This document shows, one piece after another, positions 1 through 64,000 of a stretch of DNA of 64,000 nt; position 1 is the first letter of the stretch, and each line of letters begins with the position of its first letter. The notes under the pieces were generated by a model, which ran no database searches, was not told the DNA's origin, and saw nothing but the letters and a program-made list of their open reading frames with translations. Origin of the DNA: a bacterium. Its GTDB lineage: Bacteria > Patescibacteriota > Dojkabacteria > JAKAPS01 > JAJZLI01. The DNA lies in NCBI GenBank assembly GCA_021816845.1, contig JAKAWT010000001.1, forward strand, positions 326,087 to 390,086, read 5' to 3'. A program made the position numbers and the translations under genes.

Positions 1-56
1 TCTAAGAAGATAGTCTATACTTTCTAGAGTTTTTATTCTAAAGGTTAGGGGTGATC

Positions 57-719
57 TTAAGATTTTTCAGGTTCTTCTTCCTCTCCTTCTTTCTTCTCAT
101 TTATAACCTCTACATCTTCAGGAGATACCTCTTCAACCTCTTCTTCTATTTCTTCTTCCTGAGGAGGGGAGATTGTTATAATAGCACCTTCTAATTCCTC
201 TTCTTCCATAGGGGCAAATTCAACTCCTTCTGGTAATTTAATATCCTTCAAAAGTATGGAATCTCCAATTTCAAGTAATCCAGAAATATCTACGACTATG
301 GAATTAGGTATGTCTTGAGGTAGAGAAATTATTTCAATTTCCTGTATATTTTCGAAAGGTACTCCTCCATATGTTTTTACAGCAGGAGCTTCTCCTACAA
401 TTTCAATAGGTACGTTAGCATTAATCTTTTCTGTCAGTGAGACTTCATGAAAAGAGACACTTAAAAGTTCAGATGAAAGAGGGTGTGTTTGAACTTCTTG
501 GATTAATACATTATGTGTTTTATCAGGGAGTTCTAGTTCAATTATTCCAGTGTAATGAGCCTCCTTATAAGTATGGACAAACTCTTTCTTATCAATTTCA
601 ATGTTTGTGTTCCCTGATATACCAAATACAGAGGCTGGGATAAGGTCCTTTTTTCTTAAACTTTTAACAGCCTTTTTTGTGAGAATTCTTTTTTGTGCCT
701 TGAGTTTGATTTTTTGCAT
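57..719 (-). CDS. rplY: 50S ribosomal protein L25 / general stress protein Ctc, with an acidic E-rich C-terminal tail
   Basis: The N-terminal MQKIKLKAQKR...ASVFG and the central beta-barrel region are typical of the L25/Ctc family. The C-terminus is a long poly-Glu low-complexity extension. Confidence 0.8.
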   Translation of the reverse strand: MQKIKLKAQKRILTKKAVKSLRKKDLIPASVFGISGNTNIEIDKKEFVHTYKEAHYTGIIELELPDKTHNVLIQEVQTHPLSSELLSVSFHEVSLTEKINANVPIEIVGEAPAVKTYGGVPFENIQEIEIISLPQDIPNSIVVDISGLLEIGDSILLKDIKLPEGVEFAPMEEEELEGAIITISPPQEEEIEEEVEEVSPEDVEVINEKKEGEEEEPEKS

Positions 720-767
720 ACGGGAAAGATAATAGCATAATTATATGTAGGTTTTCAATCAACGTAT

Positions 768-1103
768 CTAGCTATCAAATGGTCCATCTTCGATAATGCT
801 ATGTTTGGCCTCCACTATATTAATTTTAAATACTCTTACTAATTCTTTAAAAAATTCTTCATAACCTTCAATATTATCTTTTGCAAATAACACTAACTTC
901 AAAAAATCATCTTCTGGAACAGAGTCTTTATTTTCTAAATCAACAGCATTTTTAATATTAAAAAGATAATATTTTATAAAGAGCCTTCTTAATTCTAGCA
1001 AAAGGTTTTCTTGGTAATCTGGAGGAAGATTATCAAAATTAAACTCTTTGTAGAGATCTATATCTCCTGTATAGTTTTTCTCAAATAACTTATCTATATC
1101 CAT
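768..1103 (-). CDS. hypothetical protein
   Basis: A 111-aa ORF lying immediately downstream of valS on the same strand, probably co-transcribed. No motif was recognised. Confidence 0.4.
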   Translation of the reverse strand: MDIDKLFEKNYTGDIDLYKEFNFDNLPPDYQENLLLELRRLFIKYYLFNIKNAVDLENKDSVPEDDFLKLVLFAKDNIEGYEEFFKELVRVFKINIVEAKHSIIEDGPFDS

Positions 1104-1105
1104 AG

Positions 1106-3388
<2,283 letters not shown>

Positions 3389-3402
3389 ATCTTTTGAATT
3401 TA

Positions 3403-3435
3403 GATTCTTGAATCTTGATTCTTGGATCTTGATCC
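3403..3435. repeat. degenerate copy of the same palindromic mini-repeat family (GATTCttGAATC ... GGATCttGATCC), intergenic, just upstream of the valS start
   Basis: Read directly from the sequence. Confidence 0.7.
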
Positions 3436-3472
3436 TTTATTATACCAAACTGTTATATTAAACACACTGAAT

Positions 3473-4309
3473 TTACTCAAAAAGTGTTTTTAATCTTTCA
3501 AGATTTTTCCTAAAATCAGGTTCCCTTCCAGGATCAAAAAATTTTGATTTTTTACCTTGAATATATTTTTTTAAAAAATATTTGTATAAATATTTGTATT
3601 CATCCATATCTTTAGTAGTAGGAATCCTTTTTTGTGTATACAAAAATACAAATCTTTTGTCTGTCTGATGAGGGATTTCTATGGTATCTATTACACCTTC
3701 TCTTATAAGTTGCATTAGGTTAAATGTCACATACGATTGCATTAATCTTAATGCAGTCATTTTGATTCTCAAAGACATATCGTCTCTATAACTAGGAGTA
3801 TCAACATCTCTTTGATCAAATTTAAAGTAATCCTCTTCTCCCATCGCTTCATCAAGTTTATTGTTGAAATATTTCATTCTATATTTTTCTTTATTTATAA
3901 GATTTCTAGCCTCTTTCCCTCCATCATGTAGAAAAGTATCAAATTTAACCTTCATCAACCTAAATGTTTGATAATCTCCTGATATAAATTCTGCATCAAT
4001 AACTCTAGATGGATAGTTGTTATTCCTATAAGAAGGTTCTGCAATAACTTCTTCCCGGTGGTAATTATAGAAATCTGAATCTAAATACTTAATCTCCACT
4101 ACTTTGAATATACCAGGGATTTTTGTAAGCTCTTCTCTTGTCGTCTGTGCTTTTGTTTCAAAACTACTTGATTCTACGACTAATGCAATTTCCAGAGGTG
4201 ATGTCTTCCCGGGATTTTCCCTCCTTGCATCTGAGCCAACAGTCATGATAGCAATACCTTTGCCTAAATCAAGAAAATTTTCTTTATAAATGCATCCATA
4301 CTCTGGCAT
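3473..4309 (-). CDS. hypothetical protein with a GlnD-like nucleotidyltransferase-fold signature (possibly degenerate)
   Basis: The segment VGSDARRENPGKTSPLEIALVV resembles the minimal NTase G-S...[DE]h[DE]h motif, but the first acidic residue is replaced (SPLEI instead of SDlDl). The assignment is weak. Confidence 0.3.
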   Translation of the reverse strand: MPEYGCIYKENFLDLGKGIAIMTVGSDARRENPGKTSPLEIALVVESSSFETKAQTTREELTKIPGIFKVVEIKYLDSDFYNYHREEVIAEPSYRNNNYPSRVIDAEFISGDYQTFRLMKVKFDTFLHDGGKEARNLINKEKYRMKYFNNKLDEAMGEEDYFKFDQRDVDTPSYRDDMSLRIKMTALRLMQSYVTFNLMQLIREGVIDTIEIPHQTDKRFVFLYTQKRIPTTKDMDEYKYLYKYFLKKYIQGKKSKFFDPGREPDFRKNLERLKTLFE

Positions 4310-4473
4310 AAGAGTGGAATTATATCATATAATCCTAAATTGAAATATACCTAATTTTATAGATGATAATAGGGAATATGGCAACATATCATTGATTGAT
4401 GGTGCCGTAGGTTCTAGAGCTTGTAGGAAGCTTTAAAAATTTTGATGTTATAAGTGAGATATAACATTATCTT

Positions 4474-4527
4474 GGATTAAGATTCTTGGATCCAGATTCT
4501 TAGATCCAGATCCTTGGGGCTAGACTC
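4474..4527. repeat. palindromic mini-repeat, about 4 units (GGATTaaGATTC, GGATCCAGATTC, GATCCAGATCC, GGGCTAGACTC) with a 15-nt period, at the 3' end of uppP and in the downstream intergenic region
   Basis: Read directly from the sequence. Confidence 0.8.
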
Positions 4528-5353
4528 TTGTAAAAATAAATACACTTAATATTCCAATTATGACAGAATAATAAGCATATGGTTTTAGAGTTCCTTTTTC
4601 AAAGTATTTCATTAAGAATTTAACTGCAAAATATGCAGTTATACCTGATATAACTCCTCCAAGAAGTGCATACCAAAATGGAGTTAAAGAGTGAGTAGAA
4701 AATAAAGAAGGAACCTCTAAAAGTCCTGCTGCCAGAATAACTGGAGTTGCCAGCATGAAAGAGAAATAAGCAGCGTCTTCGTGATCTAGGTCATATAAAA
4801 GTCCTGCAACCATACTAGCTCCAGATCTTGAGATTCCTGGAATTAACGCAAATATTTGAGATATCCCTATAATAATAGTATCAAGAAAACTTAAATCTTC
4901 TAATTTCTTTTTTAGTTTTTTCTTTTTAATTAACATTTCACCTCCATAAAGGATGAATCCATTGACTATTAGAAATATTGCAGCAATTAGAGGATTCTCG
5001 AATATCTTCTTTACAAATGATGAGAATATAAGACCAATTATTCCTACAGGTATTGTTGCTATAACAAGTTTCCATGCAAAATTTTCTGTTTTATCATTTG
5101 ACAGTTTCCCATTGACTGCAGTTCTAAAAAGAGCAAAAACAATTTCTTTCCATTCTTTATAGAAGAATACTACTAATGCTATAGCAGTACCCACATGTAA
5201 AGATACAATGAACGGAAGAAAAAAAGAGGAACTTTTAGTTACATGTATATTAAGTAGGGATTGTATTATTACAATATGTCCAAGACTGCTTATAGGAAAA
5301 AGCTCCGATATGCCTTGAGAAACACTGATTATGACATCATTTAATATATTCAT
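4520..5353 (-). CDS. uppP: undecaprenyl-diphosphatase (BacA/UppP)
   Basis: The N-terminal QGISELFPISSLGH motif and the multi-TM architecture with a second conserved SRSGASM region are characteristic of UppP. Confidence 0.85.
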   Translation of the reverse strand: MNILNDVIISVSQGISELFPISSLGHIVIIQSLLNIHVTKSSSFFLPFIVSLHVGTAIALVVFFYKEWKEIVFALFRTAVNGKLSNDKTENFAWKLVIATIPVGIIGLIFSSFVKKIFENPLIAAIFLIVNGFILYGGEMLIKKKKLKKKLEDLSFLDTIIIGISQIFALIPGISRSGASMVAGLLYDLDHEDAAYFSFMLATPVILAAGLLEVPSLFSTHSLTPFWYALLGGVISGITAYFAVKFLMKYFEKGTLKPYAYYSVIIGILSVFIFTRV

Positions 5354-5356
5354 AGA

Positions 5357-5647
5357 TTGTATCTGTTAAATATTTTTGTTAACATTAAATCATTACTTTA
5401 TATCATAATATCAATGAATAAAAAATCTCTGAGGCCAACCCCCATTGTTATTTTCCTTGCTGTAGTTTTTTTGGTTATAACTATCTATTACCTTATTCCT
5501 GGATTTAATCATTTACTAGTTTTCAATAATCACCCTCAAACATATCAACTTAAGCACGCATTATTATTTTTCATACTTCTTATAATTGATATTGTTTTTG
5601 GTAGAATTCTGATTAATAGGGATAAAGAAACAAAAATCCCTCAATAG
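5357..5647 (+). CDS. small hydrophobic membrane protein, hypothetical
   Basis: A 96-aa ORF with two predicted TM helices. No homology was recognised. Confidence 0.3.
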   Translation: MYLLNIFVNIKSLLYIIISMNKKSLRPTPIVIFLAVVFLVITIYYLIPGFNHLLVFNNHPQTYQLKHALLFFILLIIDIVFGRILINRDKETKIPQ

Positions 5648-5677
5648 ATCTAAGTTGGGATTTTTTAAAATAAGACA

Positions 5678-6199
5678 TTATCTACATAAAGGAACCAGTT
5701 TATCAGTTATTCCAGTTTGTGGTGATGAAAAACAGTATGTATTATTAAGTTCCCAAGTATTATTTTTATTTACAAGATCAAATTCCATTATATTTGTTTG
5801 ATTCTGATTTTCTACTTTTAAAATAGCTATACTTGGTAATTCAGTAACTATGCTTACTTGTGGATTTTCTAAAGCTCCAGATTCCCTTGTGATAGGATTA
5901 ACGTGGTGTACATTTTTTATATAAGTTTGCAGTGTAGTTCTAAACTGAGGGGTTATTGGACAAGAGGTATTTTGTATACAGGTATTATATTTTGATAAAA
6001 TACCTTCTGTTACCAATATTGGATTTTGATTTGGAATAGATCCAGTTTCTTTTTTTGAAATGGAAGAAGCAGTACTATTTGAGTTTTTATAAACTACAAC
6101 TTTAGGTTTTTGTAAAACATTTTGTGCAAACAACAACACAATAATTACCGCTAAAACGATTATTATTATATCTTTTCTGTAAAAATTGATTTTATTCAT
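5678..6199 (-). CDS. hypothetical membrane-anchored or secreted protein
   Basis: It has an N-terminal TM/signal segment (IIIIVLAVIIVLLFA) followed by a polar domain. Confidence 0.4.
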   Translation of the reverse strand: MNKINFYRKDIIIIVLAVIIVLLFAQNVLQKPKVVVYKNSNSTASSISKKETGSIPNQNPILVTEGILSKYNTCIQNTSCPITPQFRTTLQTYIKNVHHVNPITRESGALENPQVSIVTELPSIAILKVENQNQTNIMEFDLVNKNNTWELNNTYCFSSPQTGITDKLVPLCR

Positions 6200-6242
6200 A
6201 ATTATCGATCGGGACTATTCTATCATATTTCTTATAAAAATT

Positions 6243-7220
6243 TTATCTTCCCAGAATTAGGAATTTAAGTAATCTTTGTGTATAAAGTGTTTTAATACCT
6301 AAAAAAACTACAAAATTTACTATAAAATTATGATTCTTAAAATAATGTTTTCTGTAGAATATCCACATAGATTTATAACCTGCCATAATCCATCTTTCCT
6401 TAGTTTTTCTGTCTGCTTTAGTATACTTCCTACTTGATTCTTTTATACCTCCAGAAGCTCCTTTATAGTGAAGTATTGATGTTTCTGGATAATACATAAT
6501 CCTAAAATCCATTTTTTTTAATCTTAAACATAGATCTATGTCCTCTCCCATGGCCCAAAATGTTTCATCAAAAAGACTAGTCTTTAAGAGGTTAGAATCT
6601 TTATTGTCTGCATTTAATTTTTCAATTGAAGACCTTCTTATGTACATAAATGCTCCTGTACAAGAATCTATCTCTATTTCTTTGTTAGTTGGAGAATCTA
6701 TATTGTATCCTCTGAATATTGGGGATATTTTAGATAAATGGAATAATTTCCCAAGACTATTTTTTATTGAAGGGAATTGTCTCATACATGCTTTATCTAG
6801 TGTACCATCGGGTAGTAATACTTTACATGTGGAAAGAGCAACATCTTTGTGTTTCTCCATATAGTTATACATTATATCGCAAGTATCAAGAGATAATTTT
6901 GTATCTGGATTTAGAACTAAGATATATGTACCTTTTGATAATCTATATCCTTGATTATTTGCCTTGGAGAACCCTACATTATCTTCATTTTTTATGTATA
7001 TAGAGTGCGGAATGATGGGTTGATGGTTTTTTTCAAATATTTTGTATGTATCATCATTCCCGTTGTCAATTACTATAACTTCAATCTTTAATTTTGTTGT
7101 CTTTATTATTTTACCAAGTTCTCTAATGAGGTCTGAAAGGAGATTCTTAACATTATACGTTACTATGATGATTGATAGGTCGATTGATTTTTCTGTATTT
7201 CTAATACGAGATTCCTCCAT
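6243..7220 (-). CDS. glycosyltransferase family 2
   Basis: The N-terminal LSIIIVTYN...DNGNDDT segment is a GT-A fold with a DXD-type signature. Confidence 0.75.
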   Translation of the reverse strand: MEESRIRNTEKSIDLSIIIVTYNVKNLLSDLIRELGKIIKTTKLKIEVIVIDNGNDDTYKIFEKNHQPIIPHSIYIKNEDNVGFSKANNQGYRLSKGTYILVLNPDTKLSLDTCDIMYNYMEKHKDVALSTCKVLLPDGTLDKACMRQFPSIKNSLGKLFHLSKISPIFRGYNIDSPTNKEIEIDSCTGAFMYIRRSSIEKLNADNKDSNLLKTSLFDETFWAMGEDIDLCLRLKKMDFRIMYYPETSILHYKGASGGIKESSRKYTKADRKTKERWIMAGYKSMWIFYRKHYFKNHNFIVNFVVFLGIKTLYTQRLLKFLILGR

Positions 7221-7244
7221 AATTCTAGATTATTATATCAGAAA

Positions 7245-7287
7245 TCAAGATATGCAATATCAAGATATGCAATATCAAGATATACAG
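7245..7287. repeat. 15-bp tandem direct repeat x3 (tcaagatatgcaata), between the divergent GT2 and wzm genes
   Basis: The sequence caagatatgcaatat caagatatgcaatat caagatatacag was read directly. Confidence 0.8.
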
Positions 7288-7440
7288 TGATAATAATCAA
7301 AAATTCTAAAACAGAAACTAGTCTCACTAGGAATAATTAATATAGTAGAAAATTTTAAAGTTTTTGCTAAACAATTACTCTGTAGTCTAGTCCCTGGATA
7401 AATTTTCCTTTTAAATCAAATTTATCGTATAATAAAACCT

Positions 7441-8202
7441 ATGAACCAAAATGATAAGGATCTTCTCTTTGAATTTGTAAAAACAGATTTTACGCTTCGC
7501 TATAACAATTCTGTCTTAGGATTTTTATGGGTAGTTATAAAGCCATTATTGATGTTTACAGTTATGTATATTGTATTCTCAATTTTACTTGGAAATTCTG
7601 TAAAATATTATGCTCTCTATCTTTTAATAGGTATTATGATGTATAACTTTTTTAATGAAGTGACTGTAAATGGTCTAAATTCTTTGGTTCAAAAAAAAGA
7701 TGTTATGCTAAAAGTCAATTTTAAAAGACATTTAGCCGTTATAGGAGCAACTTTGATTGCAGTCATAAATCTGTTTTTTAATCTTCTGGTTGCTATAGTA
7801 TTTTTTGCATACAATAGAGTCTTACCAAACTTTCAAGATTTAGCAGTGTTTCTATTTTGTATAATAGCTTTGTACATACTTGGTCTTGCAGTTGCTTTTC
7901 TAATCAGTATTCTATATGTTAAATTTAGAGATTTACAACATATATGGGAAATATTGATGCTTGTAGTTTTTTATCTTACACCAATAGTGTATCCAATATC
8001 TCTAATAAAAGGTAAGGCTCAGTATCTTATTGATGCAAATCCATTAACTCATATATTAAATTTTGCAAGAGAAGCTTTAATTTATAATAAATTCTTATCT
8101 GTAGAGTCAACATTAGTTATATTCGTATTGTCTCTAATTTTTCTTTATATAACCTATCATTTTTTTGAAAGGAGTATTAAAAAGATTGCAGAAGAATTTT
8201 AA
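7441..8202 (+). CDS. ABC-2 type polysaccharide/teichoic-acid export permease (Wzm/TagG-like)
   Basis: The N-terminal FTLRYNNSVLGFLWVVIKPLLMF segment is the typical ABC-2 permease signature, and the protein has 6 TM helices. Confidence 0.8.
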   Translation: MNQNDKDLLFEFVKTDFTLRYNNSVLGFLWVVIKPLLMFTVMYIVFSILLGNSVKYYALYLLIGIMMYNFFNEVTVNGLNSLVQKKDVMLKVNFKRHLAVIGATLIAVINLFFNLLVAIVFFAYNRVLPNFQDLAVFLFCIIALYILGLAVAFLISILYVKFRDLQHIWEILMLVVFYLTPIVYPISLIKGKAQYLIDANPLTHILNFAREALIYNKFLSVESTLVIFVLSLIFLYITYHFFERSIKKIAEEF

Positions 8203-8224
8203 CTCTGGAGTTTTAACTCTGGAG
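8197..8224. repeat. 14-nt direct tandem repeat x2 (ttttaactctggag) spanning the wzm stop codon and the wzt upstream region
   Basis: Read directly from the sequence. Confidence 0.7.
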
Positions 8225-8239
8225 CTTTAAATAAATATT

Positions 8240-9424
8240 ATGGAAGACAGTGTAATAGAAGTAAAAAATATAGAAAAAGAATTTAAAATTCCTCAAGAGA
8301 GGAAGACGCAGCTTAAAGAGCATTTTATACACCCATTCAAGAAGACTAAATACATTGAATTCAAAGCTCTATCAGACATATCCTTTGACGTTAAGAAAGG
8401 AGAATTTTTAGGGATTATAGGGAGGAATGGTTCTGGGAAGAGTACACTTTTAAAAATAATAGCTGGGATTTATCTTCCAGATAAAGGTACAGTTAAAACT
8501 AAAGGTAAACTTATCCCTTATCTAGAATTAGGTGTTGGCTTTAATATGGAACTTACTGCAATTGAGAATATATATCTGAATGGAGTAATTTTAGGTATAC
8601 CTAAAGAAGAGCTTAAAAGAACATATAAATCTATTATTGAATTTGCAGGAGTAGAAGGATTTGAAGAGACACAACTTAAAAATTATTCTTCTGGAATGCA
8701 AGTAAGACTAGCTTTCGCAATAGCAATACAGGCAAAAGGAGACGTATATTTATTGGATGAAGTCTTAGCAGTAGGGGATAATGCTTTCCAACAAAAATGT
8801 TTTAACACTTTCAGAGAGTTTAAAAAAGAGGGGAAAACAATAATTTTTGTCTCACATGCGATGGGGGCCATAGAAGAATTTTGTGATAGAGTAATACTTA
8901 TTGATAAAGGAAAGATACAGAAAGAAGGGAATCCTTTTGATGTTGTTAAAAAATATGGGGATATGTCAATTCTAAATGATGCAAAGAGAAAAGGTATAGA
9001 GTCAAATGATAGTATTGGACTCCAATCTGTAAAACTTTTGGATTCTAAGATGTCAGAAAATATCAGTTTTAACTTTGAGGATAAACTTACGATTAGACTT
9101 ATATATAAACTTAATGATGAGGTACAAGATCCCATATTTACAATAGTTTTAACAAGAAACGATGGTGTGGTTGTAGCATCCACAACAAGTAAGGATTCAA
9201 AATCTAAAATAGGGGCAATTTCAGGCGAAGGATATGTTGATTTTACCATTGATAAAATTAAATTATTTGCTGGTGTGTATTCTCTTACAGCCGTTTTATA
9301 TAACAGGGATTTTGAAAACCCTATATCTTCACTAGATAATACTCCTCCATTTAATATATTCTCAACAAGAGATACTCAGGTTGGTATTTTTGAGATTGAT
9401 GGAGAGTGGAAATCTCAAGCTTAA
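8240..9424 (+). CDS. ABC transporter ATP-binding protein (Wzt/TagH-like) with a C-terminal extra domain
   Basis: It has a Walker A (GRNGSGKST), an ABC signature (YSSGMQVRLAFA) and a Walker B (VYLLDEVLAVGD), plus an approximately 150-aa C-terminal domain as in O-antigen Wzt proteins. Confidence 0.85.
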   Translation: MEDSVIEVKNIEKEFKIPQERKTQLKEHFIHPFKKTKYIEFKALSDISFDVKKGEFLGIIGRNGSGKSTLLKIIAGIYLPDKGTVKTKGKLIPYLELGVGFNMELTAIENIYLNGVILGIPKEELKRTYKSIIEFAGVEGFEETQLKNYSSGMQVRLAFAIAIQAKGDVYLLDEVLAVGDNAFQQKCFNTFREFKKEGKTIIFVSHAMGAIEEFCDRVILIDKGKIQKEGNPFDVVKKYGDMSILNDAKRKGIESNDSIGLQSVKLLDSKMSENISFNFEDKLTIRLIYKLNDEVQDPIFTIVLTRNDGVVVASTTSKDSKSKIGAISGEGYVDFTIDKIKLFAGVYSLTAVLYNRDFENPISSLDNTPPFNIFSTRDTQVGIFEIDGEWKSQA

Positions 9425-9537
9425 CATTATAGTAACTTATGATGGATTAGATAAAGTGTCACATATTCATTATATAAATGTGTGAATATGTAACTATTTT
9501 ATTACAGATTTTAATATTAGGATATATCTAAATTTTA

Positions 9538-10344
9538 TCAAGTTTTAAAAAGTAGTATTAAATATGTTTTTGTAAATTTTATGTTTCTTATCATATATAT
9601 AGGGAATTTCAGGGTATCATACATTTTGGCTATATATATAACTTTCCTACTCCTATATTTTCTTAAAAATTTGTATTTATTAATAAAAGAAAGTTTCAGG
9701 TTCATAAAATTGTTTGGATTCCCTCTAAGGTGTATAGACTCTGCACTTCTTATAAAATAATTTTTATACCCAGCCTTTCTTATTTTGACACCTAAGTCTA
9801 AATCCTCATAATATGAGACGTAGGTAGAGTCAAACAACCTACATTTTAAGATTACAGATTTTCTGTATACACATGCTGCTGCACAGCAAGCAAGAATTTC
9901 TTTATTCTCTCTTGGGATTCTTTTTATGTCGTTTGCAGAGAATCCAAAATTTAGATATATCCCACAAGAGTCTATTTTCGTTTTCTGCAGATTTCTATAA
10001 TAAATGCCTTGACAAGATCCAACCATGGGATTTTTATCCATAAATTTTACTATATTCTCCACATAAGATAATGATAGATAGGCATCATGATTAAGTGTAA
10101 GAATATATTCTCCTCGGGCTAGTTTTATACCTTGGTTATTTGCTTTTGAAAACCCTGTATTCTTACTGTTCTCAATTAATGTGAATTTATAATTCATCCT
10201 TGACAGTATTCTCTTTGTACTATCTGTTGATCCATTATCAATAATTATTATTTCTATATTTTTGTAAGTTTGTTTTAGAACCCTTACAAGAGTCTCGCGT
10301 ATATATTTCTCGCTGTTGAATGTTACTAATATTACACTTACCAT
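9538..10344 (-). CDS. glycosyltransferase family 2
   Basis: The VSVILVTFN...IIIDNGSTD segment is a GT-A signature. Confidence 0.75.
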   Translation of the reverse strand: MVSVILVTFNSEKYIRETLVRVLKQTYKNIEIIIIDNGSTDSTKRILSRMNYKFTLIENSKNTGFSKANNQGIKLARGEYILTLNHDAYLSLSYVENIVKFMDKNPMVGSCQGIYYRNLQKTKIDSCGIYLNFGFSANDIKRIPRENKEILACCAAACVYRKSVILKCRLFDSTYVSYYEDLDLGVKIRKAGYKNYFIRSAESIHLRGNPNNFMNLKLSFINKYKFLRKYRSRKVIYIAKMYDTLKFPIYMIRNIKFTKTYLILLFKT

Positions 10345-10486
10345 ATTTTCTATTATATCAGTATTATATAATCTGACTTAATCTTATAGAAATATAGTAT
10401 ATTTGTCCATGTTGGTGGTATAATGTCGATGTTCTTTAAAAATTGAAGACAGAATAAATAACGATATATACAAAAAGGAGTGGAAG

Positions 10487-11878
10487 ATGCGTAGGTTCAC
10501 AGTGTTGGTATTGTTGGTGTTAGTTTCTGTAGTAAGCGTTTTTACTATGCAAGAGTCAGGGAGGATTAGTACAAATTATAAGACCAAGGTAACTACAAAA
10601 AACCTTGATTACAATGATCTCTGTTCAATACAAACGACGATAACTCCCAATGATGCCTCTTGGGGATCAAGTATCAACTTGCAGGCAGTAGATAGATGTC
10701 ACGGTGGATCATTTTCCTTTTTTGAACGTTCAGGAACCAGTGGTCCTTGGACTCCAATAAGAGGTTGGGGAAGTGGAAGCTTAGTTTGGAATACTGGGAT
10801 AAGTAGTGTTAGTGGAAGGATAGAATTTCTTGTCTTTTGGTGGAATAACTCTCCAACGATACAAGAGATCCTAAACTACAATATTAGTCCATGTACCCCC
10901 CAGACAACGAGTCCTACTAGTTTAGGCTATTCAACGCTTGTTGCTTCACCACTCAATGCAATCGTGGGATCTAATGTTACTCTTCAAGCTACTAGTTCAT
11001 GTCCAGACACAATGTTCGCTTTCTTTATGAGGAGAAGTTCTAGTTCACACTGGAATCTGATCCGTAATTGGGGAACTGGGAATTTTGTTTGGAACACATC
11101 TGGTAGTGCAAGTGGCCCGATACAGTTTCTAGCATGGGCTGGTGAAAACAAAGCCTCTTATGCACAATTAGAAACAAACTATACTCTGAGTCCGCGACCT
11201 CCTTCTCAAAAGCCTGTATCTAATCCTGTATCAACGTCACCTCCTTCTGTACCTTTAAGTTGGCATGTTAGCGGGGTGATATATCATTCTCAGATATACA
11301 CTGAAGATTGCGAAACAGCTTCTCTCCAAATGGCATTAAACCATGAGGGAATATACGATTCGCAACCAGCCTTGCTTGGTCTTGAGAATGTACAAGAACA
11401 GGGTCCTGTGATGGATGGATCAACAATCGTAAAGTGGGGAGATCCGTACACATCTTTTGTTGGAAATCCTAATGGAGAGCAACTTACCGCTATACCTACT
11501 GGGTATGGAACCTACTATAGCAATATAGCACGTGTTGCTGCAGCTGTAGGAGGCAATGTAATATGGTCTGGAACTGGACTGACTATCTCTTCAGTGCTTT
11601 CATACATAAAAGAGAATCATCCAGTGATAGCATGGGTGGACGATAACAATAGTGGAGTACTACAATACTCTCCACTGAACTATTGGACCGCCTTTGATGG
11701 TAGGTCTATAGAGTACCCTAGGTATGGCAACGAACACAACGTTTTGGTAGTTGGTGCGACAGCAAATTCAGTGTTGATCTATAATCCTTTAGGGTTTATT
11801 GGACCAGAGTGGATCAGCATTGGAACCTTCGAAAACACTTTTGCAACCTTTGGTAACATGGCAGTGGTGCTGAGCTAA
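10487..11878 (+). CDS. secreted protein with two N-terminal roughly 110-aa tandem repeats and a C-terminal peptidase C39-like (papain-fold) domain
   Basis: There is a signal peptide. Two internal repeats follow the pattern LQA..C..G..FF.R...W..IR.WG.G..WNT. The C-terminal YHSQIYTEDCETASLQMAL ... GNEHNVLVVG matches the C39_2-type Cys/His arrangement. Confidence 0.55.
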   Translation: MRRFTVLVLLVLVSVVSVFTMQESGRISTNYKTKVTTKNLDYNDLCSIQTTITPNDASWGSSINLQAVDRCHGGSFSFFERSGTSGPWTPIRGWGSGSLVWNTGISSVSGRIEFLVFWWNNSPTIQEILNYNISPCTPQTTSPTSLGYSTLVASPLNAIVGSNVTLQATSSCPDTMFAFFMRRSSSSHWNLIRNWGTGNFVWNTSGSASGPIQFLAWAGENKASYAQLETNYTLSPRPPSQKPVSNPVSTSPPSVPLSWHVSGVIYHSQIYTEDCETASLQMALNHEGIYDSQPALLGLENVQEQGPVMDGSTIVKWGDPYTSFVGNPNGEQLTAIPTGYGTYYSNIARVAAAVGGNVIWSGTGLTISSVLSYIKENHPVIAWVDDNNSGVLQYSPLNYWTAFDGRSIEYPRYGNEHNVLVVGATANSVLIYNPLGFIGPEWISIGTFENTFATFGNMAVVLS

Positions 11879-12019
11879 AGATAAGTGTCTTTGAAATCAA
11901 GATTTGTGAATACATCCAACTACAAAAGGAGAAGTCTGTCTTCAAAAAACTCAGCTAGTTCTGGTTGAAGTTAGTCGTGCAATCACGAATCTCTTTTCAG
12001 GTTGGCTGAAGGAAAAAAG

Positions 12020-12125
12020 AGAGAGAGAGGAGCGTTCTTTGGAGTTTTAGGGTTATTGAACCTGGGCTTATGCCTTTGGATTTAATCCACAAAACACTCC
12101 TAGAACGCCTCCTCTCTCCTCACGA
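12020..12125. ncRNA. candidate structured RNA or regulatory element: a GC-rich inverted repeat (GAGAGGAGCGTTCT ... AGAACGCCTCCTCTC) enclosing an approximately 60-nt loop
   Basis: The inverted repeat was read directly. Local GC is far above the surrounding AT-rich intergenic DNA. No known family was recognised. Confidence 0.3.
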
Positions 12126-12200
12126 CCTCTCAAAATTAATCAATAAAAAGTCTTAAATACTTGTTTATACGTTTGTTTTCTAATAAATAGTGATATAATT

Positions 12201-13256
12201 TTGCTATTGGATTCTATAGTATATTTTAGATTCAATGTTTGCTATTTATTTATGGAAACAGAGCCTGCAATATTAGAAAAAGTTGATGCTACAAAAGATT
12301 CTCCAAATATGGAAATGGAGGAATCTTCTGCATCTTATATAAATAAAAATTATAGATCCCATAAAAAAAATCAGGGTAAATTGTCAGTTCTTGGAGTGGC
12401 AGTTATAGCAGCAGCTACATTTGTTGGAGCTTCTGAAATCCCTCAAAAACCTGGGACATTTGGAGATGCTATTACTACCCAACAAAAAGAACACAATAGG
12501 CCAAATGTAAATGAAAAAATTATTGTACACTCTGCATCATCAGGCCAAGTATCTGTGGATATAAGATTCCCTGCTATACATCCAATGATTTCAAATGAAA
12601 CAATCCCACCAGAAGGGTTAATAGTTAGCGATGTACCGTATTATTCTCAAATATACACTGAAGATTGTGAGACAGCATCTTTACAGATGGCTTTAGCTCA
12701 AATTGGGATAAATCTCTCACAGCAGGAATTACTAGCTAAAGAAAATGTACAGGTAGAAGCTCCTGTAATGGATGGATCCTCAATTGAAAAATGGGGAGAT
12801 CCGTATACATCTTTTGTTGGTGATCCTAATGGTAATCAATTATCATATCCTCCAACAGGGTATGGGACATACTATTCTAATATATCAAGACTGGCAGAAG
12901 GTGTAGGAGCCAACGTTCTCTGGTCTGGAACTGGACTAACACAGGGTCAAATATATCAATATATCAGAGAAAATCATCCTATAATTGCATGGGTAGATGA
13001 TAATAACTCTGGTACGTTAGAATATTCTTCATCTTTATATTGGACGGCCTTTGATGGAAAGAAAATAGGATATCCGGCTTCTGGTAATGAACATAATGTT
13101 CTTATAACAGGTATACGTAGAGTTGGGAACAATATAGAAGTATTAATAAATGACCCCTTAAAATTTATAGGACCAGAATGGGTTTCTTTTGATAGTCTTT
13201 GGAACTCTATGAAAACTTTTAATTATATGGGTGTTGTACTAAGTAATAAGGGTTAA
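12201..13256 (+). CDS. C39-like peptidase-domain protein, paralog of 10487-11878
   Basis: The C-terminal domain is near-identical in pattern (YYSQIYTEDCETASLQMAL ... GNEHNVLITG). The true start is likely the internal ATG at 12252, followed by a hydrophobic anchor. Confidence 0.55.
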   Translation: MLLDSIVYFRFNVCYLFMETEPAILEKVDATKDSPNMEMEESSASYINKNYRSHKKNQGKLSVLGVAVIAAATFVGASEIPQKPGTFGDAITTQQKEHNRPNVNEKIIVHSASSGQVSVDIRFPAIHPMISNETIPPEGLIVSDVPYYSQIYTEDCETASLQMALAQIGINLSQQELLAKENVQVEAPVMDGSSIEKWGDPYTSFVGDPNGNQLSYPPTGYGTYYSNISRLAEGVGANVLWSGTGLTQGQIYQYIRENHPIIAWVDDNNSGTLEYSSSLYWTAFDGKKIGYPASGNEHNVLITGIRRVGNNIEVLINDPLKFIGPEWVSFDSLWNSMKTFNYMGVVLSNKG

Positions 13257-13263
13257 TTAGCAT

Positions 13264-13980
13264 CTATATAGTATTATTAAACCATTCATCGTCAGATACC
13301 CTTTTTCTATGTTCCGAATTTTTTAGTAAGGAATAAACTAATAATCCTCCAGTTTTAGCATGTTTGCCTTGGTATCCAAAATGCCAATCCAGAAATTTTA
13401 GTGATTCAAATGTTGTAGGATAAGTATCTTTTATTCTTTTCCAAAGAGTTTCAATACTATCACTCATAAGATTGGATGCAATATAATGTTGAATATCAAT
13501 AAATAGCCTAGATTGCCTCATATTGGATCTGTCTAATTCTGATAATCTGGGTAATCTCCCCCCAGAAGAAGATGTCAATGTTACAAGTTCTCCGTACGTA
13601 AGACCAACCCCCATTAAAAAGGCATCAACATTTTTTGGATGACTTCGTTTGTACTCAGCCCGCCTTAAGGTTGGCCACCCACTTAATGGTCTAGCATCTA
13701 GCCAATCTTCAAGACTACGATCTCCTATAACAGCACCAATTAGCGAAGAAAGCTCTGTATCAGACTCTCTTATTTCTTGTAATCCAAAAATAGGGAATGA
13801 TATATCAGAATAAGGGGTAATTTCACTGATTGGCGGTACACTAATAGGTTTACTATTCTCTGAGGAATCAAAGAATAATTCTAAATTTGACATATAAACC
13901 AAAATAATTATACAGATTGTATGATTAAATATAGGTGCTGTCAATATGATGTCATGCGTGCAGTGCATGATGGTATACAA
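13264..13980 (-). CDS. hypothetical protein with atypically GC-rich codon usage for this window
   Basis: The ORF has no recognisable motif. Its composition (for example 13560-13700) is noticeably GC-richer than neighbouring genes. Confidence 0.4.
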   Translation of the reverse strand: MYTIMHCTHDIILTAPIFNHTICIIILVYMSNLELFFDSSENSKPISVPPISEITPYSDISFPIFGLQEIRESDTELSSLIGAVIGDRSLEDWLDARPLSGWPTLRRAEYKRSHPKNVDAFLMGVGLTYGELVTLTSSSGGRLPRLSELDRSNMRQSRLFIDIQHYIASNLMSDSIETLWKRIKDTYPTTFESLKFLDWHFGYQGKHAKTGGLLVYSLLKNSEHRKRVSDDEWFNNTI

Positions 13981-14132
13981 CTTATGGACTTAGATCCCTA
14001 CTACAATAAGCTCAGAGAATAGTAGCAAGAGTGAAAGGAAATTTAATGAAAAGCTCTCAGTAAACTAGTTCCTTTCAAACTATAAATGGTTTTAGGATAA
14101 TACTATTTATAGTAATAATTCTATCTTTGGGC

Positions 14133-16349
14133 TTAAAATAAAAATTGTGGAGTTTCTATGTTATATGTACTTCCATAGAATTGAGCATTTCCAAATGTAT
14201 ACACTGCTCCATTATTTGTTAGGATATAATAACCATTGTTGTTAGAATTAATCTCAAATCCAACGGGTACGTCTGATGGTTGACCTGGGATATTGTACAT
14301 AGAACCATAGAATTGAGCATTTCCAAATGTATACACTGCTCCATCCTTTGTTACAAGGTAGTATCCATTTGTGGTTAGTGCGAATGTAACAGTAGTCTTT
14401 ACTGGAGCATTTGGGATATTAAATACAGATCCTTGAAATTGAGCGTTTCCAAATGTATACACTGCTCCATTTGAAGTTACAATATAATATCCGTTACCCG
14501 ATGGGGTTAGAGCAAAAGCAACAGGTGTCCTATCTGGTACTGCAGATTGAGGTATATTATATAATGATCCTTGGAATACGGCATCTCCAAAAGTGTATAC
14601 ACCTCCATCAGCTGTCAGAATATAATATCCATTCCCCGAAGGTGTTGTTGCCATGGCTATTGGGGTTTTTACCGGAGCATTTGGGATATTATATATTGAT
14701 CCATAAAATCGAGCATCCCCAAAAGTATATACACCTCCATCAGAAGTTAATATATAGTAACCTTTCTTATCTGGAGTTGTTATTGCTGTGATAGGAGTCC
14801 TGCTTGGAATAGTTCCTTGTACGGTTGTTAAATCACCATAATATGATCCTGCACCAAAAGTATATACTTCTCCATTTTGCCCTAATATATTGTATTCTTC
14901 ACCAGAATTTTGAATTTGTAACATTGCATTTATATTCAAAAGTCCGTAGCCATATGTGTTGTTTATCCCACCTTGGAGTCTTGTTGATGATTCTTTAAAA
15001 AGTAGATTTATACTTTGTGGATTCTGTACTCCATACTTTGCATCATACAAAGCTATTGCTGCTACAGCTTGAGGAGCAGAAAAAGATGTTCCTACCAAAT
15101 ATTCATTAGAGAATGATGTGTATGAGGTTACATTATTAGTATCATATCCAGTATATGTTTGTTGATATACCAAAGGTGTGTTATATCCTACTGGAGCAAC
15201 CAAGGTCTGACAATTCCCAAGATTGGAACAGCCATAATTTGAATAAGAAGTTAGTAAGTTTTGTGAATTAGAAGCTCCAACTGCAATAACTCCTGGATAT
15301 CCAGCTGGGTAAGCTAAAGATGAAGAAGATTCGTTTCCTGATGATGCAACCACGCTAATACCATTATTAATTGCATCCTCTATTTCTGTCTCTTCAGCAG
15401 AGGATGGGGTCATTGATTCTATAGATAGGTTTATTATATTTGCATGGTGATCTATTGCCCATTGTATACCCATTATCTCAGCAGATACAGGAACTCCTTG
15501 GGAATTCCCTATCTTTACAGGCATAATAGTAGAATTGAAGGCAATTCCTGCTGTCCCATACAAAGTGGATCCTGAAGCATCATTATTAGTTGAAGATGCA
15601 ATAACTCCTGTTACATACGTCCCATGTCCTACACTATCATATGGATTATATTCATTAACAGTCTGGTTGTTATATACAGCTAGAGCATTGTATGGGTCTA
15701 CAATATTTAAATTTGCAAGTGAAGGAGCTTGGCCATACACTGTCCCTGTGAGTGGATTGGTATAGTTTGTGTATGCAACTCCACTATCAAGTACAGCGAC
15801 AATGATATTTGAAGATCCACCCAAAGACGGAGTAAACCCTGAGTTTGACACTACAGGAGCATTGATCATAAATAAGTTCTTTTGATAGTTTATATCTACA
15901 TTATTAGGAAGCGTTGAGAAAGATCGTATATAGTTAGGAGTAACTGATTTAACATTTGAGGTTTCCTCTAATCCTGTAAGAAAATTTTTATAACTCTCAT
16001 TCTGAGGTCTTTTCACTATTGCAACGGAATTATTTACATTTATAACTGATGATTGAGACCCTGTGAGTCCCGATCCTGAGGATCCTGATCCTGTGGATCC
16101 ATGAATCTTATTAATACTTGATCCATTTTTATATACAACAATAGCTTCATTACTATTATAGTTTTGATTATGAATGAGGGAGTATACTCTAGATTGAACA
16201 GATTGATTCTGTGTGGATCGAGATCCAACGGTTCCATATGCATAGATATTAATTCTAGATACACTAACACCAAAAGCAAAAGGTAATATAAAAATAGAAA
16301 CTAATCCTAAAGATAGGTATATTTTTTTTATAATTACTTTTTCCTTCAT
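14133..16349 (-). CDS. secreted subtilisin-like serine protease (S8) with about five C-terminal 42-44-aa RCC1-like / beta-propeller-like repeats
   Basis: It has a signal peptide and an S8 triad context: D (VAVLDSGV), H (HGTYVTGVIAS), S (GTSFSAPQAVAAIAL). The C-terminal repeats follow GYYILTxDGGVYTFGxAxFxGS. A GSTGSGSSGSGLTGS linker is encoded by the mini-repeat at 16065-16100. Confidence 0.8.
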   Translation of the reverse strand: MKEKVIIKKIYLSLGLVSIFILPFAFGVSVSRINIYAYGTVGSRSTQNQSVQSRVYSLIHNQNYNSNEAIVVYKNGSSINKIHGSTGSGSSGSGLTGSQSSVINVNNSVAIVKRPQNESYKNFLTGLEETSNVKSVTPNYIRSFSTLPNNVDINYQKNLFMINAPVVSNSGFTPSLGGSSNIIVAVLDSGVAYTNYTNPLTGTVYGQAPSLANLNIVDPYNALAVYNNQTVNEYNPYDSVGHGTYVTGVIASSTNNDASGSTLYGTAGIAFNSTIMPVKIGNSQGVPVSAEIMGIQWAIDHHANIINLSIESMTPSSAEETEIEDAINNGISVVASSGNESSSSLAYPAGYPGVIAVGASNSQNLLTSYSNYGCSNLGNCQTLVAPVGYNTPLVYQQTYTGYDTNNVTSYTSFSNEYLVGTSFSAPQAVAAIALYDAKYGVQNPQSINLLFKESSTRLQGGINNTYGYGLLNINAMLQIQNSGEEYNILGQNGEVYTFGAGSYYGDLTTVQGTIPSRTPITAITTPDKKGYYILTSDGGVYTFGDARFYGSIYNIPNAPVKTPIAMATTPSGNGYYILTADGGVYTFGDAVFQGSLYNIPQSAVPDRTPVAFALTPSGNGYYIVTSNGAVYTFGNAQFQGSVFNIPNAPVKTTVTFALTTNGYYLVTKDGAVYTFGNAQFYGSMYNIPGQPSDVPVGFEINSNNNGYYILTNNGAVYTFGNAQFYGSTYNIETPQFLF
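16065..16100. repeat. palindromic mini-repeat (GAGTCccGATCC, GGATCctGATCC, GGATCC...) in frame inside the S8 protease gene
   Basis: Read directly from the sequence. Confidence 0.8.
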
Positions 16350-16370
16350 CTATCTTTGGGTCTAATTATA

Positions 16371-18476
16371 CTATTGTACAACATTAATGTTTGAAGTGGA
16401 ATTAAAATTACCTATTCCAGTCCCATCATAAGTAGCATTACCAAATGTATATACTCCACCATCTTGAGTTAGTATATAGTAACCTTGGTTTTGAGGAGTA
16501 ACCCCAAAAGCTTTAGGTGTTTTTACAGGAGCATTTGGTATGTTAAACATTGATCCTTCAAATACTGCATCTCCGAATGTGTATACGGCTCCATCAGCTG
16601 TTATCAGATAATATCCATTCCCTGATGGAGTTAGAGCAAATGTCACAGTGGTTTTTACAGGAGCATTAGGAATATTAAATACAGATCCATGAAATTGAGC
16701 ATCTCCGAATGTGTATACGGCTCCATTTGAAGTTACAATATAATATCCATTCCCTGAGGGTGTTAGTGCAAAAGCAACAGGTGTTCTATCTGGTACAGCA
16801 GAGGCTGGAATATTGTATAGTGACCCCTGGAATTTAGCATCGCCAAATGTATAAACACCTCCATCAGCTGTTAGTACATAATAACCACCTCCATCTGGGG
16901 TAGTTACTATTGATATAGGTGTTTTTACAGGGGCATTAGGAATATTGAATACAGATCCATAAAATTTTGCATTACCAAATGTATATATTCCTCCATCCTG
17001 AGTTAGTATATAGTAACCAAGATCATTTGGTGTTGTAGCAATATTTACAGCATTATAATTTGGAGCTCCACTTACATATGACATATCTCCATAATAGTTA
17101 GCGTTTCCAAATGTTAGAACTCTACCATGTCCTGATAAAAGATAATATGCTGATGCAGTGGATGAGAAAACAGTGTTAGATATAAAGAATTGGTTTATTG
17201 GATTCCATAAAGCTAATGATGGTTCTTGATAACCGAGTGTCCATAAACTAACACCACGAAGGTTATTATCTAATACTTGTTGGTATGTTAGAGACAATGA
17301 TTCAGGGTTCTCATAAAAACCTTCTCTCATTTGATCCCCAGATGCACAATTTGGAGGAGTGTCATTTGAAGGATAACAATACCCATACCATGGGGTGGAG
17401 GATATTGAATCCCAATGTTTTGTACTAGCATTTTTATATTGATCATTGGTTTGACCATAAGGTTCTTCTATCCCTGTCCCAGAGATTGCATTTGCATAAA
17501 GATTGAAGGATGTAGTTGCAGTATCATTCCCATAATATGGGACTCCCAATATTATCTTATTAGCTGAAGCAACAGATGCGTAATCCTTTATTGTTTGCTT
17601 GACATCATACCAAAAAGGACCATTCCCGTTGTTATAACCAGTCAATGGTGCATTAGGATATGCTTGAGAGGATGATGAAGTATAAAAATCATAAGCCATT
17701 ACATTTATTGCGTCTGCTGCATTAGCTAGTGCAGGTATATCATATAGTGATCCAGTCCAGTGTGCTGCAGATGCAAAAGTATCTACACTGACAAAAGATC
17801 CAGGGACTTGTGAATGCATCTGACTTGTAAGATTAGATACAAAAGTTGTAAAGTTATTTATTGTTGTTTGATTAGGATTTCCTTCAGTAGATGGGTTATA
17901 TTCAAAATCTATATTGACCCCTTGTAGATTAAATGATTGTACTTTTGATATAGTGTTAGTAATAAGATTTTGTGCTACAGACGGAGTATTTACTACACTT
18001 TGTATATCAGATAGGTTAAAAATTTTGATTGTTAATACAACTCTAACATTATTCTGATGTGCTAAATTTACCATATCTACAAATTGGCTTGAGTATAAAC
18101 CTTGATATCCAGGATCATTAGGTGCATTAGTACCAAAGTTTCCACTGGAATCTGATGTTATACCAAAGTAAGCAATAGTTGTTAAGTTGTTATATTCATA
18201 AGATTGGTAAGCATTACTTGATAAATCCCAATAAGGAGCAAACCCCATAACTTCTTTTTCTTGTCCAGATGGACCATATGCTGCAAATTGACTGGGCATA
18301 GGATTTGGTTTTGTTTTTGCAGGTGTGAAATTATAAGTCTTATTTTTATACTCATTATTTAAAAGTATATTTCCAATTTGAGAATTGGGGGGAGGTGTAG
18401 ATGCAAATACAGTACCCGTAAACAAAAACAAGGAAAAGAATACTGATATAGACAGAATTATTTTTACTCTACTCAT
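16371..18476 (-). CDS. secreted glycoside hydrolase family 18-like (chitinase-like) protein with the same C-terminal repeat module as the adjacent S8 protease
   Basis: It has a signal peptide and a GH18-like catalytic-region motif (LQGVNIDFEY, DxxDxDxE-type with the first Asp substituted). The C-terminal GYYxLTxDGGVYTFGDAxFxGS repeats are near-identical to those of 14133-16349. Confidence 0.55.
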   Translation of the reverse strand: MSRVKIILSISVFFSLFLFTGTVFASTPPPNSQIGNILLNNEYKNKTYNFTPAKTKPNPMPSQFAAYGPSGQEKEVMGFAPYWDLSSNAYQSYEYNNLTTIAYFGITSDSSGNFGTNAPNDPGYQGLYSSQFVDMVNLAHQNNVRVVLTIKIFNLSDIQSVVNTPSVAQNLITNTISKVQSFNLQGVNIDFEYNPSTEGNPNQTTINNFTTFVSNLTSQMHSQVPGSFVSVDTFASAAHWTGSLYDIPALANAADAINVMAYDFYTSSSSQAYPNAPLTGYNNGNGPFWYDVKQTIKDYASVASANKIILGVPYYGNDTATTSFNLYANAISGTGIEEPYGQTNDQYKNASTKHWDSISSTPWYGYCYPSNDTPPNCASGDQMREGFYENPESLSLTYQQVLDNNLRGVSLWTLGYQEPSLALWNPINQFFISNTVFSSTASAYYLLSGHGRVLTFGNANYYGDMSYVSGAPNYNAVNIATTPNDLGYYILTQDGGIYTFGNAKFYGSVFNIPNAPVKTPISIVTTPDGGGYYVLTADGGVYTFGDAKFQGSLYNIPASAVPDRTPVAFALTPSGNGYYIVTSNGAVYTFGDAQFHGSVFNIPNAPVKTTVTFALTPSGNGYYLITADGAVYTFGDAVFEGSMFNIPNAPVKTPKAFGVTPQNQGYYILTQDGGVYTFGNATYDGTGIGNFNSTSNINVVQ

Positions 18477-18597
18477 AGTATTTTAAGCTATCAAATATGT
18501 TGATACTTGTCAATTTATATAAAACTCAAGTAGAGAAAATGTCTCAATATTGCAGATCCTGATTCTTAGGGAAATTACATAAACATAATAAGATAAT

Positions 18598-19917
18598 TTA
18601 CTGTCCATACCAGTATTGGGCAATCATTCCAATACCTGCAACTTCGTTTGTGTTCCAATCCTGACCAGATGCTAGTCCAGATACAGTTCCTTGAACCGTG
18701 AATGTAGCACCATTTTGAGTGTCCCCATTCGTATTTGTTGCTGAAAGTCCATAAAAATTGAATGATGATGTATTCCATGCACCATTTAATCCACATGTAT
18801 TAGGGCAATCTCCTACTGTTATATTTGTTGGGCCAAAGGTGTCGTTTACAGTATCACCATTTGCCCTTGCATTACCCTCAATATTAAAGAACAACCTAGG
18901 TGATAAGCTCACTGTTACGTCAGCTATAGGAGTTCCGTTCACATAAAATACTGCAGTAGAATCTTGTGGCCACCAGGCAAGTTCAACATTCGTAGGACTA
19001 TTTGAGGCTTGAGCTAGATACTCATAAGTGAACACTCCATTTTGTACTCTCTCCCATGCATAATAAGGTTGTCCATGAGATGAAGCAGAGGTTGAATCTG
19101 TTTGTATTCCTACAGATATAGCATTATTATATGCATCATGAGCATTGATGTATGCAGAATATCCAGTTCCTGAACCTGATTCTGTTATTGTGTCAGTGTA
19201 TGTAAAATAAGGATTTCCAGCTGGAACTACAACTGGGTTTGGCACTACAGATCCAGGAGTAAATGATATTCCTGTGAATGTAGTATCACAAATATCCCCA
19301 GTTTCTCTTGCTGCAGCTAAAAATGATATTGATGGATTATTCTCCAAAACAGGATAAACACCCAATGTTACTTGATTATCTATAGTTACTGATATTCCAG
19401 AAGATGTCCATGTTACTTGAAGATGATGAGAAGTTCCAGTTATTGCTCCTCCTGGCCAATATCCTCCAACAGGAACACCATTAGCAGCACCTTCTACCAT
19501 TATTGTTATACCATTAGGAGATACACCAGGATCATGAATAAATCCAAAAGCTATATAGTTTTTAGGATCATTCCAAAACTGTACCAATCCTTTATATCCT
19601 GTCCCTGATCCATATGAACAAACCCCATTTGGACAATATGTTCCCTTTAAATCTACACTCAAAGTTCCTGATGATGATCCTCTGTACGTTGTTGTAGCCC
19701 CAGATTGATAATTTACAGGACCTGTTCCCCAAGCTCCTTGAGTTTGCCTCATACCCCATGCATGAACAGTACTTCCATATGTAGATGTAGTTGCATATAA
19801 ACCTGGGTCCCAAGAATACGGAGATAATTGTGCTGATGCGGCAAAAGATTTATGAGCTACAAGGGTAAATATCGTAGCTATAGTAAATAAAAATATTAAT
19901 GATTTTAAAACTTTCAT
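18598..19917 (-). CDS. secreted Gly/Thr/Ser-rich hypothetical protein
   Basis: It has a signal peptide (MKVLKSLIFLFTIATIFTLVAHKSFAASA) and no catalytic motif was recognised. Confidence 0.5.
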   Translation of the reverse strand: MKVLKSLIFLFTIATIFTLVAHKSFAASAQLSPYSWDPGLYATTSTYGSTVHAWGMRQTQGAWGTGPVNYQSGATTTYRGSSSGTLSVDLKGTYCPNGVCSYGSGTGYKGLVQFWNDPKNYIAFGFIHDPGVSPNGITIMVEGAANGVPVGGYWPGGAITGTSHHLQVTWTSSGISVTIDNQVTLGVYPVLENNPSISFLAAARETGDICDTTFTGISFTPGSVVPNPVVVPAGNPYFTYTDTITESGSGTGYSAYINAHDAYNNAISVGIQTDSTSASSHGQPYYAWERVQNGVFTYEYLAQASNSPTNVELAWWPQDSTAVFYVNGTPIADVTVSLSPRLFFNIEGNARANGDTVNDTFGPTNITVGDCPNTCGLNGAWNTSSFNFYGLSATNTNGDTQNGATFTVQGTVSGLASGQDWNTNEVAGIGMIAQYWYGQ

Positions 19918-20118
19918 TAGATATAATTTAGAGGATTATGTATTTTTAGTCAAGACCACACACACATTGTGGTTGCTAATAATAAAAATATTGAGAGATT
20001 GGAGTCAAAAAAGCTTTCTTCACTTTATTTTATTATACCTAATCTAATTCAAGCTCAAAAAGCCCTTTTAAAAAAATCTTTTTATTTATTAGTAGAAACT
20101 GAGGGCTTCCAATAAGTA

Positions 20119-20715
20119 TTAATATGAGTAATGTATACAATTAAAATCTTCTAGTCTTAAAAGGGAGAAAGTTAGTATTGCACCCAAAAAGCAAGAGGAT
20201 TTATATCCTCCATATGTAGTTTTCATATATTTAAGATCTTTGGGATACTCCGTTTCTATCTGATCTAAAAGTTCATCTATACTCCTTCCTACAATTTTAT
20301 TCCCAATTATCACTGTTCTCCTTATATCAATTAAAAGATCACTTCCTATTATCCTTGAGAAAAGATCTTCTTCAACTTTTGGTAAAGGTATTTCAAATTT
20401 TTGATGTAATTCTCTGATATCTGAATAAAGACCAAAAGATCCTCTTTTAAATAGACCATCTTTTCTCTCTCCATTCTCTGTATCAATGGGTACTCCTCCA
20501 ACTCTTTTTGTTACTAAATTTAAAATTTTTACTAAACATGGTTGTGTTCTTTCAAACTCTTCACTGGTTATTCCATTGGGTTTATAACCAAGTTCAATAA
20601 GGGGCGGGATATCTACTGCCTTTTCCATACCAGTGCTGTGAATCTTTTGACTTTCACATACCAATATTTGTTCTACAGTATTCATACTGTATCTTATAAT
20701 ATATCCCTGAAACAA
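20119..20715 (-). CDS. hypothetical protein, paralog A of an unknown family
   Basis: It shares full-length similarity with 20782-21639 (EEFER..P.L.K.LN; GLYSDIRELHQKF vs LSIYSDLRALASDQK; EYPKDLKYMKTTY vs RYPKDFGYIKRKY; ..FSLLRLE vs ..FATLKLE). Confidence 0.45.
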   Translation of the reverse strand: MFQGYIIRYSMNTVEQILVCESQKIHSTGMEKAVDIPPLIELGYKPNGITSEEFERTQPCLVKILNLVTKRVGGVPIDTENGERKDGLFKRGSFGLYSDIRELHQKFEIPLPKVEEDLFSRIIGSDLLIDIRRTVIIGNKIVGRSIDELLDQIETEYPKDLKYMKTTYGGYKSSCFLGAILTFSLLRLEDFNCIHYSY

Positions 20716-20781
20716 TTTGTCAAGAATGCTACTTTGATAAAATCATAAGAATTTCTAAAATGAGATGTAGGTGGAAATTAT

Positions 20782-21639
20782 CTATTTATGTTTAGTTCTG
20801 ACTACTCTATCAAAAAAGTGACGAGCAACTCCATGCTCTGTTTTTCTTGCTTTGGATATCTCTTTCACAAATATTTCTGATATTTTATCCATACTACCTT
20901 TATGTTTTGCAATAAGTGCCAATCTAAGATGAAGGTATTTTAAAATTATGGATTGATCTCGTATAGGGAGACTAGTCTCATCAAATAATTCGACAATTTT
21001 ACTAACTATGGCAGATTTCCATTCCTTTGAATTATATAAAAGTGGAGTATATGCGAGGCTCTTTTCTTGGGCTATGGAGGTTTGGTTAGTGTTTTGTCTA
21101 TAATCTTTATCTTCTTCAAGCTTTAATGTAGCAAATACAAACAAAGCCCCTAAAGTCTCATGTGAATAAAGGTTTTGTGGGTATTTTCTTTTTATATACC
21201 CAAAATCTTTAGGATACCTATGGTTAATTTCACCTATAAATTGGTGAATAATATCACCACGTGCTATACCATCTTCAACAAAACCAGACAAAGATTCAAA
21301 CAAATCTGATTCTAGAATCTTTGTGAGATTATGGTCTGATAATTGTGGCAATGTGACTTTTTGATCTGATGCTAATGCTCTTAGATCCGAGTATATAGAT
21401 AATCCACCACAGGTAAATTTATCTTGATTCTCCTTATCTTTGTGTTTACTGACATCTCTATGTGCGGCATCTTGGTGCATGGCATCTTGATGCACGATAC
21501 TATTTAAGAGTTTTGATAGATTAGGATCTCCCCTTTCAAATTCCTCTATACTTATCTCCAGGGGGTTAGGATCTCTTTCTTGTAAAGTAGGTACAACACC
21601 ATTTTCTTTTTTATTATCAAACTCTACGGGATCGGTCAT
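20782..21639 (-). CDS. hypothetical protein, paralog B of the same unknown family, with an N- and C-terminally extended form
   Basis: See paralog A. It has an extra His/Asp/Lys-rich segment and a C-terminal basic tail. Confidence 0.45.
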   Translation of the reverse strand: MTDPVEFDNKKENGVVPTLQERDPNPLEISIEEFERGDPNLSKLLNSIVHQDAMHQDAAHRDVSKHKDKENQDKFTCGGLSIYSDLRALASDQKVTLPQLSDHNLTKILESDLFESLSGFVEDGIARGDIIHQFIGEINHRYPKDFGYIKRKYPQNLYSHETLGALFVFATLKLEEDKDYRQNTNQTSIAQEKSLAYTPLLYNSKEWKSAIVSKIVELFDETSLPIRDQSIILKYLHLRLALIAKHKGSMDKISEIFVKEISKARKTEHGVARHFFDRVVRTKHK

Positions 21640-21843
21640 GTTTGTATTGTATAAGACCTATAATATTTTGTCAATAATATATAAGGATTATGATTCGTTG
21701 ATAATACTGCTAGAGATAGATTTTGGAGATATTTATTCCTACAATCATGTGTTGATGTATTACATTGATATTTTTTTACTTAATACTGAAATATGTAAAT
21801 TTTCTTGATAATTAAAGGGTTTTAAAATATAATAGTCACATCT

Positions 21844-23655
21844 ATGCGAAGAATTTTCACACTCGTAAAAAAAAGTATAAGATATATTAAACACTTTGGA
21901 TTCATTGCTTTTTTAAAAAAAGCCAAGGTCTATATGAAAGATAGGGTGCTACGTAAGAAAGATAATATATCATATCAGGAGTTTGTAAAATCGGAACAAA
22001 AGAGTTTAAATTCAAGATCTAAAATATCAAAAATAAAAAAGGAGATAGAGGATTTTAGATATCAACCCCTTATATCAATAATTATACCTACATATAAAAC
22101 CCCTATAAAATTCTTAAAAGAAGCTATAGGTAGTATACAAAAACAATTTTACCAAAACTTTGAAATTATAATATATGATGATGCATCAAAAAGTGTAGAG
22201 ATTGATAATTATTTTAGAAGTATTGAGATTAAAAATTTAAGAGTATTCTACAATAAAAAAAATTCTGGTATATCTGAAACCTCTAATAACGGGGTTAAAG
22301 AGTCAAATGGGGAATACCTAGTTTTTCTAGATCATGATGATACATTATCACCAAATGCCTTATATGAAATAGTCAAAGTATTAAATAAAAATAGAGATAT
22401 AGACTATCTATATTCAGATGAGGATAAATTATCAAAAAAAGGAGAGAGGGAAGATCCTTTCTTTAAACCTGATTTCTCATATGATATGTTACTATCCTGT
22501 ATGTATATAACACATATAAGGGCAATCAAGAAATCTACATTTTCAAAGTTACATGGACTAGATAAAAGATACGATGGTGCTCAGGATTGGGATTTTGCTC
22601 TGAGACTTTATGAGAAAAAAGGACTATTTTATCACATACCAAAAATTTTATATCACTGGAGAAAAACAGATCAATCAACAGCAGATGATCAATCAAATGC
22701 AAAATCCTATGCATATAAAAGACAAAAGGAACTTTTGGAGGCTCATCTTCGACGATCAAAAATTGAAGCAGAGGTTAAAGAAGGATACTGGCAAGGATCA
22801 TATAAGATAGATTACAAAATAGAGGGCTCAATCCAGGGAGAACCAAAAGTTTCTATAATAATACCATTCCGTGATCAGGTAGAATACCTTAAAACATGTA
22901 TAGATTCCATAAAAGAAAAAACTACATATAAAAATTATAAAATTGTACTAGTAAATAATCAAAGTTCTAAAAAAGATACTCTAGATTATCTAGAAACTTT
23001 GAAGGATAGTAAATACGTAGAGATATTAAATTACAACAGACCTTTCAATTATTCACTGATCAATAATTTTGCTGTAAAAAAAACAAACAGTGATTTTATT
23101 ATCTTTCTAAATTCTGATACAAAAATTATAACCCCTACATGGATAGAGGAGATGCTTAAAATTGCCCAAAGAAAAGATGTAGGTGCTGTAGGGGGATTAC
23201 TTTTGTATAAAGATGATACAGTGCAGCATGGAGGTATCATAGTAGGCCTTGGAGGAGTTGCTGCACACTCTCACAGAGGTTTTGATGGAGCATCTAATGG
23301 TCACGGGGGACTTTTAACTCTAACACGTGATGTATCTGCCATAACTGCAGCATGCATGATGATAGAAAGATCTAAATTTTTAAATGTGAAAGGTTTTGAT
23401 GAGAGTCTAAGGATAGCATATAACGATGTAGATCTATGTTTAAGATTACAAAGAATAGGGTTAAAGAGTATATATACGCCATATATGAGGATATATCACT
23501 TTGAGACAAAAACAAGAAAAAAAACAGTAGGGGAAAATACTATTGATACAGGTATTTTTATAAAAAGGTGGAAATACTTCTTAAAAAAGGGAGATCCTTT
23601 TTATAACCCTAATTTAACCTTAGCAAGAGAGGATTATTCTCTAAGGAAATTATGA
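21844..23655 (+). CDS. tandem two-domain glycosyltransferase family 2
   Basis: There are two GT-A modules (ISIIIPTYKTP...YDDAS and VSIIIPFRDQ...VNNQS), each with DXD-like motifs (DHDD; NSD). Confidence 0.75.
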   Translation: MRRIFTLVKKSIRYIKHFGFIAFLKKAKVYMKDRVLRKKDNISYQEFVKSEQKSLNSRSKISKIKKEIEDFRYQPLISIIIPTYKTPIKFLKEAIGSIQKQFYQNFEIIIYDDASKSVEIDNYFRSIEIKNLRVFYNKKNSGISETSNNGVKESNGEYLVFLDHDDTLSPNALYEIVKVLNKNRDIDYLYSDEDKLSKKGEREDPFFKPDFSYDMLLSCMYITHIRAIKKSTFSKLHGLDKRYDGAQDWDFALRLYEKKGLFYHIPKILYHWRKTDQSTADDQSNAKSYAYKRQKELLEAHLRRSKIEAEVKEGYWQGSYKIDYKIEGSIQGEPKVSIIIPFRDQVEYLKTCIDSIKEKTTYKNYKIVLVNNQSSKKDTLDYLETLKDSKYVEILNYNRPFNYSLINNFAVKKTNSDFIIFLNSDTKIITPTWIEEMLKIAQRKDVGAVGGLLLYKDDTVQHGGIIVGLGGVAAHSHRGFDGASNGHGGLLTLTRDVSAITAACMMIERSKFLNVKGFDESLRIAYNDVDLCLRLQRIGLKSIYTPYMRIYHFETKTRKKTVGENTIDTGIFIKRWKYFLKKGDPFYNPNLTLAREDYSLRKL

Positions 23656-24929
23656 AAAAAATTGCAGTAATAATAGTTAATTATAATGGTTTTGGATTTT
23701 TAGATAAATTATTTTATTCTTTAAAAAATCAAACCCTACAAATATTCAGAGACTTTGATATATATTTTTCCGATAATGGTTCTATTGATGATTCTGTGAG
23801 TTTTGTAGAAATTTTTTATCCAAAAGTAGTAATTTATAGAAATGGAAAGAATCTAGGATTTGCTGAGGGAAATAATATTGTATTAAGAGATATATATAAA
23901 AAATATAAATATATAGTGCTTTTAAATAATGATGTTTATGTTGAAAAAAATTGGTTAAAGGAGCTCGTAAACACAGCTGAAAAATATAAAAATGTTGGGA
24001 TTGCTGGATCTAAGTTACTTTTTTATTATCCATATTTAGATATTATTTTAAAATCAAATAAAAATTATGTAGACAATAATGGCAAAAAAATTTCTTTCAA
24101 AATTAATTATATTCAGATTAATAATAATACATATAATAAGATTGTTTATAAAGATGGTTTTTACGATCCTGAAAATGAAAATGGAGAGATATTTATTCCA
24201 TCTAAAAATATGTCTACTGTATTTTTACCATTTAGGAGGTCATCTGGATATAATTTATATATTTCTATATCAGGGGTAAATAGCACAAAGAAAGAAAAAG
24301 TAGATGTTTTCGTAGGTAAAGATTTTATAGGAGAAATTCAATTAAAGAGTACTTTTGCACACCATCAACTAAAAATAGATAAAAGTATAGTCAGTAAGAA
24401 TAAATTTTTCCTAATTAATAATGCATCTTCTTCATATGATAAAGATGGATATGGGAAAGATATTGGTTTTAAAGAAAAAGATAATCCTAAGTATAATATA
24501 GAAAAAAAGGTAAAGAGTATTTGTGGGGCTTCAATGTTAATAAATACTGATGTATTTAAAGATATTGGGTTTTTAGACAAAAGTTTTTTTATGTATTATG
24601 AAGATACAGATTTTTGTTGGAGAGTAAATAATTCTAAAACATGGAATATATATTATTCTCCAAAATCAGTAGTAAGGCATATTCATACTGGAAGTAGTAA
24701 AGAATGGTCACCATTCTTTATATTTTATGTAAAAAGAAATCGTCTTCTAATGCTTTTAAAAAATGCCCCCTTGAATATTTTTATGAAAAATTTGAAATTA
24801 AGTATAAAAGAAAGTTGGGATATTTTATTATCTAAAAATCCTATTTCGACAAAATATTTAGAGGTTAAAATTATTTTAAGCTTACTTTTTAATTTTCCTA
24901 TAATTTATATAAAAAGGATATTTAAATGA
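23652..24929 (+). CDS. glycosyltransferase family 2 (rhamnosyltransferase-like)
   Basis: The IAVIIVNYNGFGFLDKLFYSLKNQT segment is the signature. There is an ATGA overlap with the upstream gene. Confidence 0.7.
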   Translation: MKKIAVIIVNYNGFGFLDKLFYSLKNQTLQIFRDFDIYFSDNGSIDDSVSFVEIFYPKVVIYRNGKNLGFAEGNNIVLRDIYKKYKYIVLLNNDVYVEKNWLKELVNTAEKYKNVGIAGSKLLFYYPYLDIILKSNKNYVDNNGKKISFKINYIQINNNTYNKIVYKDGFYDPENENGEIFIPSKNMSTVFLPFRRSSGYNLYISISGVNSTKKEKVDVFVGKDFIGEIQLKSTFAHHQLKIDKSIVSKNKFFLINNASSSYDKDGYGKDIGFKEKDNPKYNIEKKVKSICGASMLINTDVFKDIGFLDKSFFMYYEDTDFCWRVNNSKTWNIYYSPKSVVRHIHTGSSKEWSPFFIFYVKRNRLLMLLKNAPLNIFMKNLKLSIKESWDILLSKNPISTKYLEVKIILSLLFNFPIIYIKRIFK

Positions 24930-26512
24930 AAATTCTAATATATAATAAATATATGTCTACAATGGGAGGGGGAGAGAAGCACATTGGTGCTGTTATGGAA
25001 TATTTATCAAAAAATAATGATGTTACAATTCTTACAGATAAAGAATTTGACAAAGAACTTTTCAAAAGTAGATTAAATATAGACTTATCAAAAACAACGG
25101 TTATTGTAAAAAAAACTAATAATAATTGGGAAGTTTCTAAAATTTCATACAATTATGATCTATTTATAAATTCAACATATCAATCAACTGCAATAGGTTG
25201 TGCAAAAAAGAATATATCATTTCTTTTTTTTCCAATAAATTTACATTCTAGAGTCAATGTAAAATACAAAATATTTTTCAGGCATTTTGTGGAGAATTTT
25301 TTATTTTTAGGATACAAGTTTATTTCACCAATTCATCCTCTAGAAAGCTATAATTCAAAATTAGGTAATTGGGTAGATTCTGATATGTTTATTTTTCTAA
25401 ATCATAACTTAGGAGTAAATAAAATAAAATTAACATATATAAACCCATCTGATACTAAATTAGAAAAAAGAATAATAAGTATAAAAGTAGGTCAAAATAA
25501 AGTTGATTATAAAATAGATAATGATGTTTTGATTATTAACATACCAAAAGTAATGACCAAAAGAGATAGTTTGCTCGTTATTAGAATGCATCCTTTTAAA
25601 CATGAAAAACTGAGTAAATTTAAAAATGTTTCTAATTCGGGAATTTTTTTAACAGATGTTCATCTTAATTATAATAAAAAATCATATATTATATTAAGAA
25701 AGTTTTTGAAAAAGATTTTCTTTGTATTAAATATTCTAAATTATATTTATAGCAAATATGAAGCAGCAAATATTTTAAATTTTATAAATTATTATGATTT
25801 ATTTATTGCAAATTCTAGTTATACTCAATACTATATAAAAAAATTTCTTGCAGTTGATTCAAAGGTGCTTTTTCCTCCAATTGATACAGATATATTTTAT
25901 TCATCTGATCATAAGAAAAACTATATCATTAGTGTTGGTAGATTCTTTTTCGGTTCCCACAATAAAAAACATTTAGAAATGATTGCAACTTTCAAAAAGA
26001 TGTACGATGCTGACAAAAACCTTTTTAAGGATTGGGAGTACCATATATGTGGTGGAGTAGAAAAGAGTAAAATTCATAAAATGTATTTTGAAAAAGTGAA
26101 AGAAGCTGCTATCGGATATCCTATATTTATACATGAAAATATAAAACTTAAAGATTTAATAATACTATATTCTGAATCAAAAATTTTTTGGCATGCCGCA
26201 GGTTTTAATGAAAATGAAGATGTATCACCAGAGAGATTTGAGCATTTTGGCATTACTACTGTTGAGGCAATGTCTGCTGGATGTGTTCCTATTGTTATAA
26301 ATAAGGCAGGACAAAAACAAATAATTGAAAATCATAAAAATGGCATTTTATGGAATGATATCAATGAATTATCAAGTAATACAATATTACTTGTACAAAA
26401 TGAAACCGAGAGATTGAAACTTTCTAAGGAAGCAATCAAAAGAAGTAAAATGTTTTCTAGAGAGCATTTTTATAATAGAACAAAGATTTTAATACAACAA
26501 TTATATAATTAG
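24926..26512 (+). CDS. glycosyltransferase family 4 (GT-B)
   Basis: The C-terminal EHFGITTVEAMSAGCVPIV segment is the GT4 E-x7-E region. Confidence 0.7.
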   Translation: MKILIYNKYMSTMGGGEKHIGAVMEYLSKNNDVTILTDKEFDKELFKSRLNIDLSKTTVIVKKTNNNWEVSKISYNYDLFINSTYQSTAIGCAKKNISFLFFPINLHSRVNVKYKIFFRHFVENFLFLGYKFISPIHPLESYNSKLGNWVDSDMFIFLNHNLGVNKIKLTYINPSDTKLEKRIISIKVGQNKVDYKIDNDVLIINIPKVMTKRDSLLVIRMHPFKHEKLSKFKNVSNSGIFLTDVHLNYNKKSYIILRKFLKKIFFVLNILNYIYSKYEAANILNFINYYDLFIANSSYTQYYIKKFLAVDSKVLFPPIDTDIFYSSDHKKNYIISVGRFFFGSHNKKHLEMIATFKKMYDADKNLFKDWEYHICGGVEKSKIHKMYFEKVKEAAIGYPIFIHENIKLKDLIILYSESKIFWHAAGFNENEDVSPERFEHFGITTVEAMSAGCVPIVINKAGQKQIIENHKNGILWNDINELSSNTILLVQNETERLKLSKEAIKRSKMFSREHFYNRTKILIQQLYN

Positions 26513-26513
26513 C

Positions 26514-27113
26514 TTACAAACAGGATAGAGTAATAAAATTACTAATTTTTATAGTAGAATTATTCAATTTGTCATATAGCTTTCTATTTGAATATTTTAT
26601 ATACATACTTTTATTTTCTAGACAAGTTCCTAATATATAATTTTTGGCAACTATATTATTACCATAATCAATTGTATTATCTTTTTTGAATGGAATATAA
26701 AAATAATATGTAGAGTTAGAATTTGTTTTAATTTGTATTTTTTTCATTAGGGGAGTATTGAATGTGGTATTTCTACAATTTGGGTAATTTGAAGCACTAC
26801 TCATATTTAACTGAGGATTTATTACTGTTTTACACAATGTATAACTACTAAGAAGGTTTCCGTTATTTGAATATAGATCTATTATAGAAGGGACACTTTG
26901 ATCTGTTAATGTAAATATTTCATTGGGATAATAATGATATTCTTTGAAATATTTTGTTATTAGAGAATTGATACTATTAATACTATTTTTTCTTAGATTA
27001 TCTCTATATTGCTTACCTTGAATATTTATATGTAATATAGTAATTGCTAATATAATAGCAAAAACTACGACAATTACTGTTATGATAGAATCATTGGTAT
27101 AATACTTTCTCAT
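26514..27113 (-). CDS. hypothetical N-terminally anchored protein
   Basis: It has a single N-terminal TM segment followed by a polar domain. Confidence 0.4.
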   Translation of the reverse strand: MRKYYTNDSIITVIVVVFAIILAITILHINIQGKQYRDNLRKNSINSINSLITKYFKEYHYYPNEIFTLTDQSVPSIIDLYSNNGNLLSSYTLCKTVINPQLNMSSASNYPNCRNTTFNTPLMKKIQIKTNSNSTYYFYIPFKKDNTIDYGNNIVAKNYILGTCLENKSMYIKYSNRKLYDKLNNSTIKISNFITLSCL

Positions 27114-27152
27114 ATAAGAGTGATTATATAGTAATTTAAAGATAAAATAAAA

Positions 27153-29777
27153 ATGATGTCGGTAATAATAATACTTTTTGTAACATTTATTATATTTAGT
27201 CTAATCTCATTTATTTTTGGTTTTCCATTTCTGTATTTTCTAAATAGAAAACTATTAGTTAAATATCCAGTGCTGGTCATGGTTACAGGTACATTATTTA
27301 TAATGTTACCTCTATATCTTATATATATCATTAACTTTGCTCCTATTGGGTGGTGGGTTTTATTAATTGTATTTATATTTTTTAGTATATATATATTTGT
27401 TAAAGATAGAAAAGTGTTTCTAATCTTTACAAAAAAAGAATTTTATTTTCCTTACATTGTAACATTTATTATTTTTATAATATGTTTAACTCCAACTATT
27501 AAAGCTAACCTTATATCTTTTTTAGCTTATAACACTGATTTAGTAGAGCATATTCATACAGCAGTTCTATATTCACAAGGAAAATATATCTTTAGTGATT
27601 ATCCTGGATACCATATATTATTGGCATTTTTCTATAGACTATCTTTATCAAGTAATATAGTGTCTTCGTTTGTAATTTTTAATGCGTTTTTGGTCTCACT
27701 TTTATTCCTGGTTCTATATTTTTTGACTAATAATCTTATTAAAATAAAAAGCTCTAGATATAAATATTTTACATATTTTGTTCTTTTTGTAATATCATTA
27801 TCTCCATTAGTTATCTGGGCATCTGAAGATAATTTTGCTCCACAATTAATAGGGATTATAGCCACTCCGATGGTTGTAGCGTTTTCTTTTCATATGATAA
27901 AAGATAAATTTTCTATATCTTCTATATTTCTTACATCATTTTCTATTGCAATAATACTATATTCCTACCCTGCAGCAGCATTATCTATAGCTGCACTACT
28001 TTTAATATTTTATATATGTCAAATAAAGAATATAAAAAAACTAATTATTCTAACTTTATTTTTAATATTATTGATAATTCCGTTTTATAAAAGTACTTCA
28101 GATTTTGTTTTAGGGACGTCTTCTAGTATTAGTAGTAAAATATCTATAAACCCTAATATATCTGGAGGATTTTTTAGAAGGAATACGCTTCCATCCTTAA
28201 TAGGTATTATACCAGTATATAGGGTGTATAATGGTCCAGATTTGGATAACCCTCCCAGGTTAAGTGTAGTTTATAACAATACTAATTTTAGATATCTTGT
28301 AAATATAGTATTCCTACTCTTTATATTTTTTGTTCCTTTTCTAATATATATATTTAGAAAAAATTATAGAATTTTATCCTTAATTATTGGAGATATCATT
28401 ATTAATATATTTGCGTATTTTCATATATCTCCATATGGTGATTTTAAAGTTATATCTTTTAATGTTTTTGTATTACCGTTTATTTTAGTGCTATCCATTT
28501 TCTATCTTAATAAAAATACTAATGTTTTCCATAGAGTACTAAGGAATATAGCTTTTATACTATTAGTATTATTTCTATTCTTGTCTTTACTTGCGAGTTT
28601 CTTGATGATAATAGATACAACGCATGTAGTTATACAGCAAAAAGCAGTAAATTCTTTATATAACAAAGTAAATTCTATCATACCCAAAGGATCAAAAGTA
28701 TTATTTATTGATAGTAACCTTAACAATGAAATTATATTCAAATCTTTGATGCATAATTATAATGTTTTTGAATACAATAACTTTAATAGTTCTACTAAGT
28801 CTCTAAAAAAACTTGGGTTAGGAAAAAACAGTATCATAGATAATTATGTGACTACAAATATGAATATTTATAAAAATATTCTTCAATACAAATATATTAT
28901 TATTAATAGTCATTACATGGATAATTATCAACAATTTCTATTACCAGAAAATTTTATTTTCCAAAGTAATATAGCTGGTTATGATGTCTTTAAGAATATA
29001 TATATTAATTATACATACATAAATTTAGAAAAGGTGAATAATTTAGGGGTGAATCAACCATATATTATAAATAAATCTTTAGATCTAAACAATATATTAA
29101 ATATAAAAAATATTAATAATAGTCATAGTGTAGTACTATCTTTAATGTCATTTGGTGGTAACAATATTAATGTGGGTAACAAAAGTATAGTGTTAAATAA
29201 TGGATACAAAATAGTAAAATTGGATAATTCTTATTTGAATAAAGAATTAACTTTTGATAACAAAAATCCTATTTTGCTTTATAATATATCTATATTGAAT
29301 AAAAAACAATTAGCTTTTCTAGGTTTATATACTAGAACAACTTTAAATTTATATAACCATTTTATAATACCTAATATTTTGAACAATAATTTAAATATTA
29401 AAGTTGGGACTATATATGATAGAGCTTACCTAGGTTGGTTTAGAAATATGCATTCATTTGGAGGAGACAGTACATATAGATTTTCTAAAATAAATTCAAT
29501 TTTATCAGTCCCAATTAGAGGAAATTATTCAAAGTTGAACCTTAATATTAACATGGGAATGTTTGGGTTATCAAATAGATATACGGATATAATACTATCA
29601 ACCAATAAATGTAGAAATATTCATTCATATTTATTAAATAGTAATGATAAAGTAAACAGTTTCAAATTATCTATCCCTGAAAATTGTATACCAAATAACT
29701 ATTTAGAATTATATTTTCAAAATGTTCATTATGGAAACCAGGTTCTATTTACAAATATATCTATAAGTAAAAATTAA
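27153..29777 (+). CDS. large polytopic membrane protein, putative GT-C-fold glycosyltransferase or polymerase
   Basis: It has roughly 12 or more TM helices in the first 480 aa and a large C-terminal Asn-rich extracytoplasmic domain, and it lies within the glycosylation locus. Confidence 0.45.
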   Translation: MMSVIIILFVTFIIFSLISFIFGFPFLYFLNRKLLVKYPVLVMVTGTLFIMLPLYLIYIINFAPIGWWVLLIVFIFFSIYIFVKDRKVFLIFTKKEFYFPYIVTFIIFIICLTPTIKANLISFLAYNTDLVEHIHTAVLYSQGKYIFSDYPGYHILLAFFYRLSLSSNIVSSFVIFNAFLVSLLFLVLYFLTNNLIKIKSSRYKYFTYFVLFVISLSPLVIWASEDNFAPQLIGIIATPMVVAFSFHMIKDKFSISSIFLTSFSIAIILYSYPAAALSIAALLLIFYICQIKNIKKLIILTLFLILLIIPFYKSTSDFVLGTSSSISSKISINPNISGGFFRRNTLPSLIGIIPVYRVYNGPDLDNPPRLSVVYNNTNFRYLVNIVFLLFIFFVPFLIYIFRKNYRILSLIIGDIIINIFAYFHISPYGDFKVISFNVFVLPFILVLSIFYLNKNTNVFHRVLRNIAFILLVLFLFLSLLASFLMIIDTTHVVIQQKAVNSLYNKVNSIIPKGSKVLFIDSNLNNEIIFKSLMHNYNVFEYNNFNSSTKSLKKLGLGKNSIIDNYVTTNMNIYKNILQYKYIIINSHYMDNYQQFLLPENFIFQSNIAGYDVFKNIYINYTYINLEKVNNLGVNQPYIINKSLDLNNILNIKNINNSHSVVLSLMSFGGNNINVGNKSIVLNNGYKIVKLDNSYLNKELTFDNKNPILLYNISILNKKQLAFLGLYTRTTLNLYNHFIIPNILNNNLNIKVGTIYDRAYLGWFRNMHSFGGDSTYRFSKINSILSVPIRGNYSKLNLNINMGMFGLSNRYTDIILSTNKCRNIHSYLLNSNDKVNSFKLSIPENCIPNNYLELYFQNVHYGNQVLFTNISISKN

Positions 29778-29945
29778 TAACAAATATAGTGGATAGTTCT
29801 CAGTTAGAATATTTTTATTAAAGTTTTAATATTTTTAGACACCTAAAGTTAATTTAATGTTATAATCATTATTATATGAGAATAGCAATATTAACTCCAA
29901 CTTTTTCAAAATTTAGTGGTATAGATAGGGTTGTAGAAATATAGA

Positions 29946-31148
29946 TTGGCTATGGATTTTACAAATATGAGTAATAAGAAAATAATGTATATTCATTGGT
30001 TATATAAACCCTATGTAATTGGTGGAGGAGAAACATATCTAGAAAATTTAATAGAGTATCAGCTAAAGAATACTTCCAATAGAATAATATTATTAACGAG
30101 TAAGCCATTTAAAAGCTTCAAAGATTTATTTCCAGCAAAGTATCAAGAAGGTGATAGGTTTATAATTTATAGGTATTATCCTTTAAATATCTATTTTGGA
30201 GGTAATACTAATAATAAACCATTTATTTTTAAAGTTGTTTGGTATTTTTTTAATATTTGGAACATACATCAATATTTAGTTACTAAAAAAGTCTTGGAAA
30301 TAGAAAAACCTGACTTTGTACATTTAACAAGCTCTCATAGTGGAGCAGTATTTTCTGCAATTAAAAAATATAGAACGTTGCTAACTATTCATGCTTATGA
30401 ATTAATACCGTATCCTTTTTTAAAAAGTAAAAAGAAGAATATATTGGTTGAAATATATATAAAAATTAAAAGATTTCAGACTAAGCAGATTAATACTGTA
30501 ATTTTTCCTTCTAAATTTATATCTAACTATCATAGTACTTATAAATTTTTTCCAAAATCTCAAAAACATGTTATTTATAATGGAATAAATATACCATCTA
30601 AGGTGAAATTAAAAGATACATATATGAGTAAAGATATAGTTTTTATGGGACAATTAGAAGAGTACAAGGGATTAAGGGTTTTGATTGAATGGGCATTAAA
30701 ATATATTAATGATTATGGATATATATTACATATTTTAGGTAAGGGTAGTATGGGAGAATATATAAAAGATGTTATACCTAAGAATGATAATATTATTTTT
30801 GATGGATTTATTAATAATAATAGAAGATTTAACATTCTATCGAGTGCCAAATTTTTTATATTACCATCGATATTTTTAGAGAATAACCCGATGTCAATAT
30901 TAGAATCTTTAAGTTTTGGGACTCCAGTAATAGCAAATAATGTGGGGGGTGTATCAGAACTAATAAAAGATGATGAGACGGGATTCTTAATTAATGATTT
31001 AAATATAATAAATCTCAATAAGGTAATAAAGAAAATCAGCTTTATAGATGAGAAAAGATATAATAATATGAAGAAAAAATGCTTTGATCTATCTAAGGAA
31101 TATAGCATTGATAAAAATATGAAAAAAGTACTTGAATTATATAAATAA
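29946..31148 (+). CDS. glycosyltransferase family 4
   Basis: The PSIFLENNPMSILESLSFGTPVIANNVGG segment is the signature. Confidence 0.7.
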   Translation: MAMDFTNMSNKKIMYIHWLYKPYVIGGGETYLENLIEYQLKNTSNRIILLTSKPFKSFKDLFPAKYQEGDRFIIYRYYPLNIYFGGNTNNKPFIFKVVWYFFNIWNIHQYLVTKKVLEIEKPDFVHLTSSHSGAVFSAIKKYRTLLTIHAYELIPYPFLKSKKKNILVEIYIKIKRFQTKQINTVIFPSKFISNYHSTYKFFPKSQKHVIYNGINIPSKVKLKDTYMSKDIVFMGQLEEYKGLRVLIEWALKYINDYGYILHILGKGSMGEYIKDVIPKNDNIIFDGFINNNRRFNILSSAKFFILPSIFLENNPMSILESLSFGTPVIANNVGGVSELIKDDETGFLINDLNIINLNKVIKKISFIDEKRYNNMKKKCFDLSKEYSIDKNMKKVLELYK

Positions 31149-31153
31149 AAATT

Positions 31154-32158
31154 ATGCCTAAAGTTTCAATAATAACAATCAATTATAATGGTCTTGAGGA
31201 TACTATTGGATGTTTAGAATCTCTAAAAAAAATAACATACCCTAATTATGAGGTTTTTGTTGTTGATAACGCATCAAAAAATAGAGAAGGTGAGAAATTA
31301 AAAAATAAATTTGGTAATTATATTAATTTAATTCAGAGTGATAAAAATTTAGGATTTTCAGGAGGTAATAATCTTGCTATTAGGGAAGTTATTAAAGAAG
31401 AAAAATCAAAATATATTTGTTTATTGAATAATGATACTATAGTTGAGAGAGATTTTTTAGACTATTTAGTTACTACAGCCGAAAAAAATAGAGAAATATG
31501 CTCTGTATCACCACAAATCTTAAAATATTATGATAGGAACAAAATAGATAGCCTTGGGATGTCCTACTATAAGAGTGGTTTAGTTTTTAAGATTAACAAT
31601 AATAAACTCAAAAATTCTATATTAGAAGATAAATTATTTACTGCGAATGGTAGCTGTGGACTATATAGCATAAATTCACTAAAGGATATTTGTTATGATA
31701 ATCAATATTTTGACGAAGATTTCTTTATGTACTCAGAAGAATTAGATTTAGGATTTAGATTGATACATGCTGGTTATTATCCATCTTATAATATAAAGTC
31801 AATTATATATCATAAGGTTGGGTCTTCTCTGGGAGGAGATAATAGTAATTTTTCCAGATATTATACTGTACGTAATACTTTCTTTGTTATCTATAAAAAT
31901 TATCCTACGTATTTTTTATTTAAATACTTTGTATCAATATTAATTATGCAATTTGCAATGTTCATGTTATATATTAAGAGAGGGAAATTAAGGTTATTCA
32001 TAAGATCATATAAAGATATGTTTTATATGGTATCTATAATGTATAAAAAAAGAAAATATATATTAAAAAATTCCAAAGTAGGGAATATGGGTTTATTAAA
32101 ATATTTTGAGAAATCTGTTTTTCCAATTAAATATTCTTATTTTATAAAAGAAAAATAA
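31154..32158 (+). CDS. glycosyltransferase family 2
   Basis: The VSIITINYNGLEDTIGCLESL...VVDNAS segment is the signature. Confidence 0.7.
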   Translation: MPKVSIITINYNGLEDTIGCLESLKKITYPNYEVFVVDNASKNREGEKLKNKFGNYINLIQSDKNLGFSGGNNLAIREVIKEEKSKYICLLNNDTIVERDFLDYLVTTAEKNREICSVSPQILKYYDRNKIDSLGMSYYKSGLVFKINNNKLKNSILEDKLFTANGSCGLYSINSLKDICYDNQYFDEDFFMYSEELDLGFRLIHAGYYPSYNIKSIIYHKVGSSLGGDNSNFSRYYTVRNTFFVIYKNYPTYFLFKYFVSILIMQFAMFMLYIKRGKLRLFIRSYKDMFYMVSIMYKKRKYILKNSKVGNMGLLKYFEKSVFPIKYSYFIKEK

Positions 32159-32170
32159 ATAAGTGATTAC

Positions 32171-33304
32171 CTATACAATAGGTAATCTATTTAATTTTAA
32201 ATTAAACTCCTCTATTGTATATTTATTAGAATCTCTTTGGGCATTGATAGCAACTTCTATATCATAATTTTTAATTATCCTTAAAGTTTTATTTATAAGT
32301 TCCTTTTCTGTATCCCACATGAATCCATTTATGTTGTTATTTATAATTTCCTTTTGCCCACCTTTATTAATAACTATTGGTATACAAGCAAAATACATAG
32401 ATTCAATAGTAGTCATTCCAAAATGTTCCATCTTTTCTGGGTATTTTTTTTCGTCTATCCCATATCCAGTAGCATGCCAATATATCTTAGAAATTTTATA
32501 AAACTTTATTATCTCCTCAATGGGCATATTTTGCTTTATGTCTATATTATAACTTTCTGCTAATTTTTTGAGTGTATTTAAATATGAAGTGTCCTCCTTT
32601 TTCACTGCTCCTATTAAAACTAGTTTCCATTTTTTAGTGTAAGGATACAAATCATTCATTTTTTTGAATGTTTTTATGAGTGTTATTTGTTTCTTATTAT
32701 GACCTTCCTTGGTGAATCTGCCAACTGAAAGGATTATATTTTTCTTATTTTTCAATAATTCTTTAATATCAATCTTATTCTCTTTGAAATATATAGGAGG
32801 AGTAATAATTATTGGTTCTATATCATATAGATCTTTGATGTATCCAGCAGTGAAATCGGAATTAGCTATATAAATTCTTTTCCTTTTAATTCTTTGTAAA
32901 TATAGAAGCAGTTTTTTTATTAAAGTATTAGCTTTTATAGGAAACTGAACCATATAAATATTTATATGTGAAAGCATTGGTAATGGGATGTCATTTGTAA
33001 GATATATGGTTACATAAAAAAATTTTGAATAGATAATTAATCTAAAAATACTAATATAATTCTTTATTTTATGATCTTTAATCTGAAATGCTGTATCGAA
33101 GTACTTAAATTTTGTATTAGAATTAAACTCAATTTGAAATCTCTCTTTGTATTTTTCAATAATATTATCTTTTGTATTACCACGTGGGACTACAAATGTT
33201 ATCTGATATTTATCTTTTAGATAGTTATACATACAACCAATATATTTTTCTCCCCCTCCCCATGTATTAATATATGGATCAATTATCAATAATTTTTTCT
33301 TCAT
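32171..33304 (-). CDS. glycosyltransferase family 4
   Basis: The EHFGMTTIESMYFACIPIVINKGG segment is the signature. Confidence 0.7.
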   Translation of the reverse strand: MKKKLLIIDPYINTWGGGEKYIGCMYNYLKDKYQITFVVPRGNTKDNIIEKYKERFQIEFNSNTKFKYFDTAFQIKDHKIKNYISIFRLIIYSKFFYVTIYLTNDIPLPMLSHINIYMVQFPIKANTLIKKLLLYLQRIKRKRIYIANSDFTAGYIKDLYDIEPIIITPPIYFKENKIDIKELLKNKKNIILSVGRFTKEGHNKKQITLIKTFKKMNDLYPYTKKWKLVLIGAVKKEDTSYLNTLKKLAESYNIDIKQNMPIEEIIKFYKISKIYWHATGYGIDEKKYPEKMEHFGMTTIESMYFACIPIVINKGGQKEIINNNINGFMWDTEKELINKTLRIIKNYDIEVAINAQRDSNKYTIEEFNLKLNRLPIV

Positions 33305-33308
33305 AGTA

Positions 33309-34130
33309 TTATTTTTTTATTGTATAAATTGCATATCCAGGTGTCCATATTTTTTCATTATCAAAAAATTTATCTAGAATAATGAATATATTTTTAAAAT
33401 ATTTATTTATTATTAATAAAGGGAATATTACAGGTATATAACATAGTACATATATAAATAGGTGATGGTATTTTTTATTTTTTTGTAGTAATAGATCTTG
33501 TGATAAAACACCTAGGCATAAAAATTTGCCACCCCTTGGTGTAATAAATTTTATTTTAAAACCATGATCCGTTAGAATTTTTTTTAAAAAATAATGAGTA
33601 TATCTTGTGAAGTCAAAAGGCTCTTCGTGAACATTAAATATGAATGGTATTGTTATAAATAAGCCCCCTTCTTTTTTCAATATTCTGTTAAATTCTTTTA
33701 TGACATTTTCTGTATTATAAACATGTTCTAATACTTCAGTACATAATATCGCATCAAATGATTCATTTTTAACAGGGATATTATCTGCACTGCAGAGATA
33801 ATTGATATGTTTAAAATCATGATAATTGGTTTCTCCAAAATCAGTGCTACTATAGTTTAAATCTTTAAATATAGTCCTATAAGGACAGTCTCCAGCACCT
33901 ACATCTAATATTGACATATTTTTCTTTAATAATTTTCTTGCATATAATACAAGTCCTAATATAGTTGACCTTACGTATATGTTCTGTAGAACAAAGTCTT
34001 TTATTTTACTGTTTATTAGTTCATCATTTAGTACATCATAACTGGCATTAGTTATATATTTGTAGTACATTGATCTATTCTTTATTTTATTTTTCATAAC
34101 ATGTAATATGAAATGATATAATAAATACAT
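33309..34130 (-). CDS. class I SAM-dependent methyltransferase
   Basis: It has motif I (ILDVGAGDCPY) and a downstream acidic loop (ILCTEVLEH). Confidence 0.7.
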   Translation of the reverse strand: MYLLYHFILHVMKNKIKNRSMYYKYITNASYDVLNDELINSKIKDFVLQNIYVRSTILGLVLYARKLLKKNMSILDVGAGDCPYRTIFKDLNYSSTDFGETNYHDFKHINYLCSADNIPVKNESFDAILCTEVLEHVYNTENVIKEFNRILKKEGGLFITIPFIFNVHEEPFDFTRYTHYFLKKILTDHGFKIKFITPRGGKFLCLGVLSQDLLLQKNKKYHHLFIYVLCYIPVIFPLLIINKYFKNIFIILDKFFDNEKIWTPGYAIYTIKK

Positions 34131-34145
34131 ATACTTATCAATTTT

Positions 34146-35288
34146 ATGAAGAAAACTTCTATTTTAATAATCTCTGATGCCACAATATTTGGAGGTGCTG
34201 AGAATGGTTTGTATTTATTAATTAAATTCTTAGATAGGAAAAAATTTGATATTACTCTTGCTTGTACAGATTCATATAGGATAAATGTGTTATTAGAAAA
34301 AATTAAAGATTCTAATCTAAAAATAGTAAGATTTCCAGCGGCCAAGCATAGGGAATTTGATATCAAAACCTCATATAAATTAGCAAAAATTATTTATCAG
34401 TCCAATCCAGATATTATATATGTGAATTTCATACATCATTATTATTGTAAACCTGTAATGTTTGCGATATTTCCATTCTTAAGAAAATTCAAAGTTGTTG
34501 CAGCTGAACAGCTAATTCCAGATGAAGATGAATCACAGATTATCTTTTTTAAAAGATTTTTAAACCATTTATGGATTCATATTATAGATAAATTTATAAA
34601 AACATACATAGTAGTGTCTGATCAGAATAAGGAAACTTTTATTAAGAATTTCAATATAATGGATAAGAAAATAAACGTTATAAAAAATTCTATAGAAATA
34701 AAGGAGTTTAGTAAAGATAATGTATTTAGAAACGAAATGCATTTTTCTAAAAAAGATAAAATAATGGTTACTGTAGCAAGATTAAATATTCAAAAAGGGC
34801 ACATATATTTAATAAAGGCAATAAAACAGTTAGTAAAAAAATATAAAGACGTAAAATTTATTTTTGTTGGTGACGGAGAAATAGAGTCTTATCTTAGAGA
34901 GAAAGTTGCAGAGTATTCCCTAGATAGGAGTATTTTCTTTCTAGGTTTTAGGTCTGATATTGATAGTATTTTAAATTCAAGCGATGTATTTATATTGCCT
35001 TCTTTATTTGAAGGCTTACCATTTTCTTTATTGGAGGCAATGAATCATTCACTCCCAATTGTATCTACCAATGTTGATGGAAATGCAGAAGTTATAACAA
35101 ACAATTATAATGGGTATTTGGTGAATATTAAAAGTGTCTCTGCATTATATAATGCAATATCAAAATTGATAGATAATTATGATATAGATGGATTAAAATT
35201 AGGACAAAATGGATTTGATCGCTTAAAAAAAGATTTTAATATAAGGGAAAATATTAGAAAGTTTGAAGAATTATTTATTGCTTTGTGA
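34146..35288 (+). CDS. glycosyltransferase family 4
   Basis: The PSLFEGLPFSLLEAMNHSLPIVSTNVDG segment is the signature. Confidence 0.75.
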   Translation: MKKTSILIISDATIFGGAENGLYLLIKFLDRKKFDITLACTDSYRINVLLEKIKDSNLKIVRFPAAKHREFDIKTSYKLAKIIYQSNPDIIYVNFIHHYYCKPVMFAIFPFLRKFKVVAAEQLIPDEDESQIIFFKRFLNHLWIHIIDKFIKTYIVVSDQNKETFIKNFNIMDKKINVIKNSIEIKEFSKDNVFRNEMHFSKKDKIMVTVARLNIQKGHIYLIKAIKQLVKKYKDVKFIFVGDGEIESYLREKVAEYSLDRSIFFLGFRSDIDSILNSSDVFILPSLFEGLPFSLLEAMNHSLPIVSTNVDGNAEVITNNYNGYLVNIKSVSALYNAISKLIDNYDIDGLKLGQNGFDRLKKDFNIRENIRKFEELFIAL

Positions 35289-35335
35289 AGATAGTTGTTG
35301 TTTTATAATGGTTTATATAAAGTAAGGATTAAACA

Positions 35336-36292
35336 CTAATCAAAACTCCTATAATCATATTTCTTACCTAAATTTTCTCTAAAACCATCTTTTAATGCAT
35401 TGGATAATACAACTAGGCGTAATATTTTTTTATCTAAAAAAAATATTATGAGTATATAATATTTTATATTGTATACTACATAATTTAATATTTCTTTTTT
35501 AGAAATAAGTTTGCTATTCTTTAGTATATATATATGATTCCGTATTCCATAGTATTCCTTCCATATCTGATTAGAAGAAATAATGTTAATATTTCTATTC
35601 AGAATTTTTTTTGTGTTAAACATATTTTTAGATACTTTATGCAGTAACTTACTATGTCTTATCCAGAATATTTCATATTTTTTGGATATTCTTAAGGTGA
35701 AGTCTAGATCATCTCCTTCTATAAATAAATGCTTATTTACATTACCTATCTCTTTTATAATTTTTGTTTTTATTAAAATACCTAATAGAGAAAATGTTCT
35801 TATTTTTACAAAATCTTCCTTGAAATCATTATTGTTTAATATTTCTTTATAAAATAAATAATCATTTCTCATAATTGCTTCTATTACTGCATTAAATGAG
35901 TCTTTAGTGTAAATAGTATTACAGCATAAAGCTCCAATTTTATTATTATTAAAATATTTGTTGTCAATAAGCTTTTCTAGTGCATCTTTATAAGGAATTG
36001 CATCATCATCCATTGCCCATATCCAGTCAAAATGTCTATAAGTCTTCTCAAATCCAAAATTGAACCCTCCTGCACCTCCTGTATTTTCTTTCAATTTAAA
36101 ATATCTAACTTTATCAAAAAGATTTTTTTCTTTTAAATATTCTTTTGTTCCATCTGTTGACGCATTATCTATAATATATATAGCATCTAATTTATGTGTT
36201 TGGTTTAATAGTGCATTTATATTCTCCTCTAAAAGTGTCTTTCTATTGAAAGTTACTACAACTGCTGCTATTTTAGGTTTTTTCTTATTCAT
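35336..36292 (-). CDS. glycosyltransferase family 2 (galactofuranosyl-transferase-like context)
   Basis: The IAAVVVTFNRKTLLEENINALLNQT...IIDNASTDGT segment is the signature. It overlaps glf by 4 nt. Confidence 0.7.
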   Translation of the reverse strand: MNKKKPKIAAVVVTFNRKTLLEENINALLNQTHKLDAIYIIDNASTDGTKEYLKEKNLFDKVRYFKLKENTGGAGGFNFGFEKTYRHFDWIWAMDDDAIPYKDALEKLIDNKYFNNNKIGALCCNTIYTKDSFNAVIEAIMRNDYLFYKEILNNNDFKEDFVKIRTFSLLGILIKTKIIKEIGNVNKHLFIEGDDLDFTLRISKKYEIFWIRHSKLLHKVSKNMFNTKKILNRNINIISSNQIWKEYYGIRNHIYILKNSKLISKKEILNYVVYNIKYYILIIFFLDKKILRLVVLSNALKDGFRENLGKKYDYRSFD

Positions 36293-37392
36293 TTCCTCTC
36301 TATCATATCAAATAAATCTAGTGCATTTCTGAAAGCTTGATCCATATTAAAATATTTATAATTAGCTAATCTCCCTACAAAGTATATATCTTTTAATTTT
36401 TCTGTTTCTTTTCTATATTCTTCATATAGTTTTTGATTTTTTGGATTTGGTACAGGATAATAAGGTTCTCCTTCCCAACTACTATATTCTCTTATTATAG
36501 TAGTTTTAGGATGTATTTGTCCTGTAGCTCTTTTATGCTCTGTAATCCTTGTAAAATCATAATCATTGGGATAGTTTACTGTGGTTGTAGGTTGATAATA
36601 TTCCTGATTTAAGGTTTCAAATTCAAATCTAATGGATCTATATTGTAATTTTTCGATATTTGAGAATTTATAGTCAAAAAATCTATCAATTTGACCTGTA
36701 TAGAATAACTTAGCATATGTACCTAGACTGTCTTTTATATCAAAATAATCTGTATTTAACCTTATCTCTATATTTTTGTGATTTAGTAGATTTTTAAAAA
36801 GTTTTGTATATCCATCTTTCGGTAGTGCTTGATATTTATCAGTAAAGTATCTGTCATCAAAATTTGTTCTTACTGGTATTCTATTCATCACTTCTGGTGC
36901 AAGTTCATTAGGGTATAAATCCCATTGTTTCTTAGTATAGTTTTTGAACATTTTTTGATAAAGAACTTTACCTACTCTTGCTAAGGCTGATTCTTCACTA
37001 TTTTGAGGATTTGCTATTTTTTCTGTATTCTCCTCTAACCATTGAACCATACCTTTTTCATCAAGATTAAGGTTAAATAACATATTAACTGTTTTAATAT
37101 TGACAGGAACCGGGACATACCTCCTATCTACAAAAGATAATACCCTATGTTCATATGGAACCCATTCTGAAAATCTATTTACATACTTCCAGACACCTTC
37201 ATCATTAGTATGGAATAGATGAGGCCCATATAGAGGAACAAGTAATCCATCAGAATTTATAAAATCATAGCAATTACCTCCTATATGATGCCTTTTCTCT
37301 ATGATTACCACCTTATATCCTTTATTTGCATATCTTTCTGCTAGAGTAGCTCCTGATATACCAGCACCTATTATTATAATTTTGTTATTCAT
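36289..37392 (-). CDS. glf: UDP-galactopyranose mutase
   Basis: It has an N-terminal FAD Rossmann (IIIIGAGISGATLAERYANKGYKVVIIEKRHHIGGNCYD) and overall UGM-like length and conserved C-terminal region. Confidence 0.85.
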   Translation of the reverse strand: MNNKIIIIGAGISGATLAERYANKGYKVVIIEKRHHIGGNCYDFINSDGLLVPLYGPHLFHTNDEGVWKYVNRFSEWVPYEHRVLSFVDRRYVPVPVNIKTVNMLFNLNLDEKGMVQWLEENTEKIANPQNSEESALARVGKVLYQKMFKNYTKKQWDLYPNELAPEVMNRIPVRTNFDDRYFTDKYQALPKDGYTKLFKNLLNHKNIEIRLNTDYFDIKDSLGTYAKLFYTGQIDRFFDYKFSNIEKLQYRSIRFEFETLNQEYYQPTTTVNYPNDYDFTRITEHKRATGQIHPKTTIIREYSSWEGEPYYPVPNPKNQKLYEEYRKETEKLKDIYFVGRLANYKYFNMDQAFRNALDLFDMIERK

Positions 37393-37571
37393 ATGTAGAC
37401 TATTATATCAATATAGCTTAGAAACTCATATTATTTTAAGTTAAAGCGAAATTTTCTATTAAACTATAGTTTGTGTTGTTTTAAAGATAAATCTTATCTT
37501 TATTTGCCAATTCTTTTTTCTCTATATAAAATTAGGTATTAATTTAATTCTCCATAAATGAGGTAATAATA

Positions 37572-37856
37572 ATGTATAAAAAAGAATTAATAACAAGTGG
37601 TAATGTTATACAAAGTACCATAGATATAGATTTGCCAACTTTAAAAGTAGAATTAGAACAAGAGATAGGGGAGGCTAGTATTCTAAAGATAAGTGATTCT
37701 GAATATAGATCTCAAGACATAAAAAATATAGAGATAGGCAATGGAGTCTTAGTATTGACTATTGATAAAAATACATTCAAAGATCCATTGGAAATACAAA
37801 TAATGAATACTACGAATGGAGGAGATAGGTATGAGATTATATATACAAAAATATAA
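37572..37856 (+). CDS. hypothetical small protein
   Basis: A 94-aa ORF with no recognised motif. Confidence 0.3.
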   Translation: MYKKELITSGNVIQSTIDIDLPTLKVELEQEIGEASILKISDSEYRSQDIKNIEIGNGVLVLTIDKNTFKDPLEIQIMNTTNGGDRYEIIYTKI

Positions 37857-37965
37857 AAGATGAAGATAGGGTTCTATAAATCATAATCGTAATACATATC
37901 TATAATATAGTGGAAGTTTGTTAGCTTAAAAAGCATTAGATTGATGTATTATAAGATTAATTTTT

Positions 37966-38880
37966 TTATATTTTATCTAACATATTTAATTGCACTACTG
38001 CATTATAAAGTTGTCTGTAGCAATTTGCCATTTTAGGATTTTTTGGATCTAGTTTCCCGACATTTTTTGCTGCTTTTGCAAGTTTTAAAAGAACATTCGG
38101 TATATCCTTTTCTGGTATAGTTTTTATCTGTAATCCTCTAAAATTTGTAACTACACATCCTACTGCTCCAGGTAATCTTTTGACATTCACGGATCCATCT
38201 TCCAATAGATATGGGAGTTTCCATGTACTTGGTTTATTAGGATCACCTATGTAGGCAAAACAACGTGCTGGGAGCTTGTATGTGTTGTTTAGAAGTTCAT
38301 TATTAATTTCTTGATCTTTGTCTTTTATTAAATTTTCTTTTTTGTTGTCTTTAAATCTTATATCTATGTTTTTCTTCTTGTCTATTCCATTCACACTTAC
38401 ATAATATAAATCAGGATGTGGAACATTGTCGTCTAGAGATATAAAAATTCTTGGGTTGGTTGATCCTCCATCTACATTTAAAACATATAGTTTACTACCA
38501 TCAGAGATTGCTATTGTTGAAACTTTTTGTGTGTAGGCATATCCTAAAGCTTGATTTATATGTTTTTCTATTTGAAATTCATTCCAAGAAATTCCACCTG
38601 GTCTTTTTGCTTCAATAACAATTCTCTTAATTCCTAATTTAGTGATTTCTATATCAGCAAATCCTATCTGATAATTGATATCTCTAACATTCCAATCGAG
38701 TACTTCTGTAAATAGTATATGTAGAATATTTTCCGTTACTTTCTCTGGGGCATTACCATATCTTTCTTCTTGTACTAGAAAATCATTTCTTTTAGATAAG
38801 AATAAAGGCCAATTATTATTTATTCTTTCTTGGAATTTTATATATTTTGCCTGAGACCCATATCTCTCCACTTTTACCAT
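37966..38880 (-). CDS. PD-(D/E)xK restriction-endonuclease-fold protein (HsdR_N-like N-terminal domain)
   Basis: The segment FADIEITKLGIKRIVIEAKRPG is a D ... E-A-K nuclease core motif, in an N-terminal region that resembles the type I R-subunit N-domain. Confidence 0.5.
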   Translation of the reverse strand: MVKVERYGSQAKYIKFQERINNNWPLFLSKRNDFLVQEERYGNAPEKVTENILHILFTEVLDWNVRDINYQIGFADIEITKLGIKRIVIEAKRPGGISWNEFQIEKHINQALGYAYTQKVSTIAISDGSKLYVLNVDGGSTNPRIFISLDDNVPHPDLYYVSVNGIDKKKNIDIRFKDNKKENLIKDKDQEINNELLNNTYKLPARCFAYIGDPNKPSTWKLPYLLEDGSVNVKRLPGAVGCVVTNFRGLQIKTIPEKDIPNVLLKLAKAAKNVGKLDPKNPKMANCYRQLYNAVVQLNMLDKI

Positions 38881-39005
38881 TATATATCTTAGATTAGAAA
38901 AAGAATATAAGTAAGGTTTATGTTTAGAGATACAAAGTTAAATAAACATCATTCTCAATATATATTTCTTTCCATTTTCCATTTATAGATGTTAGAATAT
39001 AGGGG

Positions 39006-40100
39006 ATGAAAGCAATTATAACAGCAGGTGGTAGAGGGACTAGGTTAAGACCTATCACTCACACTTTTAACAAGCATTTAATTCCTATTGCTAATAAACC
39101 CATTATAGAATATGCAATAGAGGCAGTTAGAGATTCTGGAATTTCTGATATTGGTGTTATATATAACGAAGGATCTAGATCTTCTGGATTAGATGAGCTT
39201 AGGGAATATTTAAAGGATGGAGAGAGATTTAATGTTAAAATCACATATATAAAGCAAAAAGAACCAATAGGACTAGCAGATTGTATTAGAGTATCCAAGG
39301 ACTTTATAGGGGATGATAAATTTGTATTTTATCTTGGGGATAATATGCTTGCATCTGGGATAAAGGAATTTAAAGAAGATTTTGAAAAAGACACTGAATC
39401 GACATGTTATCTTTTGTTATCTCAAGTCCCAGATCCACAAAGATTTGGAGTTCCTGTATTTGATAAAAATAAAAAATTGGTAAGAATAGAAGAGAAACCA
39501 GAAAATCCTCAAACTGATCTTGCAGTTACTGGTATATATTTTTATTCTCCTGAAGTATTTAGAGCATTTGAAGGGAAAGATCAAATACATCCATCAAAAA
39601 GAGGAGAATTAGAGGTATCAGATCTCCATCAATATTTACTAGATCACAACTATAAAATTAAAACATATAATGTATCAGGATGGTGGAAAGATACAGGGAA
39701 ACTGAATGATTTACTTTCTGCAAATAGGCTCATTCTTGAAAAACATCATATATATAAAAAGGGAGGAAGTGTTACTGATTCCACTGTAGAGGGGGACGTT
39801 GATATAGATAATGGTGCTATAGTTTCAAATTCTCTAATAAGAGGCCCTGTAGTAATAGGTAAGGATACGAAGATACTAAATAGCTATATTGGGCCATTCA
39901 CGTCTATAGATAATGGATGTAATATTACAGGTAGTGAGATTGAAAATTCCATAATATTAGAGAATACCACAATACTTGATGTTCCCTATAGGATTGATAG
40001 TTCACTTATTGGAAAAGATGTAAAAGTTATAAAAAAAGATAAAAGACCAAAAACAATATCTTTAATGATTGGTGATCATTCAGAGATTAGATTAGTCTAA
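39006..40100 (+). CDS. sugar-1-phosphate nucleotidyltransferase, long form (glucose-1-phosphate thymidylyltransferase-like with a C-terminal left-handed beta-helix)
   Basis: The N-terminal MKAIITAGGRGTRLRPITHTFNKHLIPIANKPII segment is the G-x-G-T-R-L signature. The C-terminal hexapeptide-repeat region matches the archaeal or long RfbA type. Confidence 0.75.
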   Translation: MKAIITAGGRGTRLRPITHTFNKHLIPIANKPIIEYAIEAVRDSGISDIGVIYNEGSRSSGLDELREYLKDGERFNVKITYIKQKEPIGLADCIRVSKDFIGDDKFVFYLGDNMLASGIKEFKEDFEKDTESTCYLLLSQVPDPQRFGVPVFDKNKKLVRIEEKPENPQTDLAVTGIYFYSPEVFRAFEGKDQIHPSKRGELEVSDLHQYLLDHNYKIKTYNVSGWWKDTGKLNDLLSANRLILEKHHIYKKGGSVTDSTVEGDVDIDNGAIVSNSLIRGPVVIGKDTKILNSYIGPFTSIDNGCNITGSEIENSIILENTTILDVPYRIDSSLIGKDVKVIKKDKRPKTISLMIGDHSEIRLV

Positions 40101-40240
40101 TTAAAGAAATAGACAGGCAAGAAAAATAATCAGATATATATACTCTCAATTAATCATATTCTAATAAAATCAATCAAATACTAGTAAAATAGGAATATAT
40201 GCATATTGCCATAAACTATAGGATGTGATACAATAGCCTT

Positions 40241-40984
40241 ATGAAACATGAAGAAATGCCAATTTGGGATATACCGATATATTATGGAGAGACAAAGGAT
40301 GGAGATCCTCGTTTGGAGTTACTTCCTAATGGATTTTCTGCTAGAGTTAGAGTTTTAAGGAATGGTATTTTGGATGTATCTTCATATGAATATAATGATA
40401 CTGGGAGGGTTAAAAGCTCTATATCTCAAAATGCCATAGGAGATAGAGTATATTCTTGGTTTTTATATAGTTACAAAGATGATAACAATCTAAGTTTGTT
40501 TAGTGCACAGAAACGTAGTGTAACTCTCGATCAGTATGGAGGACTCTTAGATATCAGTGTTTTTGAAGATAGCTATGATGCTGATAATCAAATTTTAAAT
40601 AGAAGAGGAGTAGACAATGATGGAAGACAATCTTTAGAAGTATATAAATATGAAGAAGGTTTAGTACAAAGCAAGATTATTTTTAAGGATCATGATGTTG
40701 GTAGATTGGAGGAATATAAATACAAGTATGATCAGAAAGGTAGAATAATCAGTAGATCTGTATTAGATAATGATGGAAATATAATAGCGACAGATTTTTA
40801 TGAATATGATGGGGTTTTACCAGTGAGAAGAGGATCTAGTACTCTTGATAGAATAAGTATATATAAGGCACGTCTTATACTAGGAAGAATAAAAAAAGAT
40901 AGGACGAGAAAGAAAGATAGAAATTTTGTTGTATATGAAAACAGAGCTAACGATCTTGTAGCTATACTTGAAGCAGGAAGGTAG
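40241..40984 (+). CDS. small YD-repeat-containing protein
   Basis: It carries several Y-x-Y-D-x-x-G-R-hydrophobic units (YEYNDTGRV, YKYDQKGRI, FYEYDG). Confidence 0.45.
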   Translation: MKHEEMPIWDIPIYYGETKDGDPRLELLPNGFSARVRVLRNGILDVSSYEYNDTGRVKSSISQNAIGDRVYSWFLYSYKDDNNLSLFSAQKRSVTLDQYGGLLDISVFEDSYDADNQILNRRGVDNDGRQSLEVYKYEEGLVQSKIIFKDHDVGRLEEYKYKYDQKGRIISRSVLDNDGNIIATDFYEYDGVLPVRRGSSTLDRISIYKARLILGRIKKDRTRKKDRNFVVYENRANDLVAILEAGR

Positions 40985-40992
40985 TTAATTTT

Positions 40993-41544
40993 ATGGAGAC
41001 GGTTAATGGACTAGAACAGGGTATTTCACGTGAAGAATTCAGGGAAAAACTATTGATGTTATCTGATACATCATTATATCCTGCTTTTAGAATAACTGAT
41101 ATATTTGAGGCAAACCCATTTGATTTTATTGAAGATGAAAGACGTGCACATGTAAAAGTTCAAAATATAATTGGAGCCCCATATCTTGGTACTGAAAAAT
41201 TCAGAAATTGGGGAGATATTCAAAATAGAGAATCTAGATCTGAAGGAATAGGGGATAGAGGACTTGGTCCTAGATGGGAAGTGTATATGTATGAACTTAC
41301 AAAACAGATAGAAAGTAAAGGAATCGAGAGTGTGTCAATTTTTGATGGACCTATTTATCTTGATGAATTTCAAGGAGTTTATTATGTAGACTTAAATGGA
41401 ACACGTAGGATTGTTGCAGCTAAACTTCTTGGACTTGATGAGGTTCCAGCAATAGTCACAAAGATAATAACAAAATATGGAGTTGATCCTTGGAAATTTT
41501 CAAAAGCTCAAAGAAGAATACGAAAATTAAACTATCTCTTCTAA
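40993..41544 (+). CDS. ParB/sulfiredoxin-fold nuclease-like protein
   Basis: The C-terminal YYVDLNGTRRIVAAKLLGLDEVPAIV segment matches the ParB N-domain core (hhDG.hR..Aa..hG...hP). Confidence 0.5.
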   Translation: METVNGLEQGISREEFREKLLMLSDTSLYPAFRITDIFEANPFDFIEDERRAHVKVQNIIGAPYLGTEKFRNWGDIQNRESRSEGIGDRGLGPRWEVYMYELTKQIESKGIESVSIFDGPIYLDEFQGVYYVDLNGTRRIVAAKLLGLDEVPAIVTKIITKYGVDPWKFSKAQRRIRKLNYLF

Positions 41545-42252
41545 TTTTTTATACAAGAATACCTCAGATAGTATTGTTATAGGGATTGTTATAAGAAGCC
41601 CTATAAGTAACAAGAATGCTCCTACAACATTTAATATCACTAACATTAGAAGTACACCAAATATCTTCCATTTTTTCCCTTTTGTAATATGATAACTTTC
41701 TTTTATTGATTCTATTATCTGTTTATTTTGGTCAATAATAATGTATTGGTAGAAAGAGAATGCAATACTATACATTACTAGAAATACAGAAAGTACTATT
41801 GCTATAATTATGAATAGTAGGAATATTAGTGATCTTTGGAGTGCAAAATGTGTCATCAATGCTAGAGATCCTAAAATTAGAAGATATACAATAACAAAGC
41901 CTATACCAACTAAAATTGACCCACCTATATAGTTCCAGAATCTATTATCAAATTTTACATAACTTGAAAATTTAGAAAGTTCTAATTTTTCTCCACTATA
42001 AACTCTTAGTGCAGTGAGTATGAATAGATATCCATAGACGAAGCTAAAGGCAATAAGTATTATATAAAATACTGTCCCTAAGAATCCTGTATGTCCTACC
42101 AGGTACTCAAGTACAAAATATACCACACCAAAAATAAGTATGGATATGATATAAAATACTAAATTTTGAAAAGTTTTATTCCACCCAAAAGAAAATACTT
42201 CTGCTACAGAGAATGTCTTCTTGCTGTTATCTTCTGATGAGTTATTATCCAT
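41527..42252 (-). CDS. polytopic membrane protein, hypothetical
   Basis: It has 5-6 TM helices and no recognised motif. Confidence 0.4.
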   Translation of the reverse strand: MDNNSSEDNSKKTFSVAEVFSFGWNKTFQNLVFYIISILIFGVVYFVLEYLVGHTGFLGTVFYIILIAFSFVYGYLFILTALRVYSGEKLELSKFSSYVKFDNRFWNYIGGSILVGIGFVIVYLLILGSLALMTHFALQRSLIFLLFIIIAIVLSVFLVMYSIAFSFYQYIIIDQNKQIIESIKESYHITKGKKWKIFGVLLMLVILNVVGAFLLLIGLLITIPITILSEVFLYKKLEEIV

Positions 42253-42332
42253 ATACTTTGTATTTTATACTTACTTTTCAATATTTCAATATATGGAGGA
42301 ATAATACTTATGTTTATTTACTAATTAGGAGA

Positions 42333-43487
42333 CTATCTTTTGTTATAATATTTTTTTAAATTATCTGATATTTTGCTGTATAAAAATTTATCAGCATATT
42401 TTGTAGCATTCTTACTATAACTATCATAGTTTTCATTTATCTTTACTACTGCATTGAGCATTTCTTGTTTTTCTAGTGTTGTTAATATACCATTTTTATT
42501 ATTCTCTATAAGGTCTATTGCTGCATTATCCTCACCATTAAAACATATAACTGGAAGTCCTAATGCTAGAGCTTCTATCGTTACTATGGAGAAACCTTCT
42601 CTTTTTGATAGCATCATAAAGATCTTAGAACTTTTCATTATTCTAAATACTTCATTATTATCTTCTATAAAACCAGTAAACTTAATATTCAAATCAAGCT
42701 TTTTTGCCATATTCTTTAGATTATTTAATTCTTTCCCACCTCCTATTATTAAAGCTTTAAGATTAATTTTTCTATCTTTTGCATATTTTACAAGGTCTAT
42801 TATTTTGTCTACATTTTTAAAATCAAGAAGTCTTCCAGCATAACAAAGGTCATATTTTTTATTCTTGTTATCTATTTTTTTTATAGCATCTCTAATTCCA
42901 CTTGGTATCACAATGATTTCTCCTTTTTTATGTTGTTGTATTTTCTCTTTTGTATGTTTCGATATTGCTATTATATTTGTTGATAGCTTTAATGCTAAAT
43001 ATTGAACCACAAACCCTATACTGCCAAAAAGTAGTCCAGAATACTTTATCCAATATTTAAAATCCCACCATTCATGCCATATGGTTACAACCCTTGGGTC
43101 TGGATCCTTTGGGCCTAGGCCCTTTGGTTTTAATTTTTTTAATAAAAGTGCAAATCTTAGTGTAAATATAGGGAAATAAGGCATAGATTGAATTTCTATA
43201 ACATCAAAATTGTTTTTTATAAGGAATGGGAAAAGTTTGATTGCAAATATGATGGGTTCTAAGGTTTTTCTATTTCCATCAGGTTTATATATATCAGAGT
43301 GTTTAAAAATTGCGTGATATGTAATTTTATCTCTTATTATGGTATCGGAACATTCCCATCCTTTCATACCTACTAGATGTATTTCGTATGAGTCTTTTAG
43401 ATATGTAGAGATATTATATATTCTCTGTTCTACTCCACCTATTTGGTATGGGTATATTAGATCATATATAAATAGTAATTTCTTCAT
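42333..43487 (-). CDS. glycosyltransferase family 4
   Basis: The C-terminal SKREGFSIVTIEALALGLPVICFNGEDNAA segment is the signature. It contains the in-frame mini-repeat insertion encoding KGLGPKDPDPRV. Confidence 0.7.
   Translation of the reverse strand: MKKLLFIYDLIYPYQIGGVEQRIYNISTYLKDSYEIHLVGMKGWECSDTIIRDKITYHAIFKHSDIYKPDGNRKTLEPIIFAIKLFPFLIKNNFDVIEIQSMPYFPIFTLRFALLLKKLKPKGLGPKDPDPRVVTIWHEWWDFKYWIKYSGLLFGSIGFVVQYLALKLSTNIIAISKHTKEKIQQHKKGEIIVIPSGIRDAIKKIDNKNKKYDLCYAGRLLDFKNVDKIIDLVKYAKDRKINLKALIIGGGKELNNLKNMAKKLDLNIKFTGFIEDNNEVFRIMKSSKIFMMLSKREGFSIVTIEALALGLPVICFNGEDNAAIDLIENNKNGILTTLEKQEMLNAVVKINENYDSYSKNATKYADKFLYSKISDNLKKYYNKR
43096..43125. repeat. palindromic mini-repeat (GGGTCtgGATCC ttt GGGCCtaGGCCC ttt) in frame inside the GT4 gene
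   Basis: Read directly from the sequence. Confidence 0.8.
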
Positions 43488-43606
43488 GTGGAGATCCTTT
43501 GTATAATTATATCTAAAAAAGTTAGTTTTATGAAGTTTTTGAATTTATTTCCTTTAATATTGTTTTAATATTAAAATATTATAAGATAAAGTCTAAACAT
43601 TAAAAT

Positions 43607-44338
43607 ATGATAGATAAAATAGATATAGTAAAGCAAATCCCAATTGATAGATTTCCTAGGAATATCCTTATTATTCCTGATGGTAATGGAAGGTGGGCAA
43701 AAGAACATGGGAAAAATGTAACTGTAGGGCATAGGTTAGCAGCAGAGAGGATAAGAGATATACTTGAGGATCTAAAAGATTTAGATCAAATAAATACTAT
43801 CACTTTATGGGCATTCTCATCAGATAATTGGGTAAGAGATAAAAAAGAGATAAGAGGTATAATGATGATTTTAGAATACATGATACATAAATTAGAAAAA
43901 AGATTGATAGAGGAAGAAACAAGATTTATTCATATAGGGAGGAAAGATAGAATCCCAAGTTCATTGCTCAAAACAATAGCACTAACAGAAGAACATACAA
44001 AATCATTTAAAGGCAAGATTTTATCTTTAGCTATAGATTTTGGAGGGGAGGATCAAATTATAAGGATCATTGATAAATCAAGAAATTTAGATAGAAATAT
44101 TGTAATTGAAGGTGCTACTTTTAATGATTTTAAGGATGGGGGAGGATTAATACCTTCATCTGATTTAATAATACGAACATCAGGGGAAAGAAGAATATCA
44201 GATATAGGATGGTTTAATGGGAAATGTACTGAGCTATATTTTGAACCTAAATATTTTCCGGATGTTGGAACATCTGATATACTTGATGCTATATTAGATT
44301 TTTCAAAAAGGGAGAGAAGAATGGGTGGGAGAAAATAA
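43607..44338 (+). CDS. uppS: undecaprenyl (isoprenyl) diphosphate synthase, cis-prenyltransferase
   Basis: The ILIIPDGNGRWAKEHGK segment corresponds to the DGNRRWA motif, and the C-terminal RTSGERRISDIGWFNG segment corresponds to RTSGE.RLSNFLLWQ. Confidence 0.85.
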   Translation: MIDKIDIVKQIPIDRFPRNILIIPDGNGRWAKEHGKNVTVGHRLAAERIRDILEDLKDLDQINTITLWAFSSDNWVRDKKEIRGIMMILEYMIHKLEKRLIEEETRFIHIGRKDRIPSSLLKTIALTEEHTKSFKGKILSLAIDFGGEDQIIRIIDKSRNLDRNIVIEGATFNDFKDGGGLIPSSDLIIRTSGERRISDIGWFNGKCTELYFEPKYFPDVGTSDILDAILDFSKRERRMGGRK

Positions 44339-44751
44339 TGAATTTTTCTCAAACCATGTAGCTATTTCTTTTCTTCCCCATTTATCTGTTTCGATCTGTA
44401 TTATCGTAGTTGCCAAATCTTTTTCCTGCAGTATAAGTATAAATGAGATGCCATTTAATTTAAGAAATAATATTGAAGATACTATAGCAGTACGTTTATT
44501 CCGTCTATAAATGGACGATTGAACATTATTGAACGAAGCAGTGACGATACCTTATCGAATATACTTGGATACAATTCCTTACCTCCAAAAACTGTCTGAG
44601 GCCTTAATACTGCTGATTCTAATAATCCTAAGGTTCTTAGACCATGTGTACCTCCATATCTGTCTATCTGATCTTCATGGATTATTAGAACTTGCTCAAT
44701 AGTTAAAAATACAGTAGGGTTGATATTTATGCCAATTGTTCTAACGCATCT
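44303..44751 (-). pseudogene. doc: Doc/Fic-family toxin gene disrupted by a 1-nt frameshift in the Fic-like motif
   Basis: The minus-strand translation gives ...LTIEQVLIIHEDQIDRYGGTHGLRTLGLLESAVLRPQTVFGGKELYPSIFDKVSSLLRSIMFNRPFIDG, then a stop. Shifting +1 in the run ggaATAAAcg restores DGNKRTAIVSSILFLKLNGISF..., i.e. FIDGNKRTA. There is no in-frame ATG at the N-terminus. Confidence 0.45.
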
Positions 44752-44963
44752 TTATAGTTATTATTGACATCTTCTAATAATTTTAAAAACTTTGGGTTAA
44801 AAGTGGTTTTAGTGGAATTTTCTTTTCTGATTAACAGAGAATTATTTATCAAATCTTCTTCAAGGAATACATATTTCCCTGCATCAAGTTTCATGTTATC
44901 TAATAATACTTTTGGTATTATTACACCTGTTGAATTACCTATACGAACTAACTTTTGTCTCAT
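44727..44963 (-). CDS. AbrB/MazE (SpoVT-AbrB) family antitoxin
   Basis: It has the VRIGNSTGVIIPKVLLDNMKL swapped-hairpin motif, and it is immediately upstream of and overlapping the Doc-like pseudogene. Confidence 0.6.
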   Translation of the reverse strand: MRQKLVRIGNSTGVIIPKVLLDNMKLDAGKYVFLEEDLINNSLLIRKENSTKTTFNPKFLKLLEDVNNNYKDALEQLA

Positions 44964-45004
44964 AGTTATTACATGTTATAACATTTTATCACTATGTCAA
45001 ATCT

Positions 45005-46129
45005 TTATTTTTTAAGTTCTATTATTTTTGAAAAAAATCCGGCGAATATTGTTTGTATTGATAATATAAATAGAGTTAACCCTAAGATTAGATGTCCTGA
45101 GTCAAGTAATGCTCCAAAATGATTTTGACTCCATTTTATATATGTATATATAAAAAGAAGGACACTTATAAAAAGTATAAGCAGTCCAAAAGATAATATC
45201 TTCTCTAATGTAAGTTTCTTAACGAACCTAGTAATCCAGTCTGGTTTTGTAAATTCTTCTATGGAGGAGTATTGTTTTGTTAAAAGTCCAAATATTAATA
45301 TATTATATCCTGTGATTGTTATTATTGATGCAATATATAGGACGTGGTAGTGGAGAACTCTCCCAAATATTTCAAATTGTCCTGGAGCTAGGAGTATAAA
45401 TATTAATACACCAAGTAAGAATAGTAGAAGCCCTGGGTATATGAACATATAATTTGTTCCTTGGGTTAACATAAAAGACAGATGCCTCCAACCATCTTTA
45501 AAGGTATGAAGTTTTGCTTCTGATCCATGCCTTGGATATAAGGTTATTGGAACCTCTGTAATTTTTAACTTAAGTTTTGATGCTTTTATTATCATTTCAG
45601 ATGCAAATTCCATACCTGTTGTTTGGAGATTTAATCTTTTATATGATTCTTGTGTAATTCCTCTCATTCCACATTGTGAATCTGAGATTCTAATATTATA
45701 GAAATGGTTAATTATGAATGTTAGGACCGGAACCCCGATTTTGTGAGATAATGGGGTAGCACCTTTTTCTATCTTTCCTCTCTTGTGTCTATCTCCTATT
45801 ACAAAATCATTACCAGCTTTAAGCTTTCTATAAAATTTAGGGATTTCTAAAAAATCATATGTATCATCTCCATCTCCCATTATCATATATTTACCGGAGG
45901 CTTTATCAAATCCTTTTTTAAGAGCATTTCCATATCCTTTTTCTTTTACCTTTATAACTACTGCACCAGCTTTTTTTGCAATCTCTCGAGATTTATCTGT
46001 TGATCCATTATCAGATACAATTACCTCTCCCTTTATTCTAAGAATTTTTATTGCCTTTAGTGCCTTTTTTACACAGACATTTATAGTTTGTTCTTCATTA
46101 AGGCAGGGTATTATTACAGATAATTCCAT
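45005..46129 (-). CDS. GT2 polyprenol-phosphate sugar synthase-like glycosyltransferase (GtrB/ArnC-like) with C-terminal TM helices
   Basis: The MELSVIIPCLNEEQTI...VSDNGSTD...DGDDTYD segment is a GT-A signature, followed by 4 C-terminal TM segments. Confidence 0.7.
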   Translation of the reverse strand: MELSVIIPCLNEEQTINVCVKKALKAIKILRIKGEVIVSDNGSTDKSREIAKKAGAVVIKVKEKGYGNALKKGFDKASGKYMIMGDGDDTYDFLEIPKFYRKLKAGNDFVIGDRHKRGKIEKGATPLSHKIGVPVLTFIINHFYNIRISDSQCGMRGITQESYKRLNLQTTGMEFASEMIIKASKLKLKITEVPITLYPRHGSEAKLHTFKDGWRHLSFMLTQGTNYMFIYPGLLLFLLGVLIFILLAPGQFEIFGRVLHYHVLYIASIITITGYNILIFGLLTKQYSSIEEFTKPDWITRFVKKLTLEKILSFGLLILFISVLLFIYTYIKWSQNHFGALLDSGHLILGLTLFILSIQTIFAGFFSKIIELKK

Positions 46130-46163
46130 ATTATTTTGTATAAATAATATGTGATTATATCAT

Positions 46164-46817
46164 TTATTGAATAGTTAAGGATACAGTTTGATTATTAGTT
46201 GTATTCTCAAATATGAATTGTCCTCCATCAATATGAGATATGGCATAAGGTGTATTTTCCTGTATGGTTTTTGTATTTACAGCAAATGGAGGAGCTAATC
46301 TTACTGCAACATCAACATTTCCAGTTTTTGGATTAGTGTCTACCTCAAGATTAGATGTATATATTGGAACGTTTGTTCCTGTAATTGCACTAACTGTTTT
46401 TTCCCCTTTTTGTTGAAAGAAATTAGCATCAGAACTACCTTTTGGAAGTTGTATTACGATTGTTGGAGCAACAGGATTTGCAGTATTTGGTATCACTACA
46501 GCTTCTCCAGGCTTTAATCCATTGTTCAATACTTGTTGATAAGATACTCTTTGGACTGTATTTGGTTTGGGTTCCTGTACAGCTTCTGCAACTACACCGG
46601 CTGCTATAAGACCTGCAAGGCCCAACATTATCAATTTTGTTGTACTGGTTTTTTGTGGATTAGATTTTTTTCTCCTATTATTATGAATACTATCTGCTCT
46701 AGAATTATATTCTATATGTGATCTATGATGTACTCTTTGTGTAGTAGCATGACGATCATGATCGAAACCATAAATTCTTTGAAGTTCTTTTGCCGTTTTA
46801 GGTTCTCTTTCATCCAT
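46164..46817 (-). CDS. hypothetical membrane-anchored protein
   Basis: It has an internal TM anchor (LIMLGLAGLIAAGVVA) followed by an extracytoplasmic domain. Confidence 0.4.
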   Translation of the reverse strand: MDEREPKTAKELQRIYGFDHDRHATTQRVHHRSHIEYNSRADSIHNNRRKKSNPQKTSTTKLIMLGLAGLIAAGVVAEAVQEPKPNTVQRVSYQQVLNNGLKPGEAVVIPNTANPVAPTIVIQLPKGSSDANFFQQKGEKTVSAITGTNVPIYTSNLEVDTNPKTGNVDVAVRLAPPFAVNTKTIQENTPYAISHIDGGQFIFENTTNNQTVSLTIQ

Positions 46818-46957
46818 AAAAGTATATAAATAATATTAATAAAAAATATTATTACATAACTTATAGTTTTTGTCAACAAGTTATAAATATCAATGATATA
46901 ATGTTGATTTAGTAGTATAATTTGAGTATATATGTTTTTAAGGATAATTATATAATT

Positions 46958-47101
46958 ATGCCTATAGACTTGAGTAATATGGATACAGTTATTAGTGTAA
47001 GAGTAAATAAAGAGGTTAAAGAATATGCAAAAGAAGTCGCTAATTCTGCTGGGCTTACTCTAAGTTCTGTCTATACTCTTTCTGAGAACTATTATAAGTA
47101 A
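46958..47101 (+). CDS. possible small ribbon-helix-helix (RelB/DinJ-like) antitoxin-type ORF, orphan
   Basis: The 47-aa product MPIDLSNMDTVISVRVNKEVKEYAKEVANSAGLTLSSVYTLSENYYK follows the RHH pattern (ISVRVdkElk..a...A...G.slS). Its 3' end overlaps the convergent 47060-49690 gene. It may be spurious. Confidence 0.3.
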   Translation: MPIDLSNMDTVISVRVNKEVKEYAKEVANSAGLTLSSVYTLSENYYK

Positions 47102-49690
47102 TAAGATAATAATTCCAACCAGAGATAATACAATTGCAATATTTACACTTTGTGGTTCGTAGGTTAGAACTATTTTATTTGATCCTTTTTTTATATATAT
47201 TCCATCAAAGATTCCGTTTGATCTATACAATGATATATTTTCCAAATTGTCATATGCTTTAAATCCTGGATAGAACAGTTCGTTTATTATTAAAAAAGAA
47301 TCATTATTTGTTTTTGCAGTGAATGATAGGGAGTTACCTATAATTTTATAATTTGTAATCTTTACATTAGAGTTATCATTAATATATTTAATAGGAGCAT
47401 TTGTTATAGCTTCGTTTGGTATATTTAGATTTTTCATCATATTAATCTCTACTTTTTCTGACACTCCCTTCTTAAATATCACTCTCCCTGGTGCATAGAC
47501 AATAGGGACTGGATTTTTTAGCTTGTATACTATAAATGGTGGAAGATATATTGAAAAAAGATTTTTCTGTAATACTAGGTTCTTAAATTTTTTATACTCC
47601 TGTTTACTCTCTATATATTTTGATATTATATTCCTTATGTTATTTTTTATGTTTATATGATATTCAGCTATGATAGTAGAAAAATTAACATCAAGATTAT
47701 ATAAAGTTTCTAGATTTTTACTTGATAACATATTTTCCTTTCTAAGATATGATGTTGCCAATTTATAAAATTTAATTTGGTTTGAACTTAGTATCTTCGT
47801 TCCTTCAAGGTTGGTACCATTTTTTACAATTACATATTTTACTGATGCTGTCTCTAGCCATTTAATACTCTTATTTGTTATATTATTTGGGAAGAAAAAT
47901 ATTATTAGCTCATTCTTCCCTATGTTGTTGTTGTATCGTATGTAACTATTGGGTGTTACAGGATCATATGATGCATATTCATTAAATGAAGATAGATCAT
48001 TAGTTTGTGGTGCAGCGTACATCCCTGTTGGAAGCACCCTATATTCTGTTGCCTTTTTAAAGATACTTATATAGCTATTTTCTGGGGATAAATATTTTTG
48101 ATTTGATATATTTATATATGTCCAATAGTTCTCAAAGTATGTAAAAAGAGGAAAAAGAGCGAATATCCCTATAACAGTAATGACAAATAAAGAAGTAAGA
48201 GATTCTCTTTTAATCATTTTCAAAAAATATATAACGAAAGTTGATATTGTTATCATCAATATAAATAAAAGTCCCTCATGTAGTATTGATGATCGTGCGG
48301 ATATTTCTATATAGGTTAGCTGTATTTTTGAGAAAGAATACAATATTAAAATGTCTAGAAGGGCAATAATAACTGTAAATACTAAGGTGTATTTAAGGAG
48401 AATTTTGTAATTTCTATTCCTTATTAGATAATATATAGAATCAAGTCCTATAAATATTAAAATTCCATATAATATAGGAATTACTCCATCTATTCTATGG
48501 TGCAACGTATCTTCAAGTAGAGGTAGTTTAAATATGAGATTGAAGATTGGTGCGTTTATTAATATACCTGTGATAATAAATATAAGTCCTAAGATAAAAA
48601 AAGCATTTACTCTTGTTTTCTTCCTTAAAAATGCAAATATACCTATAAAAAATGCTGGTAATCCTATATAAAACGATGTCTCATTAAAGTTTGATGCCAT
48701 CAATCCCAGTGCCCCTGGTATATTAACTGATTGAGGTGGACCAAATATTCCAGGGTATATAAATTTTAATAAATATACTGGATCAATAGAATCATATATT
48801 TTTGATGATGCTCCGGATCTAGCTATATAATAGAAAGAGCGTAGTAAGTCTACTATTGCAGGGTAAGTTTGTATTGCTGATATTAAGAATCCTAATAATG
48901 CTGAGATAAGAAGGTATAGTAACACCTTGATTTGTATTCTATGTTGATCCCCTGGATCTTGATCCTGTGAATCTAGATACTTTATCATTACAAAAAAAAG
49001 GTAGAGTATAACAGGTACTAGTAATATAAGAGACATTTCTATGGTTCCAGCAAGTAATTCCATAGCACAAATTAAGGATCCAAAAATTATAATTTTAGAT
49101 GGAGATAGTCTATTTTTATGAGAAAATGATTTTTCAAGAAGCCAGAAGATATATGGAAGCATTACTATTGCTGAAGACAGGGGCCAATAAAGCCATAAGG
49201 ATACGAATCCATTAAAAGCAAGGATTAAAGATCCTATTATCCTTACCGATGATTTTTTACTATACACTGATGCAAGAAGATACCCTCCAAATGCAAATAC
49301 TAAGATTTTTAAAAATACTTCTATTTGTAGTGCTAAAGCAACACTGAAAATAAAGAAGAAGGGGAGTATTAGTGGATAGAAAGCTTGAGATTGGTCGTTT
49401 CCAAGAAGTGGTAATCCTGCAAGATTATGGAATTGCCAGAGAGGCAGTGTAAAATTTTTAAAATCATTAGATACTTCATATGCCCAAGGAAATGTATTTA
49501 GTAATACATCCTCATAATTTACTGTTTTAATGCTTATAGAACTTGTTACATTATGGTACAAAGGCATTATTTTGTATGCATATTTAGGAAACATTACCTT
49601 TGAGAGTAAAACAGGGTAGAAAAATAATACTATGACTGCGAATATTATTATAAGATCACGAATAATATTCTTTTTTCTTGGTTTGTTCAT
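47060..49690 (-). CDS. large polytopic membrane protein, YfhO/GT-C-like putative glycosyltransferase
   Basis: It is 876 aa with many N-terminal TM helices and a large C-terminal domain, and it sits next to a GtrB-like GT2. It contains the in-frame mini-repeat encoding DSQDQDPGDQHRIQ. Confidence 0.45.
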   Translation of the reverse strand: MNKPRKKNIIRDLIIIFAVIVLFFYPVLLSKVMFPKYAYKIMPLYHNVTSSISIKTVNYEDVLLNTFPWAYEVSNDFKNFTLPLWQFHNLAGLPLLGNDQSQAFYPLILPFFFIFSVALALQIEVFLKILVFAFGGYLLASVYSKKSSVRIIGSLILAFNGFVSLWLYWPLSSAIVMLPYIFWLLEKSFSHKNRLSPSKIIIFGSLICAMELLAGTIEMSLILLVPVILYLFFVMIKYLDSQDQDPGDQHRIQIKVLLYLLISALLGFLISAIQTYPAIVDLLRSFYYIARSGASSKIYDSIDPVYLLKFIYPGIFGPPQSVNIPGALGLMASNFNETSFYIGLPAFFIGIFAFLRKKTRVNAFFILGLIFIITGILINAPIFNLIFKLPLLEDTLHHRIDGVIPILYGILIFIGLDSIYYLIRNRNYKILLKYTLVFTVIIALLDILILYSFSKIQLTYIEISARSSILHEGLLFILMITISTFVIYFLKMIKRESLTSLFVITVIGIFALFPLFTYFENYWTYINISNQKYLSPENSYISIFKKATEYRVLPTGMYAAPQTNDLSSFNEYASYDPVTPNSYIRYNNNIGKNELIIFFFPNNITNKSIKWLETASVKYVIVKNGTNLEGTKILSSNQIKFYKLATSYLRKENMLSSKNLETLYNLDVNFSTIIAEYHINIKNNIRNIISKYIESKQEYKKFKNLVLQKNLFSIYLPPFIVYKLKNPVPIVYAPGRVIFKKGVSEKVEINMMKNLNIPNEAITNAPIKYINDNSNVKITNYKIIGNSLSFTAKTNNDSFLIINELFYPGFKAYDNLENISLYRSNGIFDGIYIKKGSNKIVLTYEPQSVNIAIVLSLVGIIILLLIIVLRKSIDRT
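48942..48980. repeat. palindromic mini-repeat (GATCC cct GGATCttGATCC tgt GAATCtaGATAC) in frame inside the YfhO-like gene
   Basis: Read directly from the sequence. Confidence 0.8.
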
Positions 49691-49810
49691 AAACTATATT
49701 ATACAATAGCCCTAATATTATTGGTTAACACTATTTATGGGAATTACAGTAAGATAATTCAATGATTTCTTTATCTTGTAGATAAAAATAACTTCCCTAG
49801 AAGATTACTT

Positions 49811-51955
49811 TTGAATCTGTTCTTTTGGGTAAAAATAAACTATGATTTAATCTATATGATTAAACAATCTAAATTTGTGTTTTTAAATATTGTTTTTCTT
49901 CTTCTAATATTTTTATATATTTTATTATTTTTTGGAGTTTCTTCATCACTGATCTTTTTTCTCATTTTTATAATTATATGTTTATTCATATACATGGAAG
50001 ATGGAAGTATAAAAGATAGAATATTAAATTTTATACGTTTATATATAGAGAGTATATATAAATACAGTGGAGTAACTCTCATACCAATACTCTTTTTTAT
50101 TGCATACTCATTACATCCTCTTTATTTTCTTTTATACACTATATCCTTAATATTATTGATTATATTTCTAATTCTATCTTTCTTTCGTTCTCGTGTAGTA
50201 GGAGGGGAGAGTATAAGGTTTGGTAACGTAAAAGAAGAGAGTTCGGAGGAGTTTTTTTTAAGATTATCCATGTATGAACCATTTTCAATGCAGATTGAAA
50301 GGAGTTCTGATAAAGTCTTTGGAACATTACTAGTTTCAAAATCTAAATATCAGTTTGTTTTAGATTTATTACATTCATATTATCCAAATTTAAGCTTCCT
50401 TGGATCTGGTTCCTCTGAAACCAGTTATGTTGAAACTAATTCTCTTGAGCATAAACCACTTAAAAAATATTTCAGAGTAAAAAGTAGAATGTTAGTTGAT
50501 ACAAGTAAGGAAAGTTTTAGTAAGGTTATACCTATTTTATATGAAGAAAAAGATTTTAGAATAAGTTTTAATGTAATTAATCCTCTTATGTTGTCAGAAT
50601 CTTCTTTTGGGTATCTTGAAATTGAATCTGACGATGCTATTTTGATTGAAAGGATAAGGGCAATATATAAGATAGGGATTCCGCATCTAATTATTCAAAA
50701 TAAGGATATAGGCAATGTAATGAATTTTATAAAGGATAGAGAATATAGGAAAGATATGGAGAAAGAAACAATATCAATAATGCCCGATCAATCTTTTTTT
50801 AAACCTTCAGGATCTTTGCTTGGGTATTATAAAGATATATCAAGAGGTGTATTAAAAGAGGTATATATATCAGATGAAATGAGATTAAATCATTCATACA
50901 CTATTGGAAAGACAGGTGTTGGAAAATCTACTTTTCTTGTGAATTTAATACTTCAGGATATATATAAAGGTCACTCTGTCATAGTTCTAGATCCACATGA
51001 TCTTATTGATAGAATATTTAAATTTTACCCAAGTAATAAAAAAAATGATTTATACTTAATTGATTTTAAAAATCTAAAATATTCATTTAATCCTCTCTTA
51101 AATTTAAATAATATTGATATTTCTTTATTAGTTGATAGTATTGTTTCCGTATTCCATAATTTATATAAGGATTTCTGGGGACCTCAGAGTGAGGATATCC
51201 TACGTAGATCCTTATATGCATTAATTTTATATAACGATTCTAATAAATTTGGTGAGAAAGTGAATGTGAATTATTCTATATTAGATATAGAGGAGTTTTT
51301 AACAGATGAACACTTTAGGTTACAAGTACTCCAAAGGATAGAAGATGTAGAAGTTAAATATTATTTTGATACCATATATAAAAGTTGGGATCAAAGGTCA
51401 AGGAATGAGAAGATAGCACCAATTTTGAATAAAATAGGAAGAATAAAATCTGATAGAATTCTTAGAGAATTTTTATCAGGACCCTCTGAACAGTTGAATT
51501 TTAAAAAAGCTATGTTACAAGAGAAAGTTATACTGTTTGATCTTAAAAAGAGTGTTATGGGTGATGAAAATTCTAAGTTTTTAGGCTCATTACTTGTATC
51601 TCAAATACAAAATGAGATCATTATAAAGAATGGAGGACCAGAAGTATATTTATATATAGATGAATTTCAGAACTTTGTATCGGATAGTTTTTTATTCTTC
51701 TTCTCAGAAAGTAGGAAATTTAAAGTTTCTCTCAATATATCTAATCAGTACTTAACTCAAATCCCACAGGCTATAGCTGATGCTGTAATAGAGAATTCAG
51801 GAATATTCTATATATTTAAACAAGGAGAGAAATCGAGAGTGAAATTGTCTAAATATTTTAATTTTGAGATAGAAGATTTACCAAAATATTGTCTGTATGT
51901 CAAAATTTTAGATAATAATATTTTTACAATATCATCCAATGGAAAATATCAATAA
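49811..51955 (+). CDS. membrane-anchored P-loop ATPase, type IV coupling protein (VirD4/TraG) or FtsK/TraB-like
   Basis: It has N-terminal TM helices, a Walker A (TIGKTGVGKSTFL) followed by VIVLDPHD (DPKG-like), and a Walker B (LYIDEFQNF). It also contains a mini-repeat (50402-50428) encoding LGSGSSETS. Confidence 0.5.
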   Translation: MNLFFWVKINYDLIYMIKQSKFVFLNIVFLLLIFLYILLFFGVSSSLIFFLIFIIICLFIYMEDGSIKDRILNFIRLYIESIYKYSGVTLIPILFFIAYSLHPLYFLLYTISLILLIIFLILSFFRSRVVGGESIRFGNVKEESSEEFFLRLSMYEPFSMQIERSSDKVFGTLLVSKSKYQFVLDLLHSYYPNLSFLGSGSSETSYVETNSLEHKPLKKYFRVKSRMLVDTSKESFSKVIPILYEEKDFRISFNVINPLMLSESSFGYLEIESDDAILIERIRAIYKIGIPHLIIQNKDIGNVMNFIKDREYRKDMEKETISIMPDQSFFKPSGSLLGYYKDISRGVLKEVYISDEMRLNHSYTIGKTGVGKSTFLVNLILQDIYKGHSVIVLDPHDLIDRIFKFYPSNKKNDLYLIDFKNLKYSFNPLLNLNNIDISLLVDSIVSVFHNLYKDFWGPQSEDILRRSLYALILYNDSNKFGEKVNVNYSILDIEEFLTDEHFRLQVLQRIEDVEVKYYFDTIYKSWDQRSRNEKIAPILNKIGRIKSDRILREFLSGPSEQLNFKKAMLQEKVILFDLKKSVMGDENSKFLGSLLVSQIQNEIIIKNGGPEVYLYIDEFQNFVSDSFLFFFSESRKFKVSLNISNQYLTQIPQAIADAVIENSGIFYIFKQGEKSRVKLSKYFNFEIEDLPKYCLYVKILDNNIFTISSNGKYQ
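50402..50428. repeat. palindromic mini-repeat copy (GGATCtgGTTCC tct GAAACcaGTTat) in frame inside the ATPase gene
   Basis: Read directly from the sequence. Confidence 0.6.
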
Positions 51956-52733
51956 GAATGACATTGTACTTGGATTGGTTCCAAGGGGACTGGTCCCAAT
52001 GGGACTGGCCCCAAAGATACTCAATTTTATAGACCAACATCCATTCGTATCGTCTTTGGATATTGCAACTTTTTTTTCTTTGGATATTAGGAGAGTTAGA
52101 AGTATAGTATCCAAACTTCAGAAAGAAAATTTTTTAGATTTTATTACAAAACCAGTATTTTTCATAAATAGTAATGTGAGGTATTTTTATACTACAAAAA
52201 AAGGTCATTTGATTGTGGGATCTGGTAGATCTGGATCTAAGGATAGATATATAAAGGCTGATAAAGATATTATAAATTTATATCTTGATCATAATGTAGA
52301 ATCCAACAAATTTTTTATTAGATTAAAAAAATATTCCATAGATAATAATTTAAATTTTGAGGATTGGGTGTCAGATTTAAATTTGATATTTAAATTTAAA
52401 TATAACAATAGATCATATACTCTAAAACCAGATGGTTTTTGTATACTTGGTAAGGATAATATATTTTTGGAACTTGATATGGCCACAGAGAGTTCTTTCC
52501 GTATATTTGAAAAGATAGATAGCTATTCTGCTTTTTATCTATCATATGAATATCTAAAATATTTTAAGAAAAATCCTTTTGTTATATTTTTAACTCCAAA
52601 TAAATACAGAGAGAAATTCTTGAAAGATAAAGTATCATATTTTATGGATACAAAGAAATACAAGAAAGAATTAAATTTTTTTAAATTTATAAACTTTAAA
52701 GATTTTCATCAAGATCCATCTATAGTATTATAA
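51939..52733 (+). CDS. replication-relaxation (Replic_Relax)-like winged-helix protein
   Basis: It has an N-terminal wHTH-like region (LNFIDQHPFVSSLDIATFFSLDIRRVRSIVSKL), then YTLKPDGFCILGKDNIFLELDMATES (PDa ... f.lE.D.gTE pattern). Mini-repeats occur at 51972-52012 and 52216-52240. The true start may be M21 at 51999. Confidence 0.45.
   Translation: MENINKNDIVLGLVPRGLVPMGLAPKILNFIDQHPFVSSLDIATFFSLDIRRVRSIVSKLQKENFLDFITKPVFFINSNVRYFYTTKKGHLIVGSGRSGSKDRYIKADKDIINLYLDHNVESNKFFIRLKKYSIDNNLNFEDWVSDLNLIFKFKYNNRSYTLKPDGFCILGKDNIFLELDMATESSFRIFEKIDSYSAFYLSYEYLKYFKKNPFVIFLTPNKYREKFLKDKVSYFMDTKKYKKELNFFKFINFKDFHQDPSIVL
51972..52012. repeat. palindromic mini-repeat variant (GGATTggTTCC aag GGGACtgGTCCC aat GGGACtgGCCCC) at the junction of the ATPase and Replic_Relax genes
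   Basis: Read directly from the sequence. It encodes LVPRGLVPMGLAP in the annotated frame. Confidence 0.75.
52216..52240. repeat. palindromic mini-repeat copy (GGGATCtgGTAGATCtgGATCTA) in frame
   Basis: Read directly from the sequence. It encodes GSGRSGSK. Confidence 0.65.
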
Positions 52734-52747
52734 TATCAGATCTTTTT

Positions 52748-53815
52748 GTGGTAAAATACGAATTTGTTATGCAAGAGGCTTTATTTTTTGAAAAAGAAGA
52801 CACTCCTATAGAGGTAGTTCCTAGTAAGGAATCATCTTTAAGATTTTTCCATTACCAAGGGTTAGAAGAAGGTACATTAGAGTATCAAGAAGCCTTGGAT
52901 ATAGAGAGTATGATACTAGGAGGTATTGATACAATATCCATGTTTGAGATGTATGTAGAACGTCTAAATATTTTATCTAGAGATAAGAAATATTCTGGTA
53001 TTAGAAGCATAGAAGATTTAAAAAAATATGAAAAGATATCCCCTGCATATAGAGATCTACGTTTACTTATACAGGAATATTTTGGAGATTTTGTACCAGA
53101 TTATTTTAGAAGTAGGATAGATAGAGATTATAAGCAGAAAACTAGCTCATTCAGGAGTTCGTCATATTTTGTATCTACAAACCCAGAAGATGAGGTTTTT
53201 ACTCATAGATTTGAAATAGAGGCTCATACACAATTTATGCAGGAAGGATATAACAAAGTATCTCCTTCAAGACTTAGGGTGAGGGTGGCAAGAATACAAA
53301 AAGAAGGGGATCATTTTAAAAATATAGATTTTGCAGGTATAAGGATGGATATATTATCTATAGCTCCTGATAGACACCTTCTGGTTTATGATCTTGAATA
53401 TGATTATGGTGATTCTAAAGATAATGGAGTTGGCAAGATTTTTAGTTGTGTTTCTGATATTCTAATATCTTATTACAATGGAGATATAGATGTAAATGTT
53501 GCTGATTTCACTACAGGCATATTTCAACTCCAAATCAATATAGCCGAAGAAATGACTGGGTTCAAGTTTAGTAAGGATCCAATTGTCATACTAAACTATA
53601 TAAAAAATAATAGTAAGTATCATATAGATACTAATAAACGATATCCATTACAATCAAATTCTTCATATAGAATACTGTTCTCCCATATGGATGATGTAGA
53701 ACTTAGGATTATTTCAGAGAAGCAAAGGTTACATATTGATGGAAAAAGGTCTAAAATAAAGAGAGATAGATCCAAATCAAGAAGGACTAGGCCTCTATGG
53801 GATGATGATGAATAA
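52748..53815 (+). CDS. hypothetical protein with a basic C-terminal tail (KRSKIKRDRSKSRRTRP)
   Basis: This is the third gene of the ATPase/Replic_Relax module. No catalytic motif was recognised. Confidence 0.4.
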   Translation: MVKYEFVMQEALFFEKEDTPIEVVPSKESSLRFFHYQGLEEGTLEYQEALDIESMILGGIDTISMFEMYVERLNILSRDKKYSGIRSIEDLKKYEKISPAYRDLRLLIQEYFGDFVPDYFRSRIDRDYKQKTSSFRSSSYFVSTNPEDEVFTHRFEIEAHTQFMQEGYNKVSPSRLRVRVARIQKEGDHFKNIDFAGIRMDILSIAPDRHLLVYDLEYDYGDSKDNGVGKIFSCVSDILISYYNGDIDVNVADFTTGIFQLQINIAEEMTGFKFSKDPIVILNYIKNNSKYHIDTNKRYPLQSNSSYRILFSHMDDVELRIISEKQRLHIDGKRSKIKRDRSKSRRTRPLWDDDE

Positions 53816-53817
53816 TT

Positions 53818-53997
53818 ATGCAAGATAGGGATATAAAGGTTTATACAATACCAAAATCAAAAGGTTTCGGCCCAAGAAAATTATACTCATCGTATGGAAT
53901 GGGCGGATGTTTTTCTTGTGTTATACTTTCCCTATTGATGTTGTTTATATTCATCCTAGGCATAATATCCTTAATACATATTTTGTTTAGTTTATAA
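53818..53997 (+). CDS. possible small membrane peptide (59 aa)
   Basis: Its ATG overlaps the upstream stop (ATGATGAATAAttATG context). It has a single TM segment (CFSCVILSLLMLFIFILGIISLIHILF). It may be spurious. Confidence 0.2.
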   Translation: MQDRDIKVYTIPKSKGFGPRKLYSSYGMGGCFSCVILSLLMLFIFILGIISLIHILFSL

Positions 53998-54374
53998 AAA
54001 CTGTATAACATAGATATCTCACATTTTTTTGTATTTATTGTAATATATTCGTAAGATTTTTATCCTACTAGAGATAGTAGCTGTAATAGCTAAAATATCA
54101 GGCCAAAGCTATATCCTCTTTTGACTCTTGTATAGAAAATTGAGGTTTAAACTCATGGAAGATATATTGATATTGAATAATAGTTATTAATGAGTACTTG
54201 GATACAAAGGGTTTTTGCAATTTTTAAATTTTTACTGTAACATATGCAAGTTAGATATATAATAATCATGAAAAGAAAAGCAGCAAGATTAATACTAAAA
54301 AAGAAAGCTAAGGAACAAAGAATTAGGATAAGAGAACAGAAAAAAGCTAGATTGTTGAAAGCTAAAGAATAATT

Positions 54375-55133
54375 TTAAAGAATACCCCACTTTAGAAGAT
54401 ATTGTAGATAACCTTTATATAGAAGGATCTTTCTTCTGACTCCTAATTTTTTTGTACTTTCTCCATATAGATGTAGTACTTTTGCTGTATTAAGATAATA
54501 TGTCTTTATATTATTTTTTTTCATTTTTCTAAAGAAGTCTACATCATTAAAATATAGGGGGAATCGTTCATCAAATAACCCATATTGTGCTATAACGGAG
54601 GATCTTATAAGTATACAAGTAGCTTGTGGTTGATCAACTTCTCTTGAGTCCCTATGATCCCAATTTTTAAGTTTATAATCATTAAAAAGAATATTATAAA
54701 AAGATGGGAATTTTCTACATGATTTTTGGATGGAGTGATCTTTATTTATAAGTTGAGGTGCTACAATTTGGTAATTTCTCTTTGGATTAAGATCCTTTGG
54801 ATCAAGATCCTTTGGGTCAAGACACTCATCAAGGAAATTTACTAATTTTTCTATTGCATGATCTATAATTTCTGTATCAGAGCCAAGTAGCATAATGTAT
54901 TCTCCTCTGGCTTTTTTAACCCCTTGATTCATCGCCTTTGCAAAATATATATTCTGATCATTTTTGATAAATTTTATATGTGGATCTTCTAGATAAGAAC
55001 TTTTTAAGTCTGAGTTGTTGTCAATTAGTATAATCTCATATAGGAAAGGTAGCCCTTTTATACTTTTTATTAGATTTAAAACTGTATCTTTTGTATTCCA
55101 GTTTACTATAATTATGGAGAGTTTTATCTTCAT
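54375..55133 (-). CDS. glycosyltransferase family 2
   Basis: The LSIIIVNWNTKDTVLNLIKSI...LIDNNSD segment is the signature. An in-frame mini-repeat encodes KDLDPKDLDPKDLNPK. Confidence 0.7.
   Translation of the reverse strand: MKIKLSIIIVNWNTKDTVLNLIKSIKGLPFLYEIILIDNNSDLKSSYLEDPHIKFIKNDQNIYFAKAMNQGVKKARGEYIMLLGSDTEIIDHAIEKLVNFLDECLDPKDLDPKDLNPKRNYQIVAPQLINKDHSIQKSCRKFPSFYNILFNDYKLKNWDHRDSREVDQPQATCILIRSSVIAQYGLFDERFPLYFNDVDFFRKMKKNNIKTYYLNTAKVLHLYGESTKKLGVRRKILLYKGYLQYLLKWGIL
54784..54825. repeat. palindromic mini-repeat (GGATTaaGATCC ttt GGATCaaGATCC ttt GGGTCaaGACAC) in frame inside the GT2 gene
   Basis: Read directly from the sequence. Confidence 0.85.
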
Positions 55134-55909
55134 TAGTTATATTTTTCTTTTATTTTCCTTAGGGATACCAAGTATTCAAATATATCAGAGAATCTAAGCT
55201 TTGAAACTCCGAATTTACGATCTCTAAATTTTATTGGTATTTCTTTGACTTTTCTATTTTTTTTGTAGAAAAAATATAGTATTTCAACCTGAAATAGATA
55301 TCCATTTGATCTGATATTTTTAATAAATTTTTTAGGAAGGATTTCCGATTTTATAAGCTTAAATCCTGATGTACAATCATGGTAAGGCATTCTTAACATA
55401 ATTTTTGTAAAAATATTTCCAAATTTTGAATTCATACGTCGGAGTAATCCCCATTCAGTCTCTATAGATCCTCCCTTAATGTACCTAGATCCAACAATGA
55501 TGTCATATTTATCCTTATATTTAATCAGTTCTAGGATATACTTTGGATCATGAGATAGGTCTGCATCCATTTGTATTATATATTTTGCTCCCATATTAAA
55601 TATTGCATACAAAAATCCTCTTTTATATGCATCTCCAAGACCTTTTTTTTGTCCTTTTATTAGGTATATTTTTTTATTCCTCTTCATTAAAGATTCTATA
55701 TATTCTCCTGTTTTATCAGGTGAATTATCATCAACAAAAAGGATTCTTATTCCTGGAGTAAACGTATATATTCTCTTTACTAAATTTGGGATATTTAACC
55801 TCTCATTATAAGTGGGAATGATTATTACTATATCTTTATAACTTTTAGAGCCAGCTTTCTTGGAGCCAACTCCATTAGGTTTAGACCCTTTGGATTTAGA
55901 ATTTTTCAT
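55133..55909 (-). CDS. GT2 polyprenol-phosphate mannose/glucose synthase-like (Dpm1/GtrB-like)
   Basis: The IVIIIPTYNERLNIPNLVKRI...LFVDDNSPDKT...DADLSHDP segment is the signature. The N-terminal tail (KGSKPNGVGSKKAGSKS) is encoded by a degenerate 15-nt periodic repeat at 55862-55903. Confidence 0.75.
   Translation of the reverse strand: MKNSKSKGSKPNGVGSKKAGSKSYKDIVIIIPTYNERLNIPNLVKRIYTFTPGIRILFVDDNSPDKTGEYIESLMKRNKKIYLIKGQKKGLGDAYKRGFLYAIFNMGAKYIIQMDADLSHDPKYILELIKYKDKYDIIVGSRYIKGGSIETEWGLLRRMNSKFGNIFTKIMLRMPYHDCTSGFKLIKSEILPKKFIKNIRSNGYLFQVEILYFFYKKNRKVKEIPIKFRDRKFGVSKLRFSDIFEYLVSLRKIKEKYN
55862..55903. repeat. degenerate copy of the 15-nt periodic palindromic repeat (GGAGCcaaCTCC att AGGTTtaGACCC ttt GGATTtaGAATT)
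   Basis: Read directly from the sequence. Confidence 0.5.
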
Positions 55910-55949
55910 ATGATGATTATATCAAAAAACATTAGGAAATTGCATTTTA

Positions 55950-57236
55950 ATGTTATATATCTTAGTATATATAAAGTTAAATGTAATTATTATGGATCCA
56001 AAAGACTTTTATATCCAAATTGAAAAGATTGTGAAAGGTGGCAAATTTCCTTTAACTGTTGAATCTGGGCAAGGAGCATATCTTAAGATTAACGGTGATA
56101 AAAAATTAAATTTTTGTTCAAATAATTATCTAGGATTTGCCTCAGATAAAGATATAAGGAAAGCAGCAATCGATGCTATTAATACTTATGGTGTAGGTAC
56201 TACGTCTGTAAGAACATTATCTGGAACAAATACACTACATCTAGAACTAGAAGATAAACTTGCAAATTTTAAAAAAGCAGAGGCTGCAATTGTTTTGACT
56301 GGTGGTTATATGGCTAACCTTTGCTCGGTACAGACAATTCTAGACAAGAGTGACATTGTAGTTTCAGATGAACTTAACCATGCCTCTATAATAGACGCAG
56401 TAAGACTATCACAAGTCCAAAATAAATTTGTTTATAAGCATAAAGATATGAAGGATTTGAAGTTAAAGTTAAAAGAAGCAGAAACTATTAAAAATGCAAA
56501 AAAGAAAAATAGTAAATATAGAGATAAACACTCTTCAGAAAAGCAAGCTCAAATGGAACAGGCCCCAAAAATTTTGATAATTACAGATGGGGTCTTCTCT
56601 ATGGATGGAGACTTAGCTCCATTACCAGAAATAGTTTTACTAGCTAAAGAATATGGAGCATTAGTCATGGTTGATGATGCACATGGAGAAGGAGTGATTG
56701 GAAAAAATGGGAGAGGAATAGTTGATCATTTTAATCTACATGGTCAGGTTGACATAGAAGTAGGAACATTATCTAAAGCTTTCGGAGTCATAGGAGGTTT
56801 TATAACTGGTAGGAAGGTACTTATAGATTTTTACAGACAAAAATCAAGACAATTTTTATTTTCAAATGGCTTATCTATACCCGATACAGCAGCCTTAATT
56901 AAGGCTGTAGATATACTTGAATCGTCAGATGAACGTGTAAAACAGTTATGGAGAAATGGGGATTACCTAAAACAGGAATTCAAGAAACTTGGATTTGATA
57001 TTGGTCATAGTGAAACTCCAATTACCCCGGTGATGCTTAATGATGAGGGTGTAGCCAAGACATTTAGTAGTAAGCTTCTTGATTATGGAGTTTTTGCTAC
57101 ACCAATTTTATTTCCAATGGTAGCAAAAGGAAAAGCTCGTATAAGAGTTATGCCTTCAGCTATACATACAAAAGAAGATTTAGATTTTGGTATAGAACAA
57201 TTCTTAAAAGTAAAAAAAGAAATTTTTAAACTTTAA
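55950..57236 (+). CDS. kbl: PLP-dependent alpha-oxoamine synthase family enzyme (glycine C-acetyltransferase / 8-amino-7-oxononanoate synthase-like) with a Lys-rich insertion
   Basis: It matches the Kbl family at [16 protein letters not shown] (cf. [16 protein letters not shown]) and [15 protein letters not shown], with a PLP lysine context of TLSKAFG. There is an approximately 40-aa [23 protein letters not shown] insertion. The likely true start is the ATG at 55992. Confidence 0.75.
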
Positions 57237-57363
57237 TTGATTGAATTTTAATATATAAAATAATTCAATTATGGTATGGGGTATGGATTTACAAGATTAC
57301 TCAACTAGTTTGATTATTCCTGATTATAGATTTAAAATTGTTAATAATATATAATAATTACTA

Positions 57364-57455
57364 ATCAAGAGTGATGGGGAGAGAATTGGCTCAATAATCC
57401 ATCCAGCAACCGAAAAGAAATTTCACGGTGCTACATCCAACCATGAGGAGAGATT
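57364..57455 (+). promoter_or_regulatory. SAM-I (S-box) riboswitch aptamer upstream of metK
   Basis: It carries AUCAAGAG...GGGGAGAGAAUUGGCUCAAUAAUCCAUCCAGCAACC...GGUGCUACAUCC...CAUGAGGAGAGA, which matches the conserved S-box core (AUCaAGAG, GAGGGA, GCAACC, GGUGC, GAUGAG) in the correct order. Confidence 0.65.
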
Positions 57456-57486
57456 TGATCTAATGATTTTAGATAAACTTATTGTA

Positions 57487-57552
57487 TAAGATTAATCTCT
57501 CTTGAATCCAGATTTGTAAATTTGGATTTACATGGGAGATTTTTTATTTTAT
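57487..57552 (+). terminator. riboswitch expression-platform intrinsic terminator
   Basis: The arms ATCTCTC...GGGAGAT enclose an inner hairpin (atccagattt gta aatttggat) and are followed by TTTTTTATTTT. The 5' arm is complementary to the aptamer's 3' P1 strand (GAGGAGAGAT), giving an antiterminator option. Confidence 0.45.
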
Positions 57553-57563
57553 ACAAACAAATT

Positions 57564-58679
57564 ATGGATAATACTTCTTTTAGCAGATCCTTATTTACAT
57601 CTGAATCAGTATGCTCTGGACATCCGGATAAAATTTGTGATCAGATTTCTGATGCTATTTTGGATCAAGCATTATTAAATGATTCCAAGTCTCATATTGC
57701 CATTGAAACTATGGTAACAAAAAATAAAGTAATAATAGTAGGTGAGGTAAGTACAAATGCAAAAATTGATTATGAAGGCGTTGCAAGATCAATGATTAGG
57801 CGATTAGGGTATAGAGACAATCCTTATTTTTCAGATAAATCTGATATAGAAGTCTATATATCTGAACAATCTTTAGAAATTAAAAAAGGGGTAAAGAATA
57901 ATGGAGCGGGAGATCAAGGTATGATGTTTGGTTATGCCTGTAATGAGACAAAAGAGTATATGCCACTCCCGATTATGATTGCTCACAATCTTGCAGAAAG
58001 TATTGATGAAGCAAGAGGGGATAATAAGCTCTCATACCTATATCCAGATGGAAAAACTCAGGTTAGTGTTGAATATAGAAATGGAAAACCATATAAAATT
58101 AATAATGTTGTAATAGCAGTTCCTCATAATAGTGATATACATATATCTAAGGTCAAATATGATATCTACAATTTTATAATAAGAGAAGTTTTAGATAAGT
58201 ATGGGTTTTTTGTGGATAAAGATAGGGTCATTTTAAATGGTACTGGGGTGTGGCATAAAGGAGGACCATCTTCTGATGCTGGTCTTACAGGTAGAAAAAT
58301 TATTGTTGATACATATGGGGGATACGCACGAGTTGGAGGAGGGTGTTTTAGTGGCAAAGACCCTACAAAGGTAGATAGATCAGGTGCATACGCTGCTCGT
58401 TTTATAGCAAAAAATATAGTGGCAAATGGATTAGCAGATAAAGCAGAGGTGAGACTTGCATATGTAATAGGTAAATCTCAACCCTTAATGAAGGAAGTGG
58501 AAACTTTTGGAACATCAAAGAAAAGTGATAAAGTGATTAGGGATTATGTGGATTCTGTGTTGGATACATCTGTCTTAGGTATTATTCGGAATTTAGATTT
58601 ACAAAGACCTATATATCTTAAAACAGCTTCATATGGACATTTTGGAAGGAACGGATTTCCCTGGGAGAAAATTGTATAA
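57564..58679 (+). CDS. metK: S-adenosylmethionine synthetase
   Basis: The LFTSESVCSGHPDKICDQISDAILD, GAGDQGMMFGYA and GGGCFSGKDPTKVDRSGAYAAR segments are the signatures. The start was moved to the internal ATG (MDNTSF...) downstream of the riboswitch terminator. The ORF track start at 57522 would overlap the terminator. Confidence 0.9.
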   Translation: MDNTSFSRSLFTSESVCSGHPDKICDQISDAILDQALLNDSKSHIAIETMVTKNKVIIVGEVSTNAKIDYEGVARSMIRRLGYRDNPYFSDKSDIEVYISEQSLEIKKGVKNNGAGDQGMMFGYACNETKEYMPLPIMIAHNLAESIDEARGDNKLSYLYPDGKTQVSVEYRNGKPYKINNVVIAVPHNSDIHISKVKYDIYNFIIREVLDKYGFFVDKDRVILNGTGVWHKGGPSSDAGLTGRKIIVDTYGGYARVGGGCFSGKDPTKVDRSGAYAARFIAKNIVANGLADKAEVRLAYVIGKSQPLMKEVETFGTSKKSDKVIRDYVDSVLDTSVLGIIRNLDLQRPIYLKTASYGHFGRNGFPWEKIV

Positions 58680-58767
58680 AATTTATAATTCTGCTATTTT
58701 TAAATAGTATATTTTAATGCTATACTTTGGCCATAATTATTAGAAATTTTTTAAATATTTAGATTTA

Positions 58768-60579
58768 ATGGCTTTACCTTCTATACTAAAAATTGGGAAA
58801 AACAGTCAATCTATGCTGTCTATGAAGCAAAATACCATTGTAACTGCTGCAGTAGTTATAATGAGTGCTACCTTGATTGCAAAAATGTTGGGACTTTTTA
58901 AGCTAACACTTCTTGCTAATCTTTTCGGATTATCAAGACAACTAGATATTTTTTATGCAGCAGATTCAATTCCTCAGATATTTTTTAATATCCTTGTCAT
59001 AGGGACATTTAATACAGCTTTAATTCCTATAATAGGTGGAATGATAGCTAAAAATGATAAGAAAGAATTATGGTCTATATTTAATTCTTTTTTAAATATA
59101 TTCGCACTCATACTTCTTACGGTTGGAGTATTAGGTATAATATTCTCAAGTGAGGTCGCTCACTTCTTTATATCTCTTTCATCTACATATAGAGCATCAC
59201 AAATTCCTAATTTACAACCTCAAGATGTTCAGGAGTTATCATCCATGATGAAGATACTATTTATCTCTCCAATTATTTTAGGTATTAGTTTCATGTTTTC
59301 AGCCTTATTACAGGTTTATAAACGTTTTTTAGTAACACAAATTGCAGTAATATTGTATAACATAGGTTTTATAATAGGGATTATATTCTTCACTCCATTT
59401 TTAGGAATATATGGTCTTGCATGGGGAATAGTTCTTGGTAGTATTTTTCATCTTTTAGTTCAATTTCCAGTTGCAAAGTATCTTGGATTTTCATATAAGC
59501 ATGTAATATCAAATTGGAAGGACAAATACATGAGAGAAATATTCACTCTTTCACTGCCAAGGATTATAGGAGTATCTATATCTCAAGTTGCATATTTTGT
59601 AGAATCCTTTATTGCTTTTGCACTTGTTCCAGGGTCTTTGACGGCATTTAATTGGGCAACAAGTCTATATCTTTTCCCAGTTGCTATAGTAGGGTGGAGT
59701 TTTGCTCAGGCTTCTTTCCCAACTTTAACTGAGGAAGCACATTTAAATGGTTATTTTGCTTTTAGAAAGACACTATCTAAAACAATTCAACAAACTTTAT
59801 TTATAATAGTGCCATTATTTATAATATTCCTAGTTTTGAGACTCCCTATTGTAAGACTTATACTTGGTCCAGGATCAAATAGTCAGTTTGGGTGGAATGA
59901 TACGGTACTTACTGCATGGATATTACTGTTTTTATCATTATCAATTGTAGGTCAAGCTTTACTGGCTATATTAATTAGAGCTTTTTACTCACTAAAGGAT
60001 ACTAAAACTCCTGTTATAGTAGAATCAATAATGTTTGTGTTTAATATACTTTTAGCTTTATACCTTGTTAGAGTTTTTGGGAATTTTCCTGTTATATCCC
60101 CAACTGTTGGCAATCTTCTAAATATAGGTAACTATATTCATTTTACAAGTCATTTCACGTGGAAAGCAGTAGGGGGATTAGGTCTTGCTAGTGGTATTGC
60201 AGTAACTTTGAATGTCATAATACTTATCTTCATTATGAACAAACGTATCAAAGGTTTTTCTTTTGAAGATTTTTATTCACCTCTTCTAAAAAAAATTATA
60301 GAAGGTATTTCTATGGCATTGGTTATGTACTTTATTTATAAGATATTAGATTTTTTGCTTAATACAACAAAGACTGTAAATATAATATTTTTGTTTCTAA
60401 TTACTACATATGTAGGAGTAACGGTATACCTTGTGGTAGCATTTCTTCTAAATGATGCAGAATTGGACCTCATATCAAAAAGTATTTTTTCAATAAGGGA
60501 TTTGGTGTACAGAAAAGGTAAAGTAAAAACAGTATCTACTGTTCCTGATAGTATATCTCCAGAAGAACAAGAACCATGA
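58768..60579 (+). CDS. murJ: lipid II flippase MurJ (MviN)
   Basis: It has a 14-TM architecture, with an N-terminal LIAKMLGLFKLTLLANLFGLSRQLDIFYAA segment and other MurJ-like conserved segments. There is an approximately 25-aa polar insertion. Confidence 0.8.
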   Translation: MALPSILKIGKNSQSMLSMKQNTIVTAAVVIMSATLIAKMLGLFKLTLLANLFGLSRQLDIFYAADSIPQIFFNILVIGTFNTALIPIIGGMIAKNDKKELWSIFNSFLNIFALILLTVGVLGIIFSSEVAHFFISLSSTYRASQIPNLQPQDVQELSSMMKILFISPIILGISFMFSALLQVYKRFLVTQIAVILYNIGFIIGIIFFTPFLGIYGLAWGIVLGSIFHLLVQFPVAKYLGFSYKHVISNWKDKYMREIFTLSLPRIIGVSISQVAYFVESFIAFALVPGSLTAFNWATSLYLFPVAIVGWSFAQASFPTLTEEAHLNGYFAFRKTLSKTIQQTLFIIVPLFIIFLVLRLPIVRLILGPGSNSQFGWNDTVLTAWILLFLSLSIVGQALLAILIRAFYSLKDTKTPVIVESIMFVFNILLALYLVRVFGNFPVISPTVGNLLNIGNYIHFTSHFTWKAVGGLGLASGIAVTLNVIILIFIMNKRIKGFSFEDFYSPLLKKIIEGISMALVMYFIYKILDFLLNTTKTVNIIFLFLITTYVGVTVYLVVAFLLNDAELDLISKSIFSIRDLVYRKGKVKTVSTVPDSISPEEQEP

Positions 60580-61634
60580 ATTTAAATAATAAAGATGAAA
60601 TAAATAAACTTGATAAATCTAATGTTTTAGAGTCTGTTTTAAATATTCCAAACCAAATAAAACAGGCATATAACGAGACTAAAGATTTAAAATTTTCATA
60701 TACAAATATTAATGCAGTCCTAGTTTGTGGTATGGGGGGATCATCGTTAGGGGCTCATTTTGTAGGAAGTTTATTTGAAGATAAAATCAAAGTTCCATAT
60801 ACAATTTTGAATGGTTATAAGTTACCAAAATTTGTTAATAATAAAACCCTAGTAATACTGTCTTCAAATTCAGGTAATACTGAAGAGACAATATCATGTA
60901 TGAATGAAGCTTTAAAGAGGACTGATAAAATAGTGGCTATAACTACAGGAGGGAAGATAAAGGAGGAAGTACTTAAAGGGAATATATCTGGATATGTTTT
61001 TGAACAAACCTTTAATGTTGCACGTCAACCAAGACTGGCAACTTCATACACAATTATAGGAATAATGGCAACTTTAAAGAAACTTAAACTTCTAGATTAT
61101 GATGATAAGAATATAGAGGATGTTATAATATTTTTAGAGAATAAAAATTCCTTATATAATGTCAATGTAGAGGATCATTTTAATCCTGCTAAAGAATATG
61201 CATATAGGATTTTTGAAAAAATTCCTCTTATTGTCGGATCAGAATGGAGTGTGGGTGTTAGTCACATATTCTCTAATCAATTGAATGAAACTTCAAAAAA
61301 TCTAGCAACATATTTTTCAATACCAGAGTTGAATCATCATCTTCTAGAAGGGTTAATGCATCCTTCTATTGTACAGTCAGATATGATATTTGTATTCATT
61401 GAATCTTCCCTATATTTAAAAAGAGACAATTTAAGAATTAATATAACAAAAGAAATTCTTGATCAAAAGAAAATAGAATCTATGGATATTGTCTTATCTG
61501 GATTAGATAAAATCACACAGGCATTTGAGATGCTACAACTTTCATCCTTTATAACATTCTATCTTGCTATGCTCTATAAGCAAGATCCTTGTCCTATAGA
61601 TACTGTAGATTTTTTTAAAAAAAGACTCTCATAG
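60576..61634 (+). CDS. bifunctional phosphoglucose/phosphomannose isomerase (SIS-domain, archaeal-type PGI/PMI)
   Basis: It has two SIS-like halves (VLVCGMGGSSLGAHFV; LVILSSNSGNTEET), and its length of about 350 aa fits the bifunctional PGI/PMI family. There is an ATGA overlap with murJ. Confidence 0.65.
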   Translation: MNLNNKDEINKLDKSNVLESVLNIPNQIKQAYNETKDLKFSYTNINAVLVCGMGGSSLGAHFVGSLFEDKIKVPYTILNGYKLPKFVNNKTLVILSSNSGNTEETISCMNEALKRTDKIVAITTGGKIKEEVLKGNISGYVFEQTFNVARQPRLATSYTIIGIMATLKKLKLLDYDDKNIEDVIIFLENKNSLYNVNVEDHFNPAKEYAYRIFEKIPLIVGSEWSVGVSHIFSNQLNETSKNLATYFSIPELNHHLLEGLMHPSIVQSDMIFVFIESSLYLKRDNLRINITKEILDQKKIESMDIVLSGLDKITQAFEMLQLSSFITFYLAMLYKQDPCPIDTVDFFKKRLS

Positions 61635-61667
61635 ATAAAATTTTTATAAAATCAAGTTTTTTCAAAT

Positions 61668-61697
61668 ATTGACAGATGGCGTTCTTTTCTGCTAATA
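61668..61697 (+). promoter_or_regulatory. sigma70-like promoter for groES-groEL (TTGACA - 18 nt - TAATAT)
   Basis: A perfect -35 hexamer lies at 61668-61673 and a -10 TAATAT at 61692-61697, about 70 nt upstream of the groES ATG. Confidence 0.45.
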
Positions 61698-61765
61698 TGC
61701 AAATGCTTAGAATATGGACGTATAAGTCTAGATAAATCCGAATTATTTTAGTACTTTATAAATTT

Positions 61766-62077
61766 ATGAAAGACTCTAAAACAAAATTAAAAATAAAACC
61801 GTTAGGTAATAATGTAGTTGTAGAACCAATTAAAGATGACAAGGTAACAAAATCTGGAATTGTTATACCTGAGACTTTATCTGAAGAAACTCCTCAAAAA
61901 GGAGTTATAGTCTCATTAGGAGAAGGAAGATTATTGAAAGATGGTAAAAGGTATACTTTCAGTGTGAAAGTTGGAGATAGAGTTGTTTTTAAAAAATATG
62001 CTCCAACAGAGTTTGAAATAGATGATACAAAATATCTTATTATAGAAGAAAAGGATATTTTAGGTGTTTTAGATTAA
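61766..62077 (+). CDS. groES: co-chaperonin GroES
   Basis: The KPLGNNVVVEPIKDDKVTKSGIVIPET...VVFKKYAPTEFEIDDTKYLII segment is the Cpn10 signature. Confidence 0.9.
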   Translation: MKDSKTKLKIKPLGNNVVVEPIKDDKVTKSGIVIPETLSEETPQKGVIVSLGEGRLLKDGKRYTFSVKVGDRVVFKKYAPTEFEIDDTKYLIIEEKDILGVLD

Positions 62078-62084
62078 AATTTTT

Positions 62085-62126
62085 GGATCTGATACCTTAG
62101 ATTTAATGTCTTTGGGTTGGATCTCT
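62085..62126. repeat. degenerate 15-nt periodic repeat (GGATCtgATACC tta GATTTaaTGTCT ttg GGTTGGATCTC) in the groES-groEL spacer
   Basis: Read directly from the sequence. It is a weak copy. Confidence 0.35.
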
Positions 62127-62153
62127 TGAATAATATTTTAGTAATATATAAAT

Positions 62154-63782
62154 ATGGCAAAAAAAGTAATATTAAACGAAGAGGCAAGAATAGCAATGAA
62201 AAGAGGAATTGATATACTTGCTGACTCTGTAAAAATAACATTAGGTCCAAAAGGAAGATTAGTTGCAATTGGTAAGAGTTATGGTTCTCCACAGGTAACT
62301 AAAGATGGTGTTACTGTAGCAAAAGAAATTGAACTTGAAGATGCTACTGAAAATGCGGGTGCAGCATTAATAAAAGAGGCTGCTGTAAAAACTGCTGATC
62401 TGGCTGGAGATGGGACTACTACTGCTACAATTCTAGCTCAGGCAATTATAAATGAGGGAACTAAAAATGTTGTAGCTGGAGCAAATCCTATGTCATTAAA
62501 AAGGGGTATTGAAAAAGGTGTTAAGCAAGTTATTGAAAATTTAAAAAAACAATCGAAAGCAATTTCAAATACAAAAGAAGGGTATTCTCAAGTTGCAACG
62601 ATATCAGCAAATAATGATATTGAAATAGGTAATCTTATTGCTGATGCAATGATAGAGGTTGGTAAAGATGGAGTTATTACAGTAGAGGATAGCCAAACAA
62701 TGAGTAATGGTATAGAGCGTGTCGAAGGTATGAATTTCGATAGAGGATATATCTCTCCATATTTTATTACAGATCAAGAAAGACAGGAAGTTGTTTTAGA
62801 AGATCCATATATACTTATTGCTGATTTGAAAGTTTCAGCAATAAAAGATCTTCTTCCTATAATAGAGAAAGTTGTAGCATCAGGTAAAAAAGAGATGTTG
62901 CTTATAGTAGAAGACCTTGATGGAGAAGCTTTAGCTACATTAATAGTTAATAAGTTGAGAGGTGTATTTAATATCGCAGCTGTCAAAGCCCCAGGTTTTG
63001 GAGATAGAAAGAAAGAGATACTTGAAGATATAGCTATTTTAACTGGGGGTAATGTTATCTCAGAAGAACTTGGAAGAAAGCTAGAGACATGTGAAATTGA
63101 AGACTTAGGTAAGGCTAGAAGAGTAACGATTAAAAAGGATGATACTACAATAGTAGATGGTGCTGGAGATGCTCCAGAACTTCGTGCAAGAGTTGATATG
63201 ATAAGAAAACAGATAAATGATGCAACTTCAGATTATGATAAAGAAAAATTACAAGAGAGAGTTGCAAAATTACAAGGAGGAGTAGCAGTACTAAAGGTAG
63301 GAGCTGCAACGGAAATAGAATTAAAGGAGAAAAAAGATAGGATAGAAGATGCTCTATCTGCAACTAGGGCTGCAGTAGAGGAAGGTATAGTTGCTGGAGG
63401 TGGTTTGGCTTTGTTTAACGCATCTAAAGTTTTAGATTCAATGAAATTTGAAGATGAGGATGAAAAGACTGGAGCTTTAATACTAAAAAGGGCATTAGCA
63501 TATCCAAGTAAACAGATTGCTATTAATTCAGGAGTTGAAGGAGAGGTAGTCGTAAGTCAAATAGGTGGAGAGAAAGGGTATAATGCAGCAACAGGAGAGT
63601 ATGTAAATATGATAGCTGCTGGTATTATAGACCCTGTTAAAGTATCTAGATTAGCTGTAGAGAATGCTGCATCAGTAGCAGGAATGTATCTTACAATAAA
63701 CGCAGTTGTTGTTGATTTACCAGAGAAAGAAGATAAAGGTTCTATGGGTGGAGGAATGGACGGTATGGGTGGTATGATGTAA
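62154..63782 (+). CDS. groEL: chaperonin GroEL
   Basis: It shows full-length Cpn60 hallmarks ([13 protein letters not shown]-like [13 protein letters not shown], GGGxALxxA) and a C-terminal GGM repeat tail ([11 protein letters not shown]). Confidence 0.95.
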
Positions 63783-63804
63783 TTACAAAATAAACCAAAA
63801 ATTG

Positions 63805-63837
63805 AAGGGGCCTATTAGAGGCTCCTTTTTTTATTTT
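63805..63837 (+). terminator. rho-independent terminator after groEL
   Basis: The stem aaGGGGCCT attag AGGCTCC is followed by TTTTTTTATTTT. Confidence 0.6.
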
Positions 63838-64000
63838 GAGTATTACAAAATTTATTTAGTTATATTACAATATTGCATATATCTAATATAAGTTGCTCTT
63901 AATAAATGATGTTCCATGGTAAAACAATATATGTTGAGTAATGAATTAAATGATATTTTCAGATTAAATATTTATAATCTATATAGAGCATATAATAATG

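Follow-up and report, generated by a model that had tools for sequence, protein, structure and literature searches.

Within the window, by which we mean the whole 64-kb stretch of DNA that was analysed, positions 49811-53997 appear to carry a four-gene operon whose core is a Dtr pair, i.e., a coupling ATPase (T4CP) and a relaxase. On balance, we favour reading this block as a mobilisation module that was acquired once, is now fixed in the chromosome and still functions, probably by delivering nicked DNA to a T4SS whose genes lie elsewhere. The initial annotation had proposed three co-directional genes derived from a conjugative or mobilisable element. The three ORFs (49811-51955, 51939-52733 and 52748-53815) lie as listed, and the T4CP found together with a MOBC relaxase agrees with the proposed derivation, but a fourth conserved gene (53818-53997) had been overlooked. 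The features are as follows.

49811-51955, + strand: ATPase ORF (gene 1) as listed, from the ORF call and its motifs
49790-49855, + strand: leader, presumed promoter/RBS region of the operon, from the DNA alignment of relatives
49856-51955, + strand: gene 1 read from ATG 49856, T4CP-like P-loop ATPase, 699 aa
51939-52733, + strand: gene 2, N-terminal winged HTH plus Replic_Relax/MOBC domain, relaxase candidate of 264 aa (PF13814, HTH_24)
51972-52014, no strand: 15-nt GC-rich tandem mini-repeat inside the relaxase gene, absent from all orthologues
52748-53815, + strand: gene 3, lineage-restricted orphan, 355 aa from GTG 52748 (ORF call)
53818-53997, + strand: gene 4, small membrane protein, 59 aa (DNA alignment, ORF kept in relatives)

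In the ORF listing, genes 1-3 share one direction and are packed tightly; the first 17 nt of the relaxase gene still belong to the ATPase gene, and 3 nt separate the stop of gene 3 from the start of gene 4. The calls for gene 1 differ in their starts: the ORF list uses TTG 49811, and a later start gives 653 aa in the database gene call. The true start is most likely ATG 49856 (M16 in the listed ORF), a choice that shortens the protein from the 714 aa first reported to 699 aa, because (i) M16 is invariant across homologues, and (ii) sequence conservation among relatives begins near 49790 in the DNA alignment. Upstream of this leader everything differs, with TA modules or mini-repeat arrays in the relatives and a divergent YfhO-like gene in the window. 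For gene 3, ATG 52769 (M8) is the probable start, which gives 348 aa.

Gene 1 is a membrane-anchored T4CP of the TrwB/VirD4 class, because (i) its homologues carry TrwB_AAD_bind, T4SS-DNA_transf and TraG-D_C, (ii) TrwB is the best match of its predicted structure in a PDB fold search (E 3e-12, TM 0.61-0.64), and (iii) TrwB (7e-12) and DotL (3e-10) head the PDB profile search. The N-terminal TM helices noted at the outset correspond to two long hydrophobic blocks (~4 helices), after which come an alpha/beta region of ~200 aa and the ATPase domain at residues ~345-700. All motifs quoted for genes 1 and 2 in the initial annotation are present. In the ATPase, Walker A (IGKTGVGKST) occupies residues 365-374, LDPHD residues 393-397 and Walker B (YIDEFQNF) residues 614-621, and the stretch separating the two Walker motifs holds a TrwB-like all-alpha insertion. 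The AF2 model (pLDDT 75.8 overall, >90 in the ATPase domain) adopts a TrwB-like fold; HerA, DndH and VirB4 score within ~1-2 orders of magnitude of TrwB in the same fold search. In the Pfam/NCBIfam profile searches, the ATPase itself stayed below the thresholds of the T4CP Pfam models, DUF87/HerA alone exceeded its cut-off (26.3 bits), and local TraD matches were seen besides. The FtsK/TraB identity, originally offered alongside VirD4/TraG, was rejected, as FtsK_SpoIIIE scored 15 bits where 24 are required and TrwB and DotL were the best matches; the actinomycete TraB precedent invoked with it falls for the same reason.

Gene 2 had been described as a Replic_Relax-like protein with a wHTH, and the block as lacking a relaxase. 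The former description is sound: PF13814 (Replic_Relax) matched protein 2 with 57.7 bits (cut-off 25.3; E 2e-15) over model positions 1-187 of 191, and HTH_24 matched with E 0.003. The latter is contradicted by the family itself, as PF13814 is CONJscan MobC, i.e., the MOBC relaxase superfamily (Coluzzi 2017, PMC5357655), and is placed there likewise in a T4SS review (PMC12857230). Since PF13814 is MOBC, the DNA-processing pair of T4CP and relaxase is complete in the block. Judging from its sequence, gene 2 is a candidate MOBC-family relaxase that combines the wHTH with a nuclease domain of the PD-(D/E)XK fold, the fold of the PF13814 family (PMC3424549). PDG and LELDMATES lie at residues 164-166 and 177-185; an alignment that reaches a Bacillus plasmid homologue (24% identity) shows no variation at P164-D165-G166, E178 or K192 and always an acidic residue at position 180, and it is by this conservation that the putative catalytic residues are equated. 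Near the N terminus, 15 residues found in this genome alone are inserted in frame; they are encoded by the mini-repeat, a 15-nt unit with the palindromic core GGGACTGGTCCC that occurs 2.9 times. Palindromic mini-repeats had been reported in all three genes; this one (51972-52014) was recovered, none was found in the ATPase gene or gene 3, and gene 4 has one 15-nt insertion of this kind. The operon and its surroundings yielded no oriT-like direct-repeat array and no nic-type inverted repeat, which counts against a mobilisation module.

Protein 2 also matches the PHROGs 'replication initiation by nicking' (PHROG 9381, 8e-13) and 'replication initiation protein' (2e-7), and Pfam names PF13814 'replication-relaxation'. 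The block could accordingly serve the replication and segregation of a plasmid or phage-like replicon that has integrated, with the Replic_Relax protein as nicking initiator and the ATPase, which matches phrog_5156 (1e-40, unknown function) and, weakly, a terminase-like family, as DNA pump or packaging motor. We judge such a replicon module, or a TraB-like transfer of dsDNA by a single protein, very improbable. Phage genomes match the ATPase weakly (identity 22-25%, best E 4e-14) and show no Replic_Relax match, the viral-contig scan was negative, and the 64-kb window holds no other replicon, phage or partition genes. TraB-like transfer is further disfavoured by the sub-threshold FtsK_SpoIIIE score and by the relaxase, which a TraB-type system does not need, yet which is present and conserved here.

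The same nuclease fold (PMC3424549) bears on a defensive role, that is, an anti-phage or anti-plasmid pair of HerA/FtsK ATPase and PD-(D/E)XK nuclease in a variable island with TA genes. The ATPase domain matches PADLOC mad8 (E 2e-11) and, weakly, HerA; HerA-effector defence complexes occur among its fold matches (~1e-10), and TA modules border the block in relatives. Nevertheless, defence, which had been entertained initially as part of a DNA-handling or defence module, seems quite unlikely to us. The mad8 match is a generic ATPase-domain match, only one of the eight MADS components was matched, and the nuclease had no PADLOC match. The multi-pass membrane anchor and the TrwB-like all-alpha insertion also speak against defence, and TrwB and DotL rank above HerA in both fold and profile searches. 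Moreover, the homologous Bacillus pair lies inside a conjugation gene cluster, and the block keeps a fixed position with no patchy distribution among the close relatives recovered.

The setting agrees with the initial annotation: the neighbours are glycosyltransferases and housekeeping genes, and the 64-kb window contains no integrase, VirB4 or other T4SS channel gene. It also holds no tRNA or att repeat. Comparison with relatives (genomes ~0.5-1 Mb; contigs 355-575 kb) placed the block between a YfhO-like gene and a GT2 pair in the window, L003, L004 and L006-L012 (~5 distinct genomes), and the distant relative L002 (GroEL 77% identical) has the ATPase and relaxase in the same neighbourhood. 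Among the genomes recovered, the block is thus syntenic and largely lineage-wide, as the initial annotation expected of a housekeeping locus; its ATPase, however, groups with no housekeeping family. The GC and GC3 of the block match the host, and module genes and flanks have equal dS. The dN/dS values were 0.09-0.11 for the ATPase, 0.09-0.14 for the relaxase, 0.17-0.41 for gene 3 and 0.06-0.18 for gene 4, with 0.03-0.36 for the flanking genes as a comparison. We therefore read the block as settled at a single site in the chromosome and passed on by vertical descent, with purifying selection acting on it, not as carried on a mobile element; a decayed element, as suggested earlier, or a recently inserted one finds no support in the synteny and selection.

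If the block were instead the inert remains of a mobilisable element that had once integrated, with integrase and att sites gone and the remaining genes decaying without use to the cell, this would account for the absence of an integrase, att repeat, tRNA and T4SS gene nearby, for the relaxase being missing in L005 (which keeps the ATPase) and frameshifted in the metagenomic contig L012, and for the fast evolution of gene 3, the repeat insertion in this genome's relaxase and the TA modules that accumulate at both borders in relatives. We regard a relic as unlikely. The ORFs are intact in ~5 divergent genomes at dS up to ~0.9, dN/dS is ~0.1 for the ATPase, relaxase and gene 4, as low as in neighbouring housekeeping genes, and the putative active-site residues are invariant as far as the Bacillus homologue. 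Genomes as small as these are, in addition, not expected to keep neutral DNA.

Gene 3 is a fast-evolving, lineage-restricted orphan, and the earlier description of a protein with a basic tail and no recognisable domain holds. It belongs to no Pfam or NCBIfam family and has no sequence match in the PDB, and its PHROGs and PADLOC matches are all non-significant (E 0.015-0.27). The family comprises only 5 clusters among 5.8 billion sequences; a search of 1.84 billion representatives retrieved only the family itself, a 327-aa tandem paralogue and one 1224-aa protein (P0044), which aligns with only positions 195-223 of the gene 3 profile, in 13 repeated stretches. The protein is helical in its N- and C-terminal parts, with a beta region between them, and ends, in the alignment, with a basic Arg/Lys-rich stretch and an almost invariant RPxWDDD(E/G); its AF2 model was uninformative (pLDDT 36.6). 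Some relatives carry a tandem duplicate, and the mosaic identity profile, with breakpoints at the gene borders, indicates that gene 3 is exchanged as a cassette between lineages. Gene 4, for which the database annotation put a call on the wrong strand, encodes 59 aa in the window (54-59 aa among relatives), begins with MQD(K/R)DIKVYTI and has one C-terminal TM helix. It matches no Pfam family, and its ORF is conserved in all relatives in the DNA alignment (window, L004, L007, L009 and L011).

Effectors and specificity determinants behave as gene 3 does, being hypervariable, sometimes duplicated and swapped as cassettes. Positively charged C-terminal tails are one known type of T4SS signal, and the gene 3 tail, with its Arg/Lys-rich stretch before the nearly invariant WDDD(E/G), resembles them. 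The block might thus have taken on a non-conjugative role by exaptation, its T4CP recruiting protein substrates to the Patescibacteria T4SS needed for epibiotic growth, with gene 3 as a translocated effector or adaptor recognised by its tail and the relaxase as a regulator or DNA-binding partner; exapted T4CPs and mostly non-conjugative T4SSs have both been raised in a survey of the phylum (PMC12102498). We are doubtful of such an exaptation, as the relaxase conserves nuclease residues that a pure regulator would not need, gene 3 has no toxin or enzymatic domain and an uninformative structure prediction, and no immunity-like gene co-varies with it: between L004 and L007, gene 4 is 100% identical and the gene 3 copies are 57% identical.

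For the mobilisation module, which we favour with moderate confidence, the source of the pair would be a monoderm-type conjugative or mobilisable element, from which an ancestor of this Patescibacteria lineage would have gained the T4CP and relaxase as one unit. Integrase and transfer-channel genes in cis would have been lost, or never present, and the pair then fixed at one site. By analogy with pAD1 TraX and CloDF13 MobC/MobB, the relaxase would bind a cognate site via its wHTH and nick one strand with its nuclease domain; a hexameric membrane T4CP would recognise the nucleoprotein complex and pump it towards a T4SS channel whose genes would lie in another part of the genome. A chromosomal MPF-FATA-like T4SS is present in most Patescibacteria. 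The products of genes 3 and 4 may be accessory factors of the T4CP, the former as its adaptor or substrate and the latter as its membrane partner. The data bear directly on family membership, gene order, synteny, selection and the phylogenetic affinity of the T4CP; nicking, the DNA substrate, a T4SS acting in trans and the parts played by genes 3 and 4 are inferred.

The pair has a counterpart on the Bacillus cytotoxicus plasmid pCh25_53, typed MOBC by MOB-suite, where a T4CP homologue (E 2e-21) is followed immediately by a Replic_Relax gene (E 4e-8), in the same order as in the window. TcpD, TcpE and VirB4-like genes come after the pair on pCh25_53. In an NJ tree, the T4CP clade of the window and the pCh25_53 T4CP formed an exclusive clade (188/200 bootstraps), a grouping that joins two long branches, and this clade fell outside that of 77 widespread Patescibacteria T4CPs (145/200 bootstraps). 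No Replic_Relax gene lay within 10 kb at any of 80 loci with the widespread Patescibacteria T4CPs. By sequence, the T4CP of the window thus appears to group with the Bacillus plasmid T4CP, apart from those widespread in the phylum. The 2025 survey of Patescibacteria found MOBC to be the commonest relaxase class (58/109) and 39 relaxase genes to adjoin a t4cp; it concluded that T4SSs of the phylum are mostly not for conjugation, reported a t4cp of Saccharibacteria as non-essential and considered Patescibacteria T4CPs possibly exapted (PMC12102498). Because that survey counted T4CP-adjacent relaxases, with MOBC the commonest, the T4CP and relaxase core is of an already known kind. Less ordinary are the absence of mobility genes nearby, the fixed site, the purifying selection, the grouping of the T4CP with that of the Bacillus plasmid and the swapped gene 3.

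The three co-directional ORFs that the initial annotation had described within a glycosylation locus (49811-51955, 51939-52733 and 52748-53815) were recovered, their translations carry the motifs it had quoted, and the glycosyltransferase setting was borne out by the many such genes around the block. The source is a low-GC (~30%) Patescibacteria (CPR) metagenome-assembled genome, and the neighbourhood comprises a YfhO-like membrane protein, glycosyltransferases, undecaprenyl-related genes, metK with a SAM riboswitch ahead of it, murJ, pgi and groES/EL. Besides the genes for the ATPase (protein 1), the putative relaxase (protein 2) and a 355-aa orphan (gene 3), we identified a fourth gene, encoding a small membrane protein, which directly follows gene 3 or its paralogue in every relative. 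Because each gene overlaps or nearly touches the next, all four were regarded as one operon.

Features of the operon and its surroundings (window positions)
49856, + strand: likely start (ATG) of the ATPase, giving 699 aa; the methionine is invariant among homologues, and nucleotide conservation with relatives starts near 49790
52769, + strand: likely start (ATG) of gene 3
53818-53997, + strand: fourth gene, 59 aa with a C-terminal TM helix, 3 nt past the gene 3 stop
47060-49690, - strand: polytopic membrane protein of ~875 aa, whose YfhO match is faint and confined to the C terminus; adjoins the operon on the left and is conserved there
27153-29777, + strand: large protein of ~875 aa with no Pfam match on record, within the glycosylation locus like the 47060-49690 protein
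57359-57459, + strand: SAM riboswitch RF00162 (51 bits), upstream of metK
54011-54240: non-coding insert of ~230 bp, in this genome only
54268-54372, + strand: conserved, extremely basic 34-aa ORF, MKRKAARLILKKKAKEQRIRIREQKKARLLKAKE; the AT-rich stretch upstream is conserved too
51972-52014: mini-repeat array of in-frame 15-nt GC-rich tandem units in the relaxase gene, product VLGLVPRGLVPMGLAP
54780-54822: mini-repeat array of in-frame 15-nt GC-rich tandem units in a glycosyltransferase gene, product LDPKDLDPKDLNPK
16055-16100 and 43086-43128: similar GC-rich mini-repeat islands

Palindromic mini-repeats had been ascribed to all three genes. They are a real feature of the genome, being short and GC-rich with palindromic cores (GGGACTGGTCCC, GGATCC-type) that sit within AT-rich coding sequence, and they form a clear array in the relaxase gene, to which the palindromic repeat GGGACNNGTCCC is confined; none was found in the ATPase gene or gene 3, and the small membrane gene has one single 15-nt unit. 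Two of the related loci (L007 and L011) carry GGGGATCTTGATCC arrays immediately upstream of the ATPase gene. The 34-aa ORF, for which no Pfam family was found, also occurs in L009 and L007, just ahead of a convergent GT2 gene. At the junction occupied here by the ~230-bp insert, the relatives have either nothing (L009) or toxin-antitoxin (TA) cassettes (L004, L006 and L007). TA cassettes are variably inserted at both ends of the block among the relatives, and TA modules seem to have insertion hot spots at both operon borders. Elsewhere in the window, GC content falls to 22-25% (~30% window-wide) at ~24000-36000 over a run of glycosyltransferase genes, suggesting a glycan-synthesis cassette that is distinct in composition and may be exchangeable.

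Protein 1 is predicted, from its homologues and its modelled structure, to be a T4CP-class ATPase. Walker A (GKTGVGKST) and Walker B (YIDEFQNF) motifs are present, G366, G371, K372, D394 and P395 do not vary, and at least 90% of 27 homologues keep D617 and E618. In the Pfam scan the protein itself exceeded the threshold for DUF87/HerA only, and the NCBIfam TraD models gave short local matches (~50-70 residues) far under their cut-offs. Its homologues bear TrwB_AAD_bind, T4SS-DNA_transf and TraG-D_C; one of them (P0009), which is 25% identical across the alignment and 32% in the best local match, was over all three Pfam T4CP thresholds when scanned directly. The AlphaFold2 (AF2) model, built on 27 homologues, comprises a helical membrane anchor, an alpha/beta linker region, an ATPase domain with pLDDT >90 and, between the Walker motifs, an all-alpha insertion (helices 437-556, pLDDT >85). 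The anchor corresponds to hydrophobic blocks at 1-52 and 75-117, counted from M16 (residue 16 of the listed ORF), with room for ~4 TM helices. The best PDB fold for the model was TrwB of R388 (~400 aligned columns, TM 0.61-0.64, E 3e-12); Cag-beta and DotL matched as well, and HerA, DndH-C and VirB4 followed within ~1-2 orders of magnitude. When the family profile was compared with PDB sequences, TrwB (7e-12) and DotL (3e-10) ranked first. FtsK_SpoIIIE reached 15.2 bits against a cut-off of 24 and covered the P-loop only. The domains of the homologues, the TrwB and DotL matches and the sub-threshold FtsK_SpoIIIE score together argue for a T4CP-class protein and not a TraB/FtsK translocase.

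The actinomycete TraB-type transfer offered as a precedent by the initial annotation accordingly does not hold, given the FtsK_SpoIIIE score, the T4CPs as nearest folds and the conserved relaxase gene linked to the ATPase gene, and we find little support for a replicon or a TraB-like system. There is weak support for a defence pair of the HerA-nuclease kind: PADLOC reported a domain-level mad8 match to the ATPase and there were very weak HerA matches, but PADLOC gave no match for the nuclease and detected no other MADS genes, and the N terminus of the ATPase is a membrane anchor. We rejected the MADS/defence assignment and took the mad8 match for generic ATPase-domain similarity. The ATPase also matched an uncharacterised PHROG strongly (1e-40). 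A phage origin was rejected, as 50,697 phage records yielded weak ATPase matches only and no relaxase match.

Protein 2 matches PF13814 (Replic_Relax) almost end to end (profile positions 1-187 of 191), at 57.7 bits against a cut-off of 25.3. An HTH_24 match at residues 26-65 (E 0.003) is by itself under the Pfam cut-off, and the profile of the protein gave weak matches to MntR-type wHTH domains. Across six sequences, with identity as low as 24% (the Bacillus homologue), the residues P164-D165-G166, E178 and K192 do not vary, and the residue at 180 is acidic throughout. Replic_Relax has been assigned to the PD-(D/E)XK fold and is usually fused to an HTH (Steczkiewicz et al., PMC3424549), and PF13814 proteins are the MobC class of CONJscan (Coluzzi et al., PMC5357655); it is the integrative mobilisable elements (IMEs) with a PF13814 relaxase that also have a gene for a VirD4-type coupling protein, closely packed with the relaxase gene as a coupling protein-relaxase pair (PMC5357655). 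The MOBC prototypes, TraX of pAD1 and MobC of CloDF13, are restriction-endonuclease-like proteins with an N-terminal wHTH; their binding sites are direct repeats at a distance of 70-120 bp from nic, and no covalent adduct is seen with them (T4SS review, PMC12857230). Considering the PF13814 match, the equivalence of this family with MobC and the conserved residues, the earlier statement that no relaxase is visible was therefore incorrect, and protein 2 is regarded here as a candidate MOBC-type relaxase. As far as sequence goes, the block would hold a complete DNA-processing pair, i.e., a T4CP and a putative relaxase. Searches for oriT, promoters and terminators in or near the operon returned nothing over the background for AT-rich DNA, including no oriT-like repeat array or convincing inverted repeat beyond chance. 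The cognate oriT could lie elsewhere or be too short to detect.

The block occupies the same position in every relative recovered (L003, L004 and L006-L012, representing ~5 distinct genomes): either as its four genes or as three genes and a tandem paralogue of gene 3, it lies between the YfhO-like gene and a pair of GT2 genes. No empty site was found in this small sample, and a metagenome scan for empty sites with the YfhO-like neighbour returned nothing. Scans of viral and metagenome contigs with the relaxase alignment gave no further relaxase loci. Identities to the window are listed below for the proteins of the module and of its flanks.

Amino-acid identity to the window, module and flanks, and dN/dS
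ATPase: ~85% identity; dN/dS 0.09-0.11
Relaxase: 72-81% identity; dN/dS 0.09-0.14
Gene 3: 60-72% identity; dN/dS 0.17-0.41
Small membrane gene: dN/dS 0.06-0.18
Flanking genes together: dN/dS 0.03-0.36
YfhO-like: 77-82% identity
GT2a: 74% identity
GT2b: 87% identity
Aminotransferase: 85% identity
MetK: 80% identity
PGI: 86% identity
MurJ: 94% identity
GroEL: 94% identity

In each genome pair the dS of the module follows that of the flanks (Nei-Gojobori); for instance, between the window and L009 it is 0.90 for the ATPase and 0.93 for the relaxase, with 0.55-1.17 for the flanks. GC and GC3 of the block are indistinguishable from those of the neighbouring genes. In the more distant L002 (GroEL 77%, MurJ 70%), the ATPase (39%) and the relaxase (41%) occur together in the same neighbourhood, with another small gene between them. 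L005, likewise more distant, has the ATPase and no relaxase, and the relaxase gene is frameshifted in L012, a metagenomic contig. The absence of integrase and T4SS channel genes was confirmed: the called genes of the window include neither an integrase or recombinase nor VirB4 or any further channel component of a T4SS, and no integrase or recombinase is among those of the relatives' flanks. There is no tRNA in the 64 kb, and no pair of att direct repeats around the block exceeded chance. An IME was rejected for the block, as there is neither an integrase nor an att/tRNA target, and neither presence/absence nor positional polymorphism among the relatives recovered. The initial annotation had set against a mobilisable or novel module the case of a block syntenic and universal in the lineage whose ATPase groups with a housekeeping family. 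Since the position is the same in all recovered relatives and dS resembles that of the flanks, synteny and presence across the lineage largely hold in the available sample, but the ATPase did not group with a housekeeping family.

T4CPs are widespread in the phylum, and the operon was compared with their loci. A survey of Patescibacteria counted 5,713 VirD4-type T4CPs across 2,918 genomes, most of them distant from virB4, and only 109 relaxases, with MOBC as the commonest class (58/109). Of the relaxase genes, 39 adjoin a t4cp, and such relaxases were read as belonging to mobile elements that had been acquired (Quinonero-Coronel et al. 2025, PMC12102498). The assemblies studied here are not listed in the accessible part of its supplement. 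Our genome scan agrees with the survey: of the 446 relatives it gave, the best 80 were examined (L019-L098; Saccharibacteria, Gracilibacteria, Peregrinibacteria, Uhrbacteria, Shapirobacteria and other groups); they are 30-36% identical, and none of these 80 has a Replic_Relax gene within 10 kb. Their T4CP neighbourhoods, again for the best 80 of 446, are of a housekeeping kind, with secDF, topA, mnmA, alaS and murG often near. Co-directional genes ahead of the T4CP include one with sigma70_r4 and HARE-HTH domains in 31 of 77 loci and an unannotated one of ~479 aa in 29 of 77, both counts being among the best 80 of 446. In contrast to the relaxases that the survey assigned to acquired mobile elements, the pair described here is syntenic, has diverged along with its flanks and is under purifying selection.

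When plasmids were searched by tblastn with the ATPase as query, those of the Bacillus cereus group came up. On pCh25_53 of Bacillus cytotoxicus, whose relaxase is typed as MOBC by MOB-suite, the ATPase homologue (25% identity, E 2e-21) is followed at once by a Replic_Relax gene (24%, E 4e-8), in the same order and orientation as in the block. Nevertheless, genes of the TcpD and TcpE families and a VirB4-like gene come after the pair on the plasmid and none does here, and the plasmid T4CP (966 aa) has N- and C-terminal extensions unlike the window ATPase. In a neighbour-joining (NJ) tree of the ATPase domain, a rough distance tree that joins long branches, the window clade (the window and its homologues P0002, P0004 and P0005) and the T4CP of the Bacillus plasmid, its closest T4CP lineage, formed a group of their own in 188 of 200 bootstraps, and in 145 of 200 the window clade lay outside the clade that spans all 77 widespread Patescibacteria T4CPs. 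As the NJ grouping and the shared gene order agree, these data suggest that a monoderm-type element supplied the pair as one unit, and that the pair was not put together from the resident T4CP of the phylum. We lean towards a T4CP + MOBC operon that was acquired once, became fixed in the chromosome of this lineage and has been kept by selection; the relaxase would presumably still nick DNA at a cognate site, and the nicked DNA would presumably be coupled to a T4SS encoded elsewhere. That the operon is instead an inert relic is contradicted by the dN/dS values and the intact genes.

The description of gene 3 as an orphan was upheld, no significant match being found in any family library searched, nor in the PDB by profile search. 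Among 1.84 billion representatives, its profile matched only its own family, a 327-aa tandem paralogue and P0044, a protein of 1224 aa (E 8e-13) that matches profile positions 195-223 only, in 13 repeated stretches. The paralogue, present in tandem in L003, L009 and L010, has no acidic C-terminal end; in the gene 3 alignment this end is a near-invariant RPxWDDD(E/G) after an Arg/Lys-rich stretch. AF2 with a five-sequence alignment gave no usable fold (pLDDT 36.6). No match was obtained by hhalign between gene 3 and either the neighbour of the pair on the Bacillus plasmid or a 151-aa gene of L002, and the small membrane protein showed no similarity to TcpD. A sliding-window DNA comparison of the window, L004, L007, L009 and L011 over 52781-53770 revealed a mosaic: genome pairs with 95-100% identity along the ATPase and relaxase genes drop to 62-79% in gene 3 and recover right after it. 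L004 and L011, for instance, are 97-100% identical over most of the ATPase and relaxase genes, 62-79% over 52781-53578 (central gene 3), 86% over 53579-53770 and 96% in the small gene, and L004 is 85-94% identical to L009 over the interval in which it departs from L011. From this clean mosaic profile, therefore, gene 3 is a recombination cassette that is exchanged and exists as divergent alleles. This is how a specificity determinant or an effector behaves, rather than a core enzyme. It is hypothesised that its product is an adaptor or a substrate of the T4CP. A possible exaptation for protein translocation, with the gene 3 product as cargo, is compatible with several of the observations. We hold it to be rather unlikely that this is a domesticated, plasmid-derived T4CP + MOBC nickase operon serving chromosomal DNA donation or nucleoprotein export through the essential T4SS of the phylum, in which the hypervariable, recombining gene 3 protein would set the specificity for the partner or host, either as a T4CP-recognised adaptor or as a co-transferred effector.

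The components and their adjacency are of a known kind, already annotated by PGAP (NCBI labels the orthologues 'replication-relaxation family protein' and 'type IV secretory system conjugative DNA transfer family protein') and counted in the phylum-wide survey. Less ordinary are the fixation of the block without any mobility genes, its housekeeping-like conservation, the apparently separate phylogenetic origin of its T4CP, and two co-operonic orphan genes, one of which is a recombining cassette. The T4SS is near-universal in Patescibacteria and essential for epibiotic growth, and relaxases are rare; therefore, whether the phylum ever moves DNA by T4SS is an open question (PMC12102498). A T4CP + MOBC operon that stays intact at one site despite considerable divergence (dS to ~0.9, dN/dS ~0.1) is a concrete candidate, open to testing, for relaxase-dependent processing of DNA in Patescibacteria. 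Relaxases of the MOBC class, having no covalent DNA adduct, raise the question of how DNA is handed over to the coupling protein, and gene 3 and the small membrane gene are obvious candidates for this step. If the operon is only a stranded remnant, it would indicate that mobilisation genes can persist under selection once the element is lost; if the domestication reading is true, ultra-small epibiotic bacteria would have a route of gene flow, or of host manipulation, independent of mobile elements.

Among known systems, the streptococcal IMEs of class 8 combine a VirD4-type coupling protein, a PF13814/MobC relaxase and a serine integrase. In CloDF13, MobB is the T4CP that accompanies MobC. In these modules and that of pAD1 TraX, as in the block, the gene for a VirD4/TrwB-class coupling protein comes immediately before that for a PF13814 relaxase, the two being tightly packed and co-directional (PMC5357655, PMC12857230), and the N-terminal wHTH of protein 2 has its counterpart in TraX (PMC12857230). 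They reside, however, on plasmids or on excising, integrase-bearing elements, whereas the block has no integrase, excisionase or att site and is fixed and vertically inherited; in addition, no oriT was found here, and two further, lineage-specific genes follow the relaxase gene. TraB of Streptomyces, like the block ATPase, belongs to the FtsK/HerA/VirD4 superfamily as a hexameric, membrane-associated P-loop DNA pump, and neither has T4SS genes next to it, but the TraB system uses no relaxase and the ATPase of the block has a translationally linked relaxase gene. In the gonococcal genetic island of Neisseria gonorrhoeae, the MOBH relaxase TraI and the T4CP TraD process chromosomal DNA for export. 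The island differs in its HD-type MOBH relaxase, in the complete F-like T4SS alongside, and in being horizontally acquired with presence/absence polymorphism; nevertheless, it shares with the block a chromosomal T4CP/relaxase pair with a relaxase of a non-HUH type.
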